Positions 1 to 64,000 of a stretch of DNA of 64,000 nucleotides are shown piece by piece. The DNA is taken from positions 576,001 to 640,000 of the forward strand of contig OY762428.1 in the NCBI GenBank assembly GCA_963665665.1, written 5' to 3'. This DNA comes from Candidatus Kapaibacterium sp. (lineage in GTDB: Bacteria > Bacteroidota > Ignavibacteria > Kapaibacteriales > UBA2268). Position 1 is the first letter of the stretch. The number at the start of each line of letters is the position of its first letter. Both the position numbers and the translations under genes were made by a program. The notes below the pieces were generated by a model. The model searched no databases, was not told the origin of the DNA, and saw only the letters and a program-made list of their open reading frames with translations.

Positions 1-291
1 TTTTTTCAGTTTTCCGTTTGAATGATAATATTTTGATTCTCCGATAAAATTCCTGTCTTTTTCATTATCAAAAGATTCAATCGATTGTAGTACGCTGTCC
101 TGCGATAATGATCTGACAATCGTGTATCCCGTGGCGCTATCCTTTGAGATAATTTCAATTGGTTTTGGCTTATTATAATAACTTGAATCAAGCACAATCA
201 GGCCGTCAAACTTTTTTGATTTATATCTGATTGTACTGCAGGAAGCAAGAGCTAAAATAAATAAAATTGTAATCATAAAAATTTTTCTCAT
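1..291 (-). CDS. Lipoprotein with MORN-like (YwqK-type) repeat; 3' end runs off the window and it is missing from the ORF track
   Basis: Manual translation from ATG at 291 gives MRKIFMITILFILALASC (lipobox) ... GESKYYHSNGKLKK; the frame is open to position 1. Confidence 0.75.
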   Translation of the reverse strand, partial: MRKIFMITILFILALASCSTIRYKSKKFDGLIVLDSSYYNKPKPIEIISKDSATGYTIVRSLSQDSVLQSIESFDNEKDRNFIGESKYYHSNGKLKK

Positions 292-425
292 CAGGCATCC
301 TTTTTATATAATTCCCTCATAATTCTCTCAAAAATAATAATTTCTTTAATATGAGCGTAACGAAATTATAATAATTATGTTAATCATATAAGTAATATTT
401 AGTTGAAAATCTAAGCGGAGGGTTT

Positions 426-1037
426 GTGAAGAAGATTTTTCAATTGTTAATTCTTGGATTTATTATCGAATTCCTTGCATCATGCTGTGAATGCGAGGAT
501 CCGGAATTTTACAATTTCACGCACGATAGTATTGAAATCAATGTGATTGACAATAGCGGCCCGACAGCTACTGTTGTTTTCGACGGACAGGTACCGGCAA
601 AAGCATACGGAATCAGGATGGAAGTATTAGCCGATATTGATTTTGAAGGAATTTCCTGCAGGTTTTCATTTTCCCGGAAGTTAATGGCCTTTGACTGCGA
701 CTGCCCTCCGGAAATAGATTTAGAGGCCCTGGATAGCATTACATCCATTCAGGTATTCACCACCAATCCATTCGATGACGAGCATGGCGCAGGCTCGGAT
801 GTTTCTGAATTCTTCAGGTTCACAGACGGATACGGCTTTCAGAAGCTTGATGAAGAATTCCCTACATATCCGGAAATATATTCCGACCATGTTCCGGAAA
901 AAATTCCATGCCTGTCAGGCGATCTTCTGCTGATGTTTGAACCGGATTTTCCTGGTATTCACCAATTCACTGTACAGGTCAATTTAAGTGACGGACGTAA
1001 ACTTGAGATGACAACAATAGAACTGGAGCTAATATGA
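426..1037 (+). CDS. Hypothetical lipoprotein (DUF5034-like)
   Basis: GGAGG RBS before the GTG start; LASC lipobox; CECE and CDC motifs. Confidence 0.65.
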   Translation: MKKIFQLLILGFIIEFLASCCECEDPEFYNFTHDSIEINVIDNSGPTATVVFDGQVPAKAYGIRMEVLADIDFEGISCRFSFSRKLMAFDCDCPPEIDLEALDSITSIQVFTTNPFDDEHGAGSDVSEFFRFTDGYGFQKLDEEFPTYPEIYSDHVPEKIPCLSGDLLLMFEPDFPGIHQFTVQVNLSDGRKLEMTTIELELI

Positions 1038-1804
1038 ATTTAATAGTTAAATCAATACTTCTATTATTTATAGTCTCCTTTTTTGTGCGGCCTGCTTTTA
1101 CAAATGAAAAAAAATTACCACAGAAGTACATTTCGGTAGGTTACGGATACTCTTTTACAAATAAAAAGCTGACTACAGGACAATCCACAGACCACCTGAT
1201 AAACTATAACGGGGAATCAGGGAACTTAAGATTTCCTGATCTGAGCTATTTTTTTGACGACCACTGGGGAGTATATTTTAAATTCAATATCAATTTCCCG
1301 TCCGGAAAAGAGGACGAGGCAAAGAAATTCGATCAGATTATAAACAATGCATATTCTCCGTATTTTTATGTTACTGCGGACAATATTATTGAAGATATCG
1401 ATTATCATTATTACAACGGAAATTTAGGAGCTATTTACAGAATTGAAACAGATTACATGCTGATAATGCCTTTTATCGGGATTGATATCCTTTCTATCGA
1501 CTCCCGCTACACATATTATACATTGAAAGAGAAAGACGGTAACAGGACAAGCGGGCTGCAGTTCAGAACGGATGATGATTTCAAAGATATTTATACTATT
1601 GCGCTTGGAACGACAATCGCTGTTAAAATTACAAAAAACGTATCGCTTTTTACTTCATTTGAATATACTCCAAGAGATATTGATTTGGAATACGAAAAAA
1701 ATGTAACCGATTTTATGACGGGAAACAGGATAACCACATACTATAAGTATTCTCAACTGATGCACTGCTTCAATATTAATACCGGCTTGATGATAGGATT
1801 TTGA
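1034..1804 (+). CDS. Putative outer-membrane beta-barrel protein
   Basis: Signal peptide, amphipathic strands, C-terminal Phe; ATGA overlap with the upstream gene. Confidence 0.65.
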   Translation: MNLIVKSILLLFIVSFFVRPAFTNEKKLPQKYISVGYGYSFTNKKLTTGQSTDHLINYNGESGNLRFPDLSYFFDDHWGVYFKFNINFPSGKEDEAKKFDQIINNAYSPYFYVTADNIIEDIDYHYYNGNLGAIYRIETDYMLIMPFIGIDILSIDSRYTYYTLKEKDGNRTSGLQFRTDDDFKDIYTIALGTTIAVKITKNVSLFTSFEYTPRDIDLEYEKNVTDFMTGNRITTYYKYSQLMHCFNINTGLMIGF

Positions 1805-1887
1805 AAATCGTTTCCTTCTATTTTGCTATCTGCCATGAATTATTTAAATTTACGGGTAAAATGATTGAAAATCAGGACAAAGTGGAA

Positions 1888-2850
1888 ATGAAATATATAA
1901 TTCGCATTCTTTTATTAATAATTCCGGTACTTGTTTTTGCAGGCGGGCCAAAGAAGATATCTCCGGCTGAACTAAAATCAATATCAGCAGAATTTGAAAA
2001 TGATATTATAACTATTGATTGGAAGACTGCTTCCGAAGTAAATACTGATAAATTTTTTGTTTTCAGGGCAGTTGAAACTGAACGCAGTAGAACCGAGTTT
2101 GAAAAGATTGGTGAAGTTGAAGCAGCAGGCAGCAGCATCAGCGAGAAACACTATTCTTTTGAGGACAACGGATTTACCGGAGGAAAAATCAATTTTTATA
2201 AAATCCGGATTATTGACAAAGACGGCAGTTACGCTGAAAGTAGTGAAATTGCATATCAAATCGATAATATTATCTTTGATCCGGGATATAAGTTCACTCC
2301 TGTTCTTGAAGGTAACAGGGTTAATATATCATGGGCAACAGAATACGAAACAGCTATTGACAGTTTCCTTGTAACACGGAAAATTGAGAATTATTCAGAA
2401 GAAAAAATAATTGCAAAAGTAAAGGCCAAAGGAAATTCCGCTGAATCTGAATTTTACGGAAACTATGTTGATGAGCACCTGGCAGCGAATAAGATACATG
2501 ATTACAGGCTGTATGCAATAATGGATAAGGGGCAGGTAAGACTTCTTGAAATTGAATCGATAAACTATATTACTTCCGTTTCAGATTTTGATTATGATCT
2601 GAGTTCTTATGTTTATCCAAACCCTTTTACTTCTAATGCCATTATCAAACTTCCGTCAGGGCTTGCTAATGATATAACATTTCAAATGTTCGACATTTCC
2701 GGTAACCTTGTAAAAAAAGTCAATTTTTCCGATGCTGAAAGCAGAACAGAAATCGGCATTGATTCTTACGGGCTGGGTTCCGGAATTTACTATTATCTTA
2801 TCAGTTCCGGTTCTGTTTCGTCAAAAGGAATTATTACTATTCTGAAATAA
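1888..2850 (+). CDS. T9SS type A sorting-domain protein with two Ig/FN3-like repeats (start uncertain, 1801-1888)
   Basis: W-x-T-x-x-E repeats; C-terminal domain VYPNPF...FDISGNLV...GIYY. Confidence 0.8.
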   Translation: MKYIIRILLLIIPVLVFAGGPKKISPAELKSISAEFENDIITIDWKTASEVNTDKFFVFRAVETERSRTEFEKIGEVEAAGSSISEKHYSFEDNGFTGGKINFYKIRIIDKDGSYAESSEIAYQIDNIIFDPGYKFTPVLEGNRVNISWATEYETAIDSFLVTRKIENYSEEKIIAKVKAKGNSAESEFYGNYVDEHLAANKIHDYRLYAIMDKGQVRLLEIESINYITSVSDFDYDLSSYVYPNPFTSNAIIKLPSGLANDITFQMFDISGNLVKKVNFSDAESRTEIGIDSYGLGSGIYYYLISSGSVSSKGIITILK

Positions 2851-2874
2851 TAGCAGCAATTATTTAAGATCAAT

Positions 2875-2905
2875 GGCTGTTCCATTCCCGGGAACAGCTT
2901 TTTTT
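2875..2905 (+). terminator. Intrinsic terminator
   Basis: gctgttcc...ggaacagc followed by a T run. Confidence 0.8.
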
Positions 2906-3022
2906 CACAGATATCCTATTGTGATTATCAAATCTTCTTTCCCTTAAAATGCTTGCCTCTTCGTCTTTAATATCGTTTTTAGGATTATATAATAATAATA
3001 TTTGATATGATGAAAGTATGAT

Positions 3023-4396
3023 ATGGTATTAATAGATATTACTGGGGAAATAATTGAACTTTACATTGAAATGGCATCCTACATACTAATAGGGCTTCTC
3101 TTTGTTGGACTGCTGCATATTACTATTACTAAAGATATGGTGTTGAAGCATATAGGAAATAAGAACATCTGGTCTGTTATAAAAGCTTCTTTACTCGGAG
3201 TGCCGCTGCCTCTTTGCTCTTGCGGAGTTATACCAACATCTGTTTACATGTCCAACAACGGTGCTTCTAAAGGTTCTGTAGTTTCATTTCTTATTTCAAC
3301 ACCCCAGACAGGAATTGACAGCATAATAGCAACTTATGGTATGATGGGATGGGTATTTGCTATTTTCAGGCCAATTGCCGCATTTATAATGGGGATTGCA
3401 GGCGGAACGGTAGTAAATTTCATGGACAGAAGTGAATCGGCTCACAAGAAAACCGGACAGAAGACATCACCGGATAATACTGTTGTTCCGGGTGGCCTGC
3501 AGATATATCGGCCTGCCACAGGAAACAGTACACCAGCCAGGCAGGATACAGAATCATCTGAAAGCTGTGATGACGGCGGCGGCTGTGGAAGTGAAGATAA
3601 ACCTGATCAGGGCAAACTAAGGAAGATGTTCAATTATTCATTCGTTGAATTTTTGGATGATATTTCAGTACATTTTCTTGTAGGTCTGATAATTTCCGGG
3701 CTGATAGCATATTTTGTCCCGGCAGGATTTTTTGATAATTCTACTTTCAGCAACGGTATAGTCGGAATGCTTCTAATGATTGCTATCGGAATTCCTATGT
3801 ACGTGTGCGCCACAGCTTCGATACCAATTGCAGTTACTTTGATACTTAAGGGTTTCTCACCAGGCCTGGCGTTCGTATTCCTGGCAGTTGGGCCGGCAAC
3901 AAATGCAGCGAGTTTCACTATAATTACCAAAGCTCTCGGCAAGAAATTAGCATTTGTATATCTTGGCGTTATCTCAATTCTTGCAATAGTTTTCGGATAT
4001 GTTCTGGACTGGTTATTTTCGATTATAAATATTGATTTACAAAGTATGATGGTAAAGTCCCAGGAACACAGCCTTATCTCTGAAGAGATAAAAATCGGGT
4101 TATCATTATTATTCCTCGTATTTTTACTATTGTCGTTATACAGGAAACTTTTAAGGAACAGATTCTCGGGAAACAATAAGGAAGAGACAAAAATGGAAGA
4201 CACAAAAACATATATTATTGAAGGTATGAGTTGCAATCATTGTGCAATGACTGTTCAAAACGCTATTGAAAAAGTGAAAGGCGTATTGGAAGTTAAAGTT
4301 GATGCCGGAAGCAAAAAAGCCGAGATAAAAGGCAACTTCAGCACAAAAGAAATTGCGTCTGCAGTTAAATCAGCCGGATATACCCTGGTATTGTAA
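3023..4396 (+). CDS. SO_0444-family heavy-metal (Cu/Zn) permease with C-terminal HMA domain
   Basis: GVPLPLCSCGVIP and PMYVCATASIP motifs; C-terminal GMSCNHC. Confidence 0.9.
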   Translation: MVLIDITGEIIELYIEMASYILIGLLFVGLLHITITKDMVLKHIGNKNIWSVIKASLLGVPLPLCSCGVIPTSVYMSNNGASKGSVVSFLISTPQTGIDSIIATYGMMGWVFAIFRPIAAFIMGIAGGTVVNFMDRSESAHKKTGQKTSPDNTVVPGGLQIYRPATGNSTPARQDTESSESCDDGGGCGSEDKPDQGKLRKMFNYSFVEFLDDISVHFLVGLIISGLIAYFVPAGFFDNSTFSNGIVGMLLMIAIGIPMYVCATASIPIAVTLILKGFSPGLAFVFLAVGPATNAASFTIITKALGKKLAFVYLGVISILAIVFGYVLDWLFSIINIDLQSMMVKSQEHSLISEEIKIGLSLLFLVFLLLSLYRKLLRNRFSGNNKEETKMEDTKTYIIEGMSCNHCAMTVQNAIEKVKGVLEVKVDAGSKKAEIKGNFSTKEIASAVKSAGYTLVL

Positions 4397-4597
4397 TAGA
4401 TAATAACAGGTTTTCCGGAAACTTATTAAATATTCTGCTTTTGTTGTTGTCCGGGAAAGTAGTTTCTTGAATAAACAAACGGTAATTTTGGGTCTGCAAG
4501 TCTGAATTATCGGAATTGGATAAATTCATATTGCTTATCCCCCGGAAATTTGAGACTCACAAATAAAATTCTTAAATTGAATTTTATTAATTTTCGT

Positions 4598-5137
4598 ATG
4601 GAAAAAATGAAATCAATCTGGACAGTATCAAATTTAATTAGCGTATTCAGGGCTGTTCTTGCTATTCCCTTTGCCTACGTTTTGTGGTATGATCACAAAA
4701 CTGCCGCCGTAATTCTGGCCTTCCTGGCATATTTTTCCGATCTTGCCGACGGCTATATAGCAAGAAAAATGAACCAGGTATCCGAATGGGGCAAAATTTT
4801 CGATCCCATAGCAGATAAAATCTTCGTGGGTGTTGGTACTTTGCTGTTCTTTCTGAAAGGAATTATTCCGCCCTGGTTTGCTGCGACCATTCTCGCGCGT
4901 GACCTGATAATCATGGCCGGGGGAATATATACCAGCAAAAAGCTGAACTTCGTACTTCCTTCCAACTATACCGGAAAAGTAACTGTCGGCCTGATAGGGC
5001 TGGTAATGGTGGCTGTATACCTGGGGTGTACATTCATGGAAAAATACGGTTTTATTGCAGTAACTGTGGCAATGGTTATTTCGCTGCTCCATTATACCGT
5101 CAGAGCCATAAAAGAGTTAAAAAAAGCCGGCAAATGA
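4598..5137 (+). CDS. CDP-alcohol phosphatidyltransferase (PgsA-like)
   Basis: DLADGYIARKMNQVSEWGKIFDPIADK signature. Confidence 0.9.
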   Translation: MEKMKSIWTVSNLISVFRAVLAIPFAYVLWYDHKTAAVILAFLAYFSDLADGYIARKMNQVSEWGKIFDPIADKIFVGVGTLLFFLKGIIPPWFAATILARDLIIMAGGIYTSKKLNFVLPSNYTGKVTVGLIGLVMVAVYLGCTFMEKYGFIAVTVAMVISLLHYTVRAIKELKKAGK

Positions 5138-5242
5138 TAATTATCATAAAATGCTGTTTTTAAACGCGTTTTTTAGCTATTTTTGTAAGCTGAAAAAATT
5201 AGCAGCTTAAATGTATATAATATAAATATTAAGTGATTAGAT

Positions 5243-6262
5243 ATGGGATTTTTTAAGAAGTTAAAAGAAAAAGTTTCCGAGGTTGTTCAGCAAACCGGCG
5301 ATGCCCTGAAATTTGATAAACTGAAAGAAGGCCTGAAGAAAACCAGGGAAAGTTTTGTTGATAATATCAAAGCTGTTCTCGGAGCCGGCCGTAAAATTGA
5401 CGAGGACCTGCTGAACGAGATTGAAGAGGTACTGATTACTTCTGATATCGGCGTTAATACCACAGACCTGCTGATGGATAAAATCCGAACGAGGGTAAAA
5501 AAAGAAGGTTATGAAAAAGGCGAGGAAGTATTCGACCTGCTAAAAGACGAAATTCATAATCTCCTGCTGAAATCTCCGTCAGCCGAAAATGATGCTGCCT
5601 ACTCTGTTGACGATAGCAATAAACCACACGTGATTCTTGTTATCGGCGTGAACGGCGTTGGCAAAACCACAACAATCGGTAAACTTGCCCACAACTATAA
5701 AAATGCCGGCAAGGACGTAATAATCGGGGCAGCAGATACGTTCCGTGCCGCCGCGAACGAGCAGCTTGACGTATGGGCTGAACGGGCAGGTGTTGATATT
5801 GTCCATCAGAATCCCGGGGCGGACCCTTCATCGGTGGTTTACGTAACTATTGAATCGGCTATTAAGAAAAATAAAGATGTTGTGATTATTGATACTGCCG
5901 GCAGGCTGCATAATAAATTTAACCTGATGAAGGAATTGGAAAAGATGGCAAGAGTGATGAAAAAGCTCAAAGCCGAAGCTCCCGACGAAGTTTTCCTGGT
6001 ACTTGACGCTACCACGGGACAAAATGCCATTCAGCAGGCTAAGGAATTTATGAAAACAGCGCCTATCACCGGTATCGTTCTTACCAAGCTTGACGGAACT
6101 GCCAAAGGCGGTGTGGTAATTCCGATAGCAGCCGAGCTGAAAATACCTGTACGCTATATTGGCGTGGGCGAGAAAATTGACAACCTGCAGGTATTCGATC
6201 CGGAAAAATTTGTAGTTGCTTTGTTCGATAGTGGCAACGGCGATGAAGAAACTGCTGAGTAA
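5243..6262 (+). CDS. ftsY: Signal recognition particle receptor FtsY
   Basis: GVNGVGKTTT, DTFRAAA, DTAGR and TKLDGTAKGG motifs. Confidence 0.98.
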   Translation: MGFFKKLKEKVSEVVQQTGDALKFDKLKEGLKKTRESFVDNIKAVLGAGRKIDEDLLNEIEEVLITSDIGVNTTDLLMDKIRTRVKKEGYEKGEEVFDLLKDEIHNLLLKSPSAENDAAYSVDDSNKPHVILVIGVNGVGKTTTIGKLAHNYKNAGKDVIIGAADTFRAAANEQLDVWAERAGVDIVHQNPGADPSSVVYVTIESAIKKNKDVVIIDTAGRLHNKFNLMKELEKMARVMKKLKAEAPDEVFLVLDATTGQNAIQQAKEFMKTAPITGIVLTKLDGTAKGGVVIPIAAELKIPVRYIGVGEKIDNLQVFDPEKFVVALFDSGNGDEETAE

Positions 6263-6282
6263 ATGGCTTTATAAAAATAATT

Positions 6283-6323
6283 AAACTCGTCCTGATAAAT
6301 AAAACTTCGGGACGAGTTTTTTT
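6283..6323 (+). terminator. Intrinsic terminator after ftsY
   Basis: aaactcgtcc...ggacgagttt followed by a T run. Confidence 0.8.
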
Positions 6324-6447
6324 GTTAAAAAATGTAAACTTTTAATATAATATTCTCAGGTGACTTTTGTCGCAATTTTACAATTTTATAAATTGGTCAA
6401 ATCATATTTTTGCATTGTAATATTTTTTTCAACAACAGGATAATACA

Positions 6448-6807
6448 ATGACAAAACTTATCGCATGGGTTGATATCCCAACAGAAAATTTTGAAAGGGC
6501 TGTTGAATTTTACAGTAGAATTCTCAAAATTGAATTGAAAGGTATTGATTACGGACATGAGAAAATGGCCTGCTTTCCTGGAGGTGAAGGAGCAATTTCT
6601 TATTCACCTGACTATAAACCAGGAAAAGACGGCGTTTTAGTAAGTTTTAATACTGGAAATGATCTTGATGGGGTGATAGAAAGAGTTGAGGCAAATAATG
6701 GAACGATATTTCAGCCAAAAACAAGGATTGATGCAGACGAACTCGGCTATTTTGCTGTTTTCATTGACCCGGAAGGGAACAAAGTAGGTTTATACGGTGA
6801 TAATTAG
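6448..6807 (+). CDS. VOC (glyoxalase/bleomycin resistance) family protein
   Basis: WVDIP...RAVEFY...GYFAVFIDPEGNKVGL. Confidence 0.92.
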   Translation: MTKLIAWVDIPTENFERAVEFYSRILKIELKGIDYGHEKMACFPGGEGAISYSPDYKPGKDGVLVSFNTGNDLDGVIERVEANNGTIFQPKTRIDADELGYFAVFIDPEGNKVGLYGDN

Positions 6808-6888
6808 TAAATTGATTTATCGTTATGGTTTAGCCCTGCTAAACCATAACTGAGTTATTAAAATTTTGTAAATAGATATTCAGTAAAT

Positions 6889-7698
6889 ATGAAATATTTT
6901 ACAGCCAGACCAACGGGAATATTATCAAATTTTATCAAGCAATACTGGTCAATCGAGAATTGTAATCCGGGTATTGAAGGACATATTAACAGAATTATTC
7001 CCAACGGCCTATTTGAACTGATATTCTATCTTGGTGATAAACCCGTTTCGCTTGATGAAAACCGCAGTATTGTAACAAATTCTGTTATTACCGGACAGCT
7101 GGCCGGATACTATGATATCAAAGTATCCGGAAAATTATCGATCTTTTCAATTCAGTTTAAGCCGCACGGTTTATCAATGTTTCTGGATATTCCTTTGAAT
7201 GAGTTCATCAATCAAAATATCCCATTAAATTTTATTTTTAAATACGAGGCAAATAAACTTGAAAACAGATTGTTCGAAGCAGAATCATTTGAAAAAAGAG
7301 TAATAATTATTGAAAGCTTTTTTCTTTCATTTATTCGAAAAAAGCACCTGAAACAGAATTTTGACAGGATTAACGAGTGTATAAAGTTAATTACACTATC
7401 GAAGGGTACATTGGATATTACTACACTGGCATCCGAAACCTGTTTCAGCCGCAAGCAATTCGAAAGAACTTTTTCCGATTTCATTGGTACTTCTCCAAAG
7501 CAATTTCTGAAAATTGTTCGTTTTCAAAATGCCATAAACGAGAAATCAAAAGATAAAAACCTGAAAATGACCAGCCTCACATATAAATGCGGTTATTATG
7601 ACCAGTCCCACATGATAAATGAGTTTAAAAAATTTACAGGAATGTCTCCCAAAAAATTCTTTGGTGATTGTGATACATCATCAGATTATTTCCTTTGA
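6889..7698 (+). CDS. AraC-family transcriptional regulator (DUF6597 N-terminus)
   Basis: SRKQFERTF...IGTSPK...GYYDQSHMINEFKKFTGMSP. Confidence 0.93.
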   Translation: MKYFTARPTGILSNFIKQYWSIENCNPGIEGHINRIIPNGLFELIFYLGDKPVSLDENRSIVTNSVITGQLAGYYDIKVSGKLSIFSIQFKPHGLSMFLDIPLNEFINQNIPLNFIFKYEANKLENRLFEAESFEKRVIIIESFFLSFIRKKHLKQNFDRINECIKLITLSKGTLDITTLASETCFSRKQFERTFSDFIGTSPKQFLKIVRFQNAINEKSKDKNLKMTSLTYKCGYYDQSHMINEFKKFTGMSPKKFFGDCDTSSDYFL

Positions 7699-7808
7699 TC
7701 TTAATTTTAGTTATCCAGGCTACATCCTCTTGTTTTCAATTTTAATTAACATTTTCAGCCACAAAACAAAAGAGGAAGTATTCTTGATATTTTCTCTTTT
7801 GTTTTATA

Positions 7809-8387
7809 TTAATTGTCAATTAACTTCTTTTCAATACTTCCATCATCGTACAAATATATCGCCGGTATCGATTTAGTATCAAGTGGTAATTCCCTGCCAT
7901 ACATATCAAAGACCTTTATCAACATTCTGTTTTCGTTGCTGAATTTTTCTCCAACAGACGTAATCGATCTTGAAAGAATTAATTTTTGGGCATCAGGATT
8001 TGGTTCAGGATCATTCCAAAAATTGTAATGTAATTCAAACATATCACCTGTAAAATCAACAATATCGTAGTAAAAATGCTGATATGATCTTCTTCCGGCA
8101 TATACTACACTCAAATACTGAAAATGCAATCGATTATTCTCGTAATCAATATCCCATGTTTGAGTATTTGGATAGATTGAAGGCATCAGTCTTCCTGACG
8201 TTTCTTCATATGTCCCGTCAGGATATAGTGTTATTTCAATATCCTCACGGTAATACTGCCACTCACTCTCAATTGTACCGTACCACTTTCCGGTGAAGTC
8301 CTCCGGGCTGAAATTCTGTGCTAAAAGATCATATTTAGCTATCAAAAAAAACGTTATCACAAAAAATATGTTAAATGCTTTTTTCAT
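7809..8387 (-). CDS. Secreted hypothetical protein with short T9SS-like C-terminal tail
   Basis: Signal peptide; C-terminal LIKVFDMYGRE...YLYDDGSIEKK. Confidence 0.7.
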   Translation of the reverse strand: MKKAFNIFFVITFFLIAKYDLLAQNFSPEDFTGKWYGTIESEWQYYREDIEITLYPDGTYEETSGRLMPSIYPNTQTWDIDYENNRLHFQYLSVVYAGRRSYQHFYYDIVDFTGDMFELHYNFWNDPEPNPDAQKLILSRSITSVGEKFSNENRMLIKVFDMYGRELPLDTKSIPAIYLYDDGSIEKKLIDN

Positions 8388-8513
8388 TTCTTAGATATTC
8401 CTAATTATTATATTTGTTATTACTAATAATAAAAACGTATCGTAATAACTTCTATTGCCAAATTAATATTTCAACAATAGTAAACAATTAGTTTTGATGA
8501 TTTGTTTTAATAA

Positions 8514-10694
8514 TCAGATATAGGCTTCTTTAATTTTTTCATTTTCCTCACGAACAATATTCCTTAGGTTTTCTATGCGGGTCTTCAGCTCATTAACTTT
8601 AGATTCAGCAGAATCATGCTCTGACTTTAACGTTCGCATTTTTTCGAGCATATCATTCATATCAATATTTAACTCTGTTATATTTGATTGGGTTTTATCA
8701 AGATTTTTCAATTCTTTATTAAAATCCATTCTTCTTTTAATAAACCTCCCGCTGTTTAGAGCTAACAAACCAGTAATTATCAGCAATATAATTCCAACCG
8801 CACTGCCTGAAAATCCATCAGCAAAATAAGTAATAAGGAAAACAATAAGAGTCGCTGAAATATTTATTAAAATAGGTTTTAAAGCGGTATTTTCAAGAGT
8901 TTCGTTCTTACGATTCCTAAGTGCAATTAGAACCTCTTCATTTTCAAGATACTGTTTCCTGATATTTTCATAGTCCTCCGCTTTTGTTTTCAGTGAGGCT
9001 TCAAGTTCTCTTTTGGTTTTTATTTGTCCGGTAAGTTCTTCTTCACTTAATTTTATCTTTTCCCTAATCTCATTCCGCCTTCTTTTCCAAAATTCCTCTA
9101 CACTGCTTCTAAGGTCATTAAAATAATCACTGTTATAAAGTTTAAAATATTCCCTGACAGATTCTCTGAATCTGTCTGCAAGAGCAATCGTAAATTTATT
9201 TCGTTGGAATAAGTCCGGTTTTTTGGTAACCAGATCATTAATTATATCAATTTTCTCCGGGACAATATACTTAATAGCAGAATTAACATCGAATGACCTG
9301 AAAATTGATATAACAAATAATGCTTCAATCTCTTTAGCTGTATATGAAGCAAGAAGTTGCGCTCCGGAATGAATTATTGCAGCCATTTTATCAAGCTGAC
9401 GGTAAGCAGCAGAAGCTTCAAAACGGAGAGCCTCCCTGATAAAATGCGATATTTCGGGAATTATCTGTACTCTTCCGTCGCTGCCTTCAATTATTTCGGC
9501 ATATTCAGGTGCATTCAGGAAAAAATTATACGCTTCAGCATAAAATTCCTTCAGAAGAGGCATACATTTCAGATCCTGAAGGTCGAAATCACCAAGGAAG
9601 GAAGCAGACATAAGCCAGTCCCGCTGATATTCCGGCAGATATTTCATAATCATGTCGGCAGCCTGCTGAAAGACTGATTTATCACCGTTGGTATTCTCAT
9701 GCCCGCCAACCCTCTGGATATCAATCCACAATTCAACCAGATAAGGAATACCTCTGGTAAGCCTGTAAATCATTTCCAGATCAAAATCTTTTCCCGGGAG
9801 CATTTCTTCAATAATCTCTTTCAGGTCATGCTTTTTGAAAGGGGCAAAATCAATTGAATACCTTCTTTTAAAAATATCAATATTTTTTACCGATAAAATT
9901 TCTTCAAGAGTTCTTTCTCTGGATGAAACGATAAACCTGAAATCAAACAGATCAACTACCCTCAGCCCAGCCGGGGCTGATGACATATCATAGAAATTAA
10001 AATCGCGGAGCTTCGCAGAATAATAATATCCTGCAAAAATTTCGGTAAGCCATTCGGATAAAGAACCGGTAATCTCATCAGAATTATCGATAATAAACAA
10101 TATCTTCAATGGTTTTTCCGGTTTCTCGAAATCATCCGGGTCAGCGATAGAAGGATAAAACCCCGTTATCAGGTCAATAATAAATGATTCAGCGCAAATT
10201 TTCCCATTCTGAAGCAATAGGGGCAACCGTTTATCATTAGGGAAATTTTCTTTAGCTAAATTTTCATAATGATTTTTATCAGGTTCAAAAAGCCTTAACT
10301 CGGGAGTAGATTTTAAATACAGATTATCAAGAATTAATTCATGAAATTCAAAGTTTTTTACTTTTGATTCAGGAATTATTTTATCAATATTCTCTTTGTT
10401 CGATATAGTCTCGGCAAAAATTAAATTTTTATTTTTATCAGGAACAATTTTCTGGTCAGCTATCTTGCAGAGCATATCGGGAAGGAACCTGATATCGTGA
10501 GCTGCATTTAATGGCAGAATTAAATCAAAATCACTATTCCTTACTACTGTATCTGCAATTCTGCGAACAAATGAAGTCTTGCCGGTACCAAATATTCCAC
10601 TTATCAAAAAGAACAAATTGGCAGCACCATCACCAGAAGGCATTGCCAAATTTTCACTAACTACCCTGACAAGGTCATTCTGACCGTTATCCAT
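8514..10694 (-). CDS. P-loop NTPase-domain protein with C-terminal coiled coils and two TM helices
   Basis: Walker A GIFGTGKT, possible Walker B ILFIIDN, long heptad stretches, hydrophobic pair near the C-terminus. Confidence 0.7.
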   Translation of the reverse strand: MDNGQNDLVRVVSENLAMPSGDGAANLFFLISGIFGTGKTSFVRRIADTVVRNSDFDLILPLNAAHDIRFLPDMLCKIADQKIVPDKNKNLIFAETISNKENIDKIIPESKVKNFEFHELILDNLYLKSTPELRLFEPDKNHYENLAKENFPNDKRLPLLLQNGKICAESFIIDLITGFYPSIADPDDFEKPEKPLKILFIIDNSDEITGSLSEWLTEIFAGYYYSAKLRDFNFYDMSSAPAGLRVVDLFDFRFIVSSRERTLEEILSVKNIDIFKRRYSIDFAPFKKHDLKEIIEEMLPGKDFDLEMIYRLTRGIPYLVELWIDIQRVGGHENTNGDKSVFQQAADMIMKYLPEYQRDWLMSASFLGDFDLQDLKCMPLLKEFYAEAYNFFLNAPEYAEIIEGSDGRVQIIPEISHFIREALRFEASAAYRQLDKMAAIIHSGAQLLASYTAKEIEALFVISIFRSFDVNSAIKYIVPEKIDIINDLVTKKPDLFQRNKFTIALADRFRESVREYFKLYNSDYFNDLRSSVEEFWKRRRNEIREKIKLSEEELTGQIKTKRELEASLKTKAEDYENIRKQYLENEEVLIALRNRKNETLENTALKPILINISATLIVFLITYFADGFSGSAVGIILLIITGLLALNSGRFIKRRMDFNKELKNLDKTQSNITELNIDMNDMLEKMRTLKSEHDSAESKVNELKTRIENLRNIVREENEKIKEAYI

Positions 10695-10709
10695 TAAACC
10701 CCCATAAAA

Positions 10710-11129
10710 TTAACTCAACAGGAATACCATTCTGAGCGTGGTACCCTCAGGCCCTGATTGGTAATTAACTTCGTCCATCAGTGTTTTAATCAAAAAAACC
10801 CCTCGCCCGCTGGCTTTCATAAGGTTTTCAGGCTGCCTTGGGTCAGCAACTTCCTCATGGTTGAATCCGCTGCCTTCATCCTGTATAGTAATTTGAATCT
10901 CACTGCCGGTAGCCTTAATATGGAAGTAAACTTTTTTATCGGGATTCTGATCATTCCCGTGGCAAATAGCATTATTCAAGGCTTCAGTAACAGCAATAAG
11001 CAAGTTATAAAATTTCTCGTCCGGAATATCTACTTTTTTCCGGATATCATAAAAAAGCGGTTCTACAATCTGTACAGATTTTTTATCGCTTTCGAGTTGT
11101 TTTTCTATTTCAAACAGAATTTTTTCCAT
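10710..11129 (-). CDS. RsbW/SpoIIAB-type anti-sigma factor (HATPase_c_2)
   Basis: AVTEALNNAICHGN, DEGSGF, GRGVFLIKTLMDEV. Confidence 0.92.
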   Translation of the reverse strand: MEKILFEIEKQLESDKKSVQIVEPLFYDIRKKVDIPDEKFYNLLIAVTEALNNAICHGNDQNPDKKVYFHIKATGSEIQITIQDEGSGFNHEEVADPRQPENLMKASGRGVFLIKTLMDEVNYQSGPEGTTLRMVFLLS

Positions 11130-11192
11130 GTTATAAAAATAGTAAAAATTAATAATACTATCACCATATTATAAGGATTTTTTTATCAACAT

Positions 11193-12665
11193 TTACAGTA
11201 ATGTTCCCTGCCCGAGAATCCCTTCGGGATCAAATACTTTTTTAATCTCTTTCATACAGTGTATTTTGTCTTCATCGTACAAAATTCCAAAATATTTTTT
11301 CTTTAATTTTCCTATCCCGTGTTCCGCCGAAATTGTTCCGCCTCTTTTCACACTCCAATCAAGTACATTCCTGTATATTTCCTCTGCCTGTTTCTTTTCC
11401 TGATCATTTTTTGGAAACAGGTTCGCATGAAGGTGACAATTACCAATATGCCCGAAAATGCATGATGTCAGGCCTGAATCATTAAATGATTTGTCCAGAT
11501 AATTGAAAAACTCTCTGAAATCATCAAGTTGAACAGCAGTATCAGTTGCCGTTTTAAGAAGCGCACCCCGGCTAATTATATCCTGGATCTTCAGGGGCAG
11601 CGAATGCCTGAACTCTGATAATTTTTCTTCTGTATGCGGATCGATTGCAAACCAGGTATCATCGGCATAGGCAGTATATTTATTTATCAAATCGTAATAC
11701 TGTTCAATAAGTTCATCTTCGCGAGCAAGCACACATTCCTGCTCGAACCAAACAGCACCGGTCGTATTAGCAGGTATTTCCGGGAAATCCTGACGTAAAA
11801 GGTCAAGAGCTTTGTAGTCAAAAAATTCAATTAGCCTTGGCGAAATAGCAGTTAATTCAGCAAACTCCTTATCCCTGTTTTCAGCACCATTGTATCGCAA
11901 TTCATCAATAAAATCAAGCATATTGTTTCTTTTATCGAAGAATACTATTCCACCGAATACTTTTTCCGGAGCATCAATAAATCGGAGAGTTATTGATTTG
12001 ATCAACGCGAGTGTACCTTCGGACCCAATAAAAAGATCAATAGCATCCATAGCCGGTCGTAAATAGTATCCGGCAGAATGTTTGGTTGTGGGCATATCAA
12101 TATCTTTAAAAGGCACATCATAGAAATTACCGTCGGATTTTTTAATTCTAATGGACCCCATACGTTCAAAGGTTTGTCCTCTTTTTATCTCAATTTCTTC
12201 TCCGTCTGCCATTACAAGCTCTAACGACTCCACAAATTCCCTTGTTGGCCCGTATCGAAAGGTCCGGGCCCCGGAAGCATTGGTGGCAGTATTTCCACCT
12301 ATTGAACTATTGTATTCAGTTGGATTCGGAGGGTAAAACCACCCCTTAGTGGATAAAAAGTCGTTAAGTTCCTTAAGTGTTACTCCCGGATCAACTTTAA
12401 TGGTTTTATTTTCCTCATCCGGCAGATATATTGTTTTAAGCTTTTCCATTGAAATCAATGCCCCGCCAAGAGGAACACCACTGCCTGTAAGCCCCGTTCT
12501 GGAACCGGAAACAGTTAGCGGAATATTTCGGCTCCGGCAATTTTTTACAGCCATAGATATTTCATCGGGGGTTTCCGGAATAAAAATAATTTCGGCACTA
12601 CCATGAAAATTTGACGCATCTTTAAGAAAATCATGCATTTCATCCGATTGTTCTTTTATTACCAT
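11193..12665 (-). CDS. FAD-linked oxidase/dehydrogenase (GlcD / D-lactate dehydrogenase family)
   Basis: GGNTATNASG, GSEGTL, GHIGNCHLH, GTISAEHGIG. Confidence 0.92.
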   Translation of the reverse strand: MVIKEQSDEMHDFLKDASNFHGSAEIIFIPETPDEISMAVKNCRSRNIPLTVSGSRTGLTGSGVPLGGALISMEKLKTIYLPDEENKTIKVDPGVTLKELNDFLSTKGWFYPPNPTEYNSSIGGNTATNASGARTFRYGPTREFVESLELVMADGEEIEIKRGQTFERMGSIRIKKSDGNFYDVPFKDIDMPTTKHSAGYYLRPAMDAIDLFIGSEGTLALIKSITLRFIDAPEKVFGGIVFFDKRNNMLDFIDELRYNGAENRDKEFAELTAISPRLIEFFDYKALDLLRQDFPEIPANTTGAVWFEQECVLAREDELIEQYYDLINKYTAYADDTWFAIDPHTEEKLSEFRHSLPLKIQDIISRGALLKTATDTAVQLDDFREFFNYLDKSFNDSGLTSCIFGHIGNCHLHANLFPKNDQEKKQAEEIYRNVLDWSVKRGGTISAEHGIGKLKKKYFGILYDEDKIHCMKEIKKVFDPEGILGQGTLL

Positions 12666-12767
12666 TATTGATTTCCGAATTTTGAAAAATTTTTGTGCTT
12701 AACATAACAATTTTTTGTTATCTTTAACAGATGTTGTGCAAAAAAAATCCCGGAATTGATCTTTAAC

Positions 12768-14750
12768 ATGAAAAAATTCATCATACTGCTGATAGTCTCG
12801 TATTTTTTGTCGTATATTCATGCGGCAGCTGCCGAAAAGACACTGAATAATGAAAGAATAGCCATTCACCCTAAGATTGGTTACCTGTTTAATTTTCATA
12901 CTGCTGATTTTTATCGGTTCAAGGGCGCAATCGATTGTGGATTATTCAAATCCGGTTCTGGTAGCGGCCTGACAGCATCACTGTCTGTTGAATATCCGTT
13001 AAGTGACAATTTGAAAATTTCACTTGGCGCCGGATGGTTTGACAGAAGCGGCCTGCTAAAAGTTTCGAATTCTTTTCTTTCCCGGGATTCTGTACTGATG
13101 GAACCGGTTGAAGTTCAAACAGATAACAAAATGGATGCAACACTGCCATTTATCGAAATTATGCCGGGAATAAGGTATACCTTAACGGATAAATTCATTT
13201 CCGGGCCACTCAGGTTAAATGCCGATCTCAGGTTCGGTTTTTCTTCGGGCGCTACATTCAGGCAAAGCGAAGAGATAGTTTCTCCGAACAACGTGGTTTT
13301 CATTTATGATGGCAAAAATTTAAGGGAAAGAGAAATTGCATCAGGAGATATTGCACCAATAGCTTCTCCCGTTACAGGTATCAGTTTCGGGCTTGAAAAT
13401 CTGCTGAAAGTTGGTAAAAGCAGCCATTTTTCACAAAGTATTGTGTTTGATTATAACTTAACTAATTTTGTTAAAGATGTAACCTGGAAATCAGCAGCGC
13501 TCAGGCTTGAGCTGGGGCTGCGTCTCGGAATAAAACGAAAAGAAGCTCCTATTACGGAGCCTCCTGCCGAAGAACCTGTAAAAGATATTGAAAAACCTGT
13601 TATAGCAAAAGAAGATAAAAAAGAAATAGAAAAAGAAAAAAAGATCATACCGCCACCTCCGCCACCACCGGACCCTGTATTGGATGTGGAGATTACTGAT
13701 TATAAATTTGAAATTCTTACCGGCAATGAATTAACTGCTACGGTGCCACTGGTAAATGCAGTATTTTTTGACAGGAATTCAGATAAAATTCCTGACGAAT
13801 ACATTATCAAAAGCGGAAATGATTTTGAAAATATTGATGATGCAATAGATATCCATTATTATTTATTCCAGAGAATTGCTGATATTGTAAAACGAAATCC
13901 CGAAGCTGAGATAACTCTGGAAGGCGCTACGTCCGGCAAGGACAATGAACCGGCAGGAACAAGCCTGGCAAAGGCAAGGGCAGAATCAGCCAAAGATGCA
14001 CTGATCAAATGTGGTGTTCCTGGAAATATTATCACAATAAGGTATCGGATTTACCCCAGAATATTATCTAATCAGGATTTTGAGGAGGGAGCTATCGAAA
14101 ATCAGAGAGTAGATATAATATTGAAAAATGCTCCTACTCAGGAATATGTAAATATTCAGAATTATGCTGAATTGCAGGGTGATTATCAGGTAAAACCGAG
14201 ATATGCCAATATTCCGGAAGGCAGGAAGCCAAGCCTGAAAGGATTTAGGAATTTTATTAAAGAAGTGGAACACGACTCTCCTGTTAAAATACCTGTTCTA
14301 AAACGCCTTGCAAATGATGAAGAAGTATTAAACCTTAAAGCTGTTCTGAATTTTGAAACTAAGACAGCTGAAGCTGATAAAGATATTGATATTTCGGATA
14401 TTGAAAGCCGCCAGGTTGAACTTAATTTGGATAATTTTGAAGCTATTCTGCGCTTTGATTATAATTCTTCAGAATTAAGTTCTGAAAACAAAGAGCTTCT
14501 AAGGCAGCTTACAGAAAAATTACCCGAAGGAAGCAGCATAATAATATACGGATCGGCAGACGCACTTGGAACCGAACAACGTAATGTTCAGCTTGAAACA
14601 GAAAGAGCAGGAAAAACAAGAAAGTTTATCGAATCCGTTGCTCCCGGCAAATTTACTATTACTGCAAGCAGGGGTAGTGAAAAATATAATGAAGCAACTC
14701 CTCAGGGTCGTTTCCTTAACAGATCCATACGTCTGAGAGTTAAAGATTGA
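12768..14750 (+). CDS. OmpA-family protein: N-terminal barrel, Pro-rich linker, two OmpA-like domains
   Basis: Signal peptide; PPPPPPP linker; LAKARA...ENQRV and FDYNSSEL...GRFLNR motifs. Confidence 0.85.
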   Translation: MKKFIILLIVSYFLSYIHAAAAEKTLNNERIAIHPKIGYLFNFHTADFYRFKGAIDCGLFKSGSGSGLTASLSVEYPLSDNLKISLGAGWFDRSGLLKVSNSFLSRDSVLMEPVEVQTDNKMDATLPFIEIMPGIRYTLTDKFISGPLRLNADLRFGFSSGATFRQSEEIVSPNNVVFIYDGKNLREREIASGDIAPIASPVTGISFGLENLLKVGKSSHFSQSIVFDYNLTNFVKDVTWKSAALRLELGLRLGIKRKEAPITEPPAEEPVKDIEKPVIAKEDKKEIEKEKKIIPPPPPPPDPVLDVEITDYKFEILTGNELTATVPLVNAVFFDRNSDKIPDEYIIKSGNDFENIDDAIDIHYYLFQRIADIVKRNPEAEITLEGATSGKDNEPAGTSLAKARAESAKDALIKCGVPGNIITIRYRIYPRILSNQDFEEGAIENQRVDIILKNAPTQEYVNIQNYAELQGDYQVKPRYANIPEGRKPSLKGFRNFIKEVEHDSPVKIPVLKRLANDEEVLNLKAVLNFETKTAEADKDIDISDIESRQVELNLDNFEAILRFDYNSSELSSENKELLRQLTEKLPEGSSIIIYGSADALGTEQRNVQLETERAGKTRKFIESVAPGKFTITASRGSEKYNEATPQGRFLNRSIRLRVKD

Positions 14751-14935
14751 TTTTTTAAAATTTATCCTGAAAACAGATAAAAAGTTGATTTATTTCCGGG
14801 AATTTGTATCATATTGCGGAAAAGAATAAGCGGAAATATTTATTTATCCCGATAGTAATTTTATAACGCAACTTTATTTTCAAACCGCCGTACTTATTAC
14901 TAAAGGGTTATGATAAGTATCGAAGGAAAAAGAAA

Positions 14936-15409
14936 ATGGAAAAATTGAAACGAAGCAGCAAACAGAAAATTTTTGCCGGAGTATGCGGCGGTATCGGAGA
15001 ATATTTTGATGTTGACCCGGTAGTTGTAAGAGCAATTTTCATTCTAACAGCTCTTTTCGGTTTCGGAACAAGTATCCTGGTATATTTTGTACTTTGGATA
15101 ATCGTTCCTAAGCAGTACGATTATGTAACTGTGAACACAGGGCCGGAAAACGATGAATATATTGTTGACGAAAATTATGTTCCGGGAAGTGAAGACTCTT
15201 TTGAAAATGAATATAACGAACAAAATGAAACAAAAAAACAGAAAAGAAACCTATTTGGTGGCATACTTCTGATCTTTATCGGTTTGCTATTTCTGCTGAA
15301 CCAGTTAGCGCCATGGGTTGAGTTTTCGATGTTCTGGCCGCTTGCACTAATAGCGTTCGGTTCATACATAATGTTTAAAAATATAAATAAGACTGCTGAG
15401 GTGAAGTAA
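14936..15409 (+). CDS. pspC: PspC-domain protein
   Basis: LKRS...FAGVCGGIGEYFDVDPVVVR; C-terminal GILLIFIG/WP helices. Confidence 0.9.
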   Translation: MEKLKRSSKQKIFAGVCGGIGEYFDVDPVVVRAIFILTALFGFGTSILVYFVLWIIVPKQYDYVTVNTGPENDEYIVDENYVPGSEDSFENEYNEQNETKKQKRNLFGGILLIFIGLLFLLNQLAPWVEFSMFWPLALIAFGSYIMFKNINKTAEVK

Positions 15410-15410
15410 T

Positions 15411-16367
15411 ATGAAACCGAGTGCAATATTTTGGGGAGCTTTGCTCGTATTCCTTGGGCTATTTTTTCTTCTGAATAATTTCGGAATAACCAATATAGTA
15501 TTTGCTGATATTATCGACTACTGGCCACTTATTCTAATCTTTTGGGGAGTTTCTCTTCTGAAAGTACCAGTATATGTTAAAGGAATTCTTGCCGGATTGA
15601 GCGCATTATTGATTTCTCTGATAATAATTGGCTCGATTACCACACCATACAGGTTTATATCCGATAATATTGACGATATTGAAGCGCTGGCTGAAGCTGC
15701 AGAGTTTGATGAATTTGATTGTGACGACATAGCTTCCTCAAGCTTTTCAATCAATTACGAAGAGAATGTAAAAACTGCCGAACTTGATTTTACGGGAGCT
15801 GCCGGTGAAATATATTTCGATACACTCTCGGACAACACCCGTCTTGTTGTTGTTAATACAAGAGGATTTACCAATGGTGGTAAGATTTCTTCTGAAATAG
15901 ATAATGATGTTGCTGAGGTTAAATTTCGTTTATCACAGGGCGGGCATTTCATAAAACACGCTCATCATGATAACGAAGCGATCGTAAAATTAAACCCTGA
16001 TCCTGACTGGCACATGAAAATGAAAGTTGGTGCAGCTAATGCAGTTTGCGATCTTACTCCGTTTAAACTCCACAGCTTGAAACTAAATGCCAAAGCAGCA
16101 GATATCAATCTAAAAATTGGCGACAAACAGGAATTTAGCGAAATTCAGATAGATGCCGGTGTCTCAAATATTGAAATTGAAGTTCCTGAAGAAGCCGGAT
16201 GTGAAATAACATACAAAACCGGGCTGTCGAGCAGAGATTTTTACGGATTCAAATCTGTAGGAAACAACAGGTATATATCTGAGAATTATGATGATAGCAA
16301 GAAAAAGATTAGCATAAGGATAAAAGGCGGAGTATCAAATTTCGAGGTAAGCAGGTATTCGAAATAA
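15411..16367 (+). CDS. LiaF/LiaG-like membrane protein (DUF5668 N-terminus plus adhesin-like domain)
   Basis: IFWGALLVFLG...YWPLILI; translationally coupled to pspC. Confidence 0.75.
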   Translation: MKPSAIFWGALLVFLGLFFLLNNFGITNIVFADIIDYWPLILIFWGVSLLKVPVYVKGILAGLSALLISLIIIGSITTPYRFISDNIDDIEALAEAAEFDEFDCDDIASSSFSINYEENVKTAELDFTGAAGEIYFDTLSDNTRLVVVNTRGFTNGGKISSEIDNDVAEVKFRLSQGGHFIKHAHHDNEAIVKLNPDPDWHMKMKVGAANAVCDLTPFKLHSLKLNAKAADINLKIGDKQEFSEIQIDAGVSNIEIEVPEEAGCEITYKTGLSSRDFYGFKSVGNNRYISENYDDSKKKISIRIKGGVSNFEVSRYSK

Positions 16368-16378
16368 TTTAACAAATT

Positions 16379-16993
16379 TCAACGATACAATCCTTTCTTA
16401 TAAATATATTTCTCAACTCCTTCCGGGACTAACCCATTTATAGTTCCGGATTTTTTTATAATGTCCCTGATTTCTGACGAAGAAATATTAATCATTGGGG
16501 AATTCAGAAATATCGGAGCTGTATTTTCTGTTGACAGGTCATTAATTATGGCATTTTTTTCTTCAGCATTAACATACCCTGGACGATCGATAATACATAT
16601 ATTTACATTACTTAGAATATACTGCCATTTTCTCCACTTCCTGAATAATCCTGGATGGTCGCCACCGATAAGAAGGAAAAGTTGTGCTCCGGGATATTTT
16701 CCCCTGAGATATTCAACCGTATCAGCAGTATAAGATATTCCGCCTTTGTCAATTTCATAGCTTTCAATTTCAGGCTTATTATCAGTAAATTCATTAACAA
16801 ATATATCTAACATTTCAAGCCTGCTGATATTATCTGCAATATCATTTCTTAAATCTTTCTTGAAAGGAGAAACTGCAGCGGGTATAAGCAGCAACCTATC
16901 CAGATTCATTTCTTTAATGAAAGATTTCGCTATTTCAAAATGCCCGATATGCACGGGATTGAAACTGCCACCGAATATTCCGATTTTATTCAT
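16379..16993 (-). CDS. nadD: Nicotinate-nucleotide adenylyltransferase
   Basis: GIFGGSFNPVHIGH, SYTADT, ISSSEIR. Confidence 0.97.
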   Translation of the reverse strand: MNKIGIFGGSFNPVHIGHFEIAKSFIKEMNLDRLLLIPAAVSPFKKDLRNDIADNISRLEMLDIFVNEFTDNKPEIESYEIDKGGISYTADTVEYLRGKYPGAQLFLLIGGDHPGLFRKWRKWQYILSNVNICIIDRPGYVNAEEKNAIINDLSTENTAPIFLNSPMINISSSEIRDIIKKSGTINGLVPEGVEKYIYKKGLYR

Positions 16994-17027
16994 GGATGTA
17001 ATAATAATAATTTTTCTGATTTAACAC

Positions 17028-17060
17028 AAAAAAAAAGGCCTAAGTTTGTTACTTGGCCTT
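17028..17060 (-). terminator. Intrinsic terminator upstream of nadD, closing a short minus-strand unit
   Basis: aaggcc...ggcctt stem with a 9-nt U tail on the minus strand. Confidence 0.75.
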
Positions 17061-17243
17061 TATAAGCTGCTTTTGTACAGGGGGACTTAGTCAGGTTTTA
17101 CCATTTTGTACATTTTATTCATATATCAAATCCAAGACAGCTCTTCCCTTACGTAATCGGATTATCATCTTCATCCCAATCTCTTTCAGCCTTGCTTTTT
17201 ATATTTTCCTGACTAAACAGCAGCAAATTTTTACAACTTCTGT

Positions 17244-17351
17244 TTATACGAGAATTCCGAATAAAAGAATCGAAAGTATTGCCAGTATAAATACTACTGA
17301 CGAGGAAATATCGCGTACTTTCCTTGATACCGGTGTTGTGTATTCAGTCAT
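17244..17351 (-). CDS. Putative 35-aa single-pass membrane microprotein (below the ORF-track cutoff)
   Basis: MTEYTTPVSRKVRDISSSVVFILAILSILLFGILV*; purine-rich AGGAAAGGG upstream. Confidence 0.55.
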   Translation of the reverse strand: MTEYTTPVSRKVRDISSSVVFILAILSILLFGILV

Positions 17352-17473
17352 TTTATTGCCCTTTCCTGTATGTCTTCAATCATTACCAAAGCTCTGGTTG
17401 AAATATACTCAGTAACAGTTATTAATTCAATAGCTGAAACAATGATTTTATTGTAGTATATAGGATGTGGCTA

Positions 17474-17493
17474 TTGTAGTAATACTACTACAA
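17474..17493. promoter_or_regulatory. Perfect inverted repeat TTGTAGTA-N4-TACTACAA, candidate operator
   Basis: 8-4-8 palindrome with an extra half-site TTGTAGTA at 17451. Confidence 0.55.
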
Positions 17494-17548
17494 ACATCAG
17501 GCAGGCAAACAATCTTTATTCCTCAACATGAATTCTATTTGACACACT

Positions 17549-17583
17549 AAAAAAAGAGGCTGCCCCATTTGAAACAGCCCCTT
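17549..17583 (-). terminator. Terminator of the S9 peptidase gene
   Basis: ggctg...cagcc stem plus U run on the minus strand. Confidence 0.7.
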
Positions 17584-17606
17584 AAATATTCATCAATTTT
17601 TCAAAA

Positions 17607-19688
17607 TTATTTTTTGCAGTATTTATCCAGCCACTTGAAAAATTCTGTATTCCAGATAATAAATTCCTGAGGATGAGCAATGAAATGGGTTTCATTCGGG
17701 AAAATAATTATCTTTGAATCTATTCCCTGTGCCTGTGCAGCAGTAAAAGCCTCGAGGCTCTGCGTGTATGGAACACGAAAATCATACTCACCTGTTGTTA
17801 TCAATATTGGAGTATTCCAATTCTGAACGTATTTATGAGGTGAGAATTTCTCGTACTGCTCGCGATTTTCTTTTTCCCAATAGGGGCCGCCATATTCCCA
17901 GTTGGGAAACCACAATTCCTCGGTTGAACCATACATACTTTCAAAGTTAAATACCCCACAATGAGCAATAAATGCTTTAAATCTGTTATCATGGTGGCCG
18001 GCAAGCCAGAATGCAGCATAACCTCCGGCACTTGCTCCAACGGCACAAAGCCCGTCTTTGTCAACATAAGGTTCTTTTGCCATGGCATCGGTTGCGGCAA
18101 GAATATCAGTCATTGGCATTCCACCCCAGTCTTTGCTGATAGCATCATTCCAATCCTGTCCAAAGCCGGGAAGCCCCCTGCGGTTAGGAGCCATAACAAT
18201 ATACCCCTGAGAAGCCATCATGTAGTGATTCCAACGAAAATGGAAACGTGGAGTTATTGTTGACTGCGGCCCACCCTGAAGATAAGTTATCATTGGATAT
18301 TTTTTGTTTGGATCAAAGTTCGGAGGATATAATACCCAGCAGTGAACTTTCTTACCATCCGTAGATTCTACCCATTTCTCTTCAACTTTAATTTTTTCGT
18401 ATTTTATAGTTCTTGAAAAGTTTTCTTTTGTAAGCTGTACCAGTTCGCCACCATTAATTTTCAGCCTGAAATATTCTATGGGGTGCTGAAAATCCTGGCG
18501 TCCAACAACAAGGTAATTTCCGTCAGGAGTAATTTGCATACCACCACCATAATTATAAAACCCCTTGGTCAGCATTTCGTATTTTCCGGAAAGATCAATC
18601 TTATAAACCTGGATGGTAGCATTATCTCCGGCAGTAAAATAAATATTTTTACTATCAGGCGACCAAATATAATCATAAACCCATTGATCCAGATTTTTCG
18701 TAAGATATTCAATTTTCCCCGACTGACGATTATAAAGCATAAGGCGAATTTTGTCTGATTCAAACCCTGCTCTTTCCTGGCTGGTGAATGCTATCCATTT
18801 TCCATCAGGAGAATATTGAGGGAACTTATCAAAACCAGGCATATCTTTGGTAATATTTCTGGTTTTACCGGTATTGATATCAACAAGAAAAATATCTGTA
18901 TTTGTATTCATCTCGTAGTCAGGGGTTTTCTTGCTCGTGTAGGCAATCTGGTTTGATTCAGGCGACCAGGCAATCTCCTCGGCTCCTCCGAATGGTTTTA
19001 CCGGGGTTTCATATATTTCACCGTTCATCAGATCCTTTGCCTTACCACCACCAACAGGCTGAACAAATAAATGAGAATAATACTCATCATTCCAAACACT
19101 CCAGTGCCTTATAGGAAGATCATCGTATATTCTGATCTTTGCCTGGCTATAATCCGGGTATTGCTCTGCAACAGTTTTCTTCATTTGAACATCCGATGTG
19201 TAACAAACATATTTTCCATCCGGAGATATGTGATATGTTTCAACACCATTCGGGGCGTTAGTGATCATTTTTGCGCTGCCATTGGGATATTCGCCCGTAT
19301 AAACCTGGTTGCTTCCACTGCCACTGTTCAAATAAGCAATTTTCTTTCCGTCTTTCATCCAGCTGATACTGCTTTTCCCGTTATTATCTGCCGGGATATT
19401 TTTTCTGTCCTCGCCGTCAATACCAATTGAATACACTTTCGATTTGAATTTATTTGATTTTATATCAGGTATCCTGACGCTGTAAATTAATGTTTTTCCA
19501 TCAGGAGAAAGAACTGGCGACCCGAGTCTGCTTAACGACATCAGATCCTCGGCAGTAAAAATTTTACCTTCATGCTTAGTTGTTTTGGGTATTATATCCT
19601 GTGCATTAAGTGTAATATTCAAAACAAACAGGCCCAAAAATATTATGAAAAGATTTCTCATTCTTTTATCCAAAGATTTATAAAACAA
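17607..19688 (-). CDS. S9-family peptidase (dipeptidyl peptidase 5 / acylaminoacyl peptidase-like)
   Basis: PD40 repeats; GASAGG nucleophile; DFRVP; ETH. Confidence 0.95.
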   Translation of the reverse strand: MFYKSLDKRMRNLFIIFLGLFVLNITLNAQDIIPKTTKHEGKIFTAEDLMSLSRLGSPVLSPDGKTLIYSVRIPDIKSNKFKSKVYSIGIDGEDRKNIPADNNGKSSISWMKDGKKIAYLNSGSGSNQVYTGEYPNGSAKMITNAPNGVETYHISPDGKYVCYTSDVQMKKTVAEQYPDYSQAKIRIYDDLPIRHWSVWNDEYYSHLFVQPVGGGKAKDLMNGEIYETPVKPFGGAEEIAWSPESNQIAYTSKKTPDYEMNTNTDIFLVDINTGKTRNITKDMPGFDKFPQYSPDGKWIAFTSQERAGFESDKIRLMLYNRQSGKIEYLTKNLDQWVYDYIWSPDSKNIYFTAGDNATIQVYKIDLSGKYEMLTKGFYNYGGGMQITPDGNYLVVGRQDFQHPIEYFRLKINGGELVQLTKENFSRTIKYEKIKVEEKWVESTDGKKVHCWVLYPPNFDPNKKYPMITYLQGGPQSTITPRFHFRWNHYMMASQGYIVMAPNRRGLPGFGQDWNDAISKDWGGMPMTDILAATDAMAKEPYVDKDGLCAVGASAGGYAAFWLAGHHDNRFKAFIAHCGVFNFESMYGSTEELWFPNWEYGGPYWEKENREQYEKFSPHKYVQNWNTPILITTGEYDFRVPYTQSLEAFTAAQAQGIDSKIIIFPNETHFIAHPQEFIIWNTEFFKWLDKYCKK

Positions 19689-19845
19689 ATAATTACAAGT
19701 TTATGCAAAATAATCAAAATGGTTGAAAAATTTAGGAATTTTTGGATTTTACAGAAGTAAATGTAAAATCCAAAAGATTCTCCAAGCTATTATCAATTAT
19801 CGATTTTTTTCATCCAGTAAATTTTTTAATCAGCTTTTTATCAAA

Positions 19846-19876
19846 TTTATCCGATGACTTAAAGTCATCGGATAAA
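19846..19876. terminator. Long hairpin just downstream of the NRPS
   Basis: tttatccgatgactt-a-aagtcatcggataaa perfect inverted repeat. Confidence 0.55.
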
Positions 19877-19888
19877 TAACAACATAGA

Positions 19889-22800
19889 TTAAATCTCTAC
19901 TATCATCTTCTTCAGCTTGTCAGTCTGATCATGAAGGTAATGGGAGAGACGCAAAGCAAGGTCCGGATGTTTGGTAAGCAGCGTCTTCAGTTTGTCTTTC
20001 GGCAGCTTCATTATTCTCGCGGAACTTATTACCGGCTGGGCTGTAACAGAGGATTTGTCATCCCACACAGCACCTTCACCGAAAATCTCTCCTGTACCAA
20101 TTACATTGATAGTACCGAGCCATCCCATTACCGAGTGCCTCATCTGCTCGACAGCGCCCTCACGAATAAGGTAAACATCCCTGTTCATATCATTTTCCCA
20201 AACAACTTCCTCATCGGGATCGTAATATCTTTCCATGGCAATGCCGGCTAATGATGAAATAGCCTCGTCATCCATTTCTTTGAAGAGATCAAGTGAATTC
20301 AGGAATTCTATTCTCTGCTGCAATGAATTAACCACCATATTTCTCATTTTATTTTCATCAGGTTTCTTCCATTCAAACCCGCTGAGTTCAAGAGCTTTGG
20401 CTGTTTTATCAGAAAGGATATCCATCTTTGTGGCGTTGATTTTATCGAAGTCCTCGCTCAGCCAACCCTTGTGAAGCATTATTGCCTCGATAAACGGCCT
20501 GAATCCATCTCTTTCGAAATTTGAATAAAGGAAGTGAATGAATTCTTTCAGGTCGAATGTTTCCACGTTAAGGTTCAACTTACTGCCGGATAATATGTCT
20601 GAAATATCAACCTTCATCGGATTTTCGATGTGGTAAGTACTGTTCAACAGGTTTTCCCTTCCGGAAAGAGTAAGCACGGCATTACTGACGTAATCAACAA
20701 AAGAAAAGTCGTAATAATCACCCTTTAGAACAGCACCAATATTTATAAATGCACGGAAAATGTTATAAAATGCATTGTCATCAATATTCTGCTGGTGAAC
20801 TCCTGTCTCCGAATTATAAACTATATTTCCTATACGATAAATATTGGTTTTTATCCCTTTTTCACGGGCTGCGATAACCCTTGTTTCGGCTTCGAGTTTT
20901 GTTTTAACATAATAGTTATCTACTTCCTGGCCAATATCACATTTATCCTCGGAAAATAGAACAACATCATTGCCGGGAACATGTCCGAGAGCAACTGAAA
21001 TTGTCGAAATATGGTGAAAATCTTTTTTACGTCCGTCACCGGCAAAGGCAAGAATATTATCGGTTGCTTTCACATTAGCCCGATAGAAATCTTCGTAAGC
21101 GCCGTAGTGCTTAACAATCGCAGCTGAGTGCCATACACAGTCGCATTCTTCACAAAGCCGCGAATAATTTTCATTATCCAAACCCAAACTGTCTTCGGCA
21201 ATATCTCCGCATATTACCTCCACACCTGATTCCTGAATATCAATATAATCATTGGGGAAATAGAATTTCAGTTTATTTTCCAGCCTTTGCATTGCTTTAT
21301 CATTACTGTCGCCTCGCACAATGGCAGTAATTTTAACACCTTCTTTGCGGCTTAAATCCCTTAGCAGATAAATACCGAGATAACCTGTAGCCCCTGTTAA
21401 CAGTATATGCTTATAGCCATTGTGTACAGTCAGGTCAAGGCAGGCAAGCTGGCTGACTTCTTTCTGATATTCCTCTTCCTCGGTTTTCAATTCCGGTACT
21501 GTTCTGTAATCAACATCATTGAACTTAAATTCTCTCAGTTTTTCAAGCCTGATTTTCAGGTTATCCTCAGATTCATTGATATTTTCTGCAAGTTCTTCGA
21601 TTGTCGGATATTCAAAAATGTCATTTACCCGGACGTCGAAGTCCTTCTGGAGTTTAGCCGTCAGCGCCACGGCTTTCAGGCTGTGTCCGCCAAGTGAGAA
21701 GAAATCGTCTTTGATACTTATCTTATCAAGCCCGAGAATTTCCATCCATGCGTTAGCGATCTTTTCTTCCTTTTTATTTCGGGGAGCAACAAATTCTGCC
21801 CCTGAGGAAATTTTATCACCCGGTTCGGGAAGCTGGCGACGGTCAACCTTGCCGTTTGAGGTAAGCGGAAATTCATCCATGTGGATAAAGTATGACGGAA
21901 CCATGTAGTCCGGCAGATCCTTATGGAGAAATTCCCTGAGTTCATTAACAGTGATCTCATTTTCAGATACATAATAGGCACAGAGATATTTCTCGCCGTG
22001 TGTTTCTTCTTTAGCCAGAACAACTACTTTATTTATTTCATTATGTTTCAGCAGTTTATCTTCAATTTCTCCCAGTTCAATCCTGAATCCGCGTATCTTC
22101 ACCTGGAAGTCTATCCTTCCAAGATATTCCATTTCGCCGGACGGCAGCCTTCGGGCAAGGTCGCCGCTTCGGTACATTCTTTCTTTAGGGCGGTATGGGT
22201 TGGGAATAAATCTCTCCCCGGTTAGTTCTTCACGATTCATATAGCCACGTGCAACGCCTTCACCTCCAACACAAAGCTCTCCTGCAACTCCGTAGGGGAC
22301 GATATGCTGTTCAGTATCCATTATATAGCAGGTCAGTGTTGGTATAGGAAGCCCGATATTACTGATATTATTATCAATTTCATACTGACCTATTTCTTTA
22401 TAAGTCACATGTACGGTTGTTTCAGTGATACCATACATATTAATAAGTTTTGTTTCCGGGTAGCGTTTGTGGAAATTGTTCAGCAATATCGGCTTCAGAG
22501 CCTCACCGCCAAATATTACAAAGCGAAGGCCAAGTAATTTCTCTGTAAAATGTTCCTCGGTTTCTATCAGGTTATAGAATGCCCCGGGAGTCTGATTCAG
22601 TACTGTCACTTTTTTATCTGAAAGCAATTTGATAAAATCTTCCGGGTTTTGTGCTTCTTCCTTCGGAACAACCACAAGCTTACCACCGAACAGCAGCGGC
22701 CCGTACATTTCCCAAACCGAGAAATCAAATGAGAATGAATGGAATAAAGTCCAGACATCATGCTCGTCAAAATCAAACTGAAAGCGGCTGTTTTTCAGAA

Positions 22801-25800
22801 GGCGGACAAGATTGTGATGTTCAAGCATAACTCCCTTGGGTTTGCCTGTTGATCCTGAAGTATATATGATATAAATCATATCATCCGGACAGGATATTGG
22901 TTCAAGATTTTCACATTTTTCAGAGTAAAGTGCCTGATCATAAACATCAATGATTTCACCCTCAAAATCCAGCCTTTTTCCAAGTTCACTGCTTGATAGA
23001 AGAATCTTCGTACCACTGTCCGACAACATGAAATCAATTCTTTCCGGTGGATATTCGGGAATAACCGGCAGGTAAGCCCCGCCAGCTTTGATAATAGCCA
23101 GGGCACTGAGAACCATTTCCATTGAACGTTCCAGAAAAATGGCTACAATTGTATCAGCTTTAACGCCTTTACTTCTTAGTATTTTCGCAAGGCTGTTTGC
23201 TCTGTCGTTAAGTTCGCTGTATGTCCATGATTTGTCACCCAGCTCGATTGCTGTTCTTTCAGGAAAGCGTCTTACTGTTTCCTCGAATATCTCGTGGGCA
23301 GTTTTATTCTCCGGCCATTCTGCTTCCGTGTGGTTAAATTCATATAAAAGCGCTTTAAGTTCGTGGGAATCAATCATCTTCATGCTGCCAATTCTCATTT
23401 CCGGAGCCAGGCACATTTCGTTCATTATATTTTCCAGGTGGCGACACATTCTTGCAGCTGTTTCTTCTTTAAACAGGCTCGTTCTGTAGTACAGTTTTAG
23501 GTTGAGCATTTCATTCTGCTCTGTAAAGGTAAATGAAAGATCAAACTTAGCGCTGTGATTATTGAATTCCTTAATAACTGAATTTATTCCTTCAGATTGG
23601 AATTCGTAGCCTCCCATATTCTGCAGAACAAGTATTACATCAAATAATGGATTACGCCCCGATTCCCGGTTAACATTTATCTTATCATAAATATTCTCGA
23701 TCGGATAGTTCTGGTTTTCATACACGTCAAACAGTGTTGCTTTAACTTCATTAATCAGCTGAATAAAAGTCTTGTCTTTTTCGGGGAGGGCCCTGACTGG
23801 CAAAGTATTTACGAACATTCCGATCATATCCTCGGCCTCCTCTTTCAACCTGCCGCCCGTGGGCGAACCAATAACAATATCATTCTGATTTGTATATTTT
23901 GCCATAAGAACATACAGAGCAGACATAAGTACAACGTTCAGCGTAGTGTCCTGAGCTTTGGCTATCATATTGATTTTATTTGTAAGTTCAGGCATTATAT
24001 CAATTTCAAAAATATCGCCTTCATAATCGACCGATGCCTTTCTCGGCATATCTGTAGGAAGATCGAGTGTTGGTACATCAGCAAAGGTTTTTAGCCAGAA
24101 TTCCTCCTGTTTATGTATTTCATCGGACTGAATAATTTTATCTTCCCAACTAACATAATCCTTAAAGTGCAGTTTAAGAGCTTCGGGAGTTTCAGCGTTG
24201 TAAAATGCTGAAAGGTCCTTCATAAGAATAGTTAGTGAAATCCCGTCGAAAATAATATGGTGGAAATCCATCAGCAGGCATACTTTTTCTTTGGATATTC
24301 TTAGAAGTTTGAACCTTGCAAGGGGAGCCTTCTGCAGGTTGAACGGCCTGATAAATTCCAGCATTTTATCATTTATTTCATTATCCGAACAGTCGGCGAT
24401 CAAACGTTTTATCTTTGCCTTGGGATGAACTACCTGAACCGGAGTTCCATTTTTAACCTCAAATGATGTCCTTAATGCTTCGTGCCTTTCAACTAGTTTT
24501 TCAATAGCCTCGCTCAGGCGGGAAAGGTCAACATTTCCTTCAAGAGTTAAAATGCAGGGCACATTATATGTAGTACCGATATTTTTCATTTGCTCCAGTA
24601 CGAACAGCTGCCTTTGAGCGGATGATGCAGGGTAGAAGTTCGCAGGTTCTGCCGGAGTAAGTTCAATTATTTCATGCTTATCAGTCTGGTCAATATATTC
24701 TGCGAGCTTGGCAACTGTAGTCAGGTCAAAAAGGTTTTTAAGGCTAATTCTCAGGCTGAATTTTTTTTCTATCCTTGCCTGTAGAACAACCGCTTTAAGG
24801 GAGTGTCCGCCAAGATCAAAGAAATCATCATTTTTGCCGATCTTATCAATGCCAAGAATTTTTCCGAAAATTGAAGCAATGATTTTTTCTGTTTCGGTTT
24901 CAGGCTCTATATACTCTGTTTTTGATTCTTCAATAACTTTTGGTTCCGGCAGGGCCTTCCTGTCCACTTTGCCAACCGGAGTAAGCGGAATGGAATCAAT
25001 CCTCATCAGGTACTGCGGTATCATGTAATCCGGCAGAACCTCCCTTGCAGCAGCCTTAATTTTACCGGCATCCATTTCTTGATCTGCTATATAATAAGCG
25101 CAAAGATAAACACCCCGGGTATCCTGAATATCAACAACCACGGCATCTTTGATACCTTCAATATTTTTAATGGCTGTCTCAATCTCGCCAAGTTCAATCC
25201 TGTACCCCCTAACTTTAACCTGGCGATCAATCCTGCCAAGGTATTCAATCGTTCCGTCCGGCAGCCAGCGGCAAAGATCTCCGGTCCGATACATTCTTTC
25301 GCCGGTAACAGGGTTAGTAACAAAAACGGCATCTGTTTTTTCCGGCAGGTTCAGATAGCCTCTGGCAAGCTGTGCCCCTCCGACACATAGTTCACCCGGA
25401 ACTCCAATAGGCTGTAAATTGCTGAATTTATCAAAAATATAGCAAGGCGAATTCTTCACCGGATAGCCGATTGGAATATTCTTTTTAATTTCATTAACAT
25501 AGTAATATGTTGATATAACCGTATTCTCTGTCGGGCCGTAGCCATTAATCAGATCGAAACCGGTTTTTTTATATGACCTTAATTTCTCTCCGCCTGTAAT
25601 CAGCCAACGCATACTTTTATTCTTGGTAATCTCCATAAATTGTTCGCCAAACTGGGTTATCATCACAGCGGTTGTAATCTTATTCCGGACTATATAATCC
25701 TCAGTCTCAACAATAGACTTCCTTATCTCTTCAGATAAAATATGAAGTTCAGCACCGGCAAGCAACTGAGGGAAGATTTCAATTACGGAAGCGTCGAAAC

Positions 25801-27745
25801 TAAATGCCAAAGTTTTAAGGCAGCGGTCATTTTCATCCAGTTTGCCTTCTTCAATCAGCCACTGGCACATGTTAACAAGGGAATGATTCTCAATCATTAC
25901 TCCTTTGGGTTTGCCTGTGGAGCCTGATGTATAAATAATATAAGCAAGGCTATCAGGGCCGGACTCGGATGGTATTTTTTCCACCAAAAGGTAGTTGTTT
26001 CTGTCATCCAGATCAATTACAGCTCCGTTAAAATCAATTTCTTCGTATAAATGTCTTTGTGATATTAATATAGGAGCGGCGCTGTCGTCCAGCATATATT
26101 TTTTTCTGTCCGCAGGATATGAGGGATCTATCGGAACGAAACAGCTGCCTGATTTCAGTACTGCAATAAAAGCAACAATTATTTCTACTGACCGCTCAGC
26201 AAGAATTACAACAGGAACATCCGGACCGCCTCCATGTTCAATTATCCTTGATGCCAGGGCATCGGCCTTTTTATTTAGTTCAGCGTATGTAAGCTTATCA
26301 TCTTTGAATACTACAGCAGTTCTGTCAGAGAACATCCGGGCTGTCTTAGCAAACAGATCCTGGTAGGTAAAATCATGTTCAGGCAGTTCAACCGGCTTAT
26401 TGAAATGGTTCAGTATAATTGATTTTTCATAAACAGGCAGAATATCAATATCTGACAGTGCTATTTCCGAATTTTCAATCACCTGGAAAACGATTCGGTT
26501 AAGTGTATCGATAATTTCAACGGCTTTTTTATCGTTTATCAGATCAAGGTTGTAATTGATATTGAATTCAATAGGATTAAGTTCAGGATTATTATAATCA
26601 TAGGAAATAAACGCACATAATTCGCCCGGCCCTACATAAGAATTCACACTCGTAGATGTTGTTTCATTATCCAGAGTTTCAAAATTCTGTGCCAGGCTGA
26701 TAGTTACCATTTCATCAAACTTACCATGAATATTTTCCAGGGCATCAATTATTAGGTCGTAGGACAAATTTCCATGATCCACATATTTCTTAATTTTATT
26801 ATTAACAAATTTTATCAAATCAGAAAATGGGCCGTTAATATCTGATGTGATTCTGAAAGGCAGGTAGTTAACAAACATGCCAAAAGTATCTTTGAACTCC
26901 TCGGGCCGGTTTGCTATTGGAATGCCAATTGCAATATCGTTTTTGCCGCTTATCCTTGTCAGGTAAACATACATAGCAGCAAGGTAAAGTTTAAAAGCGG
27001 ATGTATGATGCTCACGTGTAAATTCAAATATTTTTTCACTTTCCTCTTTAGAAAGGAAAATAGTTTTAAGGCCGTTGGCCTTGCTTTCCATTTTATCAAA
27101 AGGATTAACCGCAACTGGTTCGGGAAGCGTTGAAAATTCTTCAAGCCAATAATTTTTATCCTCTTCGGCCCTGTTGCTTTTCAGGTAATTACTTTCATGG
27201 CCGGCAAAATCAGTATATGATTTTGTAATATTGGGTTCAGGTGTAACTCCTGCTTCAAATATTTGAGCTAATTCTGATATACGGTCTATCATCAGTTTCA
27301 TACACCAACCATCAACAATGGTGTGGTGAATATTCAGGTAATAGCCGTTTTTTCCGTCAGGAAGCTTTAAAAGCACAAATGAAAAAAGGTCAGAATCGAA
27401 TAGTTGAATTGGCTTACGGGAAATTGATTTTACCCATTCATTCATTTTAGTATTGTTTGTTTTTTCCCGTTCTTCAGATCCGGAAAAATCGATTATTTCA
27501 AATTCTCTTTCTTCATATTCAGCAATATATTGAAATATTTTATCTTCAACTTTAGTATATCTTATTCTTATACCTACGGTTTCATAAATGAAAAAATTGA
27601 TTGCTTTGGAGATTATTTCCGGAGAATAATCTTTTTTGAACCTTACTATCCTTGGAATATTCCACAAGGCGTTTTCCGGTTCCAGCAGGTCTATAAATAG
27701 CAGCCTCATTTGCGGGTGCGAAATCGGAATCAATTCTTTTTCCAT
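19889..27745 (-). CDS. Two-module NRPS C-A-T-C-A-T-R(thioester reductase) with C-terminal cNMP-binding (Crp-like) domain
   Basis: HHTIVDG and HHIIFDG; two YTSGSTGKPKG; two DDFFxLGGHSL; LLTGATGYLG plus YxxTK; C-terminal LF...VYLIREGAVE...GEIFGE. Confidence 0.95.
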   Translation of the reverse strand: MEKELIPISHPQMRLLFIDLLEPENALWNIPRIVRFKKDYSPEIISKAINFFIYETVGIRIRYTKVEDKIFQYIAEYEEREFEIIDFSGSEEREKTNNTKMNEWVKSISRKPIQLFDSDLFSFVLLKLPDGKNGYYLNIHHTIVDGWCMKLMIDRISELAQIFEAGVTPEPNITKSYTDFAGHESNYLKSNRAEEDKNYWLEEFSTLPEPVAVNPFDKMESKANGLKTIFLSKEESEKIFEFTREHHTSAFKLYLAAMYVYLTRISGKNDIAIGIPIANRPEEFKDTFGMFVNYLPFRITSDINGPFSDLIKFVNNKIKKYVDHGNLSYDLIIDALENIHGKFDEMVTISLAQNFETLDNETTSTSVNSYVGPGELCAFISYDYNNPELNPIEFNINYNLDLINDKKAVEIIDTLNRIVFQVIENSEIALSDIDILPVYEKSIILNHFNKPVELPEHDFTYQDLFAKTARMFSDRTAVVFKDDKLTYAELNKKADALASRIIEHGGGPDVPVVILAERSVEIIVAFIAVLKSGSCFVPIDPSYPADRKKYMLDDSAAPILISQRHLYEEIDFNGAVIDLDDRNNYLLVEKIPSESGPDSLAYIIYTSGSTGKPKGVMIENHSLVNMCQWLIEEGKLDENDRCLKTLAFSFDASVIEIFPQLLAGAELHILSEEIRKSIVETEDYIVRNKITTAVMITQFGEQFMEITKNKSMRWLITGGEKLRSYKKTGFDLINGYGPTENTVISTYYYVNEIKKNIPIGYPVKNSPCYIFDKFSNLQPIGVPGELCVGGAQLARGYLNLPEKTDAVFVTNPVTGERMYRTGDLCRWLPDGTIEYLGRIDRQVKVRGYRIELGEIETAIKNIEGIKDAVVVDIQDTRGVYLCAYYIADQEMDAGKIKAAAREVLPDYMIPQYLMRIDSIPLTPVGKVDRKALPEPKVIEESKTEYIEPETETEKIIASIFGKILGIDKIGKNDDFFDLGGHSLKAVVLQARIEKKFSLRISLKNLFDLTTVAKLAEYIDQTDKHEIIELTPAEPANFYPASSAQRQLFVLEQMKNIGTTYNVPCILTLEGNVDLSRLSEAIEKLVERHEALRTSFEVKNGTPVQVVHPKAKIKRLIADCSDNEINDKMLEFIRPFNLQKAPLARFKLLRISKEKVCLLMDFHHIIFDGISLTILMKDLSAFYNAETPEALKLHFKDYVSWEDKIIQSDEIHKQEEFWLKTFADVPTLDLPTDMPRKASVDYEGDIFEIDIMPELTNKINMIAKAQDTTLNVVLMSALYVLMAKYTNQNDIVIGSPTGGRLKEEAEDMIGMFVNTLPVRALPEKDKTFIQLINEVKATLFDVYENQNYPIENIYDKINVNRESGRNPLFDVILVLQNMGGYEFQSEGINSVIKEFNNHSAKFDLSFTFTEQNEMLNLKLYYRTSLFKEETAARMCRHLENIMNEMCLAPEMRIGSMKMIDSHELKALLYEFNHTEAEWPENKTAHEIFEETVRRFPERTAIELGDKSWTYSELNDRANSLAKILRSKGVKADTIVAIFLERSMEMVLSALAIIKAGGAYLPVIPEYPPERIDFMLSDSGTKILLSSSELGKRLDFEGEIIDVYDQALYSEKCENLEPISCPDDMIYIIYTSGSTGKPKGVMLEHHNLVRLLKNSRFQFDFDEHDVWTLFHSFSFDFSVWEMYGPLLFGGKLVVVPKEEAQNPEDFIKLLSDKKVTVLNQTPGAFYNLIETEEHFTEKLLGLRFVIFGGEALKPILLNNFHKRYPETKLINMYGITETTVHVTYKEIGQYEIDNNISNIGLPIPTLTCYIMDTEQHIVPYGVAGELCVGGEGVARGYMNREELTGERFIPNPYRPKERMYRSGDLARRLPSGEMEYLGRIDFQVKIRGFRIELGEIEDKLLKHNEINKVVVLAKEETHGEKYLCAYYVSENEITVNELREFLHKDLPDYMVPSYFIHMDEFPLTSNGKVDRRQLPEPGDKISSGAEFVAPRNKKEEKIANAWMEILGLDKISIKDDFFSLGGHSLKAVALTAKLQKDFDVRVNDIFEYPTIEELAENINESEDNLKIRLEKLREFKFNDVDYRTVPELKTEEEEYQKEVSQLACLDLTVHNGYKHILLTGATGYLGIYLLRDLSRKEGVKITAIVRGDSNDKAMQRLENKLKFYFPNDYIDIQESGVEVICGDIAEDSLGLDNENYSRLCEECDCVWHSAAIVKHYGAYEDFYRANVKATDNILAFAGDGRKKDFHHISTISVALGHVPGNDVVLFSEDKCDIGQEVDNYYVKTKLEAETRVIAAREKGIKTNIYRIGNIVYNSETGVHQQNIDDNAFYNIFRAFINIGAVLKGDYYDFSFVDYVSNAVLTLSGRENLLNSTYHIENPMKVDISDILSGSKLNLNVETFDLKEFIHFLYSNFERDGFRPFIEAIMLHKGWLSEDFDKINATKMDILSDKTAKALELSGFEWKKPDENKMRNMVVNSLQQRIEFLNSLDLFKEMDDEAISSLAGIAMERYYDPDEEVVWENDMNRDVYLIREGAVEQMRHSVMGWLGTINVIGTGEIFGEGAVWDDKSSVTAQPVISSARIMKLPKDKLKTLLTKHPDLALRLSHYLHDQTDKLKKMIVEI

Positions 27746-27779
27746 TTTACTACCTTTGATTTTTCAATAAATGTTTTAA

Positions 27780-28436
27780 CTATATAAAATTAATTTTTTT
27801 GCCTGGTTCACAATCATAAATACAGCTTGTCAGTTTATAATTCTCATCAAAAAAGTGCTGTCCGAATTTAAACTTTTTCCATTCTTTATTTTCAGAAATA
27901 ATTTTAAATTTTTCAAGGTCAAAATCCAGGCCCAGAACATCAATCTTAAAGCCCTTACCTAAAGCCTTAATGAAACTTTCTTTAATCGTCCATAATGTAT
28001 AAAACCTGTTAAATCTTTCTGCGTAAGTACTTGAATTTATGAAATCAATCTGTCGCCTGTTAAACACAGTTGGCGCTATCTCATCAATATCAATATCAAT
28101 AATCTCCTCAATATCAATACCACAGGGCTGATCTGAAATTATGCAGGCAATATAATCACCTGAGTGAGATATGTTAAAGTAAAAATCCGAAGGCATTGCC
28201 GGATATGGCTTCAAATCCTTATCTGTTCTTATTATAATATCTTCGAAATTAATACCGGATTTTCTTCTGATCACTTCCCGAATAAGCCAGTCACCTTTAA
28301 GTGATCTGAGACGGTCGCTATCTAACTTCTTTTTTTGAATATACTTTTTTCTCTCGAATGGCAAATAATTCAAAAGGAAGGAATAATCTTCCGATTTCTC
28401 TGATTTTTCGATATAACTTAGGTAAATCTCGTTCAA
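27780..28436 (-). CDS. sfp: Sfp-type 4'-phosphopantetheinyl transferase
   Basis: FNISHSG, GIDIE, WTIKESFIKALGKG. Confidence 0.95.
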   Translation of the reverse strand: MNEIYLSYIEKSEKSEDYSFLLNYLPFERKKYIQKKKLDSDRLRSLKGDWLIREVIRRKSGINFEDIIIRTDKDLKPYPAMPSDFYFNISHSGDYIACIISDQPCGIDIEEIIDIDIDEIAPTVFNRRQIDFINSSTYAERFNRFYTLWTIKESFIKALGKGFKIDVLGLDFDLEKFKIISENKEWKKFKFGQHFFDENYKLTSCIYDCEPGKKINFI

Positions 28437-28686
28437 TCCCCGCCCTGTTTATACAATATTAAAGTTTAAAAGTAAGAAAATTTAGCAATAATTCATACAA
28501 ATTTATTAGTGATTCCACATTTCTTTATAAAATGAAAAGAAAATTTATTAAGAACAACTCAATTTATTGATTAATGATTTTATTTCAATATTTTTGGGAC
28601 AAAGAAATGATGTCTGCGAAGTTTATAATTGTTACAAATGATAAAATTCAGACATTCAAAGAATAAAATTTGAAAGCAAAATATTT

Positions 28687-29973
28687 TTGAAAAAGAAAAG
28701 ATCATTATTTAAAATTATCGGCCCCGGCTTGTTAATAGCAGCTACCGGCGTTGGTGCGGGAGATTTGGCCGGCGGAGCATTTGCCGGATCGAAACTTGGG
28801 CTTGCAGTCCTGTGGGCTGTACTATTAGGGGCAGCTTTTAAATATGTAATTACCGAGGGCCTTGCCCGTTGGCAACTCGTTTCCGGCGAGACATTACTCG
28901 AGGGTGCCTTGCTGAGGTTCGGAAAATTCGTTCAGATTTTCTTTTTATTCTATCTTGTTCTTTGGTCATACACTGTAGGTTCAGCTTTGATAAATGCATG
29001 TGGTGTTGCAGGCCATGCTCTTTTTCCCATATTTGATGATCATACAACAGGGAAAATATTCTGGGGTATAGTTCATAGCCTTGCCGGCTTTTTGCTTATC
29101 CGTTTCGGCCGCTTCTCTGTATTCGAAAAAGTAATGTCAGTCCTCATCCTTTTCATGTTCATCACTACATTACTAACTGCAATACTTTCAGGCCCGGAAA
29201 TTATTGAATTAATTAAGGGCAGCTTTATACCTTCGATACCTGAATATTTAGATTCAAACAATATAAACCAGGGGCCATCCTGGACCCTGGCCCTGATCGG
29301 GGGCGTTGGCGGCACACTAACCATTCTCTGCTATGGCTACTGGATTAGAGAAAACAATCGGGAAGGCAAAGAACAGATATCATTAACCAGGATAGACTTA
29401 TTAACTGCATACTTCATTACAGCGCTTTTTGGAATATCTATGGTGATTATTGCTTCCGGTTCAAATATTGACAAACAAAGCAGTTCTCTTCTTATTGTTA
29501 ATCTTGCCTCAATTCTGGAATCAACCCTTGGCAAAACCGGTTCAATAATATTTTTGATCGGCGCATGGAGCGCAATTTTCAGCAGCCTGCTCGGAGTCTG
29601 GCAATCTGTTCCATACCTTTTTGCTGATTTCATTATGATTTTTCAGTTCAAAGGAAAAATTGGAAATTATAAATCAAAAGTTATTGATACCAGAGCCTTA
29701 CCATACAGGCTATATTTATTTTTACTCGCAAGTATACCCTTAACAGGTTTGTTTTGGAAATTTGTTACTGTACAGAAAATATATGCAATTTTCGGGGCTT
29801 TCATTGTCCCGCTTACTGCAATTGCATTGCTGATTTTAAATAACAAGAAAATAATGACTTCAGAATATAAAAATTCTCTCCTGAACAATTTAATATTGAT
29901 CATTATAGTAATGTTTTTTATTTTACTTGGATTTCCTGAAATTATGAAACTTTTTCAGGGATTTATCAGATAG
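28687..29973 (+). CDS. Nramp/MntH-like divalent metal transporter
   Basis: IGPGLLIAATGVGAGD; about 11 TM segments. Confidence 0.85.
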   Translation: MKKKRSLFKIIGPGLLIAATGVGAGDLAGGAFAGSKLGLAVLWAVLLGAAFKYVITEGLARWQLVSGETLLEGALLRFGKFVQIFFLFYLVLWSYTVGSALINACGVAGHALFPIFDDHTTGKIFWGIVHSLAGFLLIRFGRFSVFEKVMSVLILFMFITTLLTAILSGPEIIELIKGSFIPSIPEYLDSNNINQGPSWTLALIGGVGGTLTILCYGYWIRENNREGKEQISLTRIDLLTAYFITALFGISMVIIASGSNIDKQSSSLLIVNLASILESTLGKTGSIIFLIGAWSAIFSSLLGVWQSVPYLFADFIMIFQFKGKIGNYKSKVIDTRALPYRLYLFLLASIPLTGLFWKFVTVQKIYAIFGAFIVPLTAIALLILNNKKIMTSEYKNSLLNNLILIIIVMFFILLGFPEIMKLFQGFIR

Positions 29974-30019
29974 TTTTAATATTTTTATCGGATTGTTAAA
30001 TAACGTTTTTGCTGAAATT

Positions 30020-31096
30020 ATGCGGGTTGTTCCATTTTTGCTGTTGTTCGTGATATTTTTCCTGTCCTGCCGGGATGAAAAGACCTGCGTGGAACCAACA
30101 GATGAAGAAACAAAATGGAAGATGCATTATTCTTTCAGGGATTATGAATCCTATATTCCCTGGGCAGAATCAAACGATAATTCTCTCCTGCTGAATATTA
30201 CAAAGGGAATTGGTATAATATTCGACGACGGCAGGGTTCTTAGGCAATCGAGAATGTTTAACCTGAAGTATATGTATTTTAAAAAACCCTTTAGCAATGA
30301 TTTTGGCGTGGGGTTCAATGTTGACTATTGGAATAAATATTTATACTTTGTTCCTGTCAATTCCAATTACCCGAGCAGTGAAACCGTGGAAATGCTTGAT
30401 CTGGACAGTTCTTTCTTAGACTTTAACCTGCCATTCCGCCATGTTCCAGTATTCGGATGCACCAATGATAACCAATATCTGATTCCTGCCAAAACTGAAC
30501 AATCTGCCGCTGTTTTCTACCTTCTGAAACTGGAAATTGAAGACAACAACGGAATAGATCAAAGCCATGCTGCTCTTTTGAAACGTTTCGATCTGGGAAT
30601 TCCTGATACAAGTGATTTCGAGATTTCTTACATTTATTCTGCCAATGATTATTTTATCATTAGTTCAAGGAACGAAGTATATAAATTGAATTCCAACGGC
30701 GATTTTGATTTGGTATTGGGGCAAATGCTGACAAATATTTTCAGGGTCTCAAATGTTCTTTATGCTGTCACCCCGGATACAAAAGAACTACTTATGTCCA
30801 GTGACGAAGGAAACAGCTGGCAATCCATTCTTTCCGACCTCCCCCCTATTATGACTAATTTCGGTACTCATTTCCTTTCTATTGATGCCAATATTATATT
30901 TCACAATAGTTCAAATATCTGGCGTTATGACATGACAAAGCTCGATATGGTGGAAATTGACAATACCGGACTGGAAAACAAAGAGATAACCTCTCTTTGT
31001 AAGTTCAACGGACTGGTTTATGCATCTACTCTTTCAGGTTTGTTTTCCTGCCCCGACAGCACTTACCTGAGCGCAAAAGCTGAAGTCGCTAATTAA
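30020..31096 (+). CDS. Hypothetical lipoprotein with one BNR/Asp-box
   Basis: FLSC lipobox; SSDEGNSW. Confidence 0.7.
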   Translation: MRVVPFLLLFVIFFLSCRDEKTCVEPTDEETKWKMHYSFRDYESYIPWAESNDNSLLLNITKGIGIIFDDGRVLRQSRMFNLKYMYFKKPFSNDFGVGFNVDYWNKYLYFVPVNSNYPSSETVEMLDLDSSFLDFNLPFRHVPVFGCTNDNQYLIPAKTEQSAAVFYLLKLEIEDNNGIDQSHAALLKRFDLGIPDTSDFEISYIYSANDYFIISSRNEVYKLNSNGDFDLVLGQMLTNIFRVSNVLYAVTPDTKELLMSSDEGNSWQSILSDLPPIMTNFGTHFLSIDANIIFHNSSNIWRYDMTKLDMVEIDNTGLENKEITSLCKFNGLVYASTLSGLFSCPDSTYLSAKAEVAN

Positions 31097-31127
31097 AAAA
31101 TTTTTAACAAAGAGAGAAACATAATTG

Positions 31128-31559
31128 ATGGATTATAAATACAAAGAAATTAACGGCAAAACATTCGCCAGGGTTATCAGGGAGAAAGATGTATTTGAAA
31201 AAAAAGGTGTAAAAATCCAGTTCCCCGATGATATTGATATGCAGGTAGCTATTATTCGTATTGAAGGTGAATTGTTTGCCCTGAGGAACATCTGCCCCCA
31301 CCGCCATGCAGACCAGATATACAACGGCATTATTAAGGAAGGCAACCTGATGTGCCCTCTTCACGGCTGGACGTATAATATCAAAACCGGCCAGAATGTG
31401 AACAGTCACCAGGGAGTAAAAAGCCTGAAGACATACGAAATATTTTCAGATGAAGGCTGGGTATGGGTTGAAAAACCAAAACTTGAAATTCCCAAATGGC
31501 GGCAGGAAGGCGTGTCTCTGGGATTTGCCGGTTCCGGAGAAAACGAAAGCAATGCCTGA
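31128..31559 (+). CDS. Rieske 2Fe-2S ferredoxin
   Basis: CPH...CPLHGW. Confidence 0.93.
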   Translation: MDYKYKEINGKTFARVIREKDVFEKKGVKIQFPDDIDMQVAIIRIEGELFALRNICPHRHADQIYNGIIKEGNLMCPLHGWTYNIKTGQNVNSHQGVKSLKTYEIFSDEGWVWVEKPKLEIPKWRQEGVSLGFAGSGENESNA

Positions 31560-32493
31560 TATTGCTCAAAATATCAAAGAAATAATTATTTCGAAATCAT
31601 ACGAACTTGGTTTTGACGATTTAAAAATTGCCCGGGCAGAACCACTTGGAGATACTTTTCAGCTTTACAAACAATGGATCGGTAATGGATATCATGCTGA
31701 TATGAAATGGATGGAAAACAACTTCGACAGGCGGGAAAACTCTGATAACATCCTTCCGGGAGTAAAATCCATTTTAGTTACGGCCTCAAATTATTATTCT
31801 TCAGCCAAACACACAGAAAACAATTTTAAAATCTCGCGTTATGCCTGGGGAACTGATTATCATGATACTATTTATCCACGGCTAAAAAAGCTGGGAAAGT
31901 ATATTTCAGAATTGTCCCCAGGCGCTGAATTCAGGCCTTATGTTGATACCGGGCCTGTTCTTGAAAAAATATGGGCAGCGAAAGCAGGCCTTGGATGGAT
32001 CGGCAAACACGGCCTGATCATCCATCCCCGATTCGGTTCATGGATTTTCCTGGGAATACTTTTTTCAACGCTTGAACTTGAACCTGATACGCCGGTTGCC
32101 AATCGATGTGGACAATGCACAAGGTGTATTGATTCATGTCCGGCAAAAGCTATCTATATGGATTCGATTGTAGATTCCCGGAAATGCCTTTCCTACTGGA
32201 CAATAGAATCCAAATTGGATAATGATATTCCGAATAATATTTTAAACAATTCAAACGGATGGGCTTTTGGCTGCGATACATGCCAGGATGTCTGCCCCTG
32301 GAATAAAAAACTTGCCAAAGAAACCCGCGAGCCATTATTCCATCCGAGAAATGACGAAACCAATTTAAATTCTGAAATTATAAAACAGATGTCAGATGAG
32401 GAATTCCGTTTGAGATTCAGGAAAAGCCCTGTTAAAAGGCGGAAGCTTCAAGGCATAATTAAGAATATCAATCTGTTCGGGAGAAATTCCTGA
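31552..32493 (+). CDS. queG: tRNA epoxyqueuosine reductase
   Basis: ISRYAWGTDYH, VDTGPVLEK, CxxCxxCxxxCP, FGCDTCQDVCPWN; the start overlaps the Rieske stop. Confidence 0.96.
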   Translation: MPDIAQNIKEIIISKSYELGFDDLKIARAEPLGDTFQLYKQWIGNGYHADMKWMENNFDRRENSDNILPGVKSILVTASNYYSSAKHTENNFKISRYAWGTDYHDTIYPRLKKLGKYISELSPGAEFRPYVDTGPVLEKIWAAKAGLGWIGKHGLIIHPRFGSWIFLGILFSTLELEPDTPVANRCGQCTRCIDSCPAKAIYMDSIVDSRKCLSYWTIESKLDNDIPNNILNNSNGWAFGCDTCQDVCPWNKKLAKETREPLFHPRNDETNLNSEIIKQMSDEEFRLRFRKSPVKRRKLQGIIKNINLFGRNS

Positions 32494-32659
32494 AAAACAT
32501 TCATTCTATATACAATCAATTTCTTTCAACTAAGTACAAATACGTATTCTTTCAAGTTGCCTGATAAATATTCCAATATATTCATATATATTTTGTCTAT
32601 TAAAATAATGACAGGATGTTAATATAGATTGAGTTTAGGAAAATAATCAGGAGGCAACT

Positions 32660-33022
32660 ATGTTTGACGTGAAAGTAGATGCAGGAAGAAATTGTATTAT
32701 ACTGACTCTTGAGGGACAGATTACAGCAGAGGAAATCAAAAAAGCAACCAACATTATCATTCAAAAAGGTTATTATCTTGGCAGGGGGTTCAATTTGATT
32801 AGTAATATTTCAAATTCAAATCCCGTTTCAACTGACGTGATAGATTTAATAATGTATCTTCAGCAAAGACTTTTCAAAATGGGAGTGGCTAAAGTAATAA
32901 GAGTTTTAGGGAATGCTTTTCTTACTGGCATGCAATTTTCCAGGCTTCAAAAAGAGGCCAGGGCAGATTATAAAATCATACATGTTGACAATATGGCTCA
33001 GGCTTACAAAGCCGTCAGTTGA
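32660..33022 (+). CDS. Small STAS/SpoIIAA-like hypothetical protein
   Basis: Strong AGGAGG RBS; alpha/beta pattern typical of SpoIIAA-like proteins. Confidence 0.6.
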   Translation: MFDVKVDAGRNCIILTLEGQITAEEIKKATNIIIQKGYYLGRGFNLISNISNSNPVSTDVIDLIMYLQQRLFKMGVAKVIRVLGNAFLTGMQFSRLQKEARADYKIIHVDNMAQAYKAVS

Positions 33023-33050
33023 TTTTAATAAACAATTTCGAAACAAAAAT

Positions 33051-33077
33051 GGCCGGTTTCAAATAATGGAACCGGCC
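33051..33077. terminator. Hairpin between convergent genes
   Basis: ggccggtt...aaccggcc. Confidence 0.65.
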
Positions 33078-33101
33078 TTAAATTTTAATATCTCTTTCGA
33101 A

Positions 33102-33797
33102 TTACTGGCCAACTTTTATCAGCTCAACTTCGAAAATCAGTGTGGACATAGGAGGAATATTACCTGTGGCACGCGGGCCGTAACCAAGTTCTGCCGGAAT
33201 GTAGAACATGTATTTTCCGCCCTCTTTCATTAGCTGAAGGCCTTCTGTCCAGCCCCTGATAACCTGGTTCAGGCCAAATGTAGCTGGTTTTCCTCTGTCA
33301 ACTGAACTGTCGAATTTAGTACCGTCGATTAGTGTTCCTGTGTAGTGAACAGTAACCTTGTCAGTAGCAACCGGTGATTTGCCTGTACCTTCTTTAATTA
33401 CTTTATACTGAAGGCCGCTGGCAGTAGTTTTTACACCTTCTTTATTTTTATTTTTCTCCAGAAATTCTTTGCCTTTGCCAACATTGGCTAACGAATCAGC
33501 TGAGCGTTTTTTCATATCGCGTTCGCGAAGCATTTCCTGGATTTTCATCAGAGTTGCACGCATTTCTTCCTCAGTAAATAAAGTTTTCTCTTCGTAAAGA
33601 GCGTCTTTAACTCCCTGGGCAACTATATCAGGATTGAACATAAGAGAATCATTTTTAAAATTTTTACCCCACTGCATTCCAAGTGCGTAAGCCATTGAAT
33701 CAAGTTTTGTTTTAATTTCTGCTTTTTCGTGCGACTGTGCAGTGCAGGCAAACAGGCCGCCAACAACAGCCATGATAACCAAAAGACGTTTAGTCAT
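33102..33797 (-). CDS. FKBP-type peptidyl-prolyl isomerase (FkpA/Mip-like lipoprotein)
   Basis: SGLQYKV, VHYTGTLIDGTKFDSS, VIRGWTEGL, LIFEVELI. Confidence 0.96.
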   Translation of the reverse strand: MTKRLLVIMAVVGGLFACTAQSHEKAEIKTKLDSMAYALGMQWGKNFKNDSLMFNPDIVAQGVKDALYEEKTLFTEEEMRATLMKIQEMLRERDMKKRSADSLANVGKGKEFLEKNKNKEGVKTTASGLQYKVIKEGTGKSPVATDKVTVHYTGTLIDGTKFDSSVDRGKPATFGLNQVIRGWTEGLQLMKEGGKYMFYIPAELGYGPRATGNIPPMSTLIFEVELIKVGQ

Positions 33798-34113
33798 CGT
33801 AATCTCCAATAAATTATTTAAAAAACTAATTTTCATAGTATGCAAAGATAAGTAAATTATTTTAAACAGGAAGGAATTGATAACATTTGTAAGTTATTTC
33901 ATTTTCAGGCCACCCTTTATCAGATAAATTTTACATGCAAATTTCAATTTTCAGGCTATTAGCAAGAAAAAGAAAATTAATATTAATCACATATTTTTCT
34001 TATTTTATTAAAGAAGAAGTATAGAATAGTATATACCATATTCTAATAAATATATTTATTCAAACAGCGAGAGCTTATCAAGAGGATTTAGTACAATTAA
34101 TTAAAAAGTCTGC

Positions 34114-36453
34114 ATGTCTTTTAAAACAAAAATACCAAAAGCTATATTAGGCGAACCTATTAACAGGCTTACTTTAAAGTTTAGGGATGTACGGATTGAA
34201 AAAGAATTTAATGACTTTTATTGCGATAAGTATATTTGGCAATTACGACTAGCGCATATACTTGCAATAGGACTATATCTATTTGCCATCTTGGCAGAAA
34301 AATTATTTTTTGAAATACCATGGTTCTTATTTGTTATTCGAGTATCAATTGTGATACCTTCCTTTCTGCTTGGATTTGTTTTTACATTCATTTACAAAAG
34401 GCTCTATTTAAAAATTTACAAATTATTAGACATTTATTATGTCTTAATAACAAGTATAAGTTTTATTATAGCAGGACTTTATATTGAAGAACCATATGCA
34501 TTCGTTATAAACAGTGGCGTTTTTATTGGCCTAATTTTCAATTACTCCACCATTAGACAGGATTTTATTAAAGCATCATTTACTGGGCTGCTGCTTCTGA
34601 TAATATATATTCTTTTTGCATTTTATTATTATTCAATGTTTGAAAACACAATCCATATCTCTATGTACTTCTTTGCAGCCAACATACTCGGAATGTATAT
34701 AGCCTATAATATTGAGTATGAAAGCAAAATGAGCTATCTGATGATGAAACAAATTCAAACAGCTCATTATGAACTTGAAGAGCACAAAAAAAACCTTGAA
34801 CATCGAATAAAAGAAAGAACAAAAGAGCTTACTTATGCCAAAGAAAAAGCAGAGGCAAATGCCATCGGCTTAAAATTTGCAGAAGAAGAAATCAGACGCT
34901 CCAGAGATGAAATCCTTCTCAAGAACAAGATTTCAAATGCATTTGTTATGAGCTCTGAAGAAGCAATTTTCGATGAAGTTCTTCAAATTATTATAAAATT
35001 TCTTAACTGTGAATTCGGATATTTTGGATATATCAATGAGCAAAAAAGCCTTGTCTGCCCTTCAATGCTATACGATACCAGTGATAAATTCCGGATGTCG
35101 GACAAAACTGTAGAATTTGCTCAGGAATTCTGGGCCGGTATTTGGGGAGAGAGTTTAAAGTCAAGAAAGAGCATTTTTCAGAATGAAAGTTTATCATTGC
35201 CGCATGGACATATCCAGTTTAATAATGCTTTGGCAGTACCGATACTTTACCGGAAAGAGTTGATAGGGCAGATAGTGGTTGCTAATATCAATAATGGGTT
35301 TGATTATTCACACATAAACTTTCTGGAAGATATCTGCAACTATATTTCGCCATTGCTGAACTCTGTATTAAACCAGAAACGTAACCAGGAAGAACTTCAA
35401 AAGATATCCAAACTTGAATCTCTCGGGGTAATTGCAGGCGGAATCGCACATAACTTCAAGAATATTTTAACAGGCATGGCTTTAAGTGCTGAATTGGCAA
35501 AAATTAAGCCGGACAAAACAGTGAAATATCTTGAAAAGATAACTAAAGCTATCGGACAGGCATCTGCTCTTGCAACAAGATTCCAGACTTTTTCAAAGAC
35601 GGATATGCCGATTTTTGAACCAGGTGATATTAACTCTGTAATCATGGAGGCATCAGAAATGGCTTTAACAGGATCAAGTATTATTCCAAAATATGAACTT
35701 GATCCAAATATCCCTAAACTGCTTTTAGACGGAAAAAGGATGAATGAAGTAATTACAAATATTCTTATTAATGCAAAACAGGCAATGCCCAATGGAGGGG
35801 ATATCTTTATTAAAACATCGATAACTGAAAATCGAATTGAAGGGTTGAACCAACCTAATCTTCAAATAGATATTACTGATTCGGGTATCGGAATACCACC
35901 TGAAAAAATTGAAGATATTTTTACTCCTTTCTTTACAACGAAAGCTAATGGACACGGATTAGGTTTGGCTACTGCTTATAGTATGATAAAAAAGCATGAT
36001 GGTGATATTCAAGTAGAATCAAAACTTGGCCAGGGTACAACATTTTCGTTATTTTTGCCGGTTAAAATAGCCGAAGAAGATCAGGATATAACCGATAATA
36101 AGGTTTTTAATTTCAACAGGGATATACATATTTTGCTGCTTGACGACAATAAGGAAATTATTGAAAGTATGAATGAGTTGTTTTCTGAATCCAGCATATC
36201 AATTAATTGCTATAGTGATCCCGGCCTTGTAATTCAGGAATTCAAAAATTCAATATGCACCCGGAAATATGATCTGGTAATTTTGGACCTGACTTTAGTC
36301 GGTTTTAAAATTGACGGGCTCGGAGTTCTTAAGAAGTTAAAGGAAATTGATGGAAATGTAAAAGCATTTGTTTTTAGTGGCCATTTCGACATTCCTGTTG
36401 TTGCAAACTATAAAGAATACGGATTTGTTGGCAGAATAGAAAAACCAATTTAA
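34114..36453 (+). CDS. Hybrid sensor histidine kinase (TM-GAF-HisKA-HATPase-REC); receiver truncated by an in-frame TAA
   Basis: AGGIAHNFKN H-box, NAKQAM, DSGIGI, GHGLGL; REC motifs LLDD...DL...KP; the frame continues IKQFLSEIEKAIND to 36498. Confidence 0.9.
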   Translation: MSFKTKIPKAILGEPINRLTLKFRDVRIEKEFNDFYCDKYIWQLRLAHILAIGLYLFAILAEKLFFEIPWFLFVIRVSIVIPSFLLGFVFTFIYKRLYLKIYKLLDIYYVLITSISFIIAGLYIEEPYAFVINSGVFIGLIFNYSTIRQDFIKASFTGLLLLIIYILFAFYYYSMFENTIHISMYFFAANILGMYIAYNIEYESKMSYLMMKQIQTAHYELEEHKKNLEHRIKERTKELTYAKEKAEANAIGLKFAEEEIRRSRDEILLKNKISNAFVMSSEEAIFDEVLQIIIKFLNCEFGYFGYINEQKSLVCPSMLYDTSDKFRMSDKTVEFAQEFWAGIWGESLKSRKSIFQNESLSLPHGHIQFNNALAVPILYRKELIGQIVVANINNGFDYSHINFLEDICNYISPLLNSVLNQKRNQEELQKISKLESLGVIAGGIAHNFKNILTGMALSAELAKIKPDKTVKYLEKITKAIGQASALATRFQTFSKTDMPIFEPGDINSVIMEASEMALTGSSIIPKYELDPNIPKLLLDGKRMNEVITNILINAKQAMPNGGDIFIKTSITENRIEGLNQPNLQIDITDSGIGIPPEKIEDIFTPFFTTKANGHGLGLATAYSMIKKHDGDIQVESKLGQGTTFSLFLPVKIAEEDQDITDNKVFNFNRDIHILLLDDNKEIIESMNELFSESSISINCYSDPGLVIQEFKNSICTRKYDLVILDLTLVGFKIDGLGVLKKLKEIDGNVKAFVFSGHFDIPVVANYKEYGFVGRIEKPI

Positions 36454-36797
36454 ATAAAACAGTTCTTATCTGAGATAGAAAAAGCAATTAATGACTGACT
36501 TTAATATTTTTTTCAATATAAATGCTCTTCTCGGGACCCCAAAAAATACTTCAGGAATCACTTTTACCAGATTACGATTTTTTCAATCAATCCTTCATTT
36601 TTTATCTGTCAATTTTTCAACAAACGCTTAATTTGCTTGAGTTAAATAATAAAATTCAAGATGTCTTATTAACTTGCCTTTCTCATGAAAATTTACGATA
36701 TTGATATTTGTAAATATTGGGGATGTCCGTAGATAGATTATGTTTTTTAGAAAATTTATCATTAGGGGCGCTAATAATCCGAAAACCAGAGGAACAC

Positions 36798-39700
36798 ATG
36801 AAAAAAGCAATTATTACATTATTACTCCTGCTGCCGATAGCAGCCCAGGCACAAAGCCTGAAACTATTCGACATTGATACAACTGACTATCCCGTTATAA
36901 GGGCAAAAATATGGGCTTTCGATGAAAACGGAAAACAAATTACAAATCTTTCCCCTTCCGATTTTGAAATAACCGAGGATGGAGTACTAAGGGATGTTAT
37001 AAGTGTTTCGTGCCCGGAGCAGCAACCGGCCAATGCAGTTTCAAGTGTTTTATCATTTGATATTTCTGCCTCAATGCTCGGGGAAAATATGTCAATGGCC
37101 AAGAAGGCAGGTACGGTATGGATAAACGGTTTATCTCTTGGTATAAACGAATGTGCAATAACATCATTCGATCTGAAAAATTACCTGAATCAGGATTTTA
37201 CAACAAACAAAGACAAATTGCTGAATGCTCTAAACAGCTTACAAACATTAGGAAGTACAAATTTTGATGCCGGATTTATTGATCCAATGGCCGGGGCTTT
37301 ACTGGTAGCAGAAAAAGGTGATTTGAAAAGAGTAGTGGTTTTCCTTACTGACGGTATTGCTAAAGGGGATGAATATGCAATTATTGACAAAGCTAATGAA
37401 ATAAACGCGACGGTGTTTTGTGTAACATTGAACATGCCCTGCCCGGAAATATTAAAGAATATTTCTGAAAAAACCGGCGGGGAGTGGTTTGACAACATTA
37501 TATCAGCATCACAAGCCGAGGCTGTTTACCAAAGCATTCTTCAAACAGTTCGGGGCGGAAAACCCTGCGAGATTGAATGGCATAGCAGGCCTGCCTGTTC
37601 AAGAACTGACCAAACAATTGTTGAGATGGAATTATCGGTAAATCAGAGCCAGGCTGTGGGACATTACAACACTCCTTATAATTCAGTTGCAAACCTTGAA
37701 ATAAATCCACCATACATTAAATTCACCGATCCTGATATTGGTGTTGAAAACTATCGGCAAATAACAATAACTGCAAGGAATGCAGACTTTGATGTTAGCA
37801 ACATCAAAGTTTCTAATTCTGATTATGACATTAGTCCGAAAAGTTTTTTTCTTGCAAAGGATCAGAGTAAAATCCTGGATGTGAGTTATACTCCCGCCGG
37901 CAAAGATTATTCATATTGTAAGTTTACAATTGAAAATGATATATGTGAACAAGATTACAGTGTAAGCGGGCAGCATTCCGGCGGAGGTTTCAATAAAAAT
38001 TATTTGAAACTGACACATCCAAACGGGGGTGAAAACATTTATATTGGTTCTGATTATCTAATTACATGGGAAGGAATTCTACCTTGTGATACTATCGGCT
38101 TAACTTTATCGAGAGATAATGGAAATAGCTGGGAAATAATTGATAATAATGCAACTAATCTATCTTACTCATGGAATAATATTTTTGGGCCGGAAAGTGA
38201 AAAATGTTTGATCAAAGCTGTTTATGGTGCTACTACACGTCCCCGAATTCTTTGGGAGAAAAATTATGGTGGAAGTTTAGGAGAGCAGGCTGAATCAATC
38301 ATTGAGCTTAAAGACGGCAACCTGATTGTTGTTGGCCGTTCAGAATCAAAAGACGGGAATGTGTCAGAAAATCATGGTGAATGGGATTACTGGATAGTAA
38401 AAATTAATCCTGATAACCGAAGTATCATCTGGGAAAGATCTTACGGAGGCAGTAAATGGGATTATGCCCAATCGATTATTGAGATGAAAGACGGAAGTTT
38501 GGCTGTAGCAGGTTATTCATGGTCTCAGGACGGAGATGTATCCGGAAATCATGGCGGATTAGATTGCTGGATATTGAAATTAGATCAAACTGACGGAAGT
38601 ATCATTTGGAAACAATCTTTTGGCGGGAGCAACTATGATTTTGCCGAATCAATTATTGAAACAAATGACGGGAATCTTGTTTTTGCTGGATTTTCCAGTT
38701 CTGATGACGGAGATATAACGGAAAGCCATGGAAAGCATAGTTATTGGATAGTCAAGCTCAATTCCGGCGACGGCAAAATAATTTGGAATAAATCTTTTGG
38801 TGGAAGCGAATGGGACGAAGCCTATGATATAATTGAGATGAAAGACGGCAGCCTGGCTGTTGCAGGAAAATCCAATTCTTCTGACGGTGATGTTACAGGC
38901 AATCACGCTTGGGCAGATTATTGGATACTGAAACTCAATCCGAATGATGGATCATTAATATGGGAAAAATCCCTTGGGGGTAGCAGTGACGATATTCCGG
39001 CTTCCATAATCCAACTTAATGATGATGCTCTTGTTGTTGCAGGGTATTCAACTTCATCAAATGGCGATGTAAAAGGTAATCATGGTGACTTCGATTACTG
39101 GATCGTAAAATTGGAACCAACAGATGGAAGTATTATTTGGGAAAGGTCTCTTGGCGGAACAAGCGCCGACTATGCTAATTCAGTTATCGGGCTTGAGGAC
39201 TGTAGCATCGTTGTAGGCGGCTATTCTTATTCAACCGACGGTGATGTTACAGATAGTCATGGTGATTTCGATTTTTGGATTACAAAATTGGAACCGGCAG
39301 ATGGCAGTATAATTTGGGAGAAAACTCTTGGCGGAAGTGCAGACGACAGGGCTAATGCTCTGACTGTTCTGACTGATAAGAGTTTTTTGATTGCCGGTTA
39401 TTCTTATTCAAATGACGGCGATCCAGGAAACAACTACGGCCTTGATGATTTCTGGATTGTGAAGTTGACAGAACCTCAACCTCTGCTATCGGATACATCC
39501 GACGCTGTTTTCTCCATTTTCGCTCCTCATGCTGTGAGCCGTGATATTGATATGAAGCAGGTGTTGGTGGGAATTACCAAGGATTCAGTAGTTAAAGAAT
39601 TTATAATGAATACCGGGCTGCACCCGTGCAGAATTGATTCTATATACATTCGCGGCGCTGATGCCGGAGCGTTCAGCCTTGTTTCCGGTTTTCCCGTCTA

Positions 39701-41453
39701 TACCGTGAATATTTCAGAAAACCACTCAGGGGAATTCCGATTCCGGCCTACCGAAACAAGAATATACGAAGCGGAAATTGTGATCATAACTCAGAATGAT
39801 ACACTATTCCAGGCAATTCGTGGCGAAGGAATTGAACCCCGATTGCAAATTGTTAATAAATTGATAGATTTCGGCCAGGTAAGGCTTGGGGAATACAGAG
39901 ACACTCTGGATGTGCTGACAATAAAAAACACCGGGACTAATCCAATTGATATTCTGAGTACTAATCATTCATGGCCTAATGATGTTGACTTTACCACCCG
40001 AAACGGCGCCGGGCCTTTCACGCTTCAGCCCGGAGAGGAATGGCCAATGACACTGCGCTTTACCCCTGGCGAAGCCGGCCGGACAAGCGGAATACTGGAA
40101 TTTCATTATACTGGAGTGGGAAGCCCCGAGACTATTCAATTGTTCGGTGAGGGGTATTCGAAACCGGAAATTGATACGGCTTTCACAAATTTTGAAAACC
40201 TGGACTGTGAAAGTAAAGACTATCGGAATTTTAATATTATAAATACCGGAGCCTTCAGCATAACGGTTTCTGAAATATATCTTTCGGGCAGTAACCCGGG
40301 CGATTTTCAAATTGATATTAACCTTCCGCTGATAATTGAGCCCGGCAGTACTGAAACTATCGCTGTAGAATTTGCACCACAGGAAATCGGGGTAAGATCT
40401 GCCGAACTGAATATTATATCCGATGCCGTGAATTTCCCCTTAGTAAATTATACCTATAGCGCAAGAAAAGACAGCGTCGCACTCAACTGGCAAAATATTG
40501 AGATAGATTTTGGTACGATAAGAACCAACCGCCATATTGATACAACAATAATTATTGGCAATAACGGAACAATTGCCAATACGGGGTTAATAAGCGGAAA
40601 TTCAGAATTTAATATTGATAAAGATGCGGTCAGGCTGAATGCCGGAGAAAGTGGAGAAATCACAATATCCTACAGTGGATCACCCACACCAACATCCCTT
40701 GATGAAGAGTTAGTACTGACTGATTCGATCTGCGGCAGGCAGTCGAATATCCGGATAAAAGCAAATATTGAAGCTCTTGCCACCGCATCTGTCAGATTAG
40801 CGGATATTCAGGCAATGCCCGAATCAAAAATTGTAATTCCCATAGTCCTCGACGCTGAGAATGATATCGGCAATTCGGGGATCGAAACAATATCAGTTGA
40901 TTTTATTTATAACCCGACAGTTCTCTATCCTCTGGACTATTCCCAGGTTTATCTTAGCAACGACGAGGCGAAGATAAGAATTGACGGGCTGAACATACTT
41001 GCAAATCAGGGCGATACTCTGCGAAATATCCGTTTTTCAGTTGGCCTTGGCAATTCTGAAAACAGTGTGCTTCGCCTGTCCAACCCTGAATATGACGACA
41101 GCATTGCAGATATAACCCTGATTGACGGCACATTCACACTTCTCGGCGTATGCCGCGAGGGAGGAGCAAGGCTGATAAACCCGGACATAGAGGCCGGAAT
41201 AATCAACATCTCCCCCAACCCGGCGGAAAAGAGCCTTAATATCGAAATCTCCCTGATAGAAGAAGGACAGACAGAACTTTCAATATTCAATTCCTTCGGG
41301 GAATCTGTAAAGAGCGTTTTTTCAGCAAATAACGAAACCACGGGCGTAAAAAAATTCAAAGCTGACATAAGCAATCTTGCCAACGGCGTTTACTATGTAA
41401 TACTGAAAACTCCCAACCAGCATTTTATCGAGAAGGTGCTGGTGATAAGGTAG
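36798..41453 (+). CDS. Large secreted T9SS protein: vWA, 7-bladed repeat region, choice-of-anchor D Ig domains, C-terminal sorting domain
   Basis: MIDAS DISASM...FLTDG; seven IIWEKSLGGS...GDV.GNHG..DYW repeats; ISPNP...NGVYYV. Confidence 0.9.
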   Translation: MKKAIITLLLLLPIAAQAQSLKLFDIDTTDYPVIRAKIWAFDENGKQITNLSPSDFEITEDGVLRDVISVSCPEQQPANAVSSVLSFDISASMLGENMSMAKKAGTVWINGLSLGINECAITSFDLKNYLNQDFTTNKDKLLNALNSLQTLGSTNFDAGFIDPMAGALLVAEKGDLKRVVVFLTDGIAKGDEYAIIDKANEINATVFCVTLNMPCPEILKNISEKTGGEWFDNIISASQAEAVYQSILQTVRGGKPCEIEWHSRPACSRTDQTIVEMELSVNQSQAVGHYNTPYNSVANLEINPPYIKFTDPDIGVENYRQITITARNADFDVSNIKVSNSDYDISPKSFFLAKDQSKILDVSYTPAGKDYSYCKFTIENDICEQDYSVSGQHSGGGFNKNYLKLTHPNGGENIYIGSDYLITWEGILPCDTIGLTLSRDNGNSWEIIDNNATNLSYSWNNIFGPESEKCLIKAVYGATTRPRILWEKNYGGSLGEQAESIIELKDGNLIVVGRSESKDGNVSENHGEWDYWIVKINPDNRSIIWERSYGGSKWDYAQSIIEMKDGSLAVAGYSWSQDGDVSGNHGGLDCWILKLDQTDGSIIWKQSFGGSNYDFAESIIETNDGNLVFAGFSSSDDGDITESHGKHSYWIVKLNSGDGKIIWNKSFGGSEWDEAYDIIEMKDGSLAVAGKSNSSDGDVTGNHAWADYWILKLNPNDGSLIWEKSLGGSSDDIPASIIQLNDDALVVAGYSTSSNGDVKGNHGDFDYWIVKLEPTDGSIIWERSLGGTSADYANSVIGLEDCSIVVGGYSYSTDGDVTDSHGDFDFWITKLEPADGSIIWEKTLGGSADDRANALTVLTDKSFLIAGYSYSNDGDPGNNYGLDDFWIVKLTEPQPLLSDTSDAVFSIFAPHAVSRDIDMKQVLVGITKDSVVKEFIMNTGLHPCRIDSIYIRGADAGAFSLVSGFPVYTVNISENHSGEFRFRPTETRIYEAEIVIITQNDTLFQAIRGEGIEPRLQIVNKLIDFGQVRLGEYRDTLDVLTIKNTGTNPIDILSTNHSWPNDVDFTTRNGAGPFTLQPGEEWPMTLRFTPGEAGRTSGILEFHYTGVGSPETIQLFGEGYSKPEIDTAFTNFENLDCESKDYRNFNIINTGAFSITVSEIYLSGSNPGDFQIDINLPLIIEPGSTETIAVEFAPQEIGVRSAELNIISDAVNFPLVNYTYSARKDSVALNWQNIEIDFGTIRTNRHIDTTIIIGNNGTIANTGLISGNSEFNIDKDAVRLNAGESGEITISYSGSPTPTSLDEELVLTDSICGRQSNIRIKANIEALATASVRLADIQAMPESKIVIPIVLDAENDIGNSGIETISVDFIYNPTVLYPLDYSQVYLSNDEAKIRIDGLNILANQGDTLRNIRFSVGLGNSENSVLRLSNPEYDDSIADITLIDGTFTLLGVCREGGARLINPDIEAGIINISPNPAEKSLNIEISLIEEGQTELSIFNSFGESVKSVFSANNETTGVKKFKADISNLANGVYYVILKTPNQHFIEKVLVIR

Positions 41454-41712
41454 GATTGTCAGACATGCTGCTAAGAATGTCTTTTATTAATTTACGGCAT
41501 TATTTTCCTAACTCGTTGATTTCTCGTAACAGGGTAAGGAGTTCTGAATATTAACTGAAATAATTGAACAAGCAATAATATAATAATCCGAAATAGTAAT
41601 TCCGTATCGGGTAATTGTCCCTTGGATTTCCACCCCCATCCAACGGAATTTATATACCATTGGATTATCAATATTGCCGGGCATGTCAAACCCCAATATT
41701 TATGAATAAAAC

Positions 41713-41860
41713 AGGTTCTATAACAGACATTGTGGGTAATCAAACTTAAGATTACCGTCAATAAAATAAACCTTATTGATAAAATTGTGAATATTTCCAA
41801 ATCTTCTGACTCTTCTATTAGCAAACTTTATCATAGGATTGTTAGCTTCAACCGCTGCCG
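41713..41860 (-). mobile_element. Degenerate ISL3-family transposase C-terminus with putative right end
   Basis: AVEANNPMIKFANRRVRRFGNIHNFINKVYFIDGNLKFDYP resembles the ISL3 tail; GGTTCT terminal motif at 41713. Confidence 0.65.
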
Positions 41861-42349
41861 GGTGCGCCCACAGTAATGATATCGTTTTAATTCCATCTGT
41901 TTCAGTTTTGATTCCTGGTGCACCCACATTTATTAAACATTGGTTCTCAAATGAGTTAAGATACTGCCGGATCCTTTTTTCTGTATCAAGGCCCTTGCAT
42001 TCTTTGCAGCTTGTTTCAGTAGATGTACCGCCACGACAAAAAATTATGTATATGTCCAATTGGCCGGGAGTATTTTGGCCGCATTTTTTTTAAGTCTGTC
42101 TTTTGTGTGAACACAATCGATAATAACATGAGAGCCAGTTCAAATTATTCTGCAAAATTTCCAAAATCAAAGCTGATTTTGATCGAAAACGAAGCTATTT
42201 GCAACACAAATTCATCCGGAAGTGGGCCGTAAACAATCTTGAGCAAGGAATTTATCAGCAATTTGCTTTTTTTCCACACCGAAAACTCCCGGAATTGTTT
42301 GCCTGAATAATATCTTTCGCCTGATTTATGAAATCTGGTAATCACAAAT

Positions 42350-42495
42350 AAAAAAAGGGGCCTTACGGCCCCTCTGCCCAATCATTAAGGTTGGAGTGCT
42401 GCGATCTCTCGCAGCAGTGGTTAGAGGAGTTTTTAAACAGTTGGTTCAATACCTCTGTAATATTTTATTTTTCAAATAACATCTGTCGCTGTTCT
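42350..42495 (-). ncRNA. Putative structured sRNA, copy 1 of 3 (~145 nt)
   Basis: Own promoter and terminator; hairpins UGCUGCGA-GAGA-UCGCAGCA and AGGGGCC-GUAA-GGCCCCU-U run. Confidence 0.75.
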
Positions 42496-42501
42496 GGCAC
42501 T

Positions 42502-42530
42502 AATATAAAGTATTCTTTTTAATAATCCAA
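42502..42530 (-). promoter_or_regulatory. sigma70 promoter TTGGAT-N17-TATATT (copy 1)
   Basis: Boxes and spacing are conserved in all three units. Confidence 0.75.
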
Positions 42531-42569
42531 ATACTTTTTTTTAAAAAAAATTCACACACCGTCCAAAAT

Positions 42570-42715
42570 AAAAAAAGGGGCCTTACGGCCCCTCTGCCCA
42601 ATCATTAAGGTTGGAGTGCTGCGATCTCTCGCAGCAGTGGTTAGAGGAGTTTTTAAACAGTTGGTTCAATACCTCTGTAATATTTTATTTTTCAAATAAC
42701 ATCTGTCGCTGTTCT
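42570..42715 (-). ncRNA. Putative structured sRNA, copy 2 of 3
   Basis: Essentially identical to copy 1, 220 bp away. Confidence 0.75.
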
Positions 42716-42721
42716 GATGCT

Positions 42722-42750
42722 AATATAAAGTATTCTTTTTTATAATCCAA
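42722..42750 (-). promoter_or_regulatory. sigma70 promoter TTGGAT-N17-TATATT (copy 2)
   Basis: Same boxes and spacing as copy 1. Confidence 0.75.
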
Positions 42751-42787
42751 ATACTTTTTTTAAAAAAATTCACACACCGTAAAAAAT

Positions 42788-42939
42788 AAAAAAAGGGGCC
42801 TTACGGCCCCTCTGCCCAATCATTAAGGTTGGAGTGCTGCGATCTCTCGCAGCAGTGGTTAGAGGAGTTTTTAAACAGTTGGTTCAATACCTCTGTAATA
42901 TTTTATTTTCAAGTTTCTCTCTTTCGTCGCTCATTTCTT
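42788..42939 (-). ncRNA. Putative structured sRNA, copy 3 of 3 (different 5' leader)
   Basis: Core of ~120 nt identical to copies 1 and 2; the 5' ~30 nt differ. Confidence 0.75.
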
Positions 42940-42945
42940 GGTACT

Positions 42946-42974
42946 AATATATAGTTTTTACCAATATAATCCAA
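42946..42974 (-). promoter_or_regulatory. sigma70 promoter TTGGAT-N17-TATATT (copy 3)
   Basis: Boxes retained although the spacer sequence has diverged. Confidence 0.75.
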
Positions 42975-43080
42975 ATGTTTTTTACAAAAAACTTAACAAA
43001 TTTGTTAAGTTTAATGAAATGAAAATTGCAATTTTATTAATAAAAAGAACTTACATAAAATAATTATTTAAATAAAAAAA

Positions 43081-45849
43081 TCATTTTTTTGATTCTTTTA
43101 ATGATTTTATAAACATGATGGCCCTGAATAATCCGGGATCTCCAAAATAATTTGCTTCATCAGAGTAATTTTCCTTAACATCAGGTATGCAAATATCATC
43201 AAATATATTTTCTCTATCCGGTAATTCTCCTGAAATTCCGGTAAGCGAACATCTGTAGTTTCCGGGCAGCCAAAGCGGAACCATATCCCCTCCACTACCT
43301 GAACTATTATTACCAACAAGGGTTCCCATATCATAATATTTAATCAACTTGGCAATTGCGTCAGAATAGCCGCTGGTTCTTTCGTCAATAAGAAACAGGG
43401 GCATGGCGGTAAGCCTGATCTCTGCCGGATCGAGCCAGGATTGAAATATTTTGTAACTTACTGATCCACGGTCGGGATGTGTAAAAACCGGAATTTTCCA
43501 TTTAATTGATTTCTTTGTATTATCAAGAAACAACCCGAGGAAATGCTCGGAAACGTTAATATTCCCGCGTAAATCAAAAATTATGTATTTAGCATTTTCA
43601 AGCATTTTCATATTATCGTATAAGAACTGGTCATTTATTGACGTAATATCCAGATAAATTATATCTTTGTCAATCTCTGAAAAGCTTGCAGGCCTGATTT
43701 CCCGTAACTCATTAAGCAGGGTATTCTTCTTAAGAACAATATCCTTAATATTACCATCTTCACTTCGGATTGTTAGTTCCAGACTATCGCCTTGTATGCC
43801 GGCCTTCAGCATAGCCAATGCTCTGAGATTCTTCCATTGATCTGAACTGCCTGCAATTCTGCCATACAATTTTTCAAGCATATCCTGCGTATCGGTTCCA
43901 TTTATTTTAATTACCACATCGCCGGGCGCAATCTGGTTGTTATTCCGGGCAACATCTGTTATAATCAATTCAGAATTCCGTAATTTCCATATTAAGGGAA
44001 GCCCGTAACGAAAGTTTTCATTAATATTCCATACTCTGCACTGATTATCATTTGCAACCGAGGAAATCATTTCAAGTGTTTCAATAAAATCTTCACCATC
44101 CCTGTCAGTAGCAGCTTTCTTCAATGCACTGTATAATACTTCATTCATTAAATCTTTATTGACATCAGAAATCGTAAAATTTGAAATCAGATTCCAGAAA
44201 TATGATAATATTGCAAAACGGCTTGTTCTGTCCTCCGGATGAAGATTATTTTCTCTCGGCTCATTTATATCCAAAGCATTAAGTATGCCATCGGGCCGGG
44301 GCAAAGTTGACATACTATCAACAAAAACGGACATTGGCACCGAAGCATATACATCTTCCGCCAGCTTGAAATTATAATTTCTTCCGGGCCCGGGCAATGC
44401 AAGCCTGTCCTCAACTGTCGAGAAAATTTTCAGGCTTTGCCGGCTCATGCATCCACGGCTTCTTACCTCAATGTTATAACCGGTTTTCCGATGTTTGTCA
44501 CTAAATATCCAACGGCTGGGCAAATTACCAGGCCGGCTGTCTTCAAAATCGTTGTTTCCAATTTTACTTTCCAGCACCTCCCCGTTCATTTCAAATTGCA
44601 ACTTATCGTAACATACTTCACCGTCTCCGATCATCACTAATCCAAGGCGGATATTGGCACAATTTTCGGGAACAATGAAAGAAACGCTGTCTTTAACCCA
44701 TGTTTTTTGTAAAGCACGGGTTGGATTGGATTTCAAAGAACTGATCATATCATCATTAGCATCATCGAAACGTATCCAGACCTCTCCCCTGCTGTATGGC
44801 TTTATCAATTCGGATTTGTAATAATAGCTGATCTTTACTTCTTTTCCCGGCATGCCCGATGGGTCGATATGCTGCATAACTGCTGCTTCAGGGCGCCTTT
44901 GCGACTCATAAATATTTACCACGTGGCTGCCGGTTCCGGAATTTTCTTTATTAAGCCCGGCAACCTGATGTATCTGGGCTAAAGCAACATTATCAATAGC
45001 ACTGGCCGGTTTGCTGAAATAAGGTTGCGGCTTGATATTAAAATCGGTTTTATAAATATTAACAGAAGGTGCTATTGGCAAAATTACATTTTTTAACCTT
45101 TCAACAAGATCACTATTATTTTCCGCTTTCTCGATATACTCCATTCCGAGTAAAGTAAAGCGCATTATATTTATCTGTTTAATTTCCGCGCTTGGATGGA
45201 AATAAGTTAAAGGACCCAAAATTTTTACAAATGCAGCCAGATTTTTCAATCCCTGATCTGATAGCGGAGCTGGTTTTACAAAAGCTGATTTATCTTCAAC
45301 TACAACCTCTATGCTGATATCATCAATCCATACCCTGCCGCTTCCCCAGAACATTGCACCAAAATTCAAAACAGTGGCATACTCGGAAATTTCCGTCTCT
45401 ATCTGATAATGATCCCACATATTCAAAACTATTGGATTATCCTCCATCCTGTTGATCATTCCCTGCTGATTGTTCGCAAACCTCTCGCTTATCCAAAGGT
45501 GAGCGCTGCCGTTATCCCCTGTTACTTCAGCTTTGACTGCCGCCCTTAAAATAATTCGTTTGCCCCTGTATGGGAAAGCATCAATACTTTGCATTACCGA
45601 ACCGTAAAGCGTATCTGCAAATCCTTCTGCATGAAGCAAAAAGGACTGATTGCCCTCGTATTTTTCGTCGTTGACTAATTCAGCAGTGTATCCGAGTTTT
45701 GCAGCGTAGGAAGGTATCTTCCATCCAATTGGTAAAGACCCCGGAGCACCATCCTCGAAATCAAGGTTGACGGGTTGAATTAATGCCTGAGCATATATGT
45801 TATAAGCAAACAAAAACAGAACTAAGGATAATTTTAATATTTTTTGCAC
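43081..45849 (-). CDS. S41-family peptidase-like protein with two N-terminal CBM-like domains and a PDZ domain
   Basis: NLDFEDG...GW domains; PGDVVIKING; IIFDLRGN; TSGYSD; TLVG. Confidence 0.8.
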   Translation of the reverse strand: MQKILKLSLVLFLFAYNIYAQALIQPVNLDFEDGAPGSLPIGWKIPSYAAKLGYTAELVNDEKYEGNQSFLLHAEGFADTLYGSVMQSIDAFPYRGKRIILRAAVKAEVTGDNGSAHLWISERFANNQQGMINRMEDNPIVLNMWDHYQIETEISEYATVLNFGAMFWGSGRVWIDDISIEVVVEDKSAFVKPAPLSDQGLKNLAAFVKILGPLTYFHPSAEIKQINIMRFTLLGMEYIEKAENNSDLVERLKNVILPIAPSVNIYKTDFNIKPQPYFSKPASAIDNVALAQIHQVAGLNKENSGTGSHVVNIYESQRRPEAAVMQHIDPSGMPGKEVKISYYYKSELIKPYSRGEVWIRFDDANDDMISSLKSNPTRALQKTWVKDSVSFIVPENCANIRLGLVMIGDGEVCYDKLQFEMNGEVLESKIGNNDFEDSRPGNLPSRWIFSDKHRKTGYNIEVRSRGCMSRQSLKIFSTVEDRLALPGPGRNYNFKLAEDVYASVPMSVFVDSMSTLPRPDGILNALDINEPRENNLHPEDRTSRFAILSYFWNLISNFTISDVNKDLMNEVLYSALKKAATDRDGEDFIETLEMISSVANDNQCRVWNINENFRYGLPLIWKLRNSELIITDVARNNNQIAPGDVVIKINGTDTQDMLEKLYGRIAGSSDQWKNLRALAMLKAGIQGDSLELTIRSEDGNIKDIVLKKNTLLNELREIRPASFSEIDKDIIYLDITSINDQFLYDNMKMLENAKYIIFDLRGNINVSEHFLGLFLDNTKKSIKWKIPVFTHPDRGSVSYKIFQSWLDPAEIRLTAMPLFLIDERTSGYSDAIAKLIKYYDMGTLVGNNSSGSGGDMVPLWLPGNYRCSLTGISGELPDRENIFDDICIPDVKENYSDEANYFGDPGLFRAIMFIKSLKESKK

Positions 45850-46012
45850 TTTTCTTTCTCCTGACTATACTTTTCCCTTAATAACACCATTTATCCCTTA
45901 TGGTCTCAAATTGTTTTTGAAAAAGAAACAAATTAACAAATAACATCAGTTAAACGCAAAATTTTGGAATTTATTTATAATTTTGTAATTATTTTAATAA
46001 TGGAAGCTGTGT

Positions 46013-46675
46013 ATGTCTTATCCTGAAAATTTCTCACTCACTTCAAAACCCGGCGGATATTTTGAAAATCCCAGGCCGGAAATGCTTTCATATATTCCGG
46101 CTAAACCTGAAAGAATTCTTGAGGTGGGATGCGGAAAAGGCATCTTTGCCGGATCGATAAGAAAAAAAATCAACTGTGAAATATGGGGCATCGAGATTGA
46201 CAGCCAGGCTGCAAAGGAAGCAGAAAAAGTTATCGATAAAATCATTGTTGATGATATTAACAGCGCTATATCAAAACTGACAGACTGCTATTTTGACTGC
46301 ATTGTGTTCAACGATGTGCTGGAACATCTGATCGACCCTTTTGACGTTCTGAAGAAAATCAGGCCGAAATTATCCAATTCAGGAGTTGTGGTCAGCTCTA
46401 TACCGAATGTGTTGTTCATAAGAAACCTCTGGCGTGTGGTGGTGGGCAGGCAATGGCACTATGAAGAAGACGGTATACTGGACAAAACACATTTACGGTT
46501 TTTCACCAGGGCAAGTATTATTGATATGTTCGAAAATACGGGATACGAAATACAAACAATAGAAGGCATTAATCCCGTAAAGGATTTCAGATATTCCATG
46601 TTAAATTTATTTACGCTTGGATTTTTATCCGAATCAAAATATCTGCAATTTGCTACTGTAGCAAAACCAAAATAG
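46013..46675 (+). CDS. Class I SAM-dependent methyltransferase
   Basis: ILEVGCGKG, DVLEHL, GILDKTHLRFFT. Confidence 0.92.
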   Translation: MSYPENFSLTSKPGGYFENPRPEMLSYIPAKPERILEVGCGKGIFAGSIRKKINCEIWGIEIDSQAAKEAEKVIDKIIVDDINSAISKLTDCYFDCIVFNDVLEHLIDPFDVLKKIRPKLSNSGVVVSSIPNVLFIRNLWRVVVGRQWHYEEDGILDKTHLRFFTRASIIDMFENTGYEIQTIEGINPVKDFRYSMLNLFTLGFLSESKYLQFATVAKPK

Positions 46676-46893
46676 TCACGTGCATGAAGCCCCGGGTAAA
46701 TTTGTGAACAGATTATGCAGCAAACCCTTTTTTACTTGGCTTCACCCCGCATTCTTTATATAAAAAAATATAATATCTCTTCGCTCTTGAAATTTAACAT
46801 AACGAAAAAAAATTTTTCTCAGCTTCATTCGTTTTGTTTTTTGCCGGGAAATTTGACAAAAAACGATGTTTAATATAGGAGGCTTTTTTAATT

Positions 46894-48426
46894 ATGAACA
46901 TGAAAGTGTTATCAACAGTTGGAATACTATTTGTCGGGATAATAGCCGGAATAATCTTAGTATCCGAATTTAACCCGGAATCAGTTTCCGGATTGTGGGC
47001 AGATGAAAAAATTGGAGCAGATAAAGCTCCGGTAGTGGTCAGCGAGCAGGCTAATGCTATCAATAATGCTTATGTTACGGTAAGCGAGGCAGTAAACCCT
47101 ACTGTTGTAAGCATCAGCGTGGTTATGGAAGACAAAGATTATCATCAATACCAGGAAAGATTCCAGGAATTCTATAAATTTTTCGGCCTCCCGGAAGATC
47201 AGAACGCTCCTTCGGAACCGAGAAAATCCGCAGCAGCAGGATCCGGTGTGATAATTACAGATAACGGATACATAGTAACCAATAATCATGTTGTTGAAAA
47301 TGCCATAGAAGGTGGTATTACCGTTACTACTTACGACCAGAAAACATATTCGGCCGAACTTATCGGTGCAGACCCCCTGACTGACCTTGCCGTTATAAAA
47401 ATTGAAGAATCAGGGCTTAAACCCGCTCATTTCGCGAGTATGGACGATATCCATGTTGGCGATTTTGTACTTGCAGTAGGAAATCCGCTCGGGCTGAACT
47501 CCACGGTAACAGCAGGAATAGTCAGCGCTATCGGGCGCGGACAGCTTTACCTGCCCAACAGAAGCAACTATTCGGTAGAGAATTTCATTCAAACCGACGC
47601 GGCTATTAATCCCGGGAACAGTGGCGGCGGCCTTTTCAACCTGGAAGGCAGCCTGATAGGCATCAACACTGCTATAGCCACGAGAACAGGTACTTATATC
47701 GGTTATGGATTTGCCATTCCAATAGATCTTGCTCAGTCTGTTGTATCAGACCTGATAGAAGACGGAAAAATTAACCGTGGATATATTGGTGTGGCTATCA
47801 GAACTGTAACCGACCCGGTTGCAAAAGCTACAGGGCTTGAAAAAGTTTCCGGCGTGTTGGTTCATAATATTAACGAGGGAAGCGCAGCGGAAAAGGCCGG
47901 TATTGAACCAGGAGATATAATTCTGGAAGTTGACGGTGAAGAAGTGGCAACTTCGAATGAACTTCAAAGCAAAATTACGATGAAACGTGCCGGAGATAAG
48001 GTAAAACTTACTATCTGGCGCGACGGTAAAAAATTATTTAAAAACGTTACCCTGAAAGCAAGGGATGATGATGAAGGCGCAATTGCCGGCGAAGATGTTG
48101 ACAACACCGAAGAAAAGGATCCGGCTAAACCGGTAAACTTTGACGAGCTCGGGTTCAGTGTCGAGCCTGCAAAATCTGATGTAAAGAAACGTTATGACGT
48201 CAGTAACGGAGTAATGATAACCAAAGTTATTCCCTACAGCCGTGCTGCCCAGGCAGAAATGTTCCCTCGTGGAATAATCGTTAAGGCCGACCGCCAGAAA
48301 ATAAAAACCCCCGGCCAGCTTAAAACCATTTTCGAAAATAAAAAACCGGGCGACGCTGTTCTGATGCAGGTTAAATATGAAGATACCTACAGGATAGTAG
48401 CAATTGAAATTCCAAAGGAAGAATAG
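46894..48426 (+). CDS. degP: Do/DegP (HtrA) serine protease with two PDZ domains
   Basis: TNNHVV, DLAVIK, DAAINPGNSGG. Confidence 0.95.
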   Translation: MNMKVLSTVGILFVGIIAGIILVSEFNPESVSGLWADEKIGADKAPVVVSEQANAINNAYVTVSEAVNPTVVSISVVMEDKDYHQYQERFQEFYKFFGLPEDQNAPSEPRKSAAAGSGVIITDNGYIVTNNHVVENAIEGGITVTTYDQKTYSAELIGADPLTDLAVIKIEESGLKPAHFASMDDIHVGDFVLAVGNPLGLNSTVTAGIVSAIGRGQLYLPNRSNYSVENFIQTDAAINPGNSGGGLFNLEGSLIGINTAIATRTGTYIGYGFAIPIDLAQSVVSDLIEDGKINRGYIGVAIRTVTDPVAKATGLEKVSGVLVHNINEGSAAEKAGIEPGDIILEVDGEEVATSNELQSKITMKRAGDKVKLTIWRDGKKLFKNVTLKARDDDEGAIAGEDVDNTEEKDPAKPVNFDELGFSVEPAKSDVKKRYDVSNGVMITKVIPYSRAAQAEMFPRGIIVKADRQKIKTPGQLKTIFENKKPGDAVLMQVKYEDTYRIVAIEIPKEE

Positions 48427-48459
48427 CCTTAGTTTCGATCTGAATTTAAAATTGGAAGA

Positions 48460-49050
48460 AGCCACCTCTCCCCCGCTGAAGCCGACGTGTCGGGAAAGGG
48501 CAGGGGTGGTTTCTTTTTCTTAGCCTACTTTATCCACGAGAATGCACATGGCTATTGAATTTGACGATTATAAGTCCGGGAGGTCATTCTTAGCGCAGCG
48601 AAGTATCCATTCTTTATACATTCCCCCTCATTACGAAGTTATACTTCGTAATGCAGTTTTCCTGAAACTGAGCTTCTCTATTTCAAAGTAGAACTTTGCA
48701 GGAAATATTCCTTCCCAAGTACAACTTGGGAAGGAGGCTCTATGTCCACCGCTGGCGGGGGTGCCCGAAGGGCGGGGGTGGATTTCCGGAAAATTCCCCT
48801 CGTTAAGGGGTGGCGAGCGCAGCGAGTTCCCGACACGTCGGGACAGGCAGGGGTGGTTTCTTTTTCTTTGCCTTCGCACCTTGCACATTTATCCACGAGA
48901 ATGCACGTTGCAATTGAACTTGACGATGGTCGGGGAGGTCATTCTGAGCGCCAGCGAAGAATCCATTCTTAATATCTAATCTGCAAACAAAGATGGATTC
49001 TTCAGTCGCAAGCTCCGGAAGCCTGCCCCGACGTGTCGGGGAATGACAAC
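48460..49050. repeat. Cluster of REP-like GC-rich palindromes, containing the left copy (48592-48826) of a ~240-bp direct repeat
   Basis: cattacgaag..cttcgtaatg, ccttcccaagt..acttgggaagg, gcccgaagggc, gtcattct...gaatgac; also repeated at 60799-61114. Confidence 0.85.
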
Positions 49051-49279
49051 ATACTACCTCCTTCTCCGGCCCTTACCCCCCGTTTTTCCACCCCAATGAA
49101 CAGGCCGCAGGACTTAATTCCCTATCCTGTGGTTTCAATGAACCGGATAATTCCCTTACTTCAATGCTGTTTTGAACCAGAATCCTGATGTATGGGCTAA
49201 TTGCTTTATTGGTAAAGCTTTAAACTGCCTTGACCGGAGGTATTGAACTACTGTTTGGCCATATTGTAGTGAAATTTGG

Positions 49280-49564
49280 CCTTATTGACAGCCTGGTTGA
49301 CCTTACTGACAGCCTGGTTGACCTTACTGACAGCTTGGTTAACCTTACTGACAGCCTGGTTGACCTTACTGACAGCTTGGTTGACCTTACTGACAGCCTG
49401 GTTGACCATACTGAACACTTGGTTGACCATACTGAACACTTGGTTGACTTTACTGAACACTTAGTTGGCTTTACTGAACACTTGGTTGACCTTACTGAAC
49501 ACTTGGTTGACCTTACTGAACACTTGGTTGACCTTACTGAACACTTGGTTGACCTTACTGAACA
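49280..49564. repeat. 21-nt tandem array A (13 units plus a partial unit; two subtypes)
   Basis: Six ccttactgacagcctggttga-type units, then seven ccttactgaacacttggttga-type units. Confidence 0.95.
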
Positions 49565-49577
49565 TGTTCTTTGCCTC

Positions 49578-50112
49578 CGACCAAGAGTTCAATGACTTCG
49601 ACCAAGGCAGCAATAACTTCGAACAAGGCAGCAATAAAGCAAAACATTGCTGCAATAGTGTCGACCAAGAGTTCATTATCTTCAACCAAGACGTCAATAA
49701 CTTCGAACAAGGCATCAATGACTTCGACCAAGGCGTCAATAAAGCAAAACATTGGTTCAATAGCTTCAACCAAGAGTTCAATGACTCCGACCAAGGCTGC
49801 AATGACTTCGACCAAGGCATCAATAACTTCGACCAAGGCATCAATGACTTCGAACAGGGCGGCAATAAAGCAAAACATTGCTGCAATAGGTGCAAACAAG
49901 ACCTCAATGATTCCGACCCCTCCCAAACACACGCGGTGTGGAACCCTCCCCCGAAGGGGAGGGCTTTGATGGAAAACATTGCTGCAATGACTTAGAACAT
50001 TGGTGCAATAACTTAGACCAAGGCGTCAATAAAGCAAAACATTGCTGCAATAGGTGCAAACAAGACCTCAATGATTCCGACCCCTCCCAAACACACGCGG
50101 TGTGGAACCCTC
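49578..50112. repeat. Degenerate 21-nt tandem array B (~21 units) interrupted by a duplicated non-repeat block
   Basis: cgaccaaggcatcaatgactt-type units; an ~85-bp block at 49863-49948 is repeated at 50027-50112. Confidence 0.9.
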
Positions 50113-50358
50113 GCAAGGAGCCGTGCCTCCCCGAAGGGAGTATGTCTGGATAATTTAAATAATAGTGTATAATAGCTTATTATACTGGTATTATAAGGTA
50201 TTATGTAATAATTAGTTTGTTTCGAAATCAACTGTTATCTGTTTAAAGTTGTTATAATATACATCATTATGTTTAGATATATGTTTATATTTATTTGGAT
50301 ATATGGTTGGAATAATATATTTTTATCCAACAGTTTTAATTTATTGAAAGCGACAATT

Positions 50359-51606
50359 ATGAAAATTGCAGTAAAATTCAACCCGCAATATCCAAAAATT
50401 GAGAAATCAAATATATTAGTTTCCGTTACCTGGGAGGGCAACAGGATACAGAAATCTATAGGGATTTCTGTTAAGAATAAGAATTGGGATAAAACAAGGG
50501 GTAAGGTTAAGTCCGGCGACAACAATGCTCTTGAATATAATATGTTCCTTGAGGGACTAAGCAGGGAAATTTCCAATTATTACTACAGATTGAAAAATGA
50601 TAACATGATTGTCAGCCGGGAGATTATCAGAAACAAAATCAAATCACTGCTGTCGCCGGATGAGGGTATTGATACTGAATTTAGCCTTAGCCTTGTCGAG
50701 ACATTTAATTCATTCAAATTGGAAAGAGAGAAATCCGGGAAATATTCGCAAAAAACCATTGAGCATTATTCAAATTGCCAGAATTATCTGAAGAAATTCT
50801 CAGCCCATTTGGGGCATACTTTGTATTTCAGTATGATCGATAAAGAATTTACTGATAAGTTTATGGAATTTCTTTTGAAAAAGCCGATGATGAGCAGCAG
50901 CGCAATTAAGATTCTTGTTATTCTCAAGGTTTTCCTGAACGATTGCTACTCGAAAAAGATAGTTAAAAATATTGATTTCAGAGATTATATAAATCAAACA
51001 ATCAAAGAAAACGGCGGGATAAAAGAGGCTCAAACCATCGTTTTTGATGAAGAGGAATTACAAAAATTAGAGGATTTCAAATCCGAGGACAATATCCTGA
51101 TGAAAGTTAAACATCTTTTTCTGCTTCAGATCTATACAGGGCTCAGAGTATCAGACCTGATGCGCTTGAAGCCGGAAAACTTTAATCTGAAAGAAAAACT
51201 TATAACAATATTGACAAAGAAAACAGCTGATTTTATCACAATTCCATTGCACCGTAAAACAGAGTCAATATTGAGTAATTATCCAAACCTGCAATTGCCG
51301 AAAGTCAAACTAAAATGGTATAATGAAAAGATTCGAGAAATCAGCAAAATGGCTGAGATTGACAAGCCGATTATCATAACTAAATTTTACGGCAAGCGCC
51401 GAAAAGAAGAAATACATCCGAAATACGAGCTTATATCATCACATACGGCACGCAGAACCTTCATTACTCTATCTTTGAAAAAGGGCCTGTTGCCGGAGTA
51501 CATTATGAAGATCACCGGCCATAAAAGCAGAGCATCTTTTCAGAAATACGTGCGAATAGTCCAGGAGGAGGCGATAAATGAAGTCCGCCGGGCCTGGGAT
51601 GATTGA
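50359..51606 (+). CDS. Site-specific tyrosine recombinase/integrase (Bacteroidota type with arm-binding and SAM domains)
   Basis: YTGLRVSD, KKT, SSHTARRTF, ITGH...Y catalytic set intact. Confidence 0.95.
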   Translation: MKIAVKFNPQYPKIEKSNILVSVTWEGNRIQKSIGISVKNKNWDKTRGKVKSGDNNALEYNMFLEGLSREISNYYYRLKNDNMIVSREIIRNKIKSLLSPDEGIDTEFSLSLVETFNSFKLEREKSGKYSQKTIEHYSNCQNYLKKFSAHLGHTLYFSMIDKEFTDKFMEFLLKKPMMSSSAIKILVILKVFLNDCYSKKIVKNIDFRDYINQTIKENGGIKEAQTIVFDEEELQKLEDFKSEDNILMKVKHLFLLQIYTGLRVSDLMRLKPENFNLKEKLITILTKKTADFITIPLHRKTESILSNYPNLQLPKVKLKWYNEKIREISKMAEIDKPIIITKFYGKRRKEEIHPKYELISSHTARRTFITLSLKKGLLPEYIMKITGHKSRASFQKYVRIVQEEAINEVRRAWDD

Positions 51607-51690
51607 ATTAGCCCGCTAATAAAATAAAAAATGTTTGTTCTGTGATTTTTCAGAAAAATATCATATCTTATAAAAAAGAGATAAAATTAT

Positions 51691-52950
51691 TTGCCGGAAT
51701 TGTTAGGAAGTGGAATGAGTTGTTTTTCCGAAACAGGCCTGAAAGTAAATACGAAAGCTGGCTACGCCGCCACCGGAACCCCGGATACCGTGGGCTATTC
51801 CTACGAGGGCTTTATGACGCCGGAAATGCGTTTTGAACGCCGCCTGATGTTCAAGGAGTATGAACTGAAAGACCACCTCGGCAATGTGAGACTTGTGTTC
51901 GGGGATGCGACGGTGGCCGATGCAGCAGGTGAAACCCAGCTTGACGTGCGGGCGCTTAGTAACTACTACCCATTCGGTATGCTGCAGCCCCACAGGTACT
52001 ATCAGGATGCTGGCTACACCAACAGCCGCCAGGGCTTTAACGGGATGGAGAAGGACGACGACGTGAAGACAGATGAAGGCCAGCACTACGATTTCGGCGC
52101 CCGCGCATACGACCCCAGGGTGGGAAGGTTTCTGAGTTTGGATAAATTTAGAGCCAAGTATCCTGATATTTCGCCTTTTTCTTTTGCTGCTAACTCTCCA
52201 AATATATTTATGGATGACAACGGTGATTCCATATATGTTTATACAAACAACAAGGCTGTATATGTTGCGTTGGATTTAGTCAGGGAAACACAAATTGGTA
52301 AAATGGTTATTGATAAGTACATGAACTCACCAAATGAACATGTTCATATTGGTGTAGAGGATTTAAGACATAGAGCTAGTAAAGGATTGAGTCTTAATGG
52401 AACAGGAAATCAGCGTAATAAACTGATTAAAAATGGCCTTACAGATTTTCCAAATTCTGATCAATCAGATTTTGCACAAGAATACTCACAGCTAAATCAA
52501 ATCAAAGTAAAACCAGGAACAAATCATTTTGTGATTTTTTGTGAGCATTCGTTCAATCCTGAAATAAATGATAATTTTCTTGACGTAATATTTTCTTATA
52601 ACGGTACTGAAGATAATGCTGAAACAGTATTCCATGAGTTTTTTGCTCATTTATATCGAGGATTGGATGCACAACTGGTTATTTATGAGTTTCAACTTAA
52701 TAATAAATTTGATTATGGAGAAATTGAACATAATCATTTAGATTATGGTGATCCGTTCAGTTCCTTTTATAATGTAAAGGCAAATCAACCAGCAAAACAG
52801 ATTCTACCAAACGAACAAAATTATCCTCCTTTAGATCAATTCAAGGATCAGTATGATCAGATTAGCGATCAGAAAATAGAAAATACTGAAAATAAATATA
52901 AAAATCAGCCTGCTAAACAAAATGGAAAGGCGGAAACTTATGTCAGGTAG
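51691..52950 (+). CDS. Orphan Rhs-core fragment with C-terminal putative zinc-metallopeptidase toxin (cassette 1)
   Basis: YELKDHLGNVR, YYPFG, YDFGARAYDP..GRFLS, P....DDNG cleavage motif; HEFFAH. Confidence 0.85.
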   Translation: MPELLGSGMSCFSETGLKVNTKAGYAATGTPDTVGYSYEGFMTPEMRFERRLMFKEYELKDHLGNVRLVFGDATVADAAGETQLDVRALSNYYPFGMLQPHRYYQDAGYTNSRQGFNGMEKDDDVKTDEGQHYDFGARAYDPRVGRFLSLDKFRAKYPDISPFSFAANSPNIFMDDNGDSIYVYTNNKAVYVALDLVRETQIGKMVIDKYMNSPNEHVHIGVEDLRHRASKGLSLNGTGNQRNKLIKNGLTDFPNSDQSDFAQEYSQLNQIKVKPGTNHFVIFCEHSFNPEINDNFLDVIFSYNGTEDNAETVFHEFFAHLYRGLDAQLVIYEFQLNNKFDYGEIEHNHLDYGDPFSSFYNVKANQPAKQILPNEQNYPPLDQFKDQYDQISDQKIENTENKYKNQPAKQNGKAETYVR

Positions 52951-53906
52951 AATGAAATATATTGTAACAGTACTATTCTTTGGTTTATTTTTTATACCAA
53001 TGTTTGGAGTTCAAAATGAAGAAATGAAAAAAGGTTATGAGTATTTTAAAAATACATTACTAAATATGTTTTATCAATTTTATTTTCAGGAATCTGATAT
53101 AAAACGCATTAATTTTTATGATACTTCGGATTATTTATTAGGATTTATATATTTAGATAAAAATATTTATTATTCTACGAATTATAGTAATGTAAACGAA
53201 GGAATTATTCGAATGGAATATGTAAAATTCGAACAACCAATTATAGATCGAATTATTACATTTGAAAGACAAGATGATTCATCTTGGGTTCAAACTAATA
53301 TTGATAGTAGCACTTTTATCATTCTTGATTCTCTATCATATTCTTATACTAATTTCAAAAATGAAAATGAGGATATCGAAATTGAAAAAAATAATAGTTA
53401 CCATATTATTTATGAGACAGATAAAAATATAGTACAGAAAACATATTGTTTCAATGATATAAGTATTATTTTAGCCAGAAAAAGGCACTTTTTTGATTGG
53501 TTGTTATCTGACTGGAGACAATATAAAATTATAGTCCGGAAAAATAAAAAATATGAATATATCCTGATTAGTTCCCGGCCATTATGGTGGAATGGCAATC
53601 ATATATATTTACCAATACCTTCATATTATTTTTTTTATGAAAATGAATCATTAAATTGAATTGATAATATTTCAATAAATAATTATCAGGAATTCGCTGA
53701 AAATCTTCTTGAAGACATGCTTGATAACAAACAATTTGATATTGACAGCCTGATAGCAGTAAATTCCAAATACGATAGTTCGATAAATTTTAGAAAAATT
53801 GACGATACTTTATACTGCGATAATCCTGAAGAATTGTGGTTATACCCAAAAGTAGTTTTCAGCCGGGATTCAATGAAACCAGAGGAGTTGCCATTTTTAA
53901 ATGATT
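52940..53906 (+). pseudogene. Putative immunity protein 1, split by a TGA at 53657-53659
   Basis: Overlaps the toxin stop; its paralog at 56848-57804 has AGA (Arg) at this codon and reads through. Confidence 0.7.
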
Positions 53907-53959
53907 AAATTATTACACTATTTCAGAGTATTTCAGCAAAAATTTTACAAAGGACCAAA

Positions 53960-54264
53960 ATGAAACAACTATTTACACTATGCATTACAGGACTGATAAT
54001 TATTATTGCAGCGGGGCGCTCTGCTGCCGGCGAAGGCAAATGCCCGGCTTGAAAAATACTAAATTGGTTTCATTTCTAATACTAATTTCTTATATTAGGG
54101 GAAATGGAATAACTTGCGGGGAGACTGATGGACGTCAGAAAGAAAAATTCCCCTTGAGTGGTGGCCGAAGGCCGGGGTGGAAAAAGACTGGAAACAGAAG
54201 GCATTGTTTCCATATTACCTGTTGCCCAAGAATAGGAAACTGATACAAAGGGCAAGAGAATTAT
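53960..54264 (+). repeat. Signal-peptide stub plus 5' DUF559 fragment (repeat unit 1)
   Basis: MKQLFTLCITGLIIIIAAGRSAAGEGKCPA*; similar to 55111-55415, and its first ~80 nt match 57857-57939. Confidence 0.85.
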
Positions 54265-54278
54265 AAGTGGTGAAAATA

Positions 54279-55010
54279 ATGAAAAATAGTTATTATTTTG
54301 TTTTGAATTTTGCAATTATTTTTTTGAATATATTGCCAGATTTCGTTTTTTGTAATAATGATATTAATCAAAAGGATACATTAAACAAAAAAGTAAACTT
54401 CGACTATTCAGTTTCGAATTTTCAAACGAATCATGAAGATAATGGTGTAAATAATTTAATTGCAGATAATTATAATTTTGAGAATAATAATTCTTTTGTC
54501 AATTATGGGAATCTTCCAAGCTTGATTGATTCCATCTATATTCAGTTTAATGATTCAGCGGAAAAATATGTAAATTGGTATTATAAAGAAGATATATCTT
54601 TAGGAAGAAGAGCTATAATTTCGTCTTTGCTTCTCCCGAAACCGGAATATCTCCATGCACTATCGATGAATATGAAATATCTATATAAGTTAGAAAAGAA
54701 TATTTTTAAAGATTCAATAGAAGTTGTAAAAAAAATGAATTTAGTAATTGTTGATGAAAACATAATTTTCTATGATATTATACATAAAACTTGGTGGAAT
54801 ATGTTGAAAAAAAATGAAGGAATTGAAATTTATCATAATGATGATTCTTTAAATATTGAAAGGATGAAGAAGCATTATGAAATCATCAGGAATTTCTATA
54901 TTTACTGGTATTCCATTTATAAGCTGAAAGGACTTGATTATATGATTGAGAACAAAATCAGATGTCTGCCTGACAATTACCAGTGGCGGGAGTCGAATCA
55001 AAATAATTGA
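54279..55010 (+). CDS. AT-rich secreted hypothetical protein (orphan immunity-like)
   Basis: Hydrophobic N-terminus; very low GC; flanked by the two repeat units. Confidence 0.6.
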   Translation: MKNSYYFVLNFAIIFLNILPDFVFCNNDINQKDTLNKKVNFDYSVSNFQTNHEDNGVNNLIADNYNFENNNSFVNYGNLPSLIDSIYIQFNDSAEKYVNWYYKEDISLGRRAIISSLLLPKPEYLHALSMNMKYLYKLEKNIFKDSIEVVKKMNLVIVDENIIFYDIIHKTWWNMLKKNEGIEIYHNDDSLNIERMKKHYEIIRNFYIYWYSIYKLKGLDYMIENKIRCLPDNYQWRESNQNN

Positions 55011-55329
55011 TACTCTGAATCATTATTTTTTATTTATAAAACCATAATTAAAAAATACATACAATTTTGATAGCATAAACAGAATACGAAATCAAAACCC
55101 AAGGACCAAAATGAAACAAATATTTACACTATGCATTACAGGACTGATAATTATTATTGCTGCGGGGCGCCCTGCTGCCGGCGAAGGCAAGTGCCTGGCT
55201 TGAAAAATACTATATTGGTTTCATTTCTAATACTGATTGCGTATATTATGGGAAATGGAATAACTTATGGGAAGCCTGATGGACGACAGAAAGAAAAATT
55301 CCCTCTTGAGGGGTGCCCGAAGGGCGGGG

Positions 55330-55744
55330 TGGAAAAAGACTGGAAGCAGAAGGCATTGTTTCCATATTACCTGTTGCCCAAGAATAGGAAACTGACACAA
55401 AGGGCAAGAGAATTAAGAAAAGCAGGTGTTCTGTCCGAAGTTGTTTTCTGGAAAGCTTTTAAAGATAAGAGAAGTCTTGGCTGGGATATTGACAGGCAAT
55501 AATAATTGGCAACTACATAGTTGATTTCTTTATTGCGGAGTTGGGACTTGTTTTTGAGATTGACGGGAGTTCGCATAATGAAAAGGTCGAATATGATGAA
55601 AATCGCGATGCCTTTTTATCAGGTTTTGGCTTGAAAGTTGTTCATTTTAGCGATAAAGATGTATTGAAAAATATTCATGGAGTTGAGCAGGAAGTGAAAA
55701 GAAGTATCGATGAACGTTTCAGGTTTCTGAGAAATGAGCAATAA
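55330..55744 (+). pseudogene. DUF559 (Vsr-like) endonuclease with in-frame TAA at 55500-55502
   Basis: RARELRK...SE..FW...RQ*IIGNYIVDFF...VFEIDGSSH...RDAFL. Confidence 0.85.
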
Positions 55745-55847
55745 CCGGGTATATCCACCCCAGCCTGTCCCGATGGATCGGGAACTCGCTGCGCTCGCCA
55801 CCCGCCCTGCCCCGGCCTGTCGGGGTCAAGAGGGGAACTGTCCCGGT

Positions 55848-56858
55848 ATGCTGCAGCCACACAGGTACTATCAGGATGCTGGCTACACCAACAGCCGCCA
55901 GGGATTTAACGGGATTGTTGAGCGAAGCGAAATCCCGACTGCATTTTCATTCCATAAATCTATCGGGAAGAAGGACGACGACGTGAAGGCAGATGAAGGC
56001 CAGCACTACGATTTCGGCGCCCGCGCCTACGACCCCAGGGTGGGAAGATTCCTGAGTTTGGATAAATTTAGAGCCAAGTATCCTGATATTTCGCCTTTTT
56101 CTTTTGCTGCTAACTCTCCAAATATATTTATGGATGACAACGGTGATTCCATATATGTTTATACAAACAACAAGGCTGTATATGTTGCGTTGGATTTAGT
56201 CAGGGAAACACAAATTGGTAAAATGGTTATTGATAAGTACATGAACTCACCAAACGAACATGTTCATATTGGTATAGGGGATTTGACAAAGGATAGGGCT
56301 GAAGGGAAAACTCTTAATGGAACAGGAAATCAGCACAATAATTTAATTCAAAATGGCGTTACAAATTTTCCAAATTCAAAACAAAAAAAATATGCACAAG
56401 AATTCTCCCAGTTAAATAATATCCCAGTAAAACCCGGAACAAATCATTTCGTAATATTTGCTGATAATTCCTTTAATCCTGAAGTAAATGATAGTTTCTG
56501 GGATTTCTTCTCTTATGCTAGCACATCAGATAATGCTGAAACAGTATTCCATGAGTTTTTTGCTCATTTATATCGAGGATTGGATGCACAACTGATTATT
56601 TATGAGTTTCGACTTAATAAAGAATTTGATTATGGAGAAATTGAACATAATCATTTAGATTATGGTAATCCGTATAGTTCAACTTATGGAGGGCAAGGAT
56701 TACAACAGGTTTTACCAAACGAACAAAATTATCCTCCTTTAGATCAATTTAAGGATCAATATGATCAGATTAGCGATCAGACAATAGAAAATACTGAAAA
56801 CAAATATAAAAATCAACCTGCTAAACAAAATGGAAAGGCGGAAACTTATGTACGGTAA
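55848..56858 (+). CDS. Orphan Rhs-core fragment with paralogous HExxxH toxin (cassette 2)
   Basis: Near-identical core to cassette 1 and a diverged toxin middle; the track's 55734 start only translates a REP-like palindrome. Confidence 0.8.
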   Translation: MLQPHRYYQDAGYTNSRQGFNGIVERSEIPTAFSFHKSIGKKDDDVKADEGQHYDFGARAYDPRVGRFLSLDKFRAKYPDISPFSFAANSPNIFMDDNGDSIYVYTNNKAVYVALDLVRETQIGKMVIDKYMNSPNEHVHIGIGDLTKDRAEGKTLNGTGNQHNNLIQNGVTNFPNSKQKKYAQEFSQLNNIPVKPGTNHFVIFADNSFNPEVNDSFWDFFSYASTSDNAETVFHEFFAHLYRGLDAQLIIYEFRLNKEFDYGEIEHNHLDYGNPYSSTYGGQGLQQVLPNEQNYPPLDQFKDQYDQISDQTIENTENKYKNQPAKQNGKAETYVR

Positions 56859-57804
56859 AACAAAATTATACATAATAGTCTGTCTTGGAATATTTTTTAT
56901 TCCGCTATTTGGTGCAAAAAAAAATGTGTTTAATAGGGGCTATCAATATTTTAAGAATAGATCTTTGGGATCATATATTCAATTATATTTTCAGAATTCT
57001 GATATAAAACAAATTTTTTGTTTTGATACTTCAAATTCGATGTTAGGTTTCGTTTATTTAGATGAAAATCTTTTATACTATAGAAGCTATCAGGATTTAA
57101 AAGGTAATGATAATGTTCATTCAATTAGTTATTATTATAAATCAGGACAGTCGATAATCGGAAGATCAAAAATTTTTAATAAGAATGTTGATTCTTCTGT
57201 GTCGATCACTTTCAAAGATAGTACTGTCATGATCATTGATGATCCTGATTCTTATATCTATATATGTCCTAACAATGAAATATTTAAAATTGAAATTGAA
57301 GATTATGATAGTTATCAAATTATTTATGAAAAAGATGCTGATGGAATACTGAAGTCTTATCATTTTAAAGACATGAGTATAGTTTTATATAGAAATAAAC
57401 ACTTCTTAGATTGGTTAATACCCGACTGGGAATACTACAAAATTATTGTTCATAAAAATGAAAAAATTGAATATATTTTTATTGAGCCTCAAGCATCATG
57501 GCAATATTTTTTATATTCTCATCATATTATCTATGATAAAGAATCATTAAATAGAATTGATAATATTTCAATAAATAATTATCAGGAATTCGCTTATAAT
57601 CTTCTTGAGGATATGCTGGATAATAAACAATTTGATATTGACAGCCTGATAGCTGCAAATTCAAAGTACGATAGTTCGATAAATTTCAGAAAAATTGACG
57701 ATACCTTATACTGCGATAATCCTGAAGAATTGTGGTTATACCCAAAAGTAGTTTTCAGCCGGGATTCAATAAAACCAGAGGAGTTGCCATTTTTAAATGA
57801 TTAA
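56848..57804 (+). CDS. Putative immunity protein 2 (intact)
   Basis: Overlaps the toxin stop; signal-like N-terminus; paralog of 52940-53906. Confidence 0.7.
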   Translation: MYGKTKLYIIVCLGIFFIPLFGAKKNVFNRGYQYFKNRSLGSYIQLYFQNSDIKQIFCFDTSNSMLGFVYLDENLLYYRSYQDLKGNDNVHSISYYYKSGQSIIGRSKIFNKNVDSSVSITFKDSTVMIIDDPDSYIYICPNNEIFKIEIEDYDSYQIIYEKDADGILKSYHFKDMSIVLYRNKHFLDWLIPDWEYYKIIVHKNEKIEYIFIEPQASWQYFLYSHHIIYDKESLNRIDNISINNYQEFAYNLLEDMLDNKQFDIDSLIAANSKYDSSINFRKIDDTLYCDNPEELWLYPKVVFSRDSIKPEELPFLND

Positions 57805-57856
57805 ATTATTACACTATTTCAGAGTATTTCAGCAAAAATTTTACAAAGGACAAAAA

Positions 57857-59989
57857 ATGAAACAAATATTTACACTTTGCATTACAGGACTGATAATTAT
57901 TATTGCAGCGGGGCGTCCTGCTGCCGGTGAAGGCAAATGGGAATGGTACAACCCACTGCCTGGCGGCCAGCCAATACAAATGGAAAAAATTGGCGCGGAT
58001 ACCGCCCTGGCGCTTTGCCCCTTCGGCATGCTGGTTTCAACCGACCAGGGAGAAACATGGCAGTACAAGCCTGTGGTACAGGACTCCGCGTTCGTAAACA
58101 TGAGCATTAGCGAAAGCGGCGCAATATGGGCAGGGAACAGGCGCGACCTGCTAAAATCCACCAATATGGGCGACAGTTGGGAAACCATACGCCAGCACGA
58201 TAAAGCAATAGAGCAGATTTATTTTATTAACGACGAAAAGGGCTTTATTTTCAGCCCGGAATTAATTTACAGAACCACCGACGGCGGCCAAAGCTGGGAC
58301 ACCACGGGCATGCCCTCCTACTGCTTACCCCGAAGCATTTTCTTTTTCAACGATACTCATGGCTGGGGCTGCGGCGAAGACGGAGGTATTCTGAGAACCA
58401 CCGACGGCGGCGACAGCTGGGAATTTGATAAAATATATTGGAAAGGTATTTTCAGGGGCGTTTATTTCCAAACCGAGAAATACGGTTACATGTTCGGCGA
58501 AGATGCCGAGCATTATGATGACGGAGATATATATAAAACCACCGACGGCGGTGAAAGCTGGCGTTTGGATGGCAGGTACAGGTCCGATACCAAATGCAAG
58601 AACTGGGATTTCTTTGATCGCAGGGGCGTGCAGGTGGGCAGGGCGGACAGCCTGATAAAGTATGATTTCACAGGATTCAACAACAAGTGGGAGTCTTTTG
58701 CCTACGAGCATGACGCCGTTATCGAAAATGTCCTGATGTTCAGCTATGATATATTTGTTGGCTGGGACAGTATGCAGCGCTTAGTGAAGTCAACCGACGG
58801 CGGCCAGACCTGGGAGGTAAAATCATATTCAATGGTTGGAAGCGCCGTGAACAAAATATATTTTCAGGACGAGAATAAAGGTTGGATACTTAGCGGCGGG
58901 GCTTACTACACAACTTCAGACGCCGGAGAGAACTGGACGGAAAATTCGATAGGTTCCGGGCATAATTACTTAGATATTGCATTCATTGATGATAATACAG
59001 GGTTTATGGCTGCAAAGCAGCTGGTTCAATACAATCCTGAGTATTATTTGTTCAGAACCGAAAACGGCGGTGAAAGCTGGGATGATATTTCCTCCGGGAA
59101 TATGCAGCATAAAATACTGGGAATCACTCCCGGCGGCGTAGTTCTATCCCTTGCCAACGACGGGGAGCTATACAGATCGACCGATAAAGGAAACAATTGG
59201 GATACTATTTCGATAGAATCATTCCTATATGGTCATAATTTTGGAATTGCTGATGAGAATACCTATATAGTTTTTTGTGAGTCAAGTCCTCGTAAGATGT
59301 ATTTTATTACTACTGATGCTGGCGCAACCTGGACGGGAATTGATACTATCCACTATGGAATTGGCAACTATTGTATAGAATTTATGGATGAACAAACAGC
59401 GTTAGTTGGTGGAGCCAAAGGGCATATATACAAAACCACGGACGGATGCCAGACCTGGGAATTGAAAAGCAGTACTGAAGAGAATTTTCGAATAAAAGAT
59501 ATTAAATTTATTGATGAGAACTTAGGCTGGGCAGTTGGAACGGAATCGGCATTTTTCGAGACCACCGACGGCGGTGAAAGCTGGTATTTCAAGAAAGGCC
59601 TGATTGACGGGGATTTGAAAACGATATGTATTGCCGGCTCGGGTAGCGCCTGGATTGGCGGCGATAAGGGCACGATAATTAAATACACCGGCGATGGCAG
59701 CCCCGTGGCTGAAACTTATGTCAGTAAGGAAGAGATAAGCGTTATGAACTACCCCAATCCCTTCCGGGATATGACGACGCTGCGCTTTAATTTAAAAACG
59801 GCAGCACATGTCAGCACGAAGATATACGACCTTTCCGGCCAGGTAGTAGCCGACCTTGGCAGCAAATATATCAACCCCGGCGACTACGAAATGCAATGGC
59901 AACCGGGCGGCCTGCCCTCAGGCGTTTATTTCCTTCGCATCAGCAACGGCAAAACCACAGCCGAGCGCAAGCTGATACTGGGAAGATAG
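57857..59989 (+). CDS. YCF48/BNR-repeat beta-propeller protein with T9SS type A sorting domain
   Basis: Many TTDGGxSW repeats; NYPNPF...IYDLSGQ...SGVYF. Confidence 0.92.
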   Translation: MKQIFTLCITGLIIIIAAGRPAAGEGKWEWYNPLPGGQPIQMEKIGADTALALCPFGMLVSTDQGETWQYKPVVQDSAFVNMSISESGAIWAGNRRDLLKSTNMGDSWETIRQHDKAIEQIYFINDEKGFIFSPELIYRTTDGGQSWDTTGMPSYCLPRSIFFFNDTHGWGCGEDGGILRTTDGGDSWEFDKIYWKGIFRGVYFQTEKYGYMFGEDAEHYDDGDIYKTTDGGESWRLDGRYRSDTKCKNWDFFDRRGVQVGRADSLIKYDFTGFNNKWESFAYEHDAVIENVLMFSYDIFVGWDSMQRLVKSTDGGQTWEVKSYSMVGSAVNKIYFQDENKGWILSGGAYYTTSDAGENWTENSIGSGHNYLDIAFIDDNTGFMAAKQLVQYNPEYYLFRTENGGESWDDISSGNMQHKILGITPGGVVLSLANDGELYRSTDKGNNWDTISIESFLYGHNFGIADENTYIVFCESSPRKMYFITTDAGATWTGIDTIHYGIGNYCIEFMDEQTALVGGAKGHIYKTTDGCQTWELKSSTEENFRIKDIKFIDENLGWAVGTESAFFETTDGGESWYFKKGLIDGDLKTICIAGSGSAWIGGDKGTIIKYTGDGSPVAETYVSKEEISVMNYPNPFRDMTTLRFNLKTAAHVSTKIYDLSGQVVADLGSKYINPGDYEMQWQPGGLPSGVYFLRISNGKTTAERKLILGR

Positions 59990-60013
59990 GATAAAGAATA
60001 ACATTTAACAATG

Positions 60014-60047
60014 GCGTCCGGATATGAGATATTCGGGCGTTTTTTTT
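60014..60047 (+). terminator. Intrinsic terminator
   Basis: gcgtccgg...tcgggcgt followed by a T run. Confidence 0.75.
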
Positions 60048-60079
60048 AATTATATATGTTTTTAGAGAAAATCCTATAT

Positions 60080-60150
60080 TGCACAAACCGGACAAAGTGT
60101 ACCGGCTAAACCGCTCAAAGTGTACCACCCAGACCGGAAAATTAGTACCA
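60080..60150 (+). mobile_element. Solo IS21-like terminal region
   Basis: Begins with TG and carries three spaced copies of ccgNNcaaagtgtacc-like repeats; no istA/istB nearby. Confidence 0.5.
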
Positions 60151-60798
60151 GCATATTTCTGAAACTAAACACAATAATTTTACCTGAGGATTTCTATTAT
60201 ACCAAAGAAATTAATAAGAATGTGTTTTTTTAAGGATTTTTTTTCTAAAAACACAATTTTTTCCGGCAAAAAGCTATTGAAATAAAGTTTAATCCAGCTT
60301 TTCCCACCAAAACTGCCCAAAAAACGGTAATTTTCTTTCCATTTTGGTTGAAAAACTTTGAATTTTGGTATCCTCAACTTGTTTTTTGAACTTTTTCAAA
60401 CATTTCTGACACTGTGAGGCTTTCATTTCGTTTGCCCTCGTAAAAATTCGTAAATTTTCGTAACTATACATTACTGTACAAATATATAAAGTATCATCTG
60501 AATGCAGTCGTAAAAATTAAGCTTACAGGTAATTTTATGGCGGGAAAAGTCAGCCATATTTTTATGTTTTGGGACATTTTCCTGACCTGGAAGTGATATT
60601 TTACTGTTCAATTAATATAGTGGAACGCGAAAGTAAATAATCAAAAATATTTTTGTATTTGTCCGGCATGGTCTCCATCCTCATTTTTTCATATTATTAT
60701 GATATATGTAAATATAACAAATTATCCGGTATAAAGTTGCAGGGGTTTTGAATTATTATTTCCGGCCCTGTCTCAAACCCCGCAGATCTTTCACTCTG

Positions 60799-61114
60799 AG
60801 CGCAGCGAAGAGTCCATTCTTTATACATTCCCCCTCATTACGAAGTTGTAATTCGTAATGCAGTTTTCTTTTGAAGCTGAGCTTCATAATTTCAAAGTAG
60901 AACTTTGCAGGAAATATTCCTTCCCAAGTACAACTTGGGAAGGAGGGAAAATCACCTGTCCCCCGCTGGCGGGGATGCCCGAAGGGCGGGGGTGGATTTC
61001 CGGAAAAATTCCCCTCGTTAAGGGGTGGCGAGCGCAGCGAGACGGGGTGGATTCTTCACACACTATCTGCGAACAAAGATGGATTCTTCGGTCGCTTCGC
61101 TTTCTCAGAATGAC
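60799..61114. repeat. Right copy of the composite palindromic repeat
   Basis: Matches 48592-48826 and 48979-49047 in the same orientation. Confidence 0.88.
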
Positions 61115-61174
61115 CGCTTTATACAATTTTTATATATTTTCAAAGTTCAGCTGAATAGTAACATTTCGTTTTCC

Positions 61175-64000
61175 TTACTCCACAACCACCTTATCATAAT
61201 AAACGCCGGTGGCGGTTTTCAGGATGAGGAAGTAGAGGCCGGAGGGCAATTCCTGAATGTTTATTTTAATTTTGTCTTTGCTGTTAATGGGAAGTTCGCG
61301 GAGGAGCTTGCCCTGTGAATCATATATTTCAAGGCTCTGCGGGTTGGAAATGTCGCCGCTGAGATTGATTTCGATTTGGCCGGTTGCAGGGTTGGGACAG
61401 GCTGTGATGCCGGGGATGGCGAATGTGGATATGGCGCGAAGGTCGCCAATGCAGATCTCTTCGACTTTCAGCAGGCCGTTTTCGGTGGAATTGTCGATAT
61501 AGGGGCTGTCCCACTCGAAGCTGTTTATCTTTAAATCGCATTCGCGTATGTCGGACAGCAGCAGGCCGCCGGAAAGTTCCGCTATTGCCTGCTCGCCTTT
61601 GCTAAGGCTGATATTTTCTCCCGATATACTTAAAATTCGCTCTCTGCCGGATTTTTCATTGCTGAGAATGGTTGCGTTGTCAATGCCGGTAAGGTCGTAC
61701 AGATAAGCGTCAAGGCTGATCTCGGCGGTGTAGGACAATCCGCTTATATCCTCGGTGGAATTCAGGCTTACCATTAACGGGATGCGGAAATCAGGATCGC
61801 CTATAGTTCCTATTGTTTCGGGGAAGAAAATCAGGTTTTCATGTTTTACTATACCGGATATATCAATAGTATCCCGATATTCGCAGAATGGGCCGGCAAA
61901 CTTCAGGTATATTTTATCATCATAATCTCCTGCAATGCCTGAGAATAAAGATACAGTCAGCATTTCAGAATTACCTGTGTTAATTTTCCTTCCTGTCAGG
62001 TCGGGAGCAATAGAAAATTCGGCTGCATTTTCAAGGCTGATTTCTTCTATTGTAAAATCATATTCGCCGGTATTCTTTATTTCGATTTGCTCTGTTGCGT
62101 TTTCGCTGATCCTCGCCAAAACCGAGACTGATTCGGGAATTTCGTAAAGGATTGTGTATCTTTCGCCTTGCAGTTCTGTAGTGAATTCTTCCTCAACCAT
62201 ATCGATCAATATTATATTTCGAGCCTGTGCTGTTTTTGGGCCGTTTGTGGATGATTCGGGAGTGAAAACGACTTTCTCAATTATTGATTCTCCCGGTAGA
62301 ATCTCCAAATTTTCATAACTATCTTCGAATGAAAACAGCTCTTTATCAGTGCCTTGAATTTCACTGGAAAGTAGTGATATTGGTAGGCTGCCTGTGTTTT
62401 TAATCTCAATATCCATCGTTTTTGACTGGCAGAATTCCGTTTCATTATAATTGCAAATGGGAGTTACTTCAACCGAGGATTTTATGCCGGTAGCATCAAT
62501 TTTGAAAGCTACGGTATCAGGGCAGGGACCTTGAATAATGATCTGAGGCCATGCTGAATAATCAATTGCATCAGCCAGATTGATTTTCGCATCTATTTCG
62601 TATTCCTCGCTTGTCGGGATGATGAATGATTGCGGCTGAATTTCCAGCCAGTCATGGTTTTCAATTATTTCTGATATAACCAGGTCGAAACCGTTGTGGT
62701 TGGTGAGTACGCATTTCAAAGTAGAATCGCGGTTTATTCCCACATTGCCGAAGGAAATATTTTCAGAAGTCAGGTTTACGGATTCTGTCTCGCCGCGAAG
62801 CCTGACAGTTCGGAATTCCTCCTCCGGGTGGTCGGTTTTGATCCTCAGTTCGCCAGTTTTCAGGCCGTCGGGAGCTTGCGGAGTAAAGCGTATCAGGTAG
62901 AACGCGGTGTCGAGAAAATTAAGGACAGTCCCCATTGGCGTTGCCGAAACAATTTCAAAATCATCTTTATTATTAAGGTATCCTTCGTCAAGGAGTTCAA
63001 TCGGGGCGGCGCCGCAGTTCACAAGCCTGACAGTATCGAGCGGAGTTTCGCAGGAAGCCACGAATCCGTAATCAATATCGTTGGCTTTTAGCTCGTAGCG
63101 AAGTGTTATAGTATGCAGTTTCACAAAGCCGTCGATCGGACAGGCCTCGCCAATCTTTTGGGTTTCAACAGAAAGCGTATCAAAATACTCAGCCTCGGCT
63201 GTGCCCTGAACTGTCATTGTAACAATCATGCTGTCGCCGGGAATGAGGACTGCCGGTATAGCCGGGGCTGTTTCGGTGATCCTGAATGGCAGATCGAAAT
63301 CATTTAAATCACTAATGTACAAATCTGAGGTTCCGGTATTTTGGATAGTGAATGTCTTTTCTGGCCTTTTTCCGAACTTCACATACCCGAAGTCAATATG
63401 ATTGCTGATCTCCATTCCAGGCTCAACGACGAGAGCTTTTATCAGCAGGGAGTCCATTATCGCATCGTCTTCATTGCAGTAGATGTACATCATTGTTTCA
63501 ATCGGCCCGGTTTTGTCCGGGCCAATATGTATTCTCACACCAAGTGTATCATTCCAGAAAAGCGAGTCCCCACGCATGTATTCGCCGGAAAAATGCTCAA
63601 TATCCGTGAAAACCGGCGGTTTTAGTTGCAGGCCGAAATCCGAGAAATTCTTAACTGCCGCAAAGCCTGTTTTAGTATCGCCAAGGCAAATTTTTCCCAG
63701 ATCAAGGGTATCAAACTGCTCTTCAATGTTTTGGTCGTAAATCTCAAAATTAATCCTCTCAACGGTAAATTTCGCAAGGAATGCAGACTGCTTGGATACC
63801 TGGTAATCTGTATTTACAGAATCCCATACATCTGGTAAAAAGTCTTTCGCCCGGCCGCCAACTAATATTGTATTTGGCGGTTCAAATTTTATTGTAAATA
63901 GAGAAATCGGTACGTCGTAAGTCCATAATATTTTTCCATAAGGATCAATTTTATATACACCTTTCCTTGTTGCAATAAAAGCATTGCCATATTGATCAAC
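61175..64000 (-). CDS. Large T9SS protein with multiple choice-of-anchor D Ig-like domains; 5' end lies beyond the window
   Basis: The frame is open from 64000 (no stop upstream of the track's 63577 ATG); IxNTG repeats; CPNPA...IYDSQGK...SGLYF. Confidence 0.9.
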   Translation of the reverse strand, partial: VDQYGNAFIATRKGVYKIDPYGKILWTYDVPISLFTIKFEPPNTILVGGRAKDFLPDVWDSVNTDYQVSKQSAFLAKFTVERINFEIYDQNIEEQFDTLDLGKICLGDTKTGFAAVKNFSDFGLQLKPPVFTDIEHFSGEYMRGDSLFWNDTLGVRIHIGPDKTGPIETMMYIYCNEDDAIMDSLLIKALVVEPGMEISNHIDFGYVKFGKRPEKTFTIQNTGTSDLYISDLNDFDLPFRITETAPAIPAVLIPGDSMIVTMTVQGTAEAEYFDTLSVETQKIGEACPIDGFVKLHTITLRYELKANDIDYGFVASCETPLDTVRLVNCGAAPIELLDEGYLNNKDDFEIVSATPMGTVLNFLDTAFYLIRFTPQAPDGLKTGELRIKTDHPEEEFRTVRLRGETESVNLTSENISFGNVGINRDSTLKCVLTNHNGFDLVISEIIENHDWLEIQPQSFIIPTSEEYEIDAKINLADAIDYSAWPQIIIQGPCPDTVAFKIDATGIKSSVEVTPICNYNETEFCQSKTMDIEIKNTGSLPISLLSSEIQGTDKELFSFEDSYENLEILPGESIIEKVVFTPESSTNGPKTAQARNIILIDMVEEEFTTELQGERYTILYEIPESVSVLARISENATEQIEIKNTGEYDFTIEEISLENAAEFSIAPDLTGRKINTGNSEMLTVSLFSGIAGDYDDKIYLKFAGPFCEYRDTIDISGIVKHENLIFFPETIGTIGDPDFRIPLMVSLNSTEDISGLSYTAEISLDAYLYDLTGIDNATILSNEKSGRERILSISGENISLSKGEQAIAELSGGLLLSDIRECDLKINSFEWDSPYIDNSTENGLLKVEEICIGDLRAISTFAIPGITACPNPATGQIEINLSGDISNPQSLEIYDSQGKLLRELPINSKDKIKINIQELPSGLYFLILKTATGVYYDKVVVE

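Follow-up and report, generated by a model that had tools for sequence, protein, structure and literature searches.

A CRP-like domain lacking the cassette arginine follows the terminal reductase in a family of nonribosomal peptide synthetases and may join them in pairs

Terminal reductase domains are usually regarded as the end of a nonribosomal peptide synthetase (NRPS) line. In the NRPS described here, the terminal thioester reductase (R) is not the final domain, as 148 more residues with the fold of a cyclic-nucleotide-binding (CNB) domain come after it. We give a probability of about one half to the reading that this tail is a CRP-like homodimerisation module in which the phosphate contact to the cyclic nucleotide has been lost, the pairing itself being a structure prediction. 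Of the 120 best homologues, 55 have the same tail, which in each case directly follows R and forms the extreme C-terminus.

Results

Domain organisation of the NRPS

The open reading frame is intact, both in the ORF list and in its translation. Its domains, all within the window (the whole stretch of 64,000 nucleotides that was analysed), are the following:

19889..27745, reverse strand: NRPS gene, 2618 aa, C-A-T-C-A-T-R-CNB (ORF list, translation, Pfam)
26420..27736, reverse strand: N-terminal condensation (C) domain, residues 4-442 (PF00668; HHTIVDG motif)
24968..26353, reverse strand: adenylation (A) domain 1, residues 465-926 including AMP-binding_C (PF00501 at 465-798, PF13193 at 854-926)
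24692..24880, reverse strand: thiolation (T) domain 1, residues 956-1018 (PF00550)
23345..24640, reverse strand: condensation domain 2, residues 1036-1467 (PF00668)
21848..23287, reverse strand: adenylation domain 2, residues 1487-1966 (PF00501 at 1487-1835, PF13193 at 1893-1966)
21584..21766, reverse strand: thiolation domain 2, residues 1994-2054 (PF00550; GGHSL motif)
20327..21409, reverse strand: terminal thioester reductase (R), residues 2113-2473 (PF07993)
19892..20335, reverse strand: C-terminal CNB-fold (CRP effector-like) domain, residues 2471-2618 (PF00027, family HMM, AF2, Foldseek)

Because no T domain stands ahead of it, the N-terminal C domain would be a starter or acylating one. 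Read by hand, the signature of the first A domain is DAIVIGGVIK and that of the second DFWNIGMVH+K, which we take to be a Thr code; the second residue of the product is probably Thr. The product would be an N-acylated dipeptide, released reductively from a bimodular NRPS.

The R domain is placed straight after the last T domain, which ends at residue 2054. It matches PF07993 with 167.5 bits (cut-off 20.1), NAD_binding_4 spans its residues 2116-2357 (E = 3.9e-49), and TIGR01746 scores slightly below its cut-off (203.9 against 213.35 bits). The strings LLTGATGYLG and YVKTK are both found in the translation (TGATGYLG; Y..TK). Among the 55 aligned R domains of the family, T38, G39, T41, G42, G45, S168, T169, Y200, and K204 are invariant, so that the Rossmann TGxxGxxG and the catalytic S/T-Y-K residues are kept in every member. 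Foldseek matches of the region include the R domains of MxaA and AusA and an archaeal T-R didomain.

The tail has the CNB fold

The first-pass annotation proposed a Crp/cNMP-fold tail fused after R, and this is confirmed. In the whole protein, PF00027 (cNMP_binding) matches residues 2506-2593 with 37.4 bits (gathering cut-off 27.5), and the final 203 aa by themselves score 42.7 bits (E = 5.6e-11), well past chance; PF07993 and PF00027 thus both exceed their cut-offs, in that order along the NRPS. A profile of the CNB family finds the CNB domains of PKG, PKA, and CRP in the PDB with E values of 1e-23 to 1e-28. The strings FLNSLDLF, VYLIREGAVE, GEIFGE, FGEGAVWDDKSSVTA, and HPDLALRL of the tail are confirmed in the translation. 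The limits first given to it (19892-20310) agree closely with those of the family HMM, with which the domain boundaries were set.

Structure prediction likewise yields the CNB fold, so the C-terminus does match the cNMP fold. The AF2 model of the domain (pLDDT 94.9) has its strands and helices ordered as in CNB domains, with an eight-stranded beta-barrel and flanking helices. It superposes on GlxR and MtbCRP with TM-scores of 0.83-0.84 over ~141 residues (rmsd ~2 Å, C-helix included), the highest value being for cAMP-bound GlxR. A search of the ESM Atlas with the domain returned only generic CNB-domain clusters. No linker separates the domain from the last helix of R, and the model of the R-CNB didomain (540 aa; pLDDT 92.3, pTM 0.89) is consistent with a fixed arrangement of the two. 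The NRPS stops at I2618, where the C-helix ends, with no wHTH DNA-binding domain; Pfam scans of the whole NRPS and of the tail alone found no HTH family.

Distribution and conservation of the R-CNB fusion

The 55 CNB-tailed NRPSs have one to four modules and come from many phyla. In each of them the CNB envelope of the family HMM begins 2 residues ahead of the end of the R envelope. A precomputed PF00027 match exists for 52; the other three (P0027, P0036, and P0041, with 18.6, 19.3, and 23.5 bits) fall below the cut-off of 27.5. In the tree of R domains (FastTree, SH-like supports only), 19 rows without CNB sit within the clade that contains all 55 with it, a pattern implying loss of the domain in some descendants. 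The R-only Clostridium homologues P0063-P0065 have no CNB tail. In 40 genomes from the same taxonomic family or order, no match spans R and CNB, and there are only weak CNB matches in unrelated ORFs, most of ~625 aa. The list from a search of a representative library consists mostly of multi-CNB repeat proteins, and 34 of its best 150 are single, full-length C-terminal matches, as in the family members.

Conservation is lower in the CNB domain than in R (30.8% vs 43.8% mean pairwise identity), a difference that counts against a dimerisation role. Within it, G2530 and G2541-W2542 are invariant, E2517 is found in 54 of 55 members, and position 2536 is basic in as many. Three elements of the tail recur below:

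20111..20140, reverse strand: beta4-beta5 hairpin motif RHSVMGWLGT ([RK]-x-[SN]-x-x-G-W-x-G-T), residues 2536-2545 (column counts)
20036..20080, reverse strand: degenerate phosphate-binding cassette GEGAVWDDKSSVTAQ, residues 2556-2570, Val at the Arg position (alignment to PKG I CNB-B)
19892..19966, reverse strand: terminal C-helix, residues 2594-2618, with a hydrophobic heptad, predicted seam of a parallel coiled-coil dimer (two-copy prediction)

In the hairpin motif, besides the basic first position, Ser or Asn is present in 54 of 55 members, Gly and Trp in all, the next Gly in 54, and Thr in 47. To judge from the present alignments, the motif [RK]xSxxGWxGT is specific to the R-CNB family. 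The signatures of the last A domain vary widely (27 distinct strings among the 55 members) and the CNB motifs stay constant; hence the tail is not a product-specific sensor.

In the phmmer alignment with PKG I CNB-B, V2567 is aligned with the Arg of VRTA, and the Thr and Ala of that motif are retained. The absence of this Arg, suspected from the start, is therefore borne out, and it extends to the whole family, as none of the 55 members has Arg or Lys at columns 486-492, the candidate positions for it in the cassette. The G2556-E2557 pair that begins the cassette is present in this NRPS; across the family the Gly is found in 52 members and the Glu in 39.

A CRP-like dimer is predicted

Dimerisation was offered as an alternative role for the domain from the outset, and the two-copy prediction favours it. 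The score for two copies of the CNB domain is 0.82, against 0.00 for the best control, although solved CRP-family dimers are in the PDB and likeness to them, not the properties of this protein, may account for this value. Of 30 proteins solved as pairs, 20 attain this mark; of 23 solved as single chains, one does. At least 98% of the contacts agree between runs, and the pLDDT of the partner is 90. The predicted dimer is CRP-like and parallel, with its interface at the C-helix. Dimers of CRP itself likewise combine the C-helix with the beta4-beta5 flap.

The model has in-register self-contacts at CNB positions 133, 136, 140, 143, and 147, with a spacing of 3-4. These columns are hydrophobic family-wide (among 55 members, L31 at 133; L13/M13 at 136; V22/T12 at 140; L36/A14 at 143; F20/I13/V10/M9 at 147); in this NRPS, position 133 is a Ser. 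Residues 2534-2539 and 2544-2547, in the hairpin region, are inside the predicted interface.

If the model is right, a parallel, in-register coiled coil would arise from the two C-helices, with the conserved beta4-beta5 hairpin and the degenerate cassette of each CNB domain packed against the helix of its partner, and two synthetases would be tied tail to tail. The conserved cleft at the interface may also bind a ligand, other than a classical cyclic nucleotide. The tail may affect the activity of R. Against dimerisation stand the Ser at heptad position 133 of this NRPS, the general view of NRPSs as monomers, and the lack of an evident benefit from bringing two release domains together.

Gene neighbourhood

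The NRPS gene lies between two genes on its own strand:

27780..28436, reverse strand: 4'-phosphopantetheinyl transferase (PF01648 and PF22624), its end 35 nt upstream of the start of the NRPS gene
17607..19688, reverse strand: Dpp5-like S9 dipeptidyl-peptidase (NF053518, Peptidase_S9), 200 nt downstream of the NRPS

The 4'-phosphopantetheinyl transferase is a probable operon partner of the NRPS. Its best NCBIfam match is AusB, with 80.8 bits against an equivalog cut-off of 225. Scans for promoters and terminators around the gene ends gave nothing above the shuffled expectation save three weak terminator-like sites, which are within the transferase gene. Nine related loci were found with an 8-row alignment of closer members, and neighbours were scanned in six of these (L009, L012, L013, L014, L015, and L016). 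The S9 peptidase scores 796.6 bits with NF053518 (cut-off 900). Its membership in the NRPS cluster is unsupported, as the protein is Dpp5-like and no such gene stands by the NRPS among the neighbours scanned in the six loci.

Discussion

No paper describing a fusion of an NRPS reductase with a CNB domain was found in a literature search. The regulation of NRPSs is commonly thought to be transcriptional. At least 55 protein clusters, drawn from many phyla, have a conserved sensor or dimeriser fold attached to their release domain, which suggests an unexplored layer: either an obligate pairing of two assembly lines or a post-translational control of product release. Either outcome is relevant to NRPS enzymologists and to engineers of reductive release, and the family offers a test case for the re-use of the CNB fold after the loss of cyclic nucleotides. 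Tests would cost little, given that R-CNB is a didomain of 540 aa with confident models. The one literature match for PF00027, PMC10663231, appears to deal with the classification of clusters by regulatory mechanisms.

Among the alternatives to dimerisation, the best is a switch responding to a molecule that is not a cyclic nucleotide, which we regard as possible, if rather unlikely. The remodelled cleft (hairpin, degenerate cassette, and C-helix) would bind a small molecule, and this would alter the activity of R or the docking of the T domain, so that release answers to a metabolite; such a switch is compatible with a dimer. CRP/FNR relatives do bind 2-oxoglutarate, haem, or other effectors, and NtcA and other members of this kind are among the matches of the family profile. 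Invariant or nearly invariant residues occupy the sites where CNB domains contact base and ribose, with T2545 aligned to the Leu through which PKG I CNB-B contacts the base, and G2556-E2557 beginning the cassette. The linker-free junction with R, rigid in 55 of 55 members and in the didomain model, would also suit a switch, and CNB domains fused directly to enzymes are known from PycTIR (8jsk; PADLOC) and family 2B encapsulin. However, there is no candidate for the ligand, just 39 members retain the cassette Glu, and no conserved neighbour gene indicates a signal. Moreover, the same conserved residues fall within the interface of the predicted dimer, and pairing would account for their conservation with no need of a ligand. 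A narrower version, in which a molecule other than cAMP or cGMP, held between the GWxGT hairpin, the Arg-less cassette, and the C-helix of the partner, toggles reductive off-loading through the rigid helix that joins R, is more tentative still. Were a ligand switch to operate, this would be the first NRPS with a release step directly gated by a metabolite or signal, and the gated family would span many mostly uncultured phyla. On the cleft itself, the strong conservation of W2542, T2545, E2570, and the Gly-Glu of the cassette would suit a ligand site too, and so counts against the dimerisation reading.

It is improbable that the tail docks another protein, such as an exporter or a signalling protein, instead of associating with itself. 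Some neighbourhoods are suggestive: the two Bacteroidota loci (L014 and L015) have genes for MFS transporters flanking the NRPS, and a dCache-HAMP-SpoIIE sensor phosphatase is convergent to the NRPS in L009 and L012, with ORFs of the same size and 88-96% identical to that of L009 in L010, L011, and L017. Yet neither gene adjoins the NRPS of the window, neither neighbour is general, the SpoIIE neighbourhood is limited to two lineages, and the prediction of self-association is strong.

A genuine sensor of cAMP, cGMP, cCMP, or cUMP that gates reductive release is very improbable. The closest relatives in sequence and fold (PKG, PKA, GlxR, and MtbCRP) bind cyclic nucleotides, there is a weak similarity to Pycsar CNB-TIR effectors (E = 3.6e-5 with PADLOC), and two class III cyclase homologues in the genome exceed the Pfam cut-off (PF00211). 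The latter are at ~0.89 and 3.70 Mb, the window covering 0.576-0.640 Mb. No cyclase was found among the 17 ORFs of the window that were scanned, nor among 30 neighbouring ORFs from the six related loci. Classical sensing of cAMP or cGMP is unlikely because none of the 55 members has the cassette Arg. The proposal of the first-pass annotation that release may be gated by a second messenger is not supported, given the family-wide loss of Arg, the incomplete conservation of the cassette Glu, and the lack of a cyclase among the neighbouring ORFs scanned. CNB-tailed NRPSs were also considered as members of Pycsar systems; they are not filed there, since the PADLOC matches are weak (E = 3.6e-5 or weaker) and the Arg is missing. 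Least probable of all is an evolutionary relic with no present function, which the lost nucleotide-binding residues and the losses implied by the tree would allow, but which fits poorly with a junction that is the same in all 55 members across many phyla, several invariant residues, no truncations, and confident models of CNB and R-CNB.

The dimerisation reading draws on the likeness of the tail to the effector domain and C-helix of CRP regulators (GlxR 3r6s/4cyd, MtbCRP 3mzh/4a2u, and Thermus thermophilus CAP 4ev0; TM 0.77-0.84), with which it shares the eight-stranded barrel and the long C-helix. In contrast to these, the tail has no wHTH and no cassette Arg, and is fused to an enzyme. The lack of the cyclic-nucleotide-binding Arg in a CNB fold is shared with NtcA and the KCNH CNBHD (3ukn). 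CooA, CprK, and PrfA are further CNB-fold members that do not bind cyclic nucleotides. Domains of the NtcA and KCNH type serve other ligands or intramolecular contacts, but none is in a biosynthetic assembly line. Covalent attachment or insertion of a CNB domain is found in PKG and PKA, PycTIR (8jsk, PDLC02371), and family 2B encapsulin (NF041163), and the mycobacterial cAMP-dependent acetyltransferase is another enzyme with a fused regulatory CNB domain. To our knowledge, the enzyme-fused CNB domains so far described keep a functional cassette and bind cyclic nucleotide, unlike the NRPS tail, which has no functional cassette. As for R, the solved domains of MxaA (4w4t/4u7w), the archaeal T-R didomain (6vtj), and carboxylic acid reductase (CAR; 5msv) have the same SDR-type fold (E = 1e-20 to 1e-25), but these matches cover the R part only (query-normalised TM at most 0.58), and no CNB extension occurs among the chains listed.

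The closest plan among characterised NRPSs is that of the aureusimine system of Staphylococcus aureus, AusA/AusB (an A-T-C-A-T-R NRPS and its 4'-phosphopantetheinyl transferase), which has the reductase-ended dimodular organisation in common. The R region finds its best equivalog-type match in AusA, and the adjoining transferase in AusB; the R domain of AusA (4f6c) is among the fold matches. The match to AusA (NF047350) covers the R region only and, with 152.8 bits against a cut-off of 2500, stays far below the equivalog threshold, as does that to AusB. Compared with AusA, the NRPS described here has an additional C domain at its N-terminus and the CNB domain at its C-terminus; we know of no C-terminal CNB domain in AusA. 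The dipeptide aldehyde NRPSs of gut commensals, the subject of work by Guo et al. in 2017, are reportedly small and carry a terminal R domain. Both features are shared with this NRPS. PMC8210680, which cites that work, presents AusA as a dimodular NRPS with a terminal thioester reductase that releases a dipeptide aldehyde, and some products of the gut-commensal enzymes as N-acylated dipeptide aldehydes that inhibit proteases.

Architecture of the Synthetase and Its Tail

The NRPS of the window (P0001; ORF 19889..27745, minus strand) is intact and 2618 aa long, as judged from the ORF list and the translation. Its Pfam domains are as follows.

Pfam domains of the window NRPS (residues; all minus strand)
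4-442, minus: Condensation 1
465-798, minus: AMP-binding 1, with AMP-binding_C at 854-926
956-1018, minus: PP-binding 1
1036-1467, minus: Condensation 2
1487-1835, minus: AMP-binding 2, with AMP-binding_C at 1893-1966
1994-2054, minus: PP-binding 2
2116-2357, minus: NAD_binding_4, E 3.9e-49
2506-2593, minus: cNMP_binding PF00027, 37.4 bits

The PF00027 match thus lies behind the terminal reductase (R) domain and above the gathering cut-off of 27.5 bits; the last 203 residues searched alone give 42.7 bits (E 5.6e-11). All the strings quoted in the first-pass annotation, which had proposed a Crp/cNMP-like tail after the reductase, are found in the translation, and that observation stands. This is a terminal-reductase NRPS bearing a so far undescribed accessory domain: our literature search, at the level of search listings, found no description of a fusion between R and a cyclic-nucleotide-binding (CNB) domain.

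Among equivalog-type families, AusA matches the R region best, at a score far under cut-off. PMC8210680 describes dipeptide aldehydes as released by AusA-type reductases and as open to stabilization by N-acyl tails. In the window NRPS, no T domain precedes the N-terminal condensation domain, which suggests that the product is N-acylated. The adenylation signatures, hand-read from core motifs, are DAIVIGGVIK (module 1) and DFWNIGMVH+K (module 2), the latter presumably a Thr code.

A profile of 26 family tails matches CNB domains of known structure from PKG, PKA, and CRP-family proteins with E values of 1e-23 to 1e-28. The AF2 model of the 150-residue tail (mean pLDDT 94.9, pTM 0.87) has strands and helices in CNB order, ending in a helix of 24 residues. 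Foldseek superposes it on cAMP-bound GlxR (3r6s; TM 0.84, rmsd 1.9 Å, 141 columns) and on Mycobacterium tuberculosis CRP (TM 0.83), and the superposition covers the C-helix. By profile and predicted structure, the tail genuinely has a CRP-type CNB fold, as had been proposed from the sequence. The 539-residue R-CNB model (pLDDT 92.3, pTM 0.89) matches the terminal reductases MxaA R (4w4t), archaeal T-R (6vtj), and AusA R (4f6c), in the R part only (query-normalized TM ≤0.58).

Distribution and History of the Fusion

Used as a query, residues 2080-2618 retrieved 568 proteins at E ≤ 0.001. Among the best 120 of these, purpose-built HMMs identified the CNB domain in 55, always at the extreme C-terminus; hence the tail is a family trait and not a peculiarity of this gene. 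In all 55 the CNB envelope begins two residues ahead of the end of the R envelope, and there is therefore no linker between the domains. A precomputed PF00027 match exists for 52 carriers, the other three (P0027, P0036, and P0041) scoring 18.6-23.5 bits, under cut-off. The majority are ~2600 aa long with the order C-A-T-C-A-T-R-CNB of the window NRPS, and there are also forms with one module (P0011, P0025, and P0044), three modules (P0196, 3636 aa), and four modules (P0184, 4895 aa). Across the carriers, the hand-read signature of the last adenylation domain takes 27 different forms, and therefore the tail is not tuned to one peptide.

By names and locus titles, the carriers come from Acidobacteria, Eremiobacterota/Vulcanimicrobiota, Negativicutes, Bacillota, Ozemobacteraceae, Bacteroidales/Bacteroidota, Desulfotalea, Desulfovibrio, Synergistia, Cyanobacteriota, and Muiribacteriota, almost all of them MAGs. 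None of 40 genomes from the family or order of the window organism has an R-CNB match, so that the distribution of the gene is patchy. In a FastTree phylogeny of R domains (116 rows, leaving out the partial P0060, P0111, P0112, and P0116), all carriers fall inside one clade of 74 rows, alongside 19 rows without CNB. The CNB label requires three changes, at least two of the changes being forced by well-supported branches, and none of 500 shuffles was as low, on an unrooted tree with SH-like supports only and with label sharing among related sequences expected anyway. The pattern is consistent with an old fusion that was lost again in some lineages.

One further protein, P0228 (515 aa), is an ATP-grasp_2 (SucC-like) enzyme ending in the same CNB subtype, with a GWVGT hairpin and an Arg-less cassette. 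The tail may therefore not be exclusive to NRPSs, with P0228 either a genuine gene or a product of chimeric assembly.

Conserved Residues of the CNB Domain

In the phmmer alignment, V2567 stands opposite the phosphate-cassette Arg of PKG I CNB-B, and the next T-A is retained. Since the profile alignment places the Arg position two columns off, all candidate columns were counted: none of the 55 carriers has Arg or Lys in columns 486-492, which extends to the family the missing Arg of the first-pass annotation. The cassette Gly is retained in 52 and the Glu in 39. Conservation lies at other positions instead: E2517 (54/55), G2530 (55/55), a basic residue at 2536 (54/55), S/N2538 (54/55), G2541-W2542 (55/55), G2544 (54/55), T2545 (47/55), and E2570 (43/55). 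The hairpin motif sits at the base-contact region of PKG, T2545 aligning with the Leu before the base-contacting Arg on beta5. Judged from these residues, the cleft is unlikely to be a classical cyclic-nucleotide pocket. Over 1485 pairs, CNB domains share on average 30.8% identity versus 43.8% for R, indicating a domain that is constrained, yet evolving faster than R.

A Predicted Dimer and Its Alternatives

Two copies of the tail were predicted together with the 26-tail alignment in three runs, against controls. The score was 0.82 (0.82, 0.82, and 0.81) versus 0.00 for the best control, with ≥98% contact agreement between runs and a partner pLDDT of 90. Of 30 proteins solved as pairs, 20 attain the same mark, compared with 1 of the 23 solved as single chains.

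Predicted dimer interface in the two-copy model (tail positions; P0001 residues)
122-150 (2590-2618): terminal helices
66-71, 76-79 (2534-2539, 2544-2547): hairpin
89-93, 98-99 (2557-2561, 2566-2567): cassette

In-register self-contacts at tail positions 133, 136, 140, 143, and 147, spaced by 3-4, describe a parallel two-fold helix pair in the model. Across the 55 carriers these columns hold L31 (133), L13/M13 (136), V22/T12 (140), L36/A14 (143), and F20/I13/V10/M9 (147), the window NRPS itself having Ser at heptad position 133. The predicted geometry is presumably that of CRP dimers, and because these have been solved, the pass measures likeness to CRP and is no proof of pairing by this tail.

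The prediction favors what had been offered as the alternative, a dimerization module. We give a probability of about 0.5 to a CRP-type module in which two synthetases would be tied tail to tail by a coiled coil, the hairpin and degenerate cassette of one tail packing against the helix of its partner. A tentative second reading, compatible with a dimer, is that the cleft binds a putative non-cNMP ligand and controls R. Docking of another protein is unlikely. Still less probable is the classical cNMP gating of release put forward in the first-pass annotation. Two class III nucleotidyl cyclase homologs lie away from the NRPS in the window's genome (G000:C1:3695147-3695674 and 886880-887251; loci L018 and L019), above Pfam cut-off, and therefore cNMP signaling may exist in this organism. 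However, the cassette is Arg-less in all carriers and often lacks its Glu, and no cyclase gene was found beside the NRPS in the window or among the neighbors scanned in 6 of the 9 related loci. That the tail is a relic is very improbable.

Gene Neighborhood

The gene upstream of the NRPS encodes an AusB-like PPTase and stops 35 nt short of it. Downstream by 200 nt (17607-19688, minus strand) lies a Dpp5-like S9 dipeptidyl-peptidase (NF053518, 796.6 bits; cut-off 900), which thus neighbors a synthetase whose product may be a peptide aldehyde, a protease-inhibiting class; no S9 peptidase was found among the neighbors scanned in 6 of 9 related loci. Both Bacteroidota loci have the order MFS-NRPS, and L015 additionally has a PPTase after the NRPS.

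Elsewhere, the CNB-tailed NRPS faces a convergent gene for a dCache-HAMP-SpoIIE (PP2C) sensor phosphatase ~60-250 nt beyond its end (L009:10518-13919 and L012:2859-5831), and L010, L011, and L017 have ORFs of the same size. Because L009, L010, L011, and L017 are mutually 88-96% identical, they are treated as a single lineage, with L012 (about 50%) as another. L009 is labeled a Synergistia MAG, and its NRPS and neighbors are 86-96% identical to the Vulcanimicrobiota-labeled L010, L011, and L017; judging by these identities, one bin has probably been assigned to the wrong group.

Other Proteins

P0069 (2356 aa, Spirochaetales MAG), a homolog from the search with residues 2080-2618, is a second, distinct instance of a second-messenger-type domain within an NRPS. 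Its terminal R domain is ordinary and carries no CNB, but two stretches of PilZ, a c-di-GMP receptor family (best at 1703-1786), separate the core (1123-1479) of its second adenylation domain from the C-terminal subdomain (1805-1839). A CNB-like stretch occurs in a 626-aa ORF of the window's genome (G000:C1:3576375-3576734) and in ORFs of relatives (L002-L008), mostly of ~615-670 aa, those of L002 and L005 having in-frame stops.

Within the window at 8514-11129 (minus strand), a 726-aa protein that weakly matches a NACHT P-loop (21.3 bits, under cut-off) adjoins a 139-aa RsbW-like serine kinase/anti-sigma factor (HATPase_c_2, 97.9 bits). A 1578-aa protein (36717-41453, plus strand) contains VWA, a PQQ-like beta-propeller, several HYDIN/ASH-type Ig domains, and a type IX secretion C-terminal sorting domain, and this composition supports a Bacteroidota origin of the window.

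Follow-up and report, generated by a model that had tools for sequence, protein, structure and literature searches.

The window analysed here is a 64,000-nt stretch from the genome of Candidatus Kapaibacterium sp., which consists of one contig (5,458,198 bases, 38.6% G+C). Downstream of a gene for an S41 peptidase, and on the same strand, lies an array of three short head-to-tail units, each with a promoter-like site, a predicted RNA, an invariant core and an intrinsic terminator. Positions are those of the window.

42346-42980, minus strand: three-unit array, head-to-tail, with periods of 220 and 218
42944-42974, minus strand: promoter-like site of unit 3, TTG-N20-TATATTAG, alias TTGGAT-N17-TATATT
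42720-42750, minus strand: promoter-like site of unit 2, TTG-N20-TATATTAG
42500-42530, minus strand: promoter-like site of unit 1, TTG-N20-TATATTAG
42788-42939, minus strand: predicted RNA of unit 3, ~152 nt, with predicted ends; leader diverged and 6 nt longer
42570-42715, minus strand: predicted RNA of unit 2, ~146 nt, with predicted ends
42350-42495, minus strand: predicted RNA of unit 1, ~146 nt, with predicted ends
42346-42471, minus strand: invariant 126-nt core, copy 1, with P1 and its inner hairpin, P2 with a GAGA loop, P3 and the terminator with a GUAA loop
42566-42691, minus strand: invariant core, copy 2, identical to copy 1
42784-42909, minus strand: invariant core, copy 3, identical to copy 1
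42354-42375, minus strand: intrinsic terminator hairpin of unit 1, followed by a T run
42574-42595, minus strand: intrinsic terminator hairpin of unit 2, followed by a T run
42792-42813, minus strand: intrinsic terminator hairpin of unit 3, followed by a T run
43081-45849, minus strand: S41 peptidase gene (922-aa protein), the upstream neighbour, outside the array

The original prediction, made from the letters of the window, had described three minus-strand tandem units with periods of 220 and 218, and their coordinates, strand and anatomy proved to be as described. Tandem Repeats Finder reported a single array (42346-42909; period 220, 2.6 copies, 97% matches, score 1068). When a 155-nt query from unit 1 was searched against the whole genome, three places were found, all of them in the array and all at 100% identity (155/155, 151/151 and 126/126 bases). 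Low-stringency BLAST of the unit gave no further paralogs in this genome; the promoter part alone resembled other promoter regions, such as those adjoining tRNA genes. No partner, modifying-enzyme or exporter gene was found near the array, and the 890 bases downstream of it gave no Pfam/NCBIfam match better than E 0.01 and no Rfam match. Two other dispersed repeat families occur in the intergenic region of the array, and the DNA downstream is rich in dispersed repeats.

All units share one order, namely an A/T-rich tract, TTTGGATTAT, a 17-20-nt spacer, TATATTAG, the leader and the core. Units 1 and 2 have a leader of about 24-25 nt, and unit 3 one of ~30 nt, measured from the predicted start to the core. 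The common core had been put at ~120 nt; the stretch identical in all three copies is slightly longer, at 126 nt, and its 3' end is in every unit AGAGGGGCC-GTAA-GGCCCCTTT plus a T run. An intrinsic-terminator scan of 42000-43400 listed four sites against 1.1 ± 1.2 in shuffles, and three of the four are the minus-strand hairpins of the array, in line with the GUAA hairpin and U run proposed for each unit; the three copies are non-independent samples, and these promoter and terminator counts amount to one observation seen three times.

The TTGGAT-N17-TATATT boxes originally ascribed to each unit were found in all three. To place them, we used the promoters of the host itself. The upstream regions of tRNA and tmRNA genes in this genome carry TAnnTTTG in 30/36 cases and TTG-N18-21-TAnnTTTG in 25/36; in random 90-nt windows the same forms occur in 3.8% and 0.28%, respectively. 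We take the longer form to be the promoter type of Bacteroides sigma-ABfr. The array boxes, TTG-N20-TATATTAG, are one letter off this strict form, in the -7 box, and are thus near the housekeeping type of the host. The relaxed form TTG-N20-TAnnTTnG, which includes them, has 1,281 occurrences on the two strands of the whole genome and turns up in 0.56% of random 90-nt windows. An E. coli-type sigma-70 scan did not list the TTGGAT/TATATT boxes and gave six sites against 4.9 ± 2.0 expected, the two inside the array falling in leaders; the E. coli consensus is not the promoter type of this host. The array boxes fit the host's own promoter type and not the E. coli consensus. If the usual distance holds, transcription would start at 42939, 42715 and 42495, in each case an A five bases past the box.

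The predicted RNAs fold more stably than shuffled sequences. The RNA of unit 1 (152 nt as folded) reached -45.8 kcal/mol (z -4.60), the RNA of unit 3 gave a z of -4.84, and the 84-nt core without its terminator reached -24.3 kcal/mol (z -4.36); for each of the three, 0/200 shuffles were as stable. The minimum-free-energy structure of the 84-nt core makes up 19% of the ensemble. In this fold the core forms three hairpins plus the terminator: P1 (AGAGG/CCUCU around UUGAAC-(CAACU)-GUUUAA), P2 (UGCUGCGA-(GAGA)-UCGCAGCA) and P3 ((U)CCAA/UUGG(G)), with two GNRA loops, GAGA in P2 and GUAA in the terminator. The helices and both loops had already been drawn in the original prediction and were reproduced by the computed fold. 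The opposite strand folds more weakly (z -2.89) and loses P1.

Together with the coding analysis given below, these predictions describe near-identical units that are non-coding and carry a promoter and a Rho-independent terminator apiece, which is the arrangement of tandem sibling sRNA genes. The locus is probably a real array of non-coding RNA genes. Our main reading, to which we give a rough probability of 0.5, is that the units are independently transcribed sibling sRNAs that would act in trans by anti-SD-like pairing without Hfq. Each unit would be transcribed from a near-consensus Bacteroidota-type housekeeping promoter and end at its own intrinsic terminator, giving an RNA of ~146-152 nt with a 5' leader free to vary and an invariant, structured 3' body. 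Trans-acting base pairing would proceed without Hfq, with CUCCUCU (the 3' side of P1 and the junction to P2) and CUCC (the junction to P3) as the putative pairing stretches. These CU-rich stretches would bind ribosome-binding sites and block translation, and the three copies would supply dosage. The leader may be unconstrained, for example if processing at the AU-rich stretch ahead of P1 cuts it off.

Antisense pairing of the anti-SD kind was among the options first raised for this RNA, and part of the case for it stood. CUCCUCU and CUCC share CUCCU/CUCC with the anti-SD end of the host 16S rRNA (...GGATCACCTCCTTTCT). GGAG occurs in the SD zone (-20 to -4) of 16% of 2,924 crude gene starts vs 1.8% in a control zone, and G at position -9 of crude gene starts rises to 42%. 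The host genome thus uses SD sequences, which makes anti-SD antisense plausible. Hfq was not found in the genome, which encodes CsrA and three RRM-domain proteins. The target scans, however, did no better than shuffles. A duplex scan of 4,960 crude start regions gave a best value of -49.7 for the real RNA vs -46.3 and -43.6 for two shuffles, energies that look inflated by long loops, and nothing stood above background. Against the same 4,960 regions, three candidate seeds achieved contiguous pairing no longer than that of three shuffles each, and exact antisense matches elsewhere in the genome reached 14 nt at most outside AT-rich stretches. The predicted fold hides part of CUCCUCU in P1 and part of CUCC in P3. 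Taken on its own, the anti-SD pairing mechanism is tentative, and we would lean somewhat against its being right. The broader claim of a sibling sRNA family under selection was supported in part: at the sequence level the anatomy, the non-coding character and the constancy of the core speak for it, and the scans gave no signal among candidate targets.

Variation among the copies is confined to their upstream parts. Between units 1 and 3, the upstream sequence has 61 identical, 38 different and 8 gapped columns, whereas the core has 126/0/0 (Fisher p 4e-19); between units 1 and 2 the upstream figures are 93, 6 and 2, and the core is again 126/0/0. Copy 3 is therefore, as first described, diverged upstream with its boxes and core kept. 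The identity of the cores may owe something to gene conversion and not to selection alone.

Part of the stretch is present in 9/11 listed public runs, none of the 11 being recorded as an RNA data set, and four runs (X4, X6, X7 and X9) were compared over 42150-42560 by way of their contigs. In X4, a run with a second organism label, the downstream flank showed 0/226 differences and the core was identical. One X4 contig had an unchanged unit 1 promoter and nine substitutions between 42461 and 42491, positions that correspond to the leader and the first bases of the window's invariant core. Another ran from the core into a leader matching that of unit 3 at 29/30 letters shown. An X4 contig also bridges two units, with terminator, 5-letter spacer and following promoter arranged just as they are in the window. 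The bridging contig in this second data set and the single-contig genome indicate that the tandem layout is real, and they counter the earlier worry that copies 1 and 2 might be an assembly artefact. Unitig depth in X4 was 18.9 for the core vs 6.1 for the flank, which fits about three copies, although depths are not copy numbers.

Further sequence came from X7, a freshwater-sediment metagenome, in which a 232-nt contig aligns over 42351-42460 with seven differences. One of these, at 42429, falls in the internal loop of P1, and the other six are placed in 42430-42460 by the from-end rule of the table. By this placement, 42351-42428 (78 nt) would be unchanged, a segment that takes in the 3' half of P1, the junctions, P2, P3 and the terminator; the DNA past the terminator is unrelated. 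Run X9 supplied a 47-nt piece only, and X6 (0.10 share of words) gave no contig in this region. The terminator, which is included in this most conserved part, is conserved in any case. Across the array, X4 and X7, the 5' end of the predicted RNA varies and its 3' body stays frozen. An invariant core beside a diverging spacer and leader, seen in the array and again in both a second organism and a metagenome contig, indicates more than a fresh duplication, as the original prediction had held.

Such a contrast between the 5' end and the 3' body would fit a protein-binding or scaffold RNA about as well as a trans-acting sRNA. The 3' body, with its three helices and two GNRA loops, would then be a handle for a protein, for example an RRM protein, and the RNA would serve to sequester or assemble that protein instead of pairing with mRNAs. 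Conservation is highest in the folded 78 nt at the 3' end and not in a single-stranded seed, and the 5' end, the usual place of many sRNA seeds, is the least conserved. The well-defined fold, the three RRM proteins and CsrA encoded in a genome where Hfq was not found, and the target scans that gave no signal all point the same way, and a parallel exists in the multicopy FopS sRNAs of Bacteroides, which bind the RRM protein RbpB (PMC11697453). However, the RNA has no repeated binding motifs, and no partner gene is linked to the locus. Titration of a protein of the CsrA type had been another of the options first raised. CsrA is encoded, but GGA, its motif, is absent from the core and the leaders, and a CsrB/RsmZ-type sponge, which needs many such motifs, mostly in hairpin loops, was dropped as unlikely. 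On this evidence we consider a protein-binding or scaffold role, the scaffold being the third option first raised, unlikely, though worth keeping in view.

The array could instead be a functionless, decaying tandem duplication, that is, an amplified intergenic piece whose core is kept identical by gene conversion. At least one recent duplication is indicated by units 1 and 2, with their six substituted and two gapped columns upstream; the element is confined to very close relatives, and it shares its intergenic region with the two other dispersed repeat families. But conversion gives no account of the 78 unchanged nucleotides of X7 beside seven changes in 32 nt, nor of a near-identical strain, X4, that changed in the leader only. 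The conserved block also matches the folded part in extent and stops at the terminator, and the promoter boxes were kept in the diverged unit 3. We regard a decaying duplication as improbable.

The leaders, of which there are at least three versions among two near-identical strains, allow a further thought. The RNAs might be modular, each sibling joining a different specificity leader to a common protein-binding 3' handle in a programmable RNA-protein system whose partner is encoded elsewhere; we rate this as a long shot. A diversity-generating retroelement was also considered for the leaders and rejected, the X4 leader changes being not confined to adenines.

Coding potential was low throughout. 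No ORF of at least 50 aa was found inside the array, and the sole ORF common to all units is an identical one of 28 codons, with a TTG start at 42449 and a TAA in the terminator loop (unit 1 coordinates). If the units were three small-protein genes, this ORF would be translated, perhaps into a Cys-containing peptide. It is identical in all units and has GAGG just upstream, and for modified peptides, identical precursor genes in tandem are a known arrangement. The start, however, is a TTG that lies 2 nt past the GAGG and inside helix P1, the stop codon falls in the terminator loop by geometry, the polar product has no NCBIfam match, and the neighbourhood holds no modifying enzyme or exporter. 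Over 22 of the 28 codons, the X7 contig shows zero change, synonymous changes included, beside ~22% divergence in the neighbouring sequence, a pattern that speaks for constrained nucleotides and against a constrained peptide. By these predictions the array has no credible ORF, and a small-protein function is highly improbable. Type I toxin-antitoxin arrangements (Ldr/Rdl, Ibs/Sib) were likewise rejected, given the polar character of the shared 28-aa ORF and units that have no plus-strand promoter or terminator inside them.

The family had not been recognised in the original prediction, and it remained without a match in Rfam 15, where the whole window gave 0 matches at the gathering threshold. 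A permissive search of 42200-43150 returned STnc50 as its best hit, at 30 bits vs a gathering threshold of 55; this and the other hits covered the terminator hairpin and A/T runs only. Two further candidates were dropped on these grounds: 6S RNA (RF00013), a ~180-nt rod with a central bubble, has no Rfam match here and the fold consists of three short hairpins, and a riboswitch has neither an Rfam match nor a downstream gene.

Searches among relatives were equally sparse. The host is the sole species of its genus among the genomes searched. BLAST of the core against 60 relatives gave three weak AT-rich matches only (E 0.006-0.009), and against 254 genomes of the order one 46-nt AT-rich match (E 7e-4). 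In the 129 other family genomes, a covariance model of 130 nt with the terminator (R1) matched 10 at E <= 0.1, and in the five best of these the alignment consisted of terminator hairpins and A/U runs only; a model of the core only (R2, 87 nt) found nothing better than E 0.3. A junction-anchored pattern had two matches in JGI metagenomes, both due to chance by inspection and model, a GTDB-wide scan with a P2 20-mer had three matches to the hairpin only, three patterns had 0 matches in viral contigs, and plasmid and phage collections had none, with the proviso that the host genome or its close kin may be absent from all of these collections. S41 peptidase matches occur in 122/129 family genomes (best 40% identity), and no sequence resembling this RNA was found behind the orthologous gene in the 11 loci fetched. 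The RNA was found in two further sources only, X4 and the one X7 sediment-metagenome contig, and the family looks lineage-restricted and very narrowly distributed.

These searches also bear on a cis-acting or mobile-element origin, in which the units would be the transcribed termini of a repeat element, for instance, or terminators with an insulating role behind the S41 peptidase gene. The array does lie ~100 nt behind that gene on the same strand, with repeat-rich DNA downstream, but there are no copies elsewhere in the genome or in the viral, phage and plasmid collections, no transposase or integrase genes (an ISL3 match at E 0.18 is not significant) and nothing similar behind the orthologous gene in the 11 relatives examined, and each unit has its own promoter-like site, which leaves this origin very unlikely.

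Sibling sRNAs transcribed unit by unit are the reading we set beside known systems. LhrC1-5 of Listeria monocytogenes are near-identical copies, of which lhrC1-4 lie at one locus, with promoter activity measured for each copy (PMC4132741). They use CU-rich motifs to pair with their targets at the ribosome-binding region, Hfq is not needed for the target studied, and the copies are additive (PMC4132741). The array resembles LhrC in being multicopy at one locus and in its CU-rich motifs, and anti-RBS pairing is proposed here by analogy. LhrC has UCCC in two loops and a single-stranded stretch, whereas the array RNA is without UCCC and its CU-rich stretches lie partly in helices. The LhrC promoters depend on a response regulator whereas those of the array look housekeeping, the phylum differs, and the array has no Rfam match.

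Within the same broad group, the nearest analogue is FopS (GibS) of Bacteroides thetaiotaomicron, multicopy paralogs of ~65-70 nt at 14 dispersed loci that bind RbpB (PMC11697453). Their transcription begins at canonical promoters of the sigma-ABfr type, named as such in that paper, and stops at a Rho-independent terminator; the background lacks Hfq and has RRM proteins (PMC11697453). The array shares these traits: multiple copies, promoter type, terminator, no Hfq found and RRM proteins. In FopS, a conserved, unpaired 5' seed (R1) precedes the terminator hairpin, which is the sole hairpin present, and the FopS consensus has been deposited in Rfam (PMC11697453). The array RNAs differ in being ~150 nt long and tandem, with three extra hairpins, a variable 5' end and no match in Rfam 15.

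Tandem paralogous sRNA genes with patchy identity are also represented by OmrA/OmrB, PrrF1/PrrF2, AbcR1/2 and some csRNAs (PMC4211561). OmrA/B are alike in their first 21 and last 35 nt, with differing sequence in the middle, and PrrH is a read-through product (PMC4211561); such products may likewise arise from the array. These RNAs of Proteobacteria and Firmicutes have no sequence or structure relation to the array, in which identity covers the 3' 126 nt and divergence is limited to the 5' leader. A literature search on sRNAs of Ignavibacteria gave a single paper, unrelated as judged from its listing. The best reading is that the array is of the well-known tandem sibling sRNA kind and that the family itself would be new, being related in sequence to none of the named families and a member of none.

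If transcribed, the array would represent an sRNA family in a deep-branching, little-studied lineage of T9SS-bearing (Bacteroidota-type) bacteria. The host combines Bacteroidota-type promoters and appreciable SD use with no detectable Hfq. An anti-SD-like multicopy sRNA would, if true, be an entry point to post-transcriptional control in such organisms.

In the genome that contains the window (G000; a single contig, C1, of 5,458,198 bases), Shine-Dalgarno use was clear, alongside housekeeping promoters of the Bacteroidota type (TTG-N18-21-TAnnTTTG), which were detected upstream of 25/36 tRNA/tmRNA genes. The genome encodes CsrA and three RRM proteins; Hfq was not found in it. Two sets of tRNA genes were also noted:

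G000:C1:1891309-1892135, two tRNA-Cys(GCA) genes (93 and 91 nt) beside a 91-nt tRNA-Ser(GCU), predicted by ARAGORN
G000:C1:1029572-1031104, tandem duplication of a tRNA-Val(UAC)/tRNA-Leu(CAA) pair, in the order Val-Leu-Val ... Leu-Val

Both members of the tRNA-Cys(GCA) pair are unusually long, with a normal 72-nt tRNA-Cys present elsewhere (ARAGORN), and may represent long-variable-arm or Sec-like tRNAs carrying a Cys anticodon.

The genes neighbouring the array of three tandem predicted small RNA units (42346-42980, minus strand) encode envelope-type proteases, and the first of these, the S41-domain protein, is conserved in 122/129 other genomes of the host's taxonomic family. Facing the array from the opposite side is a hairpin resembling a terminator. 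The features surrounding the array are as follows:

41485-41553 and 41570-41713, plus strand coordinates, two repeat stretches in a gene-poor gap ~600-850 bases downstream of the array
42061-42090, plus strand, terminator-like hairpin with a T run
43081-45849, minus strand, S41-domain protein (922 aa)
46894-48426, plus strand, trypsin-PDZ (HtrA/DegQ-like) protein

No credible gene was found in the ~890 bases at 41454-42345. The ORFs of 62-113 aa in this stretch returned nothing better than E 0.01 against Pfam and NCBIfam, the top hint being the C-terminus of an ISL3 transposase, which was not significant (E 0.18). Contigs from X4, a public sequencing run carrying a second organism label, were 100% identical to this stretch across the 226 bases compared. 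No recognisable gene was found upstream of the opposing hairpin, and the 246 nt preceding it folded no better than shuffled sequences (z -0.11).

The gap is occupied by members of two adjoining dispersed repeat families, A (n = 16 copies in the genome) and B (n = 21), whose copies share ~66-84% identity and do not, for the majority, lie within ORFs. Neither family had a match in Rfam or Pfam. Family B has a conserved block around TGCCGGGCATAGCAAAC and its minus strand is predicted to fold into a long hairpin (z -2.84). Such a repeat could be a MITE-like element or a further multicopy RNA.
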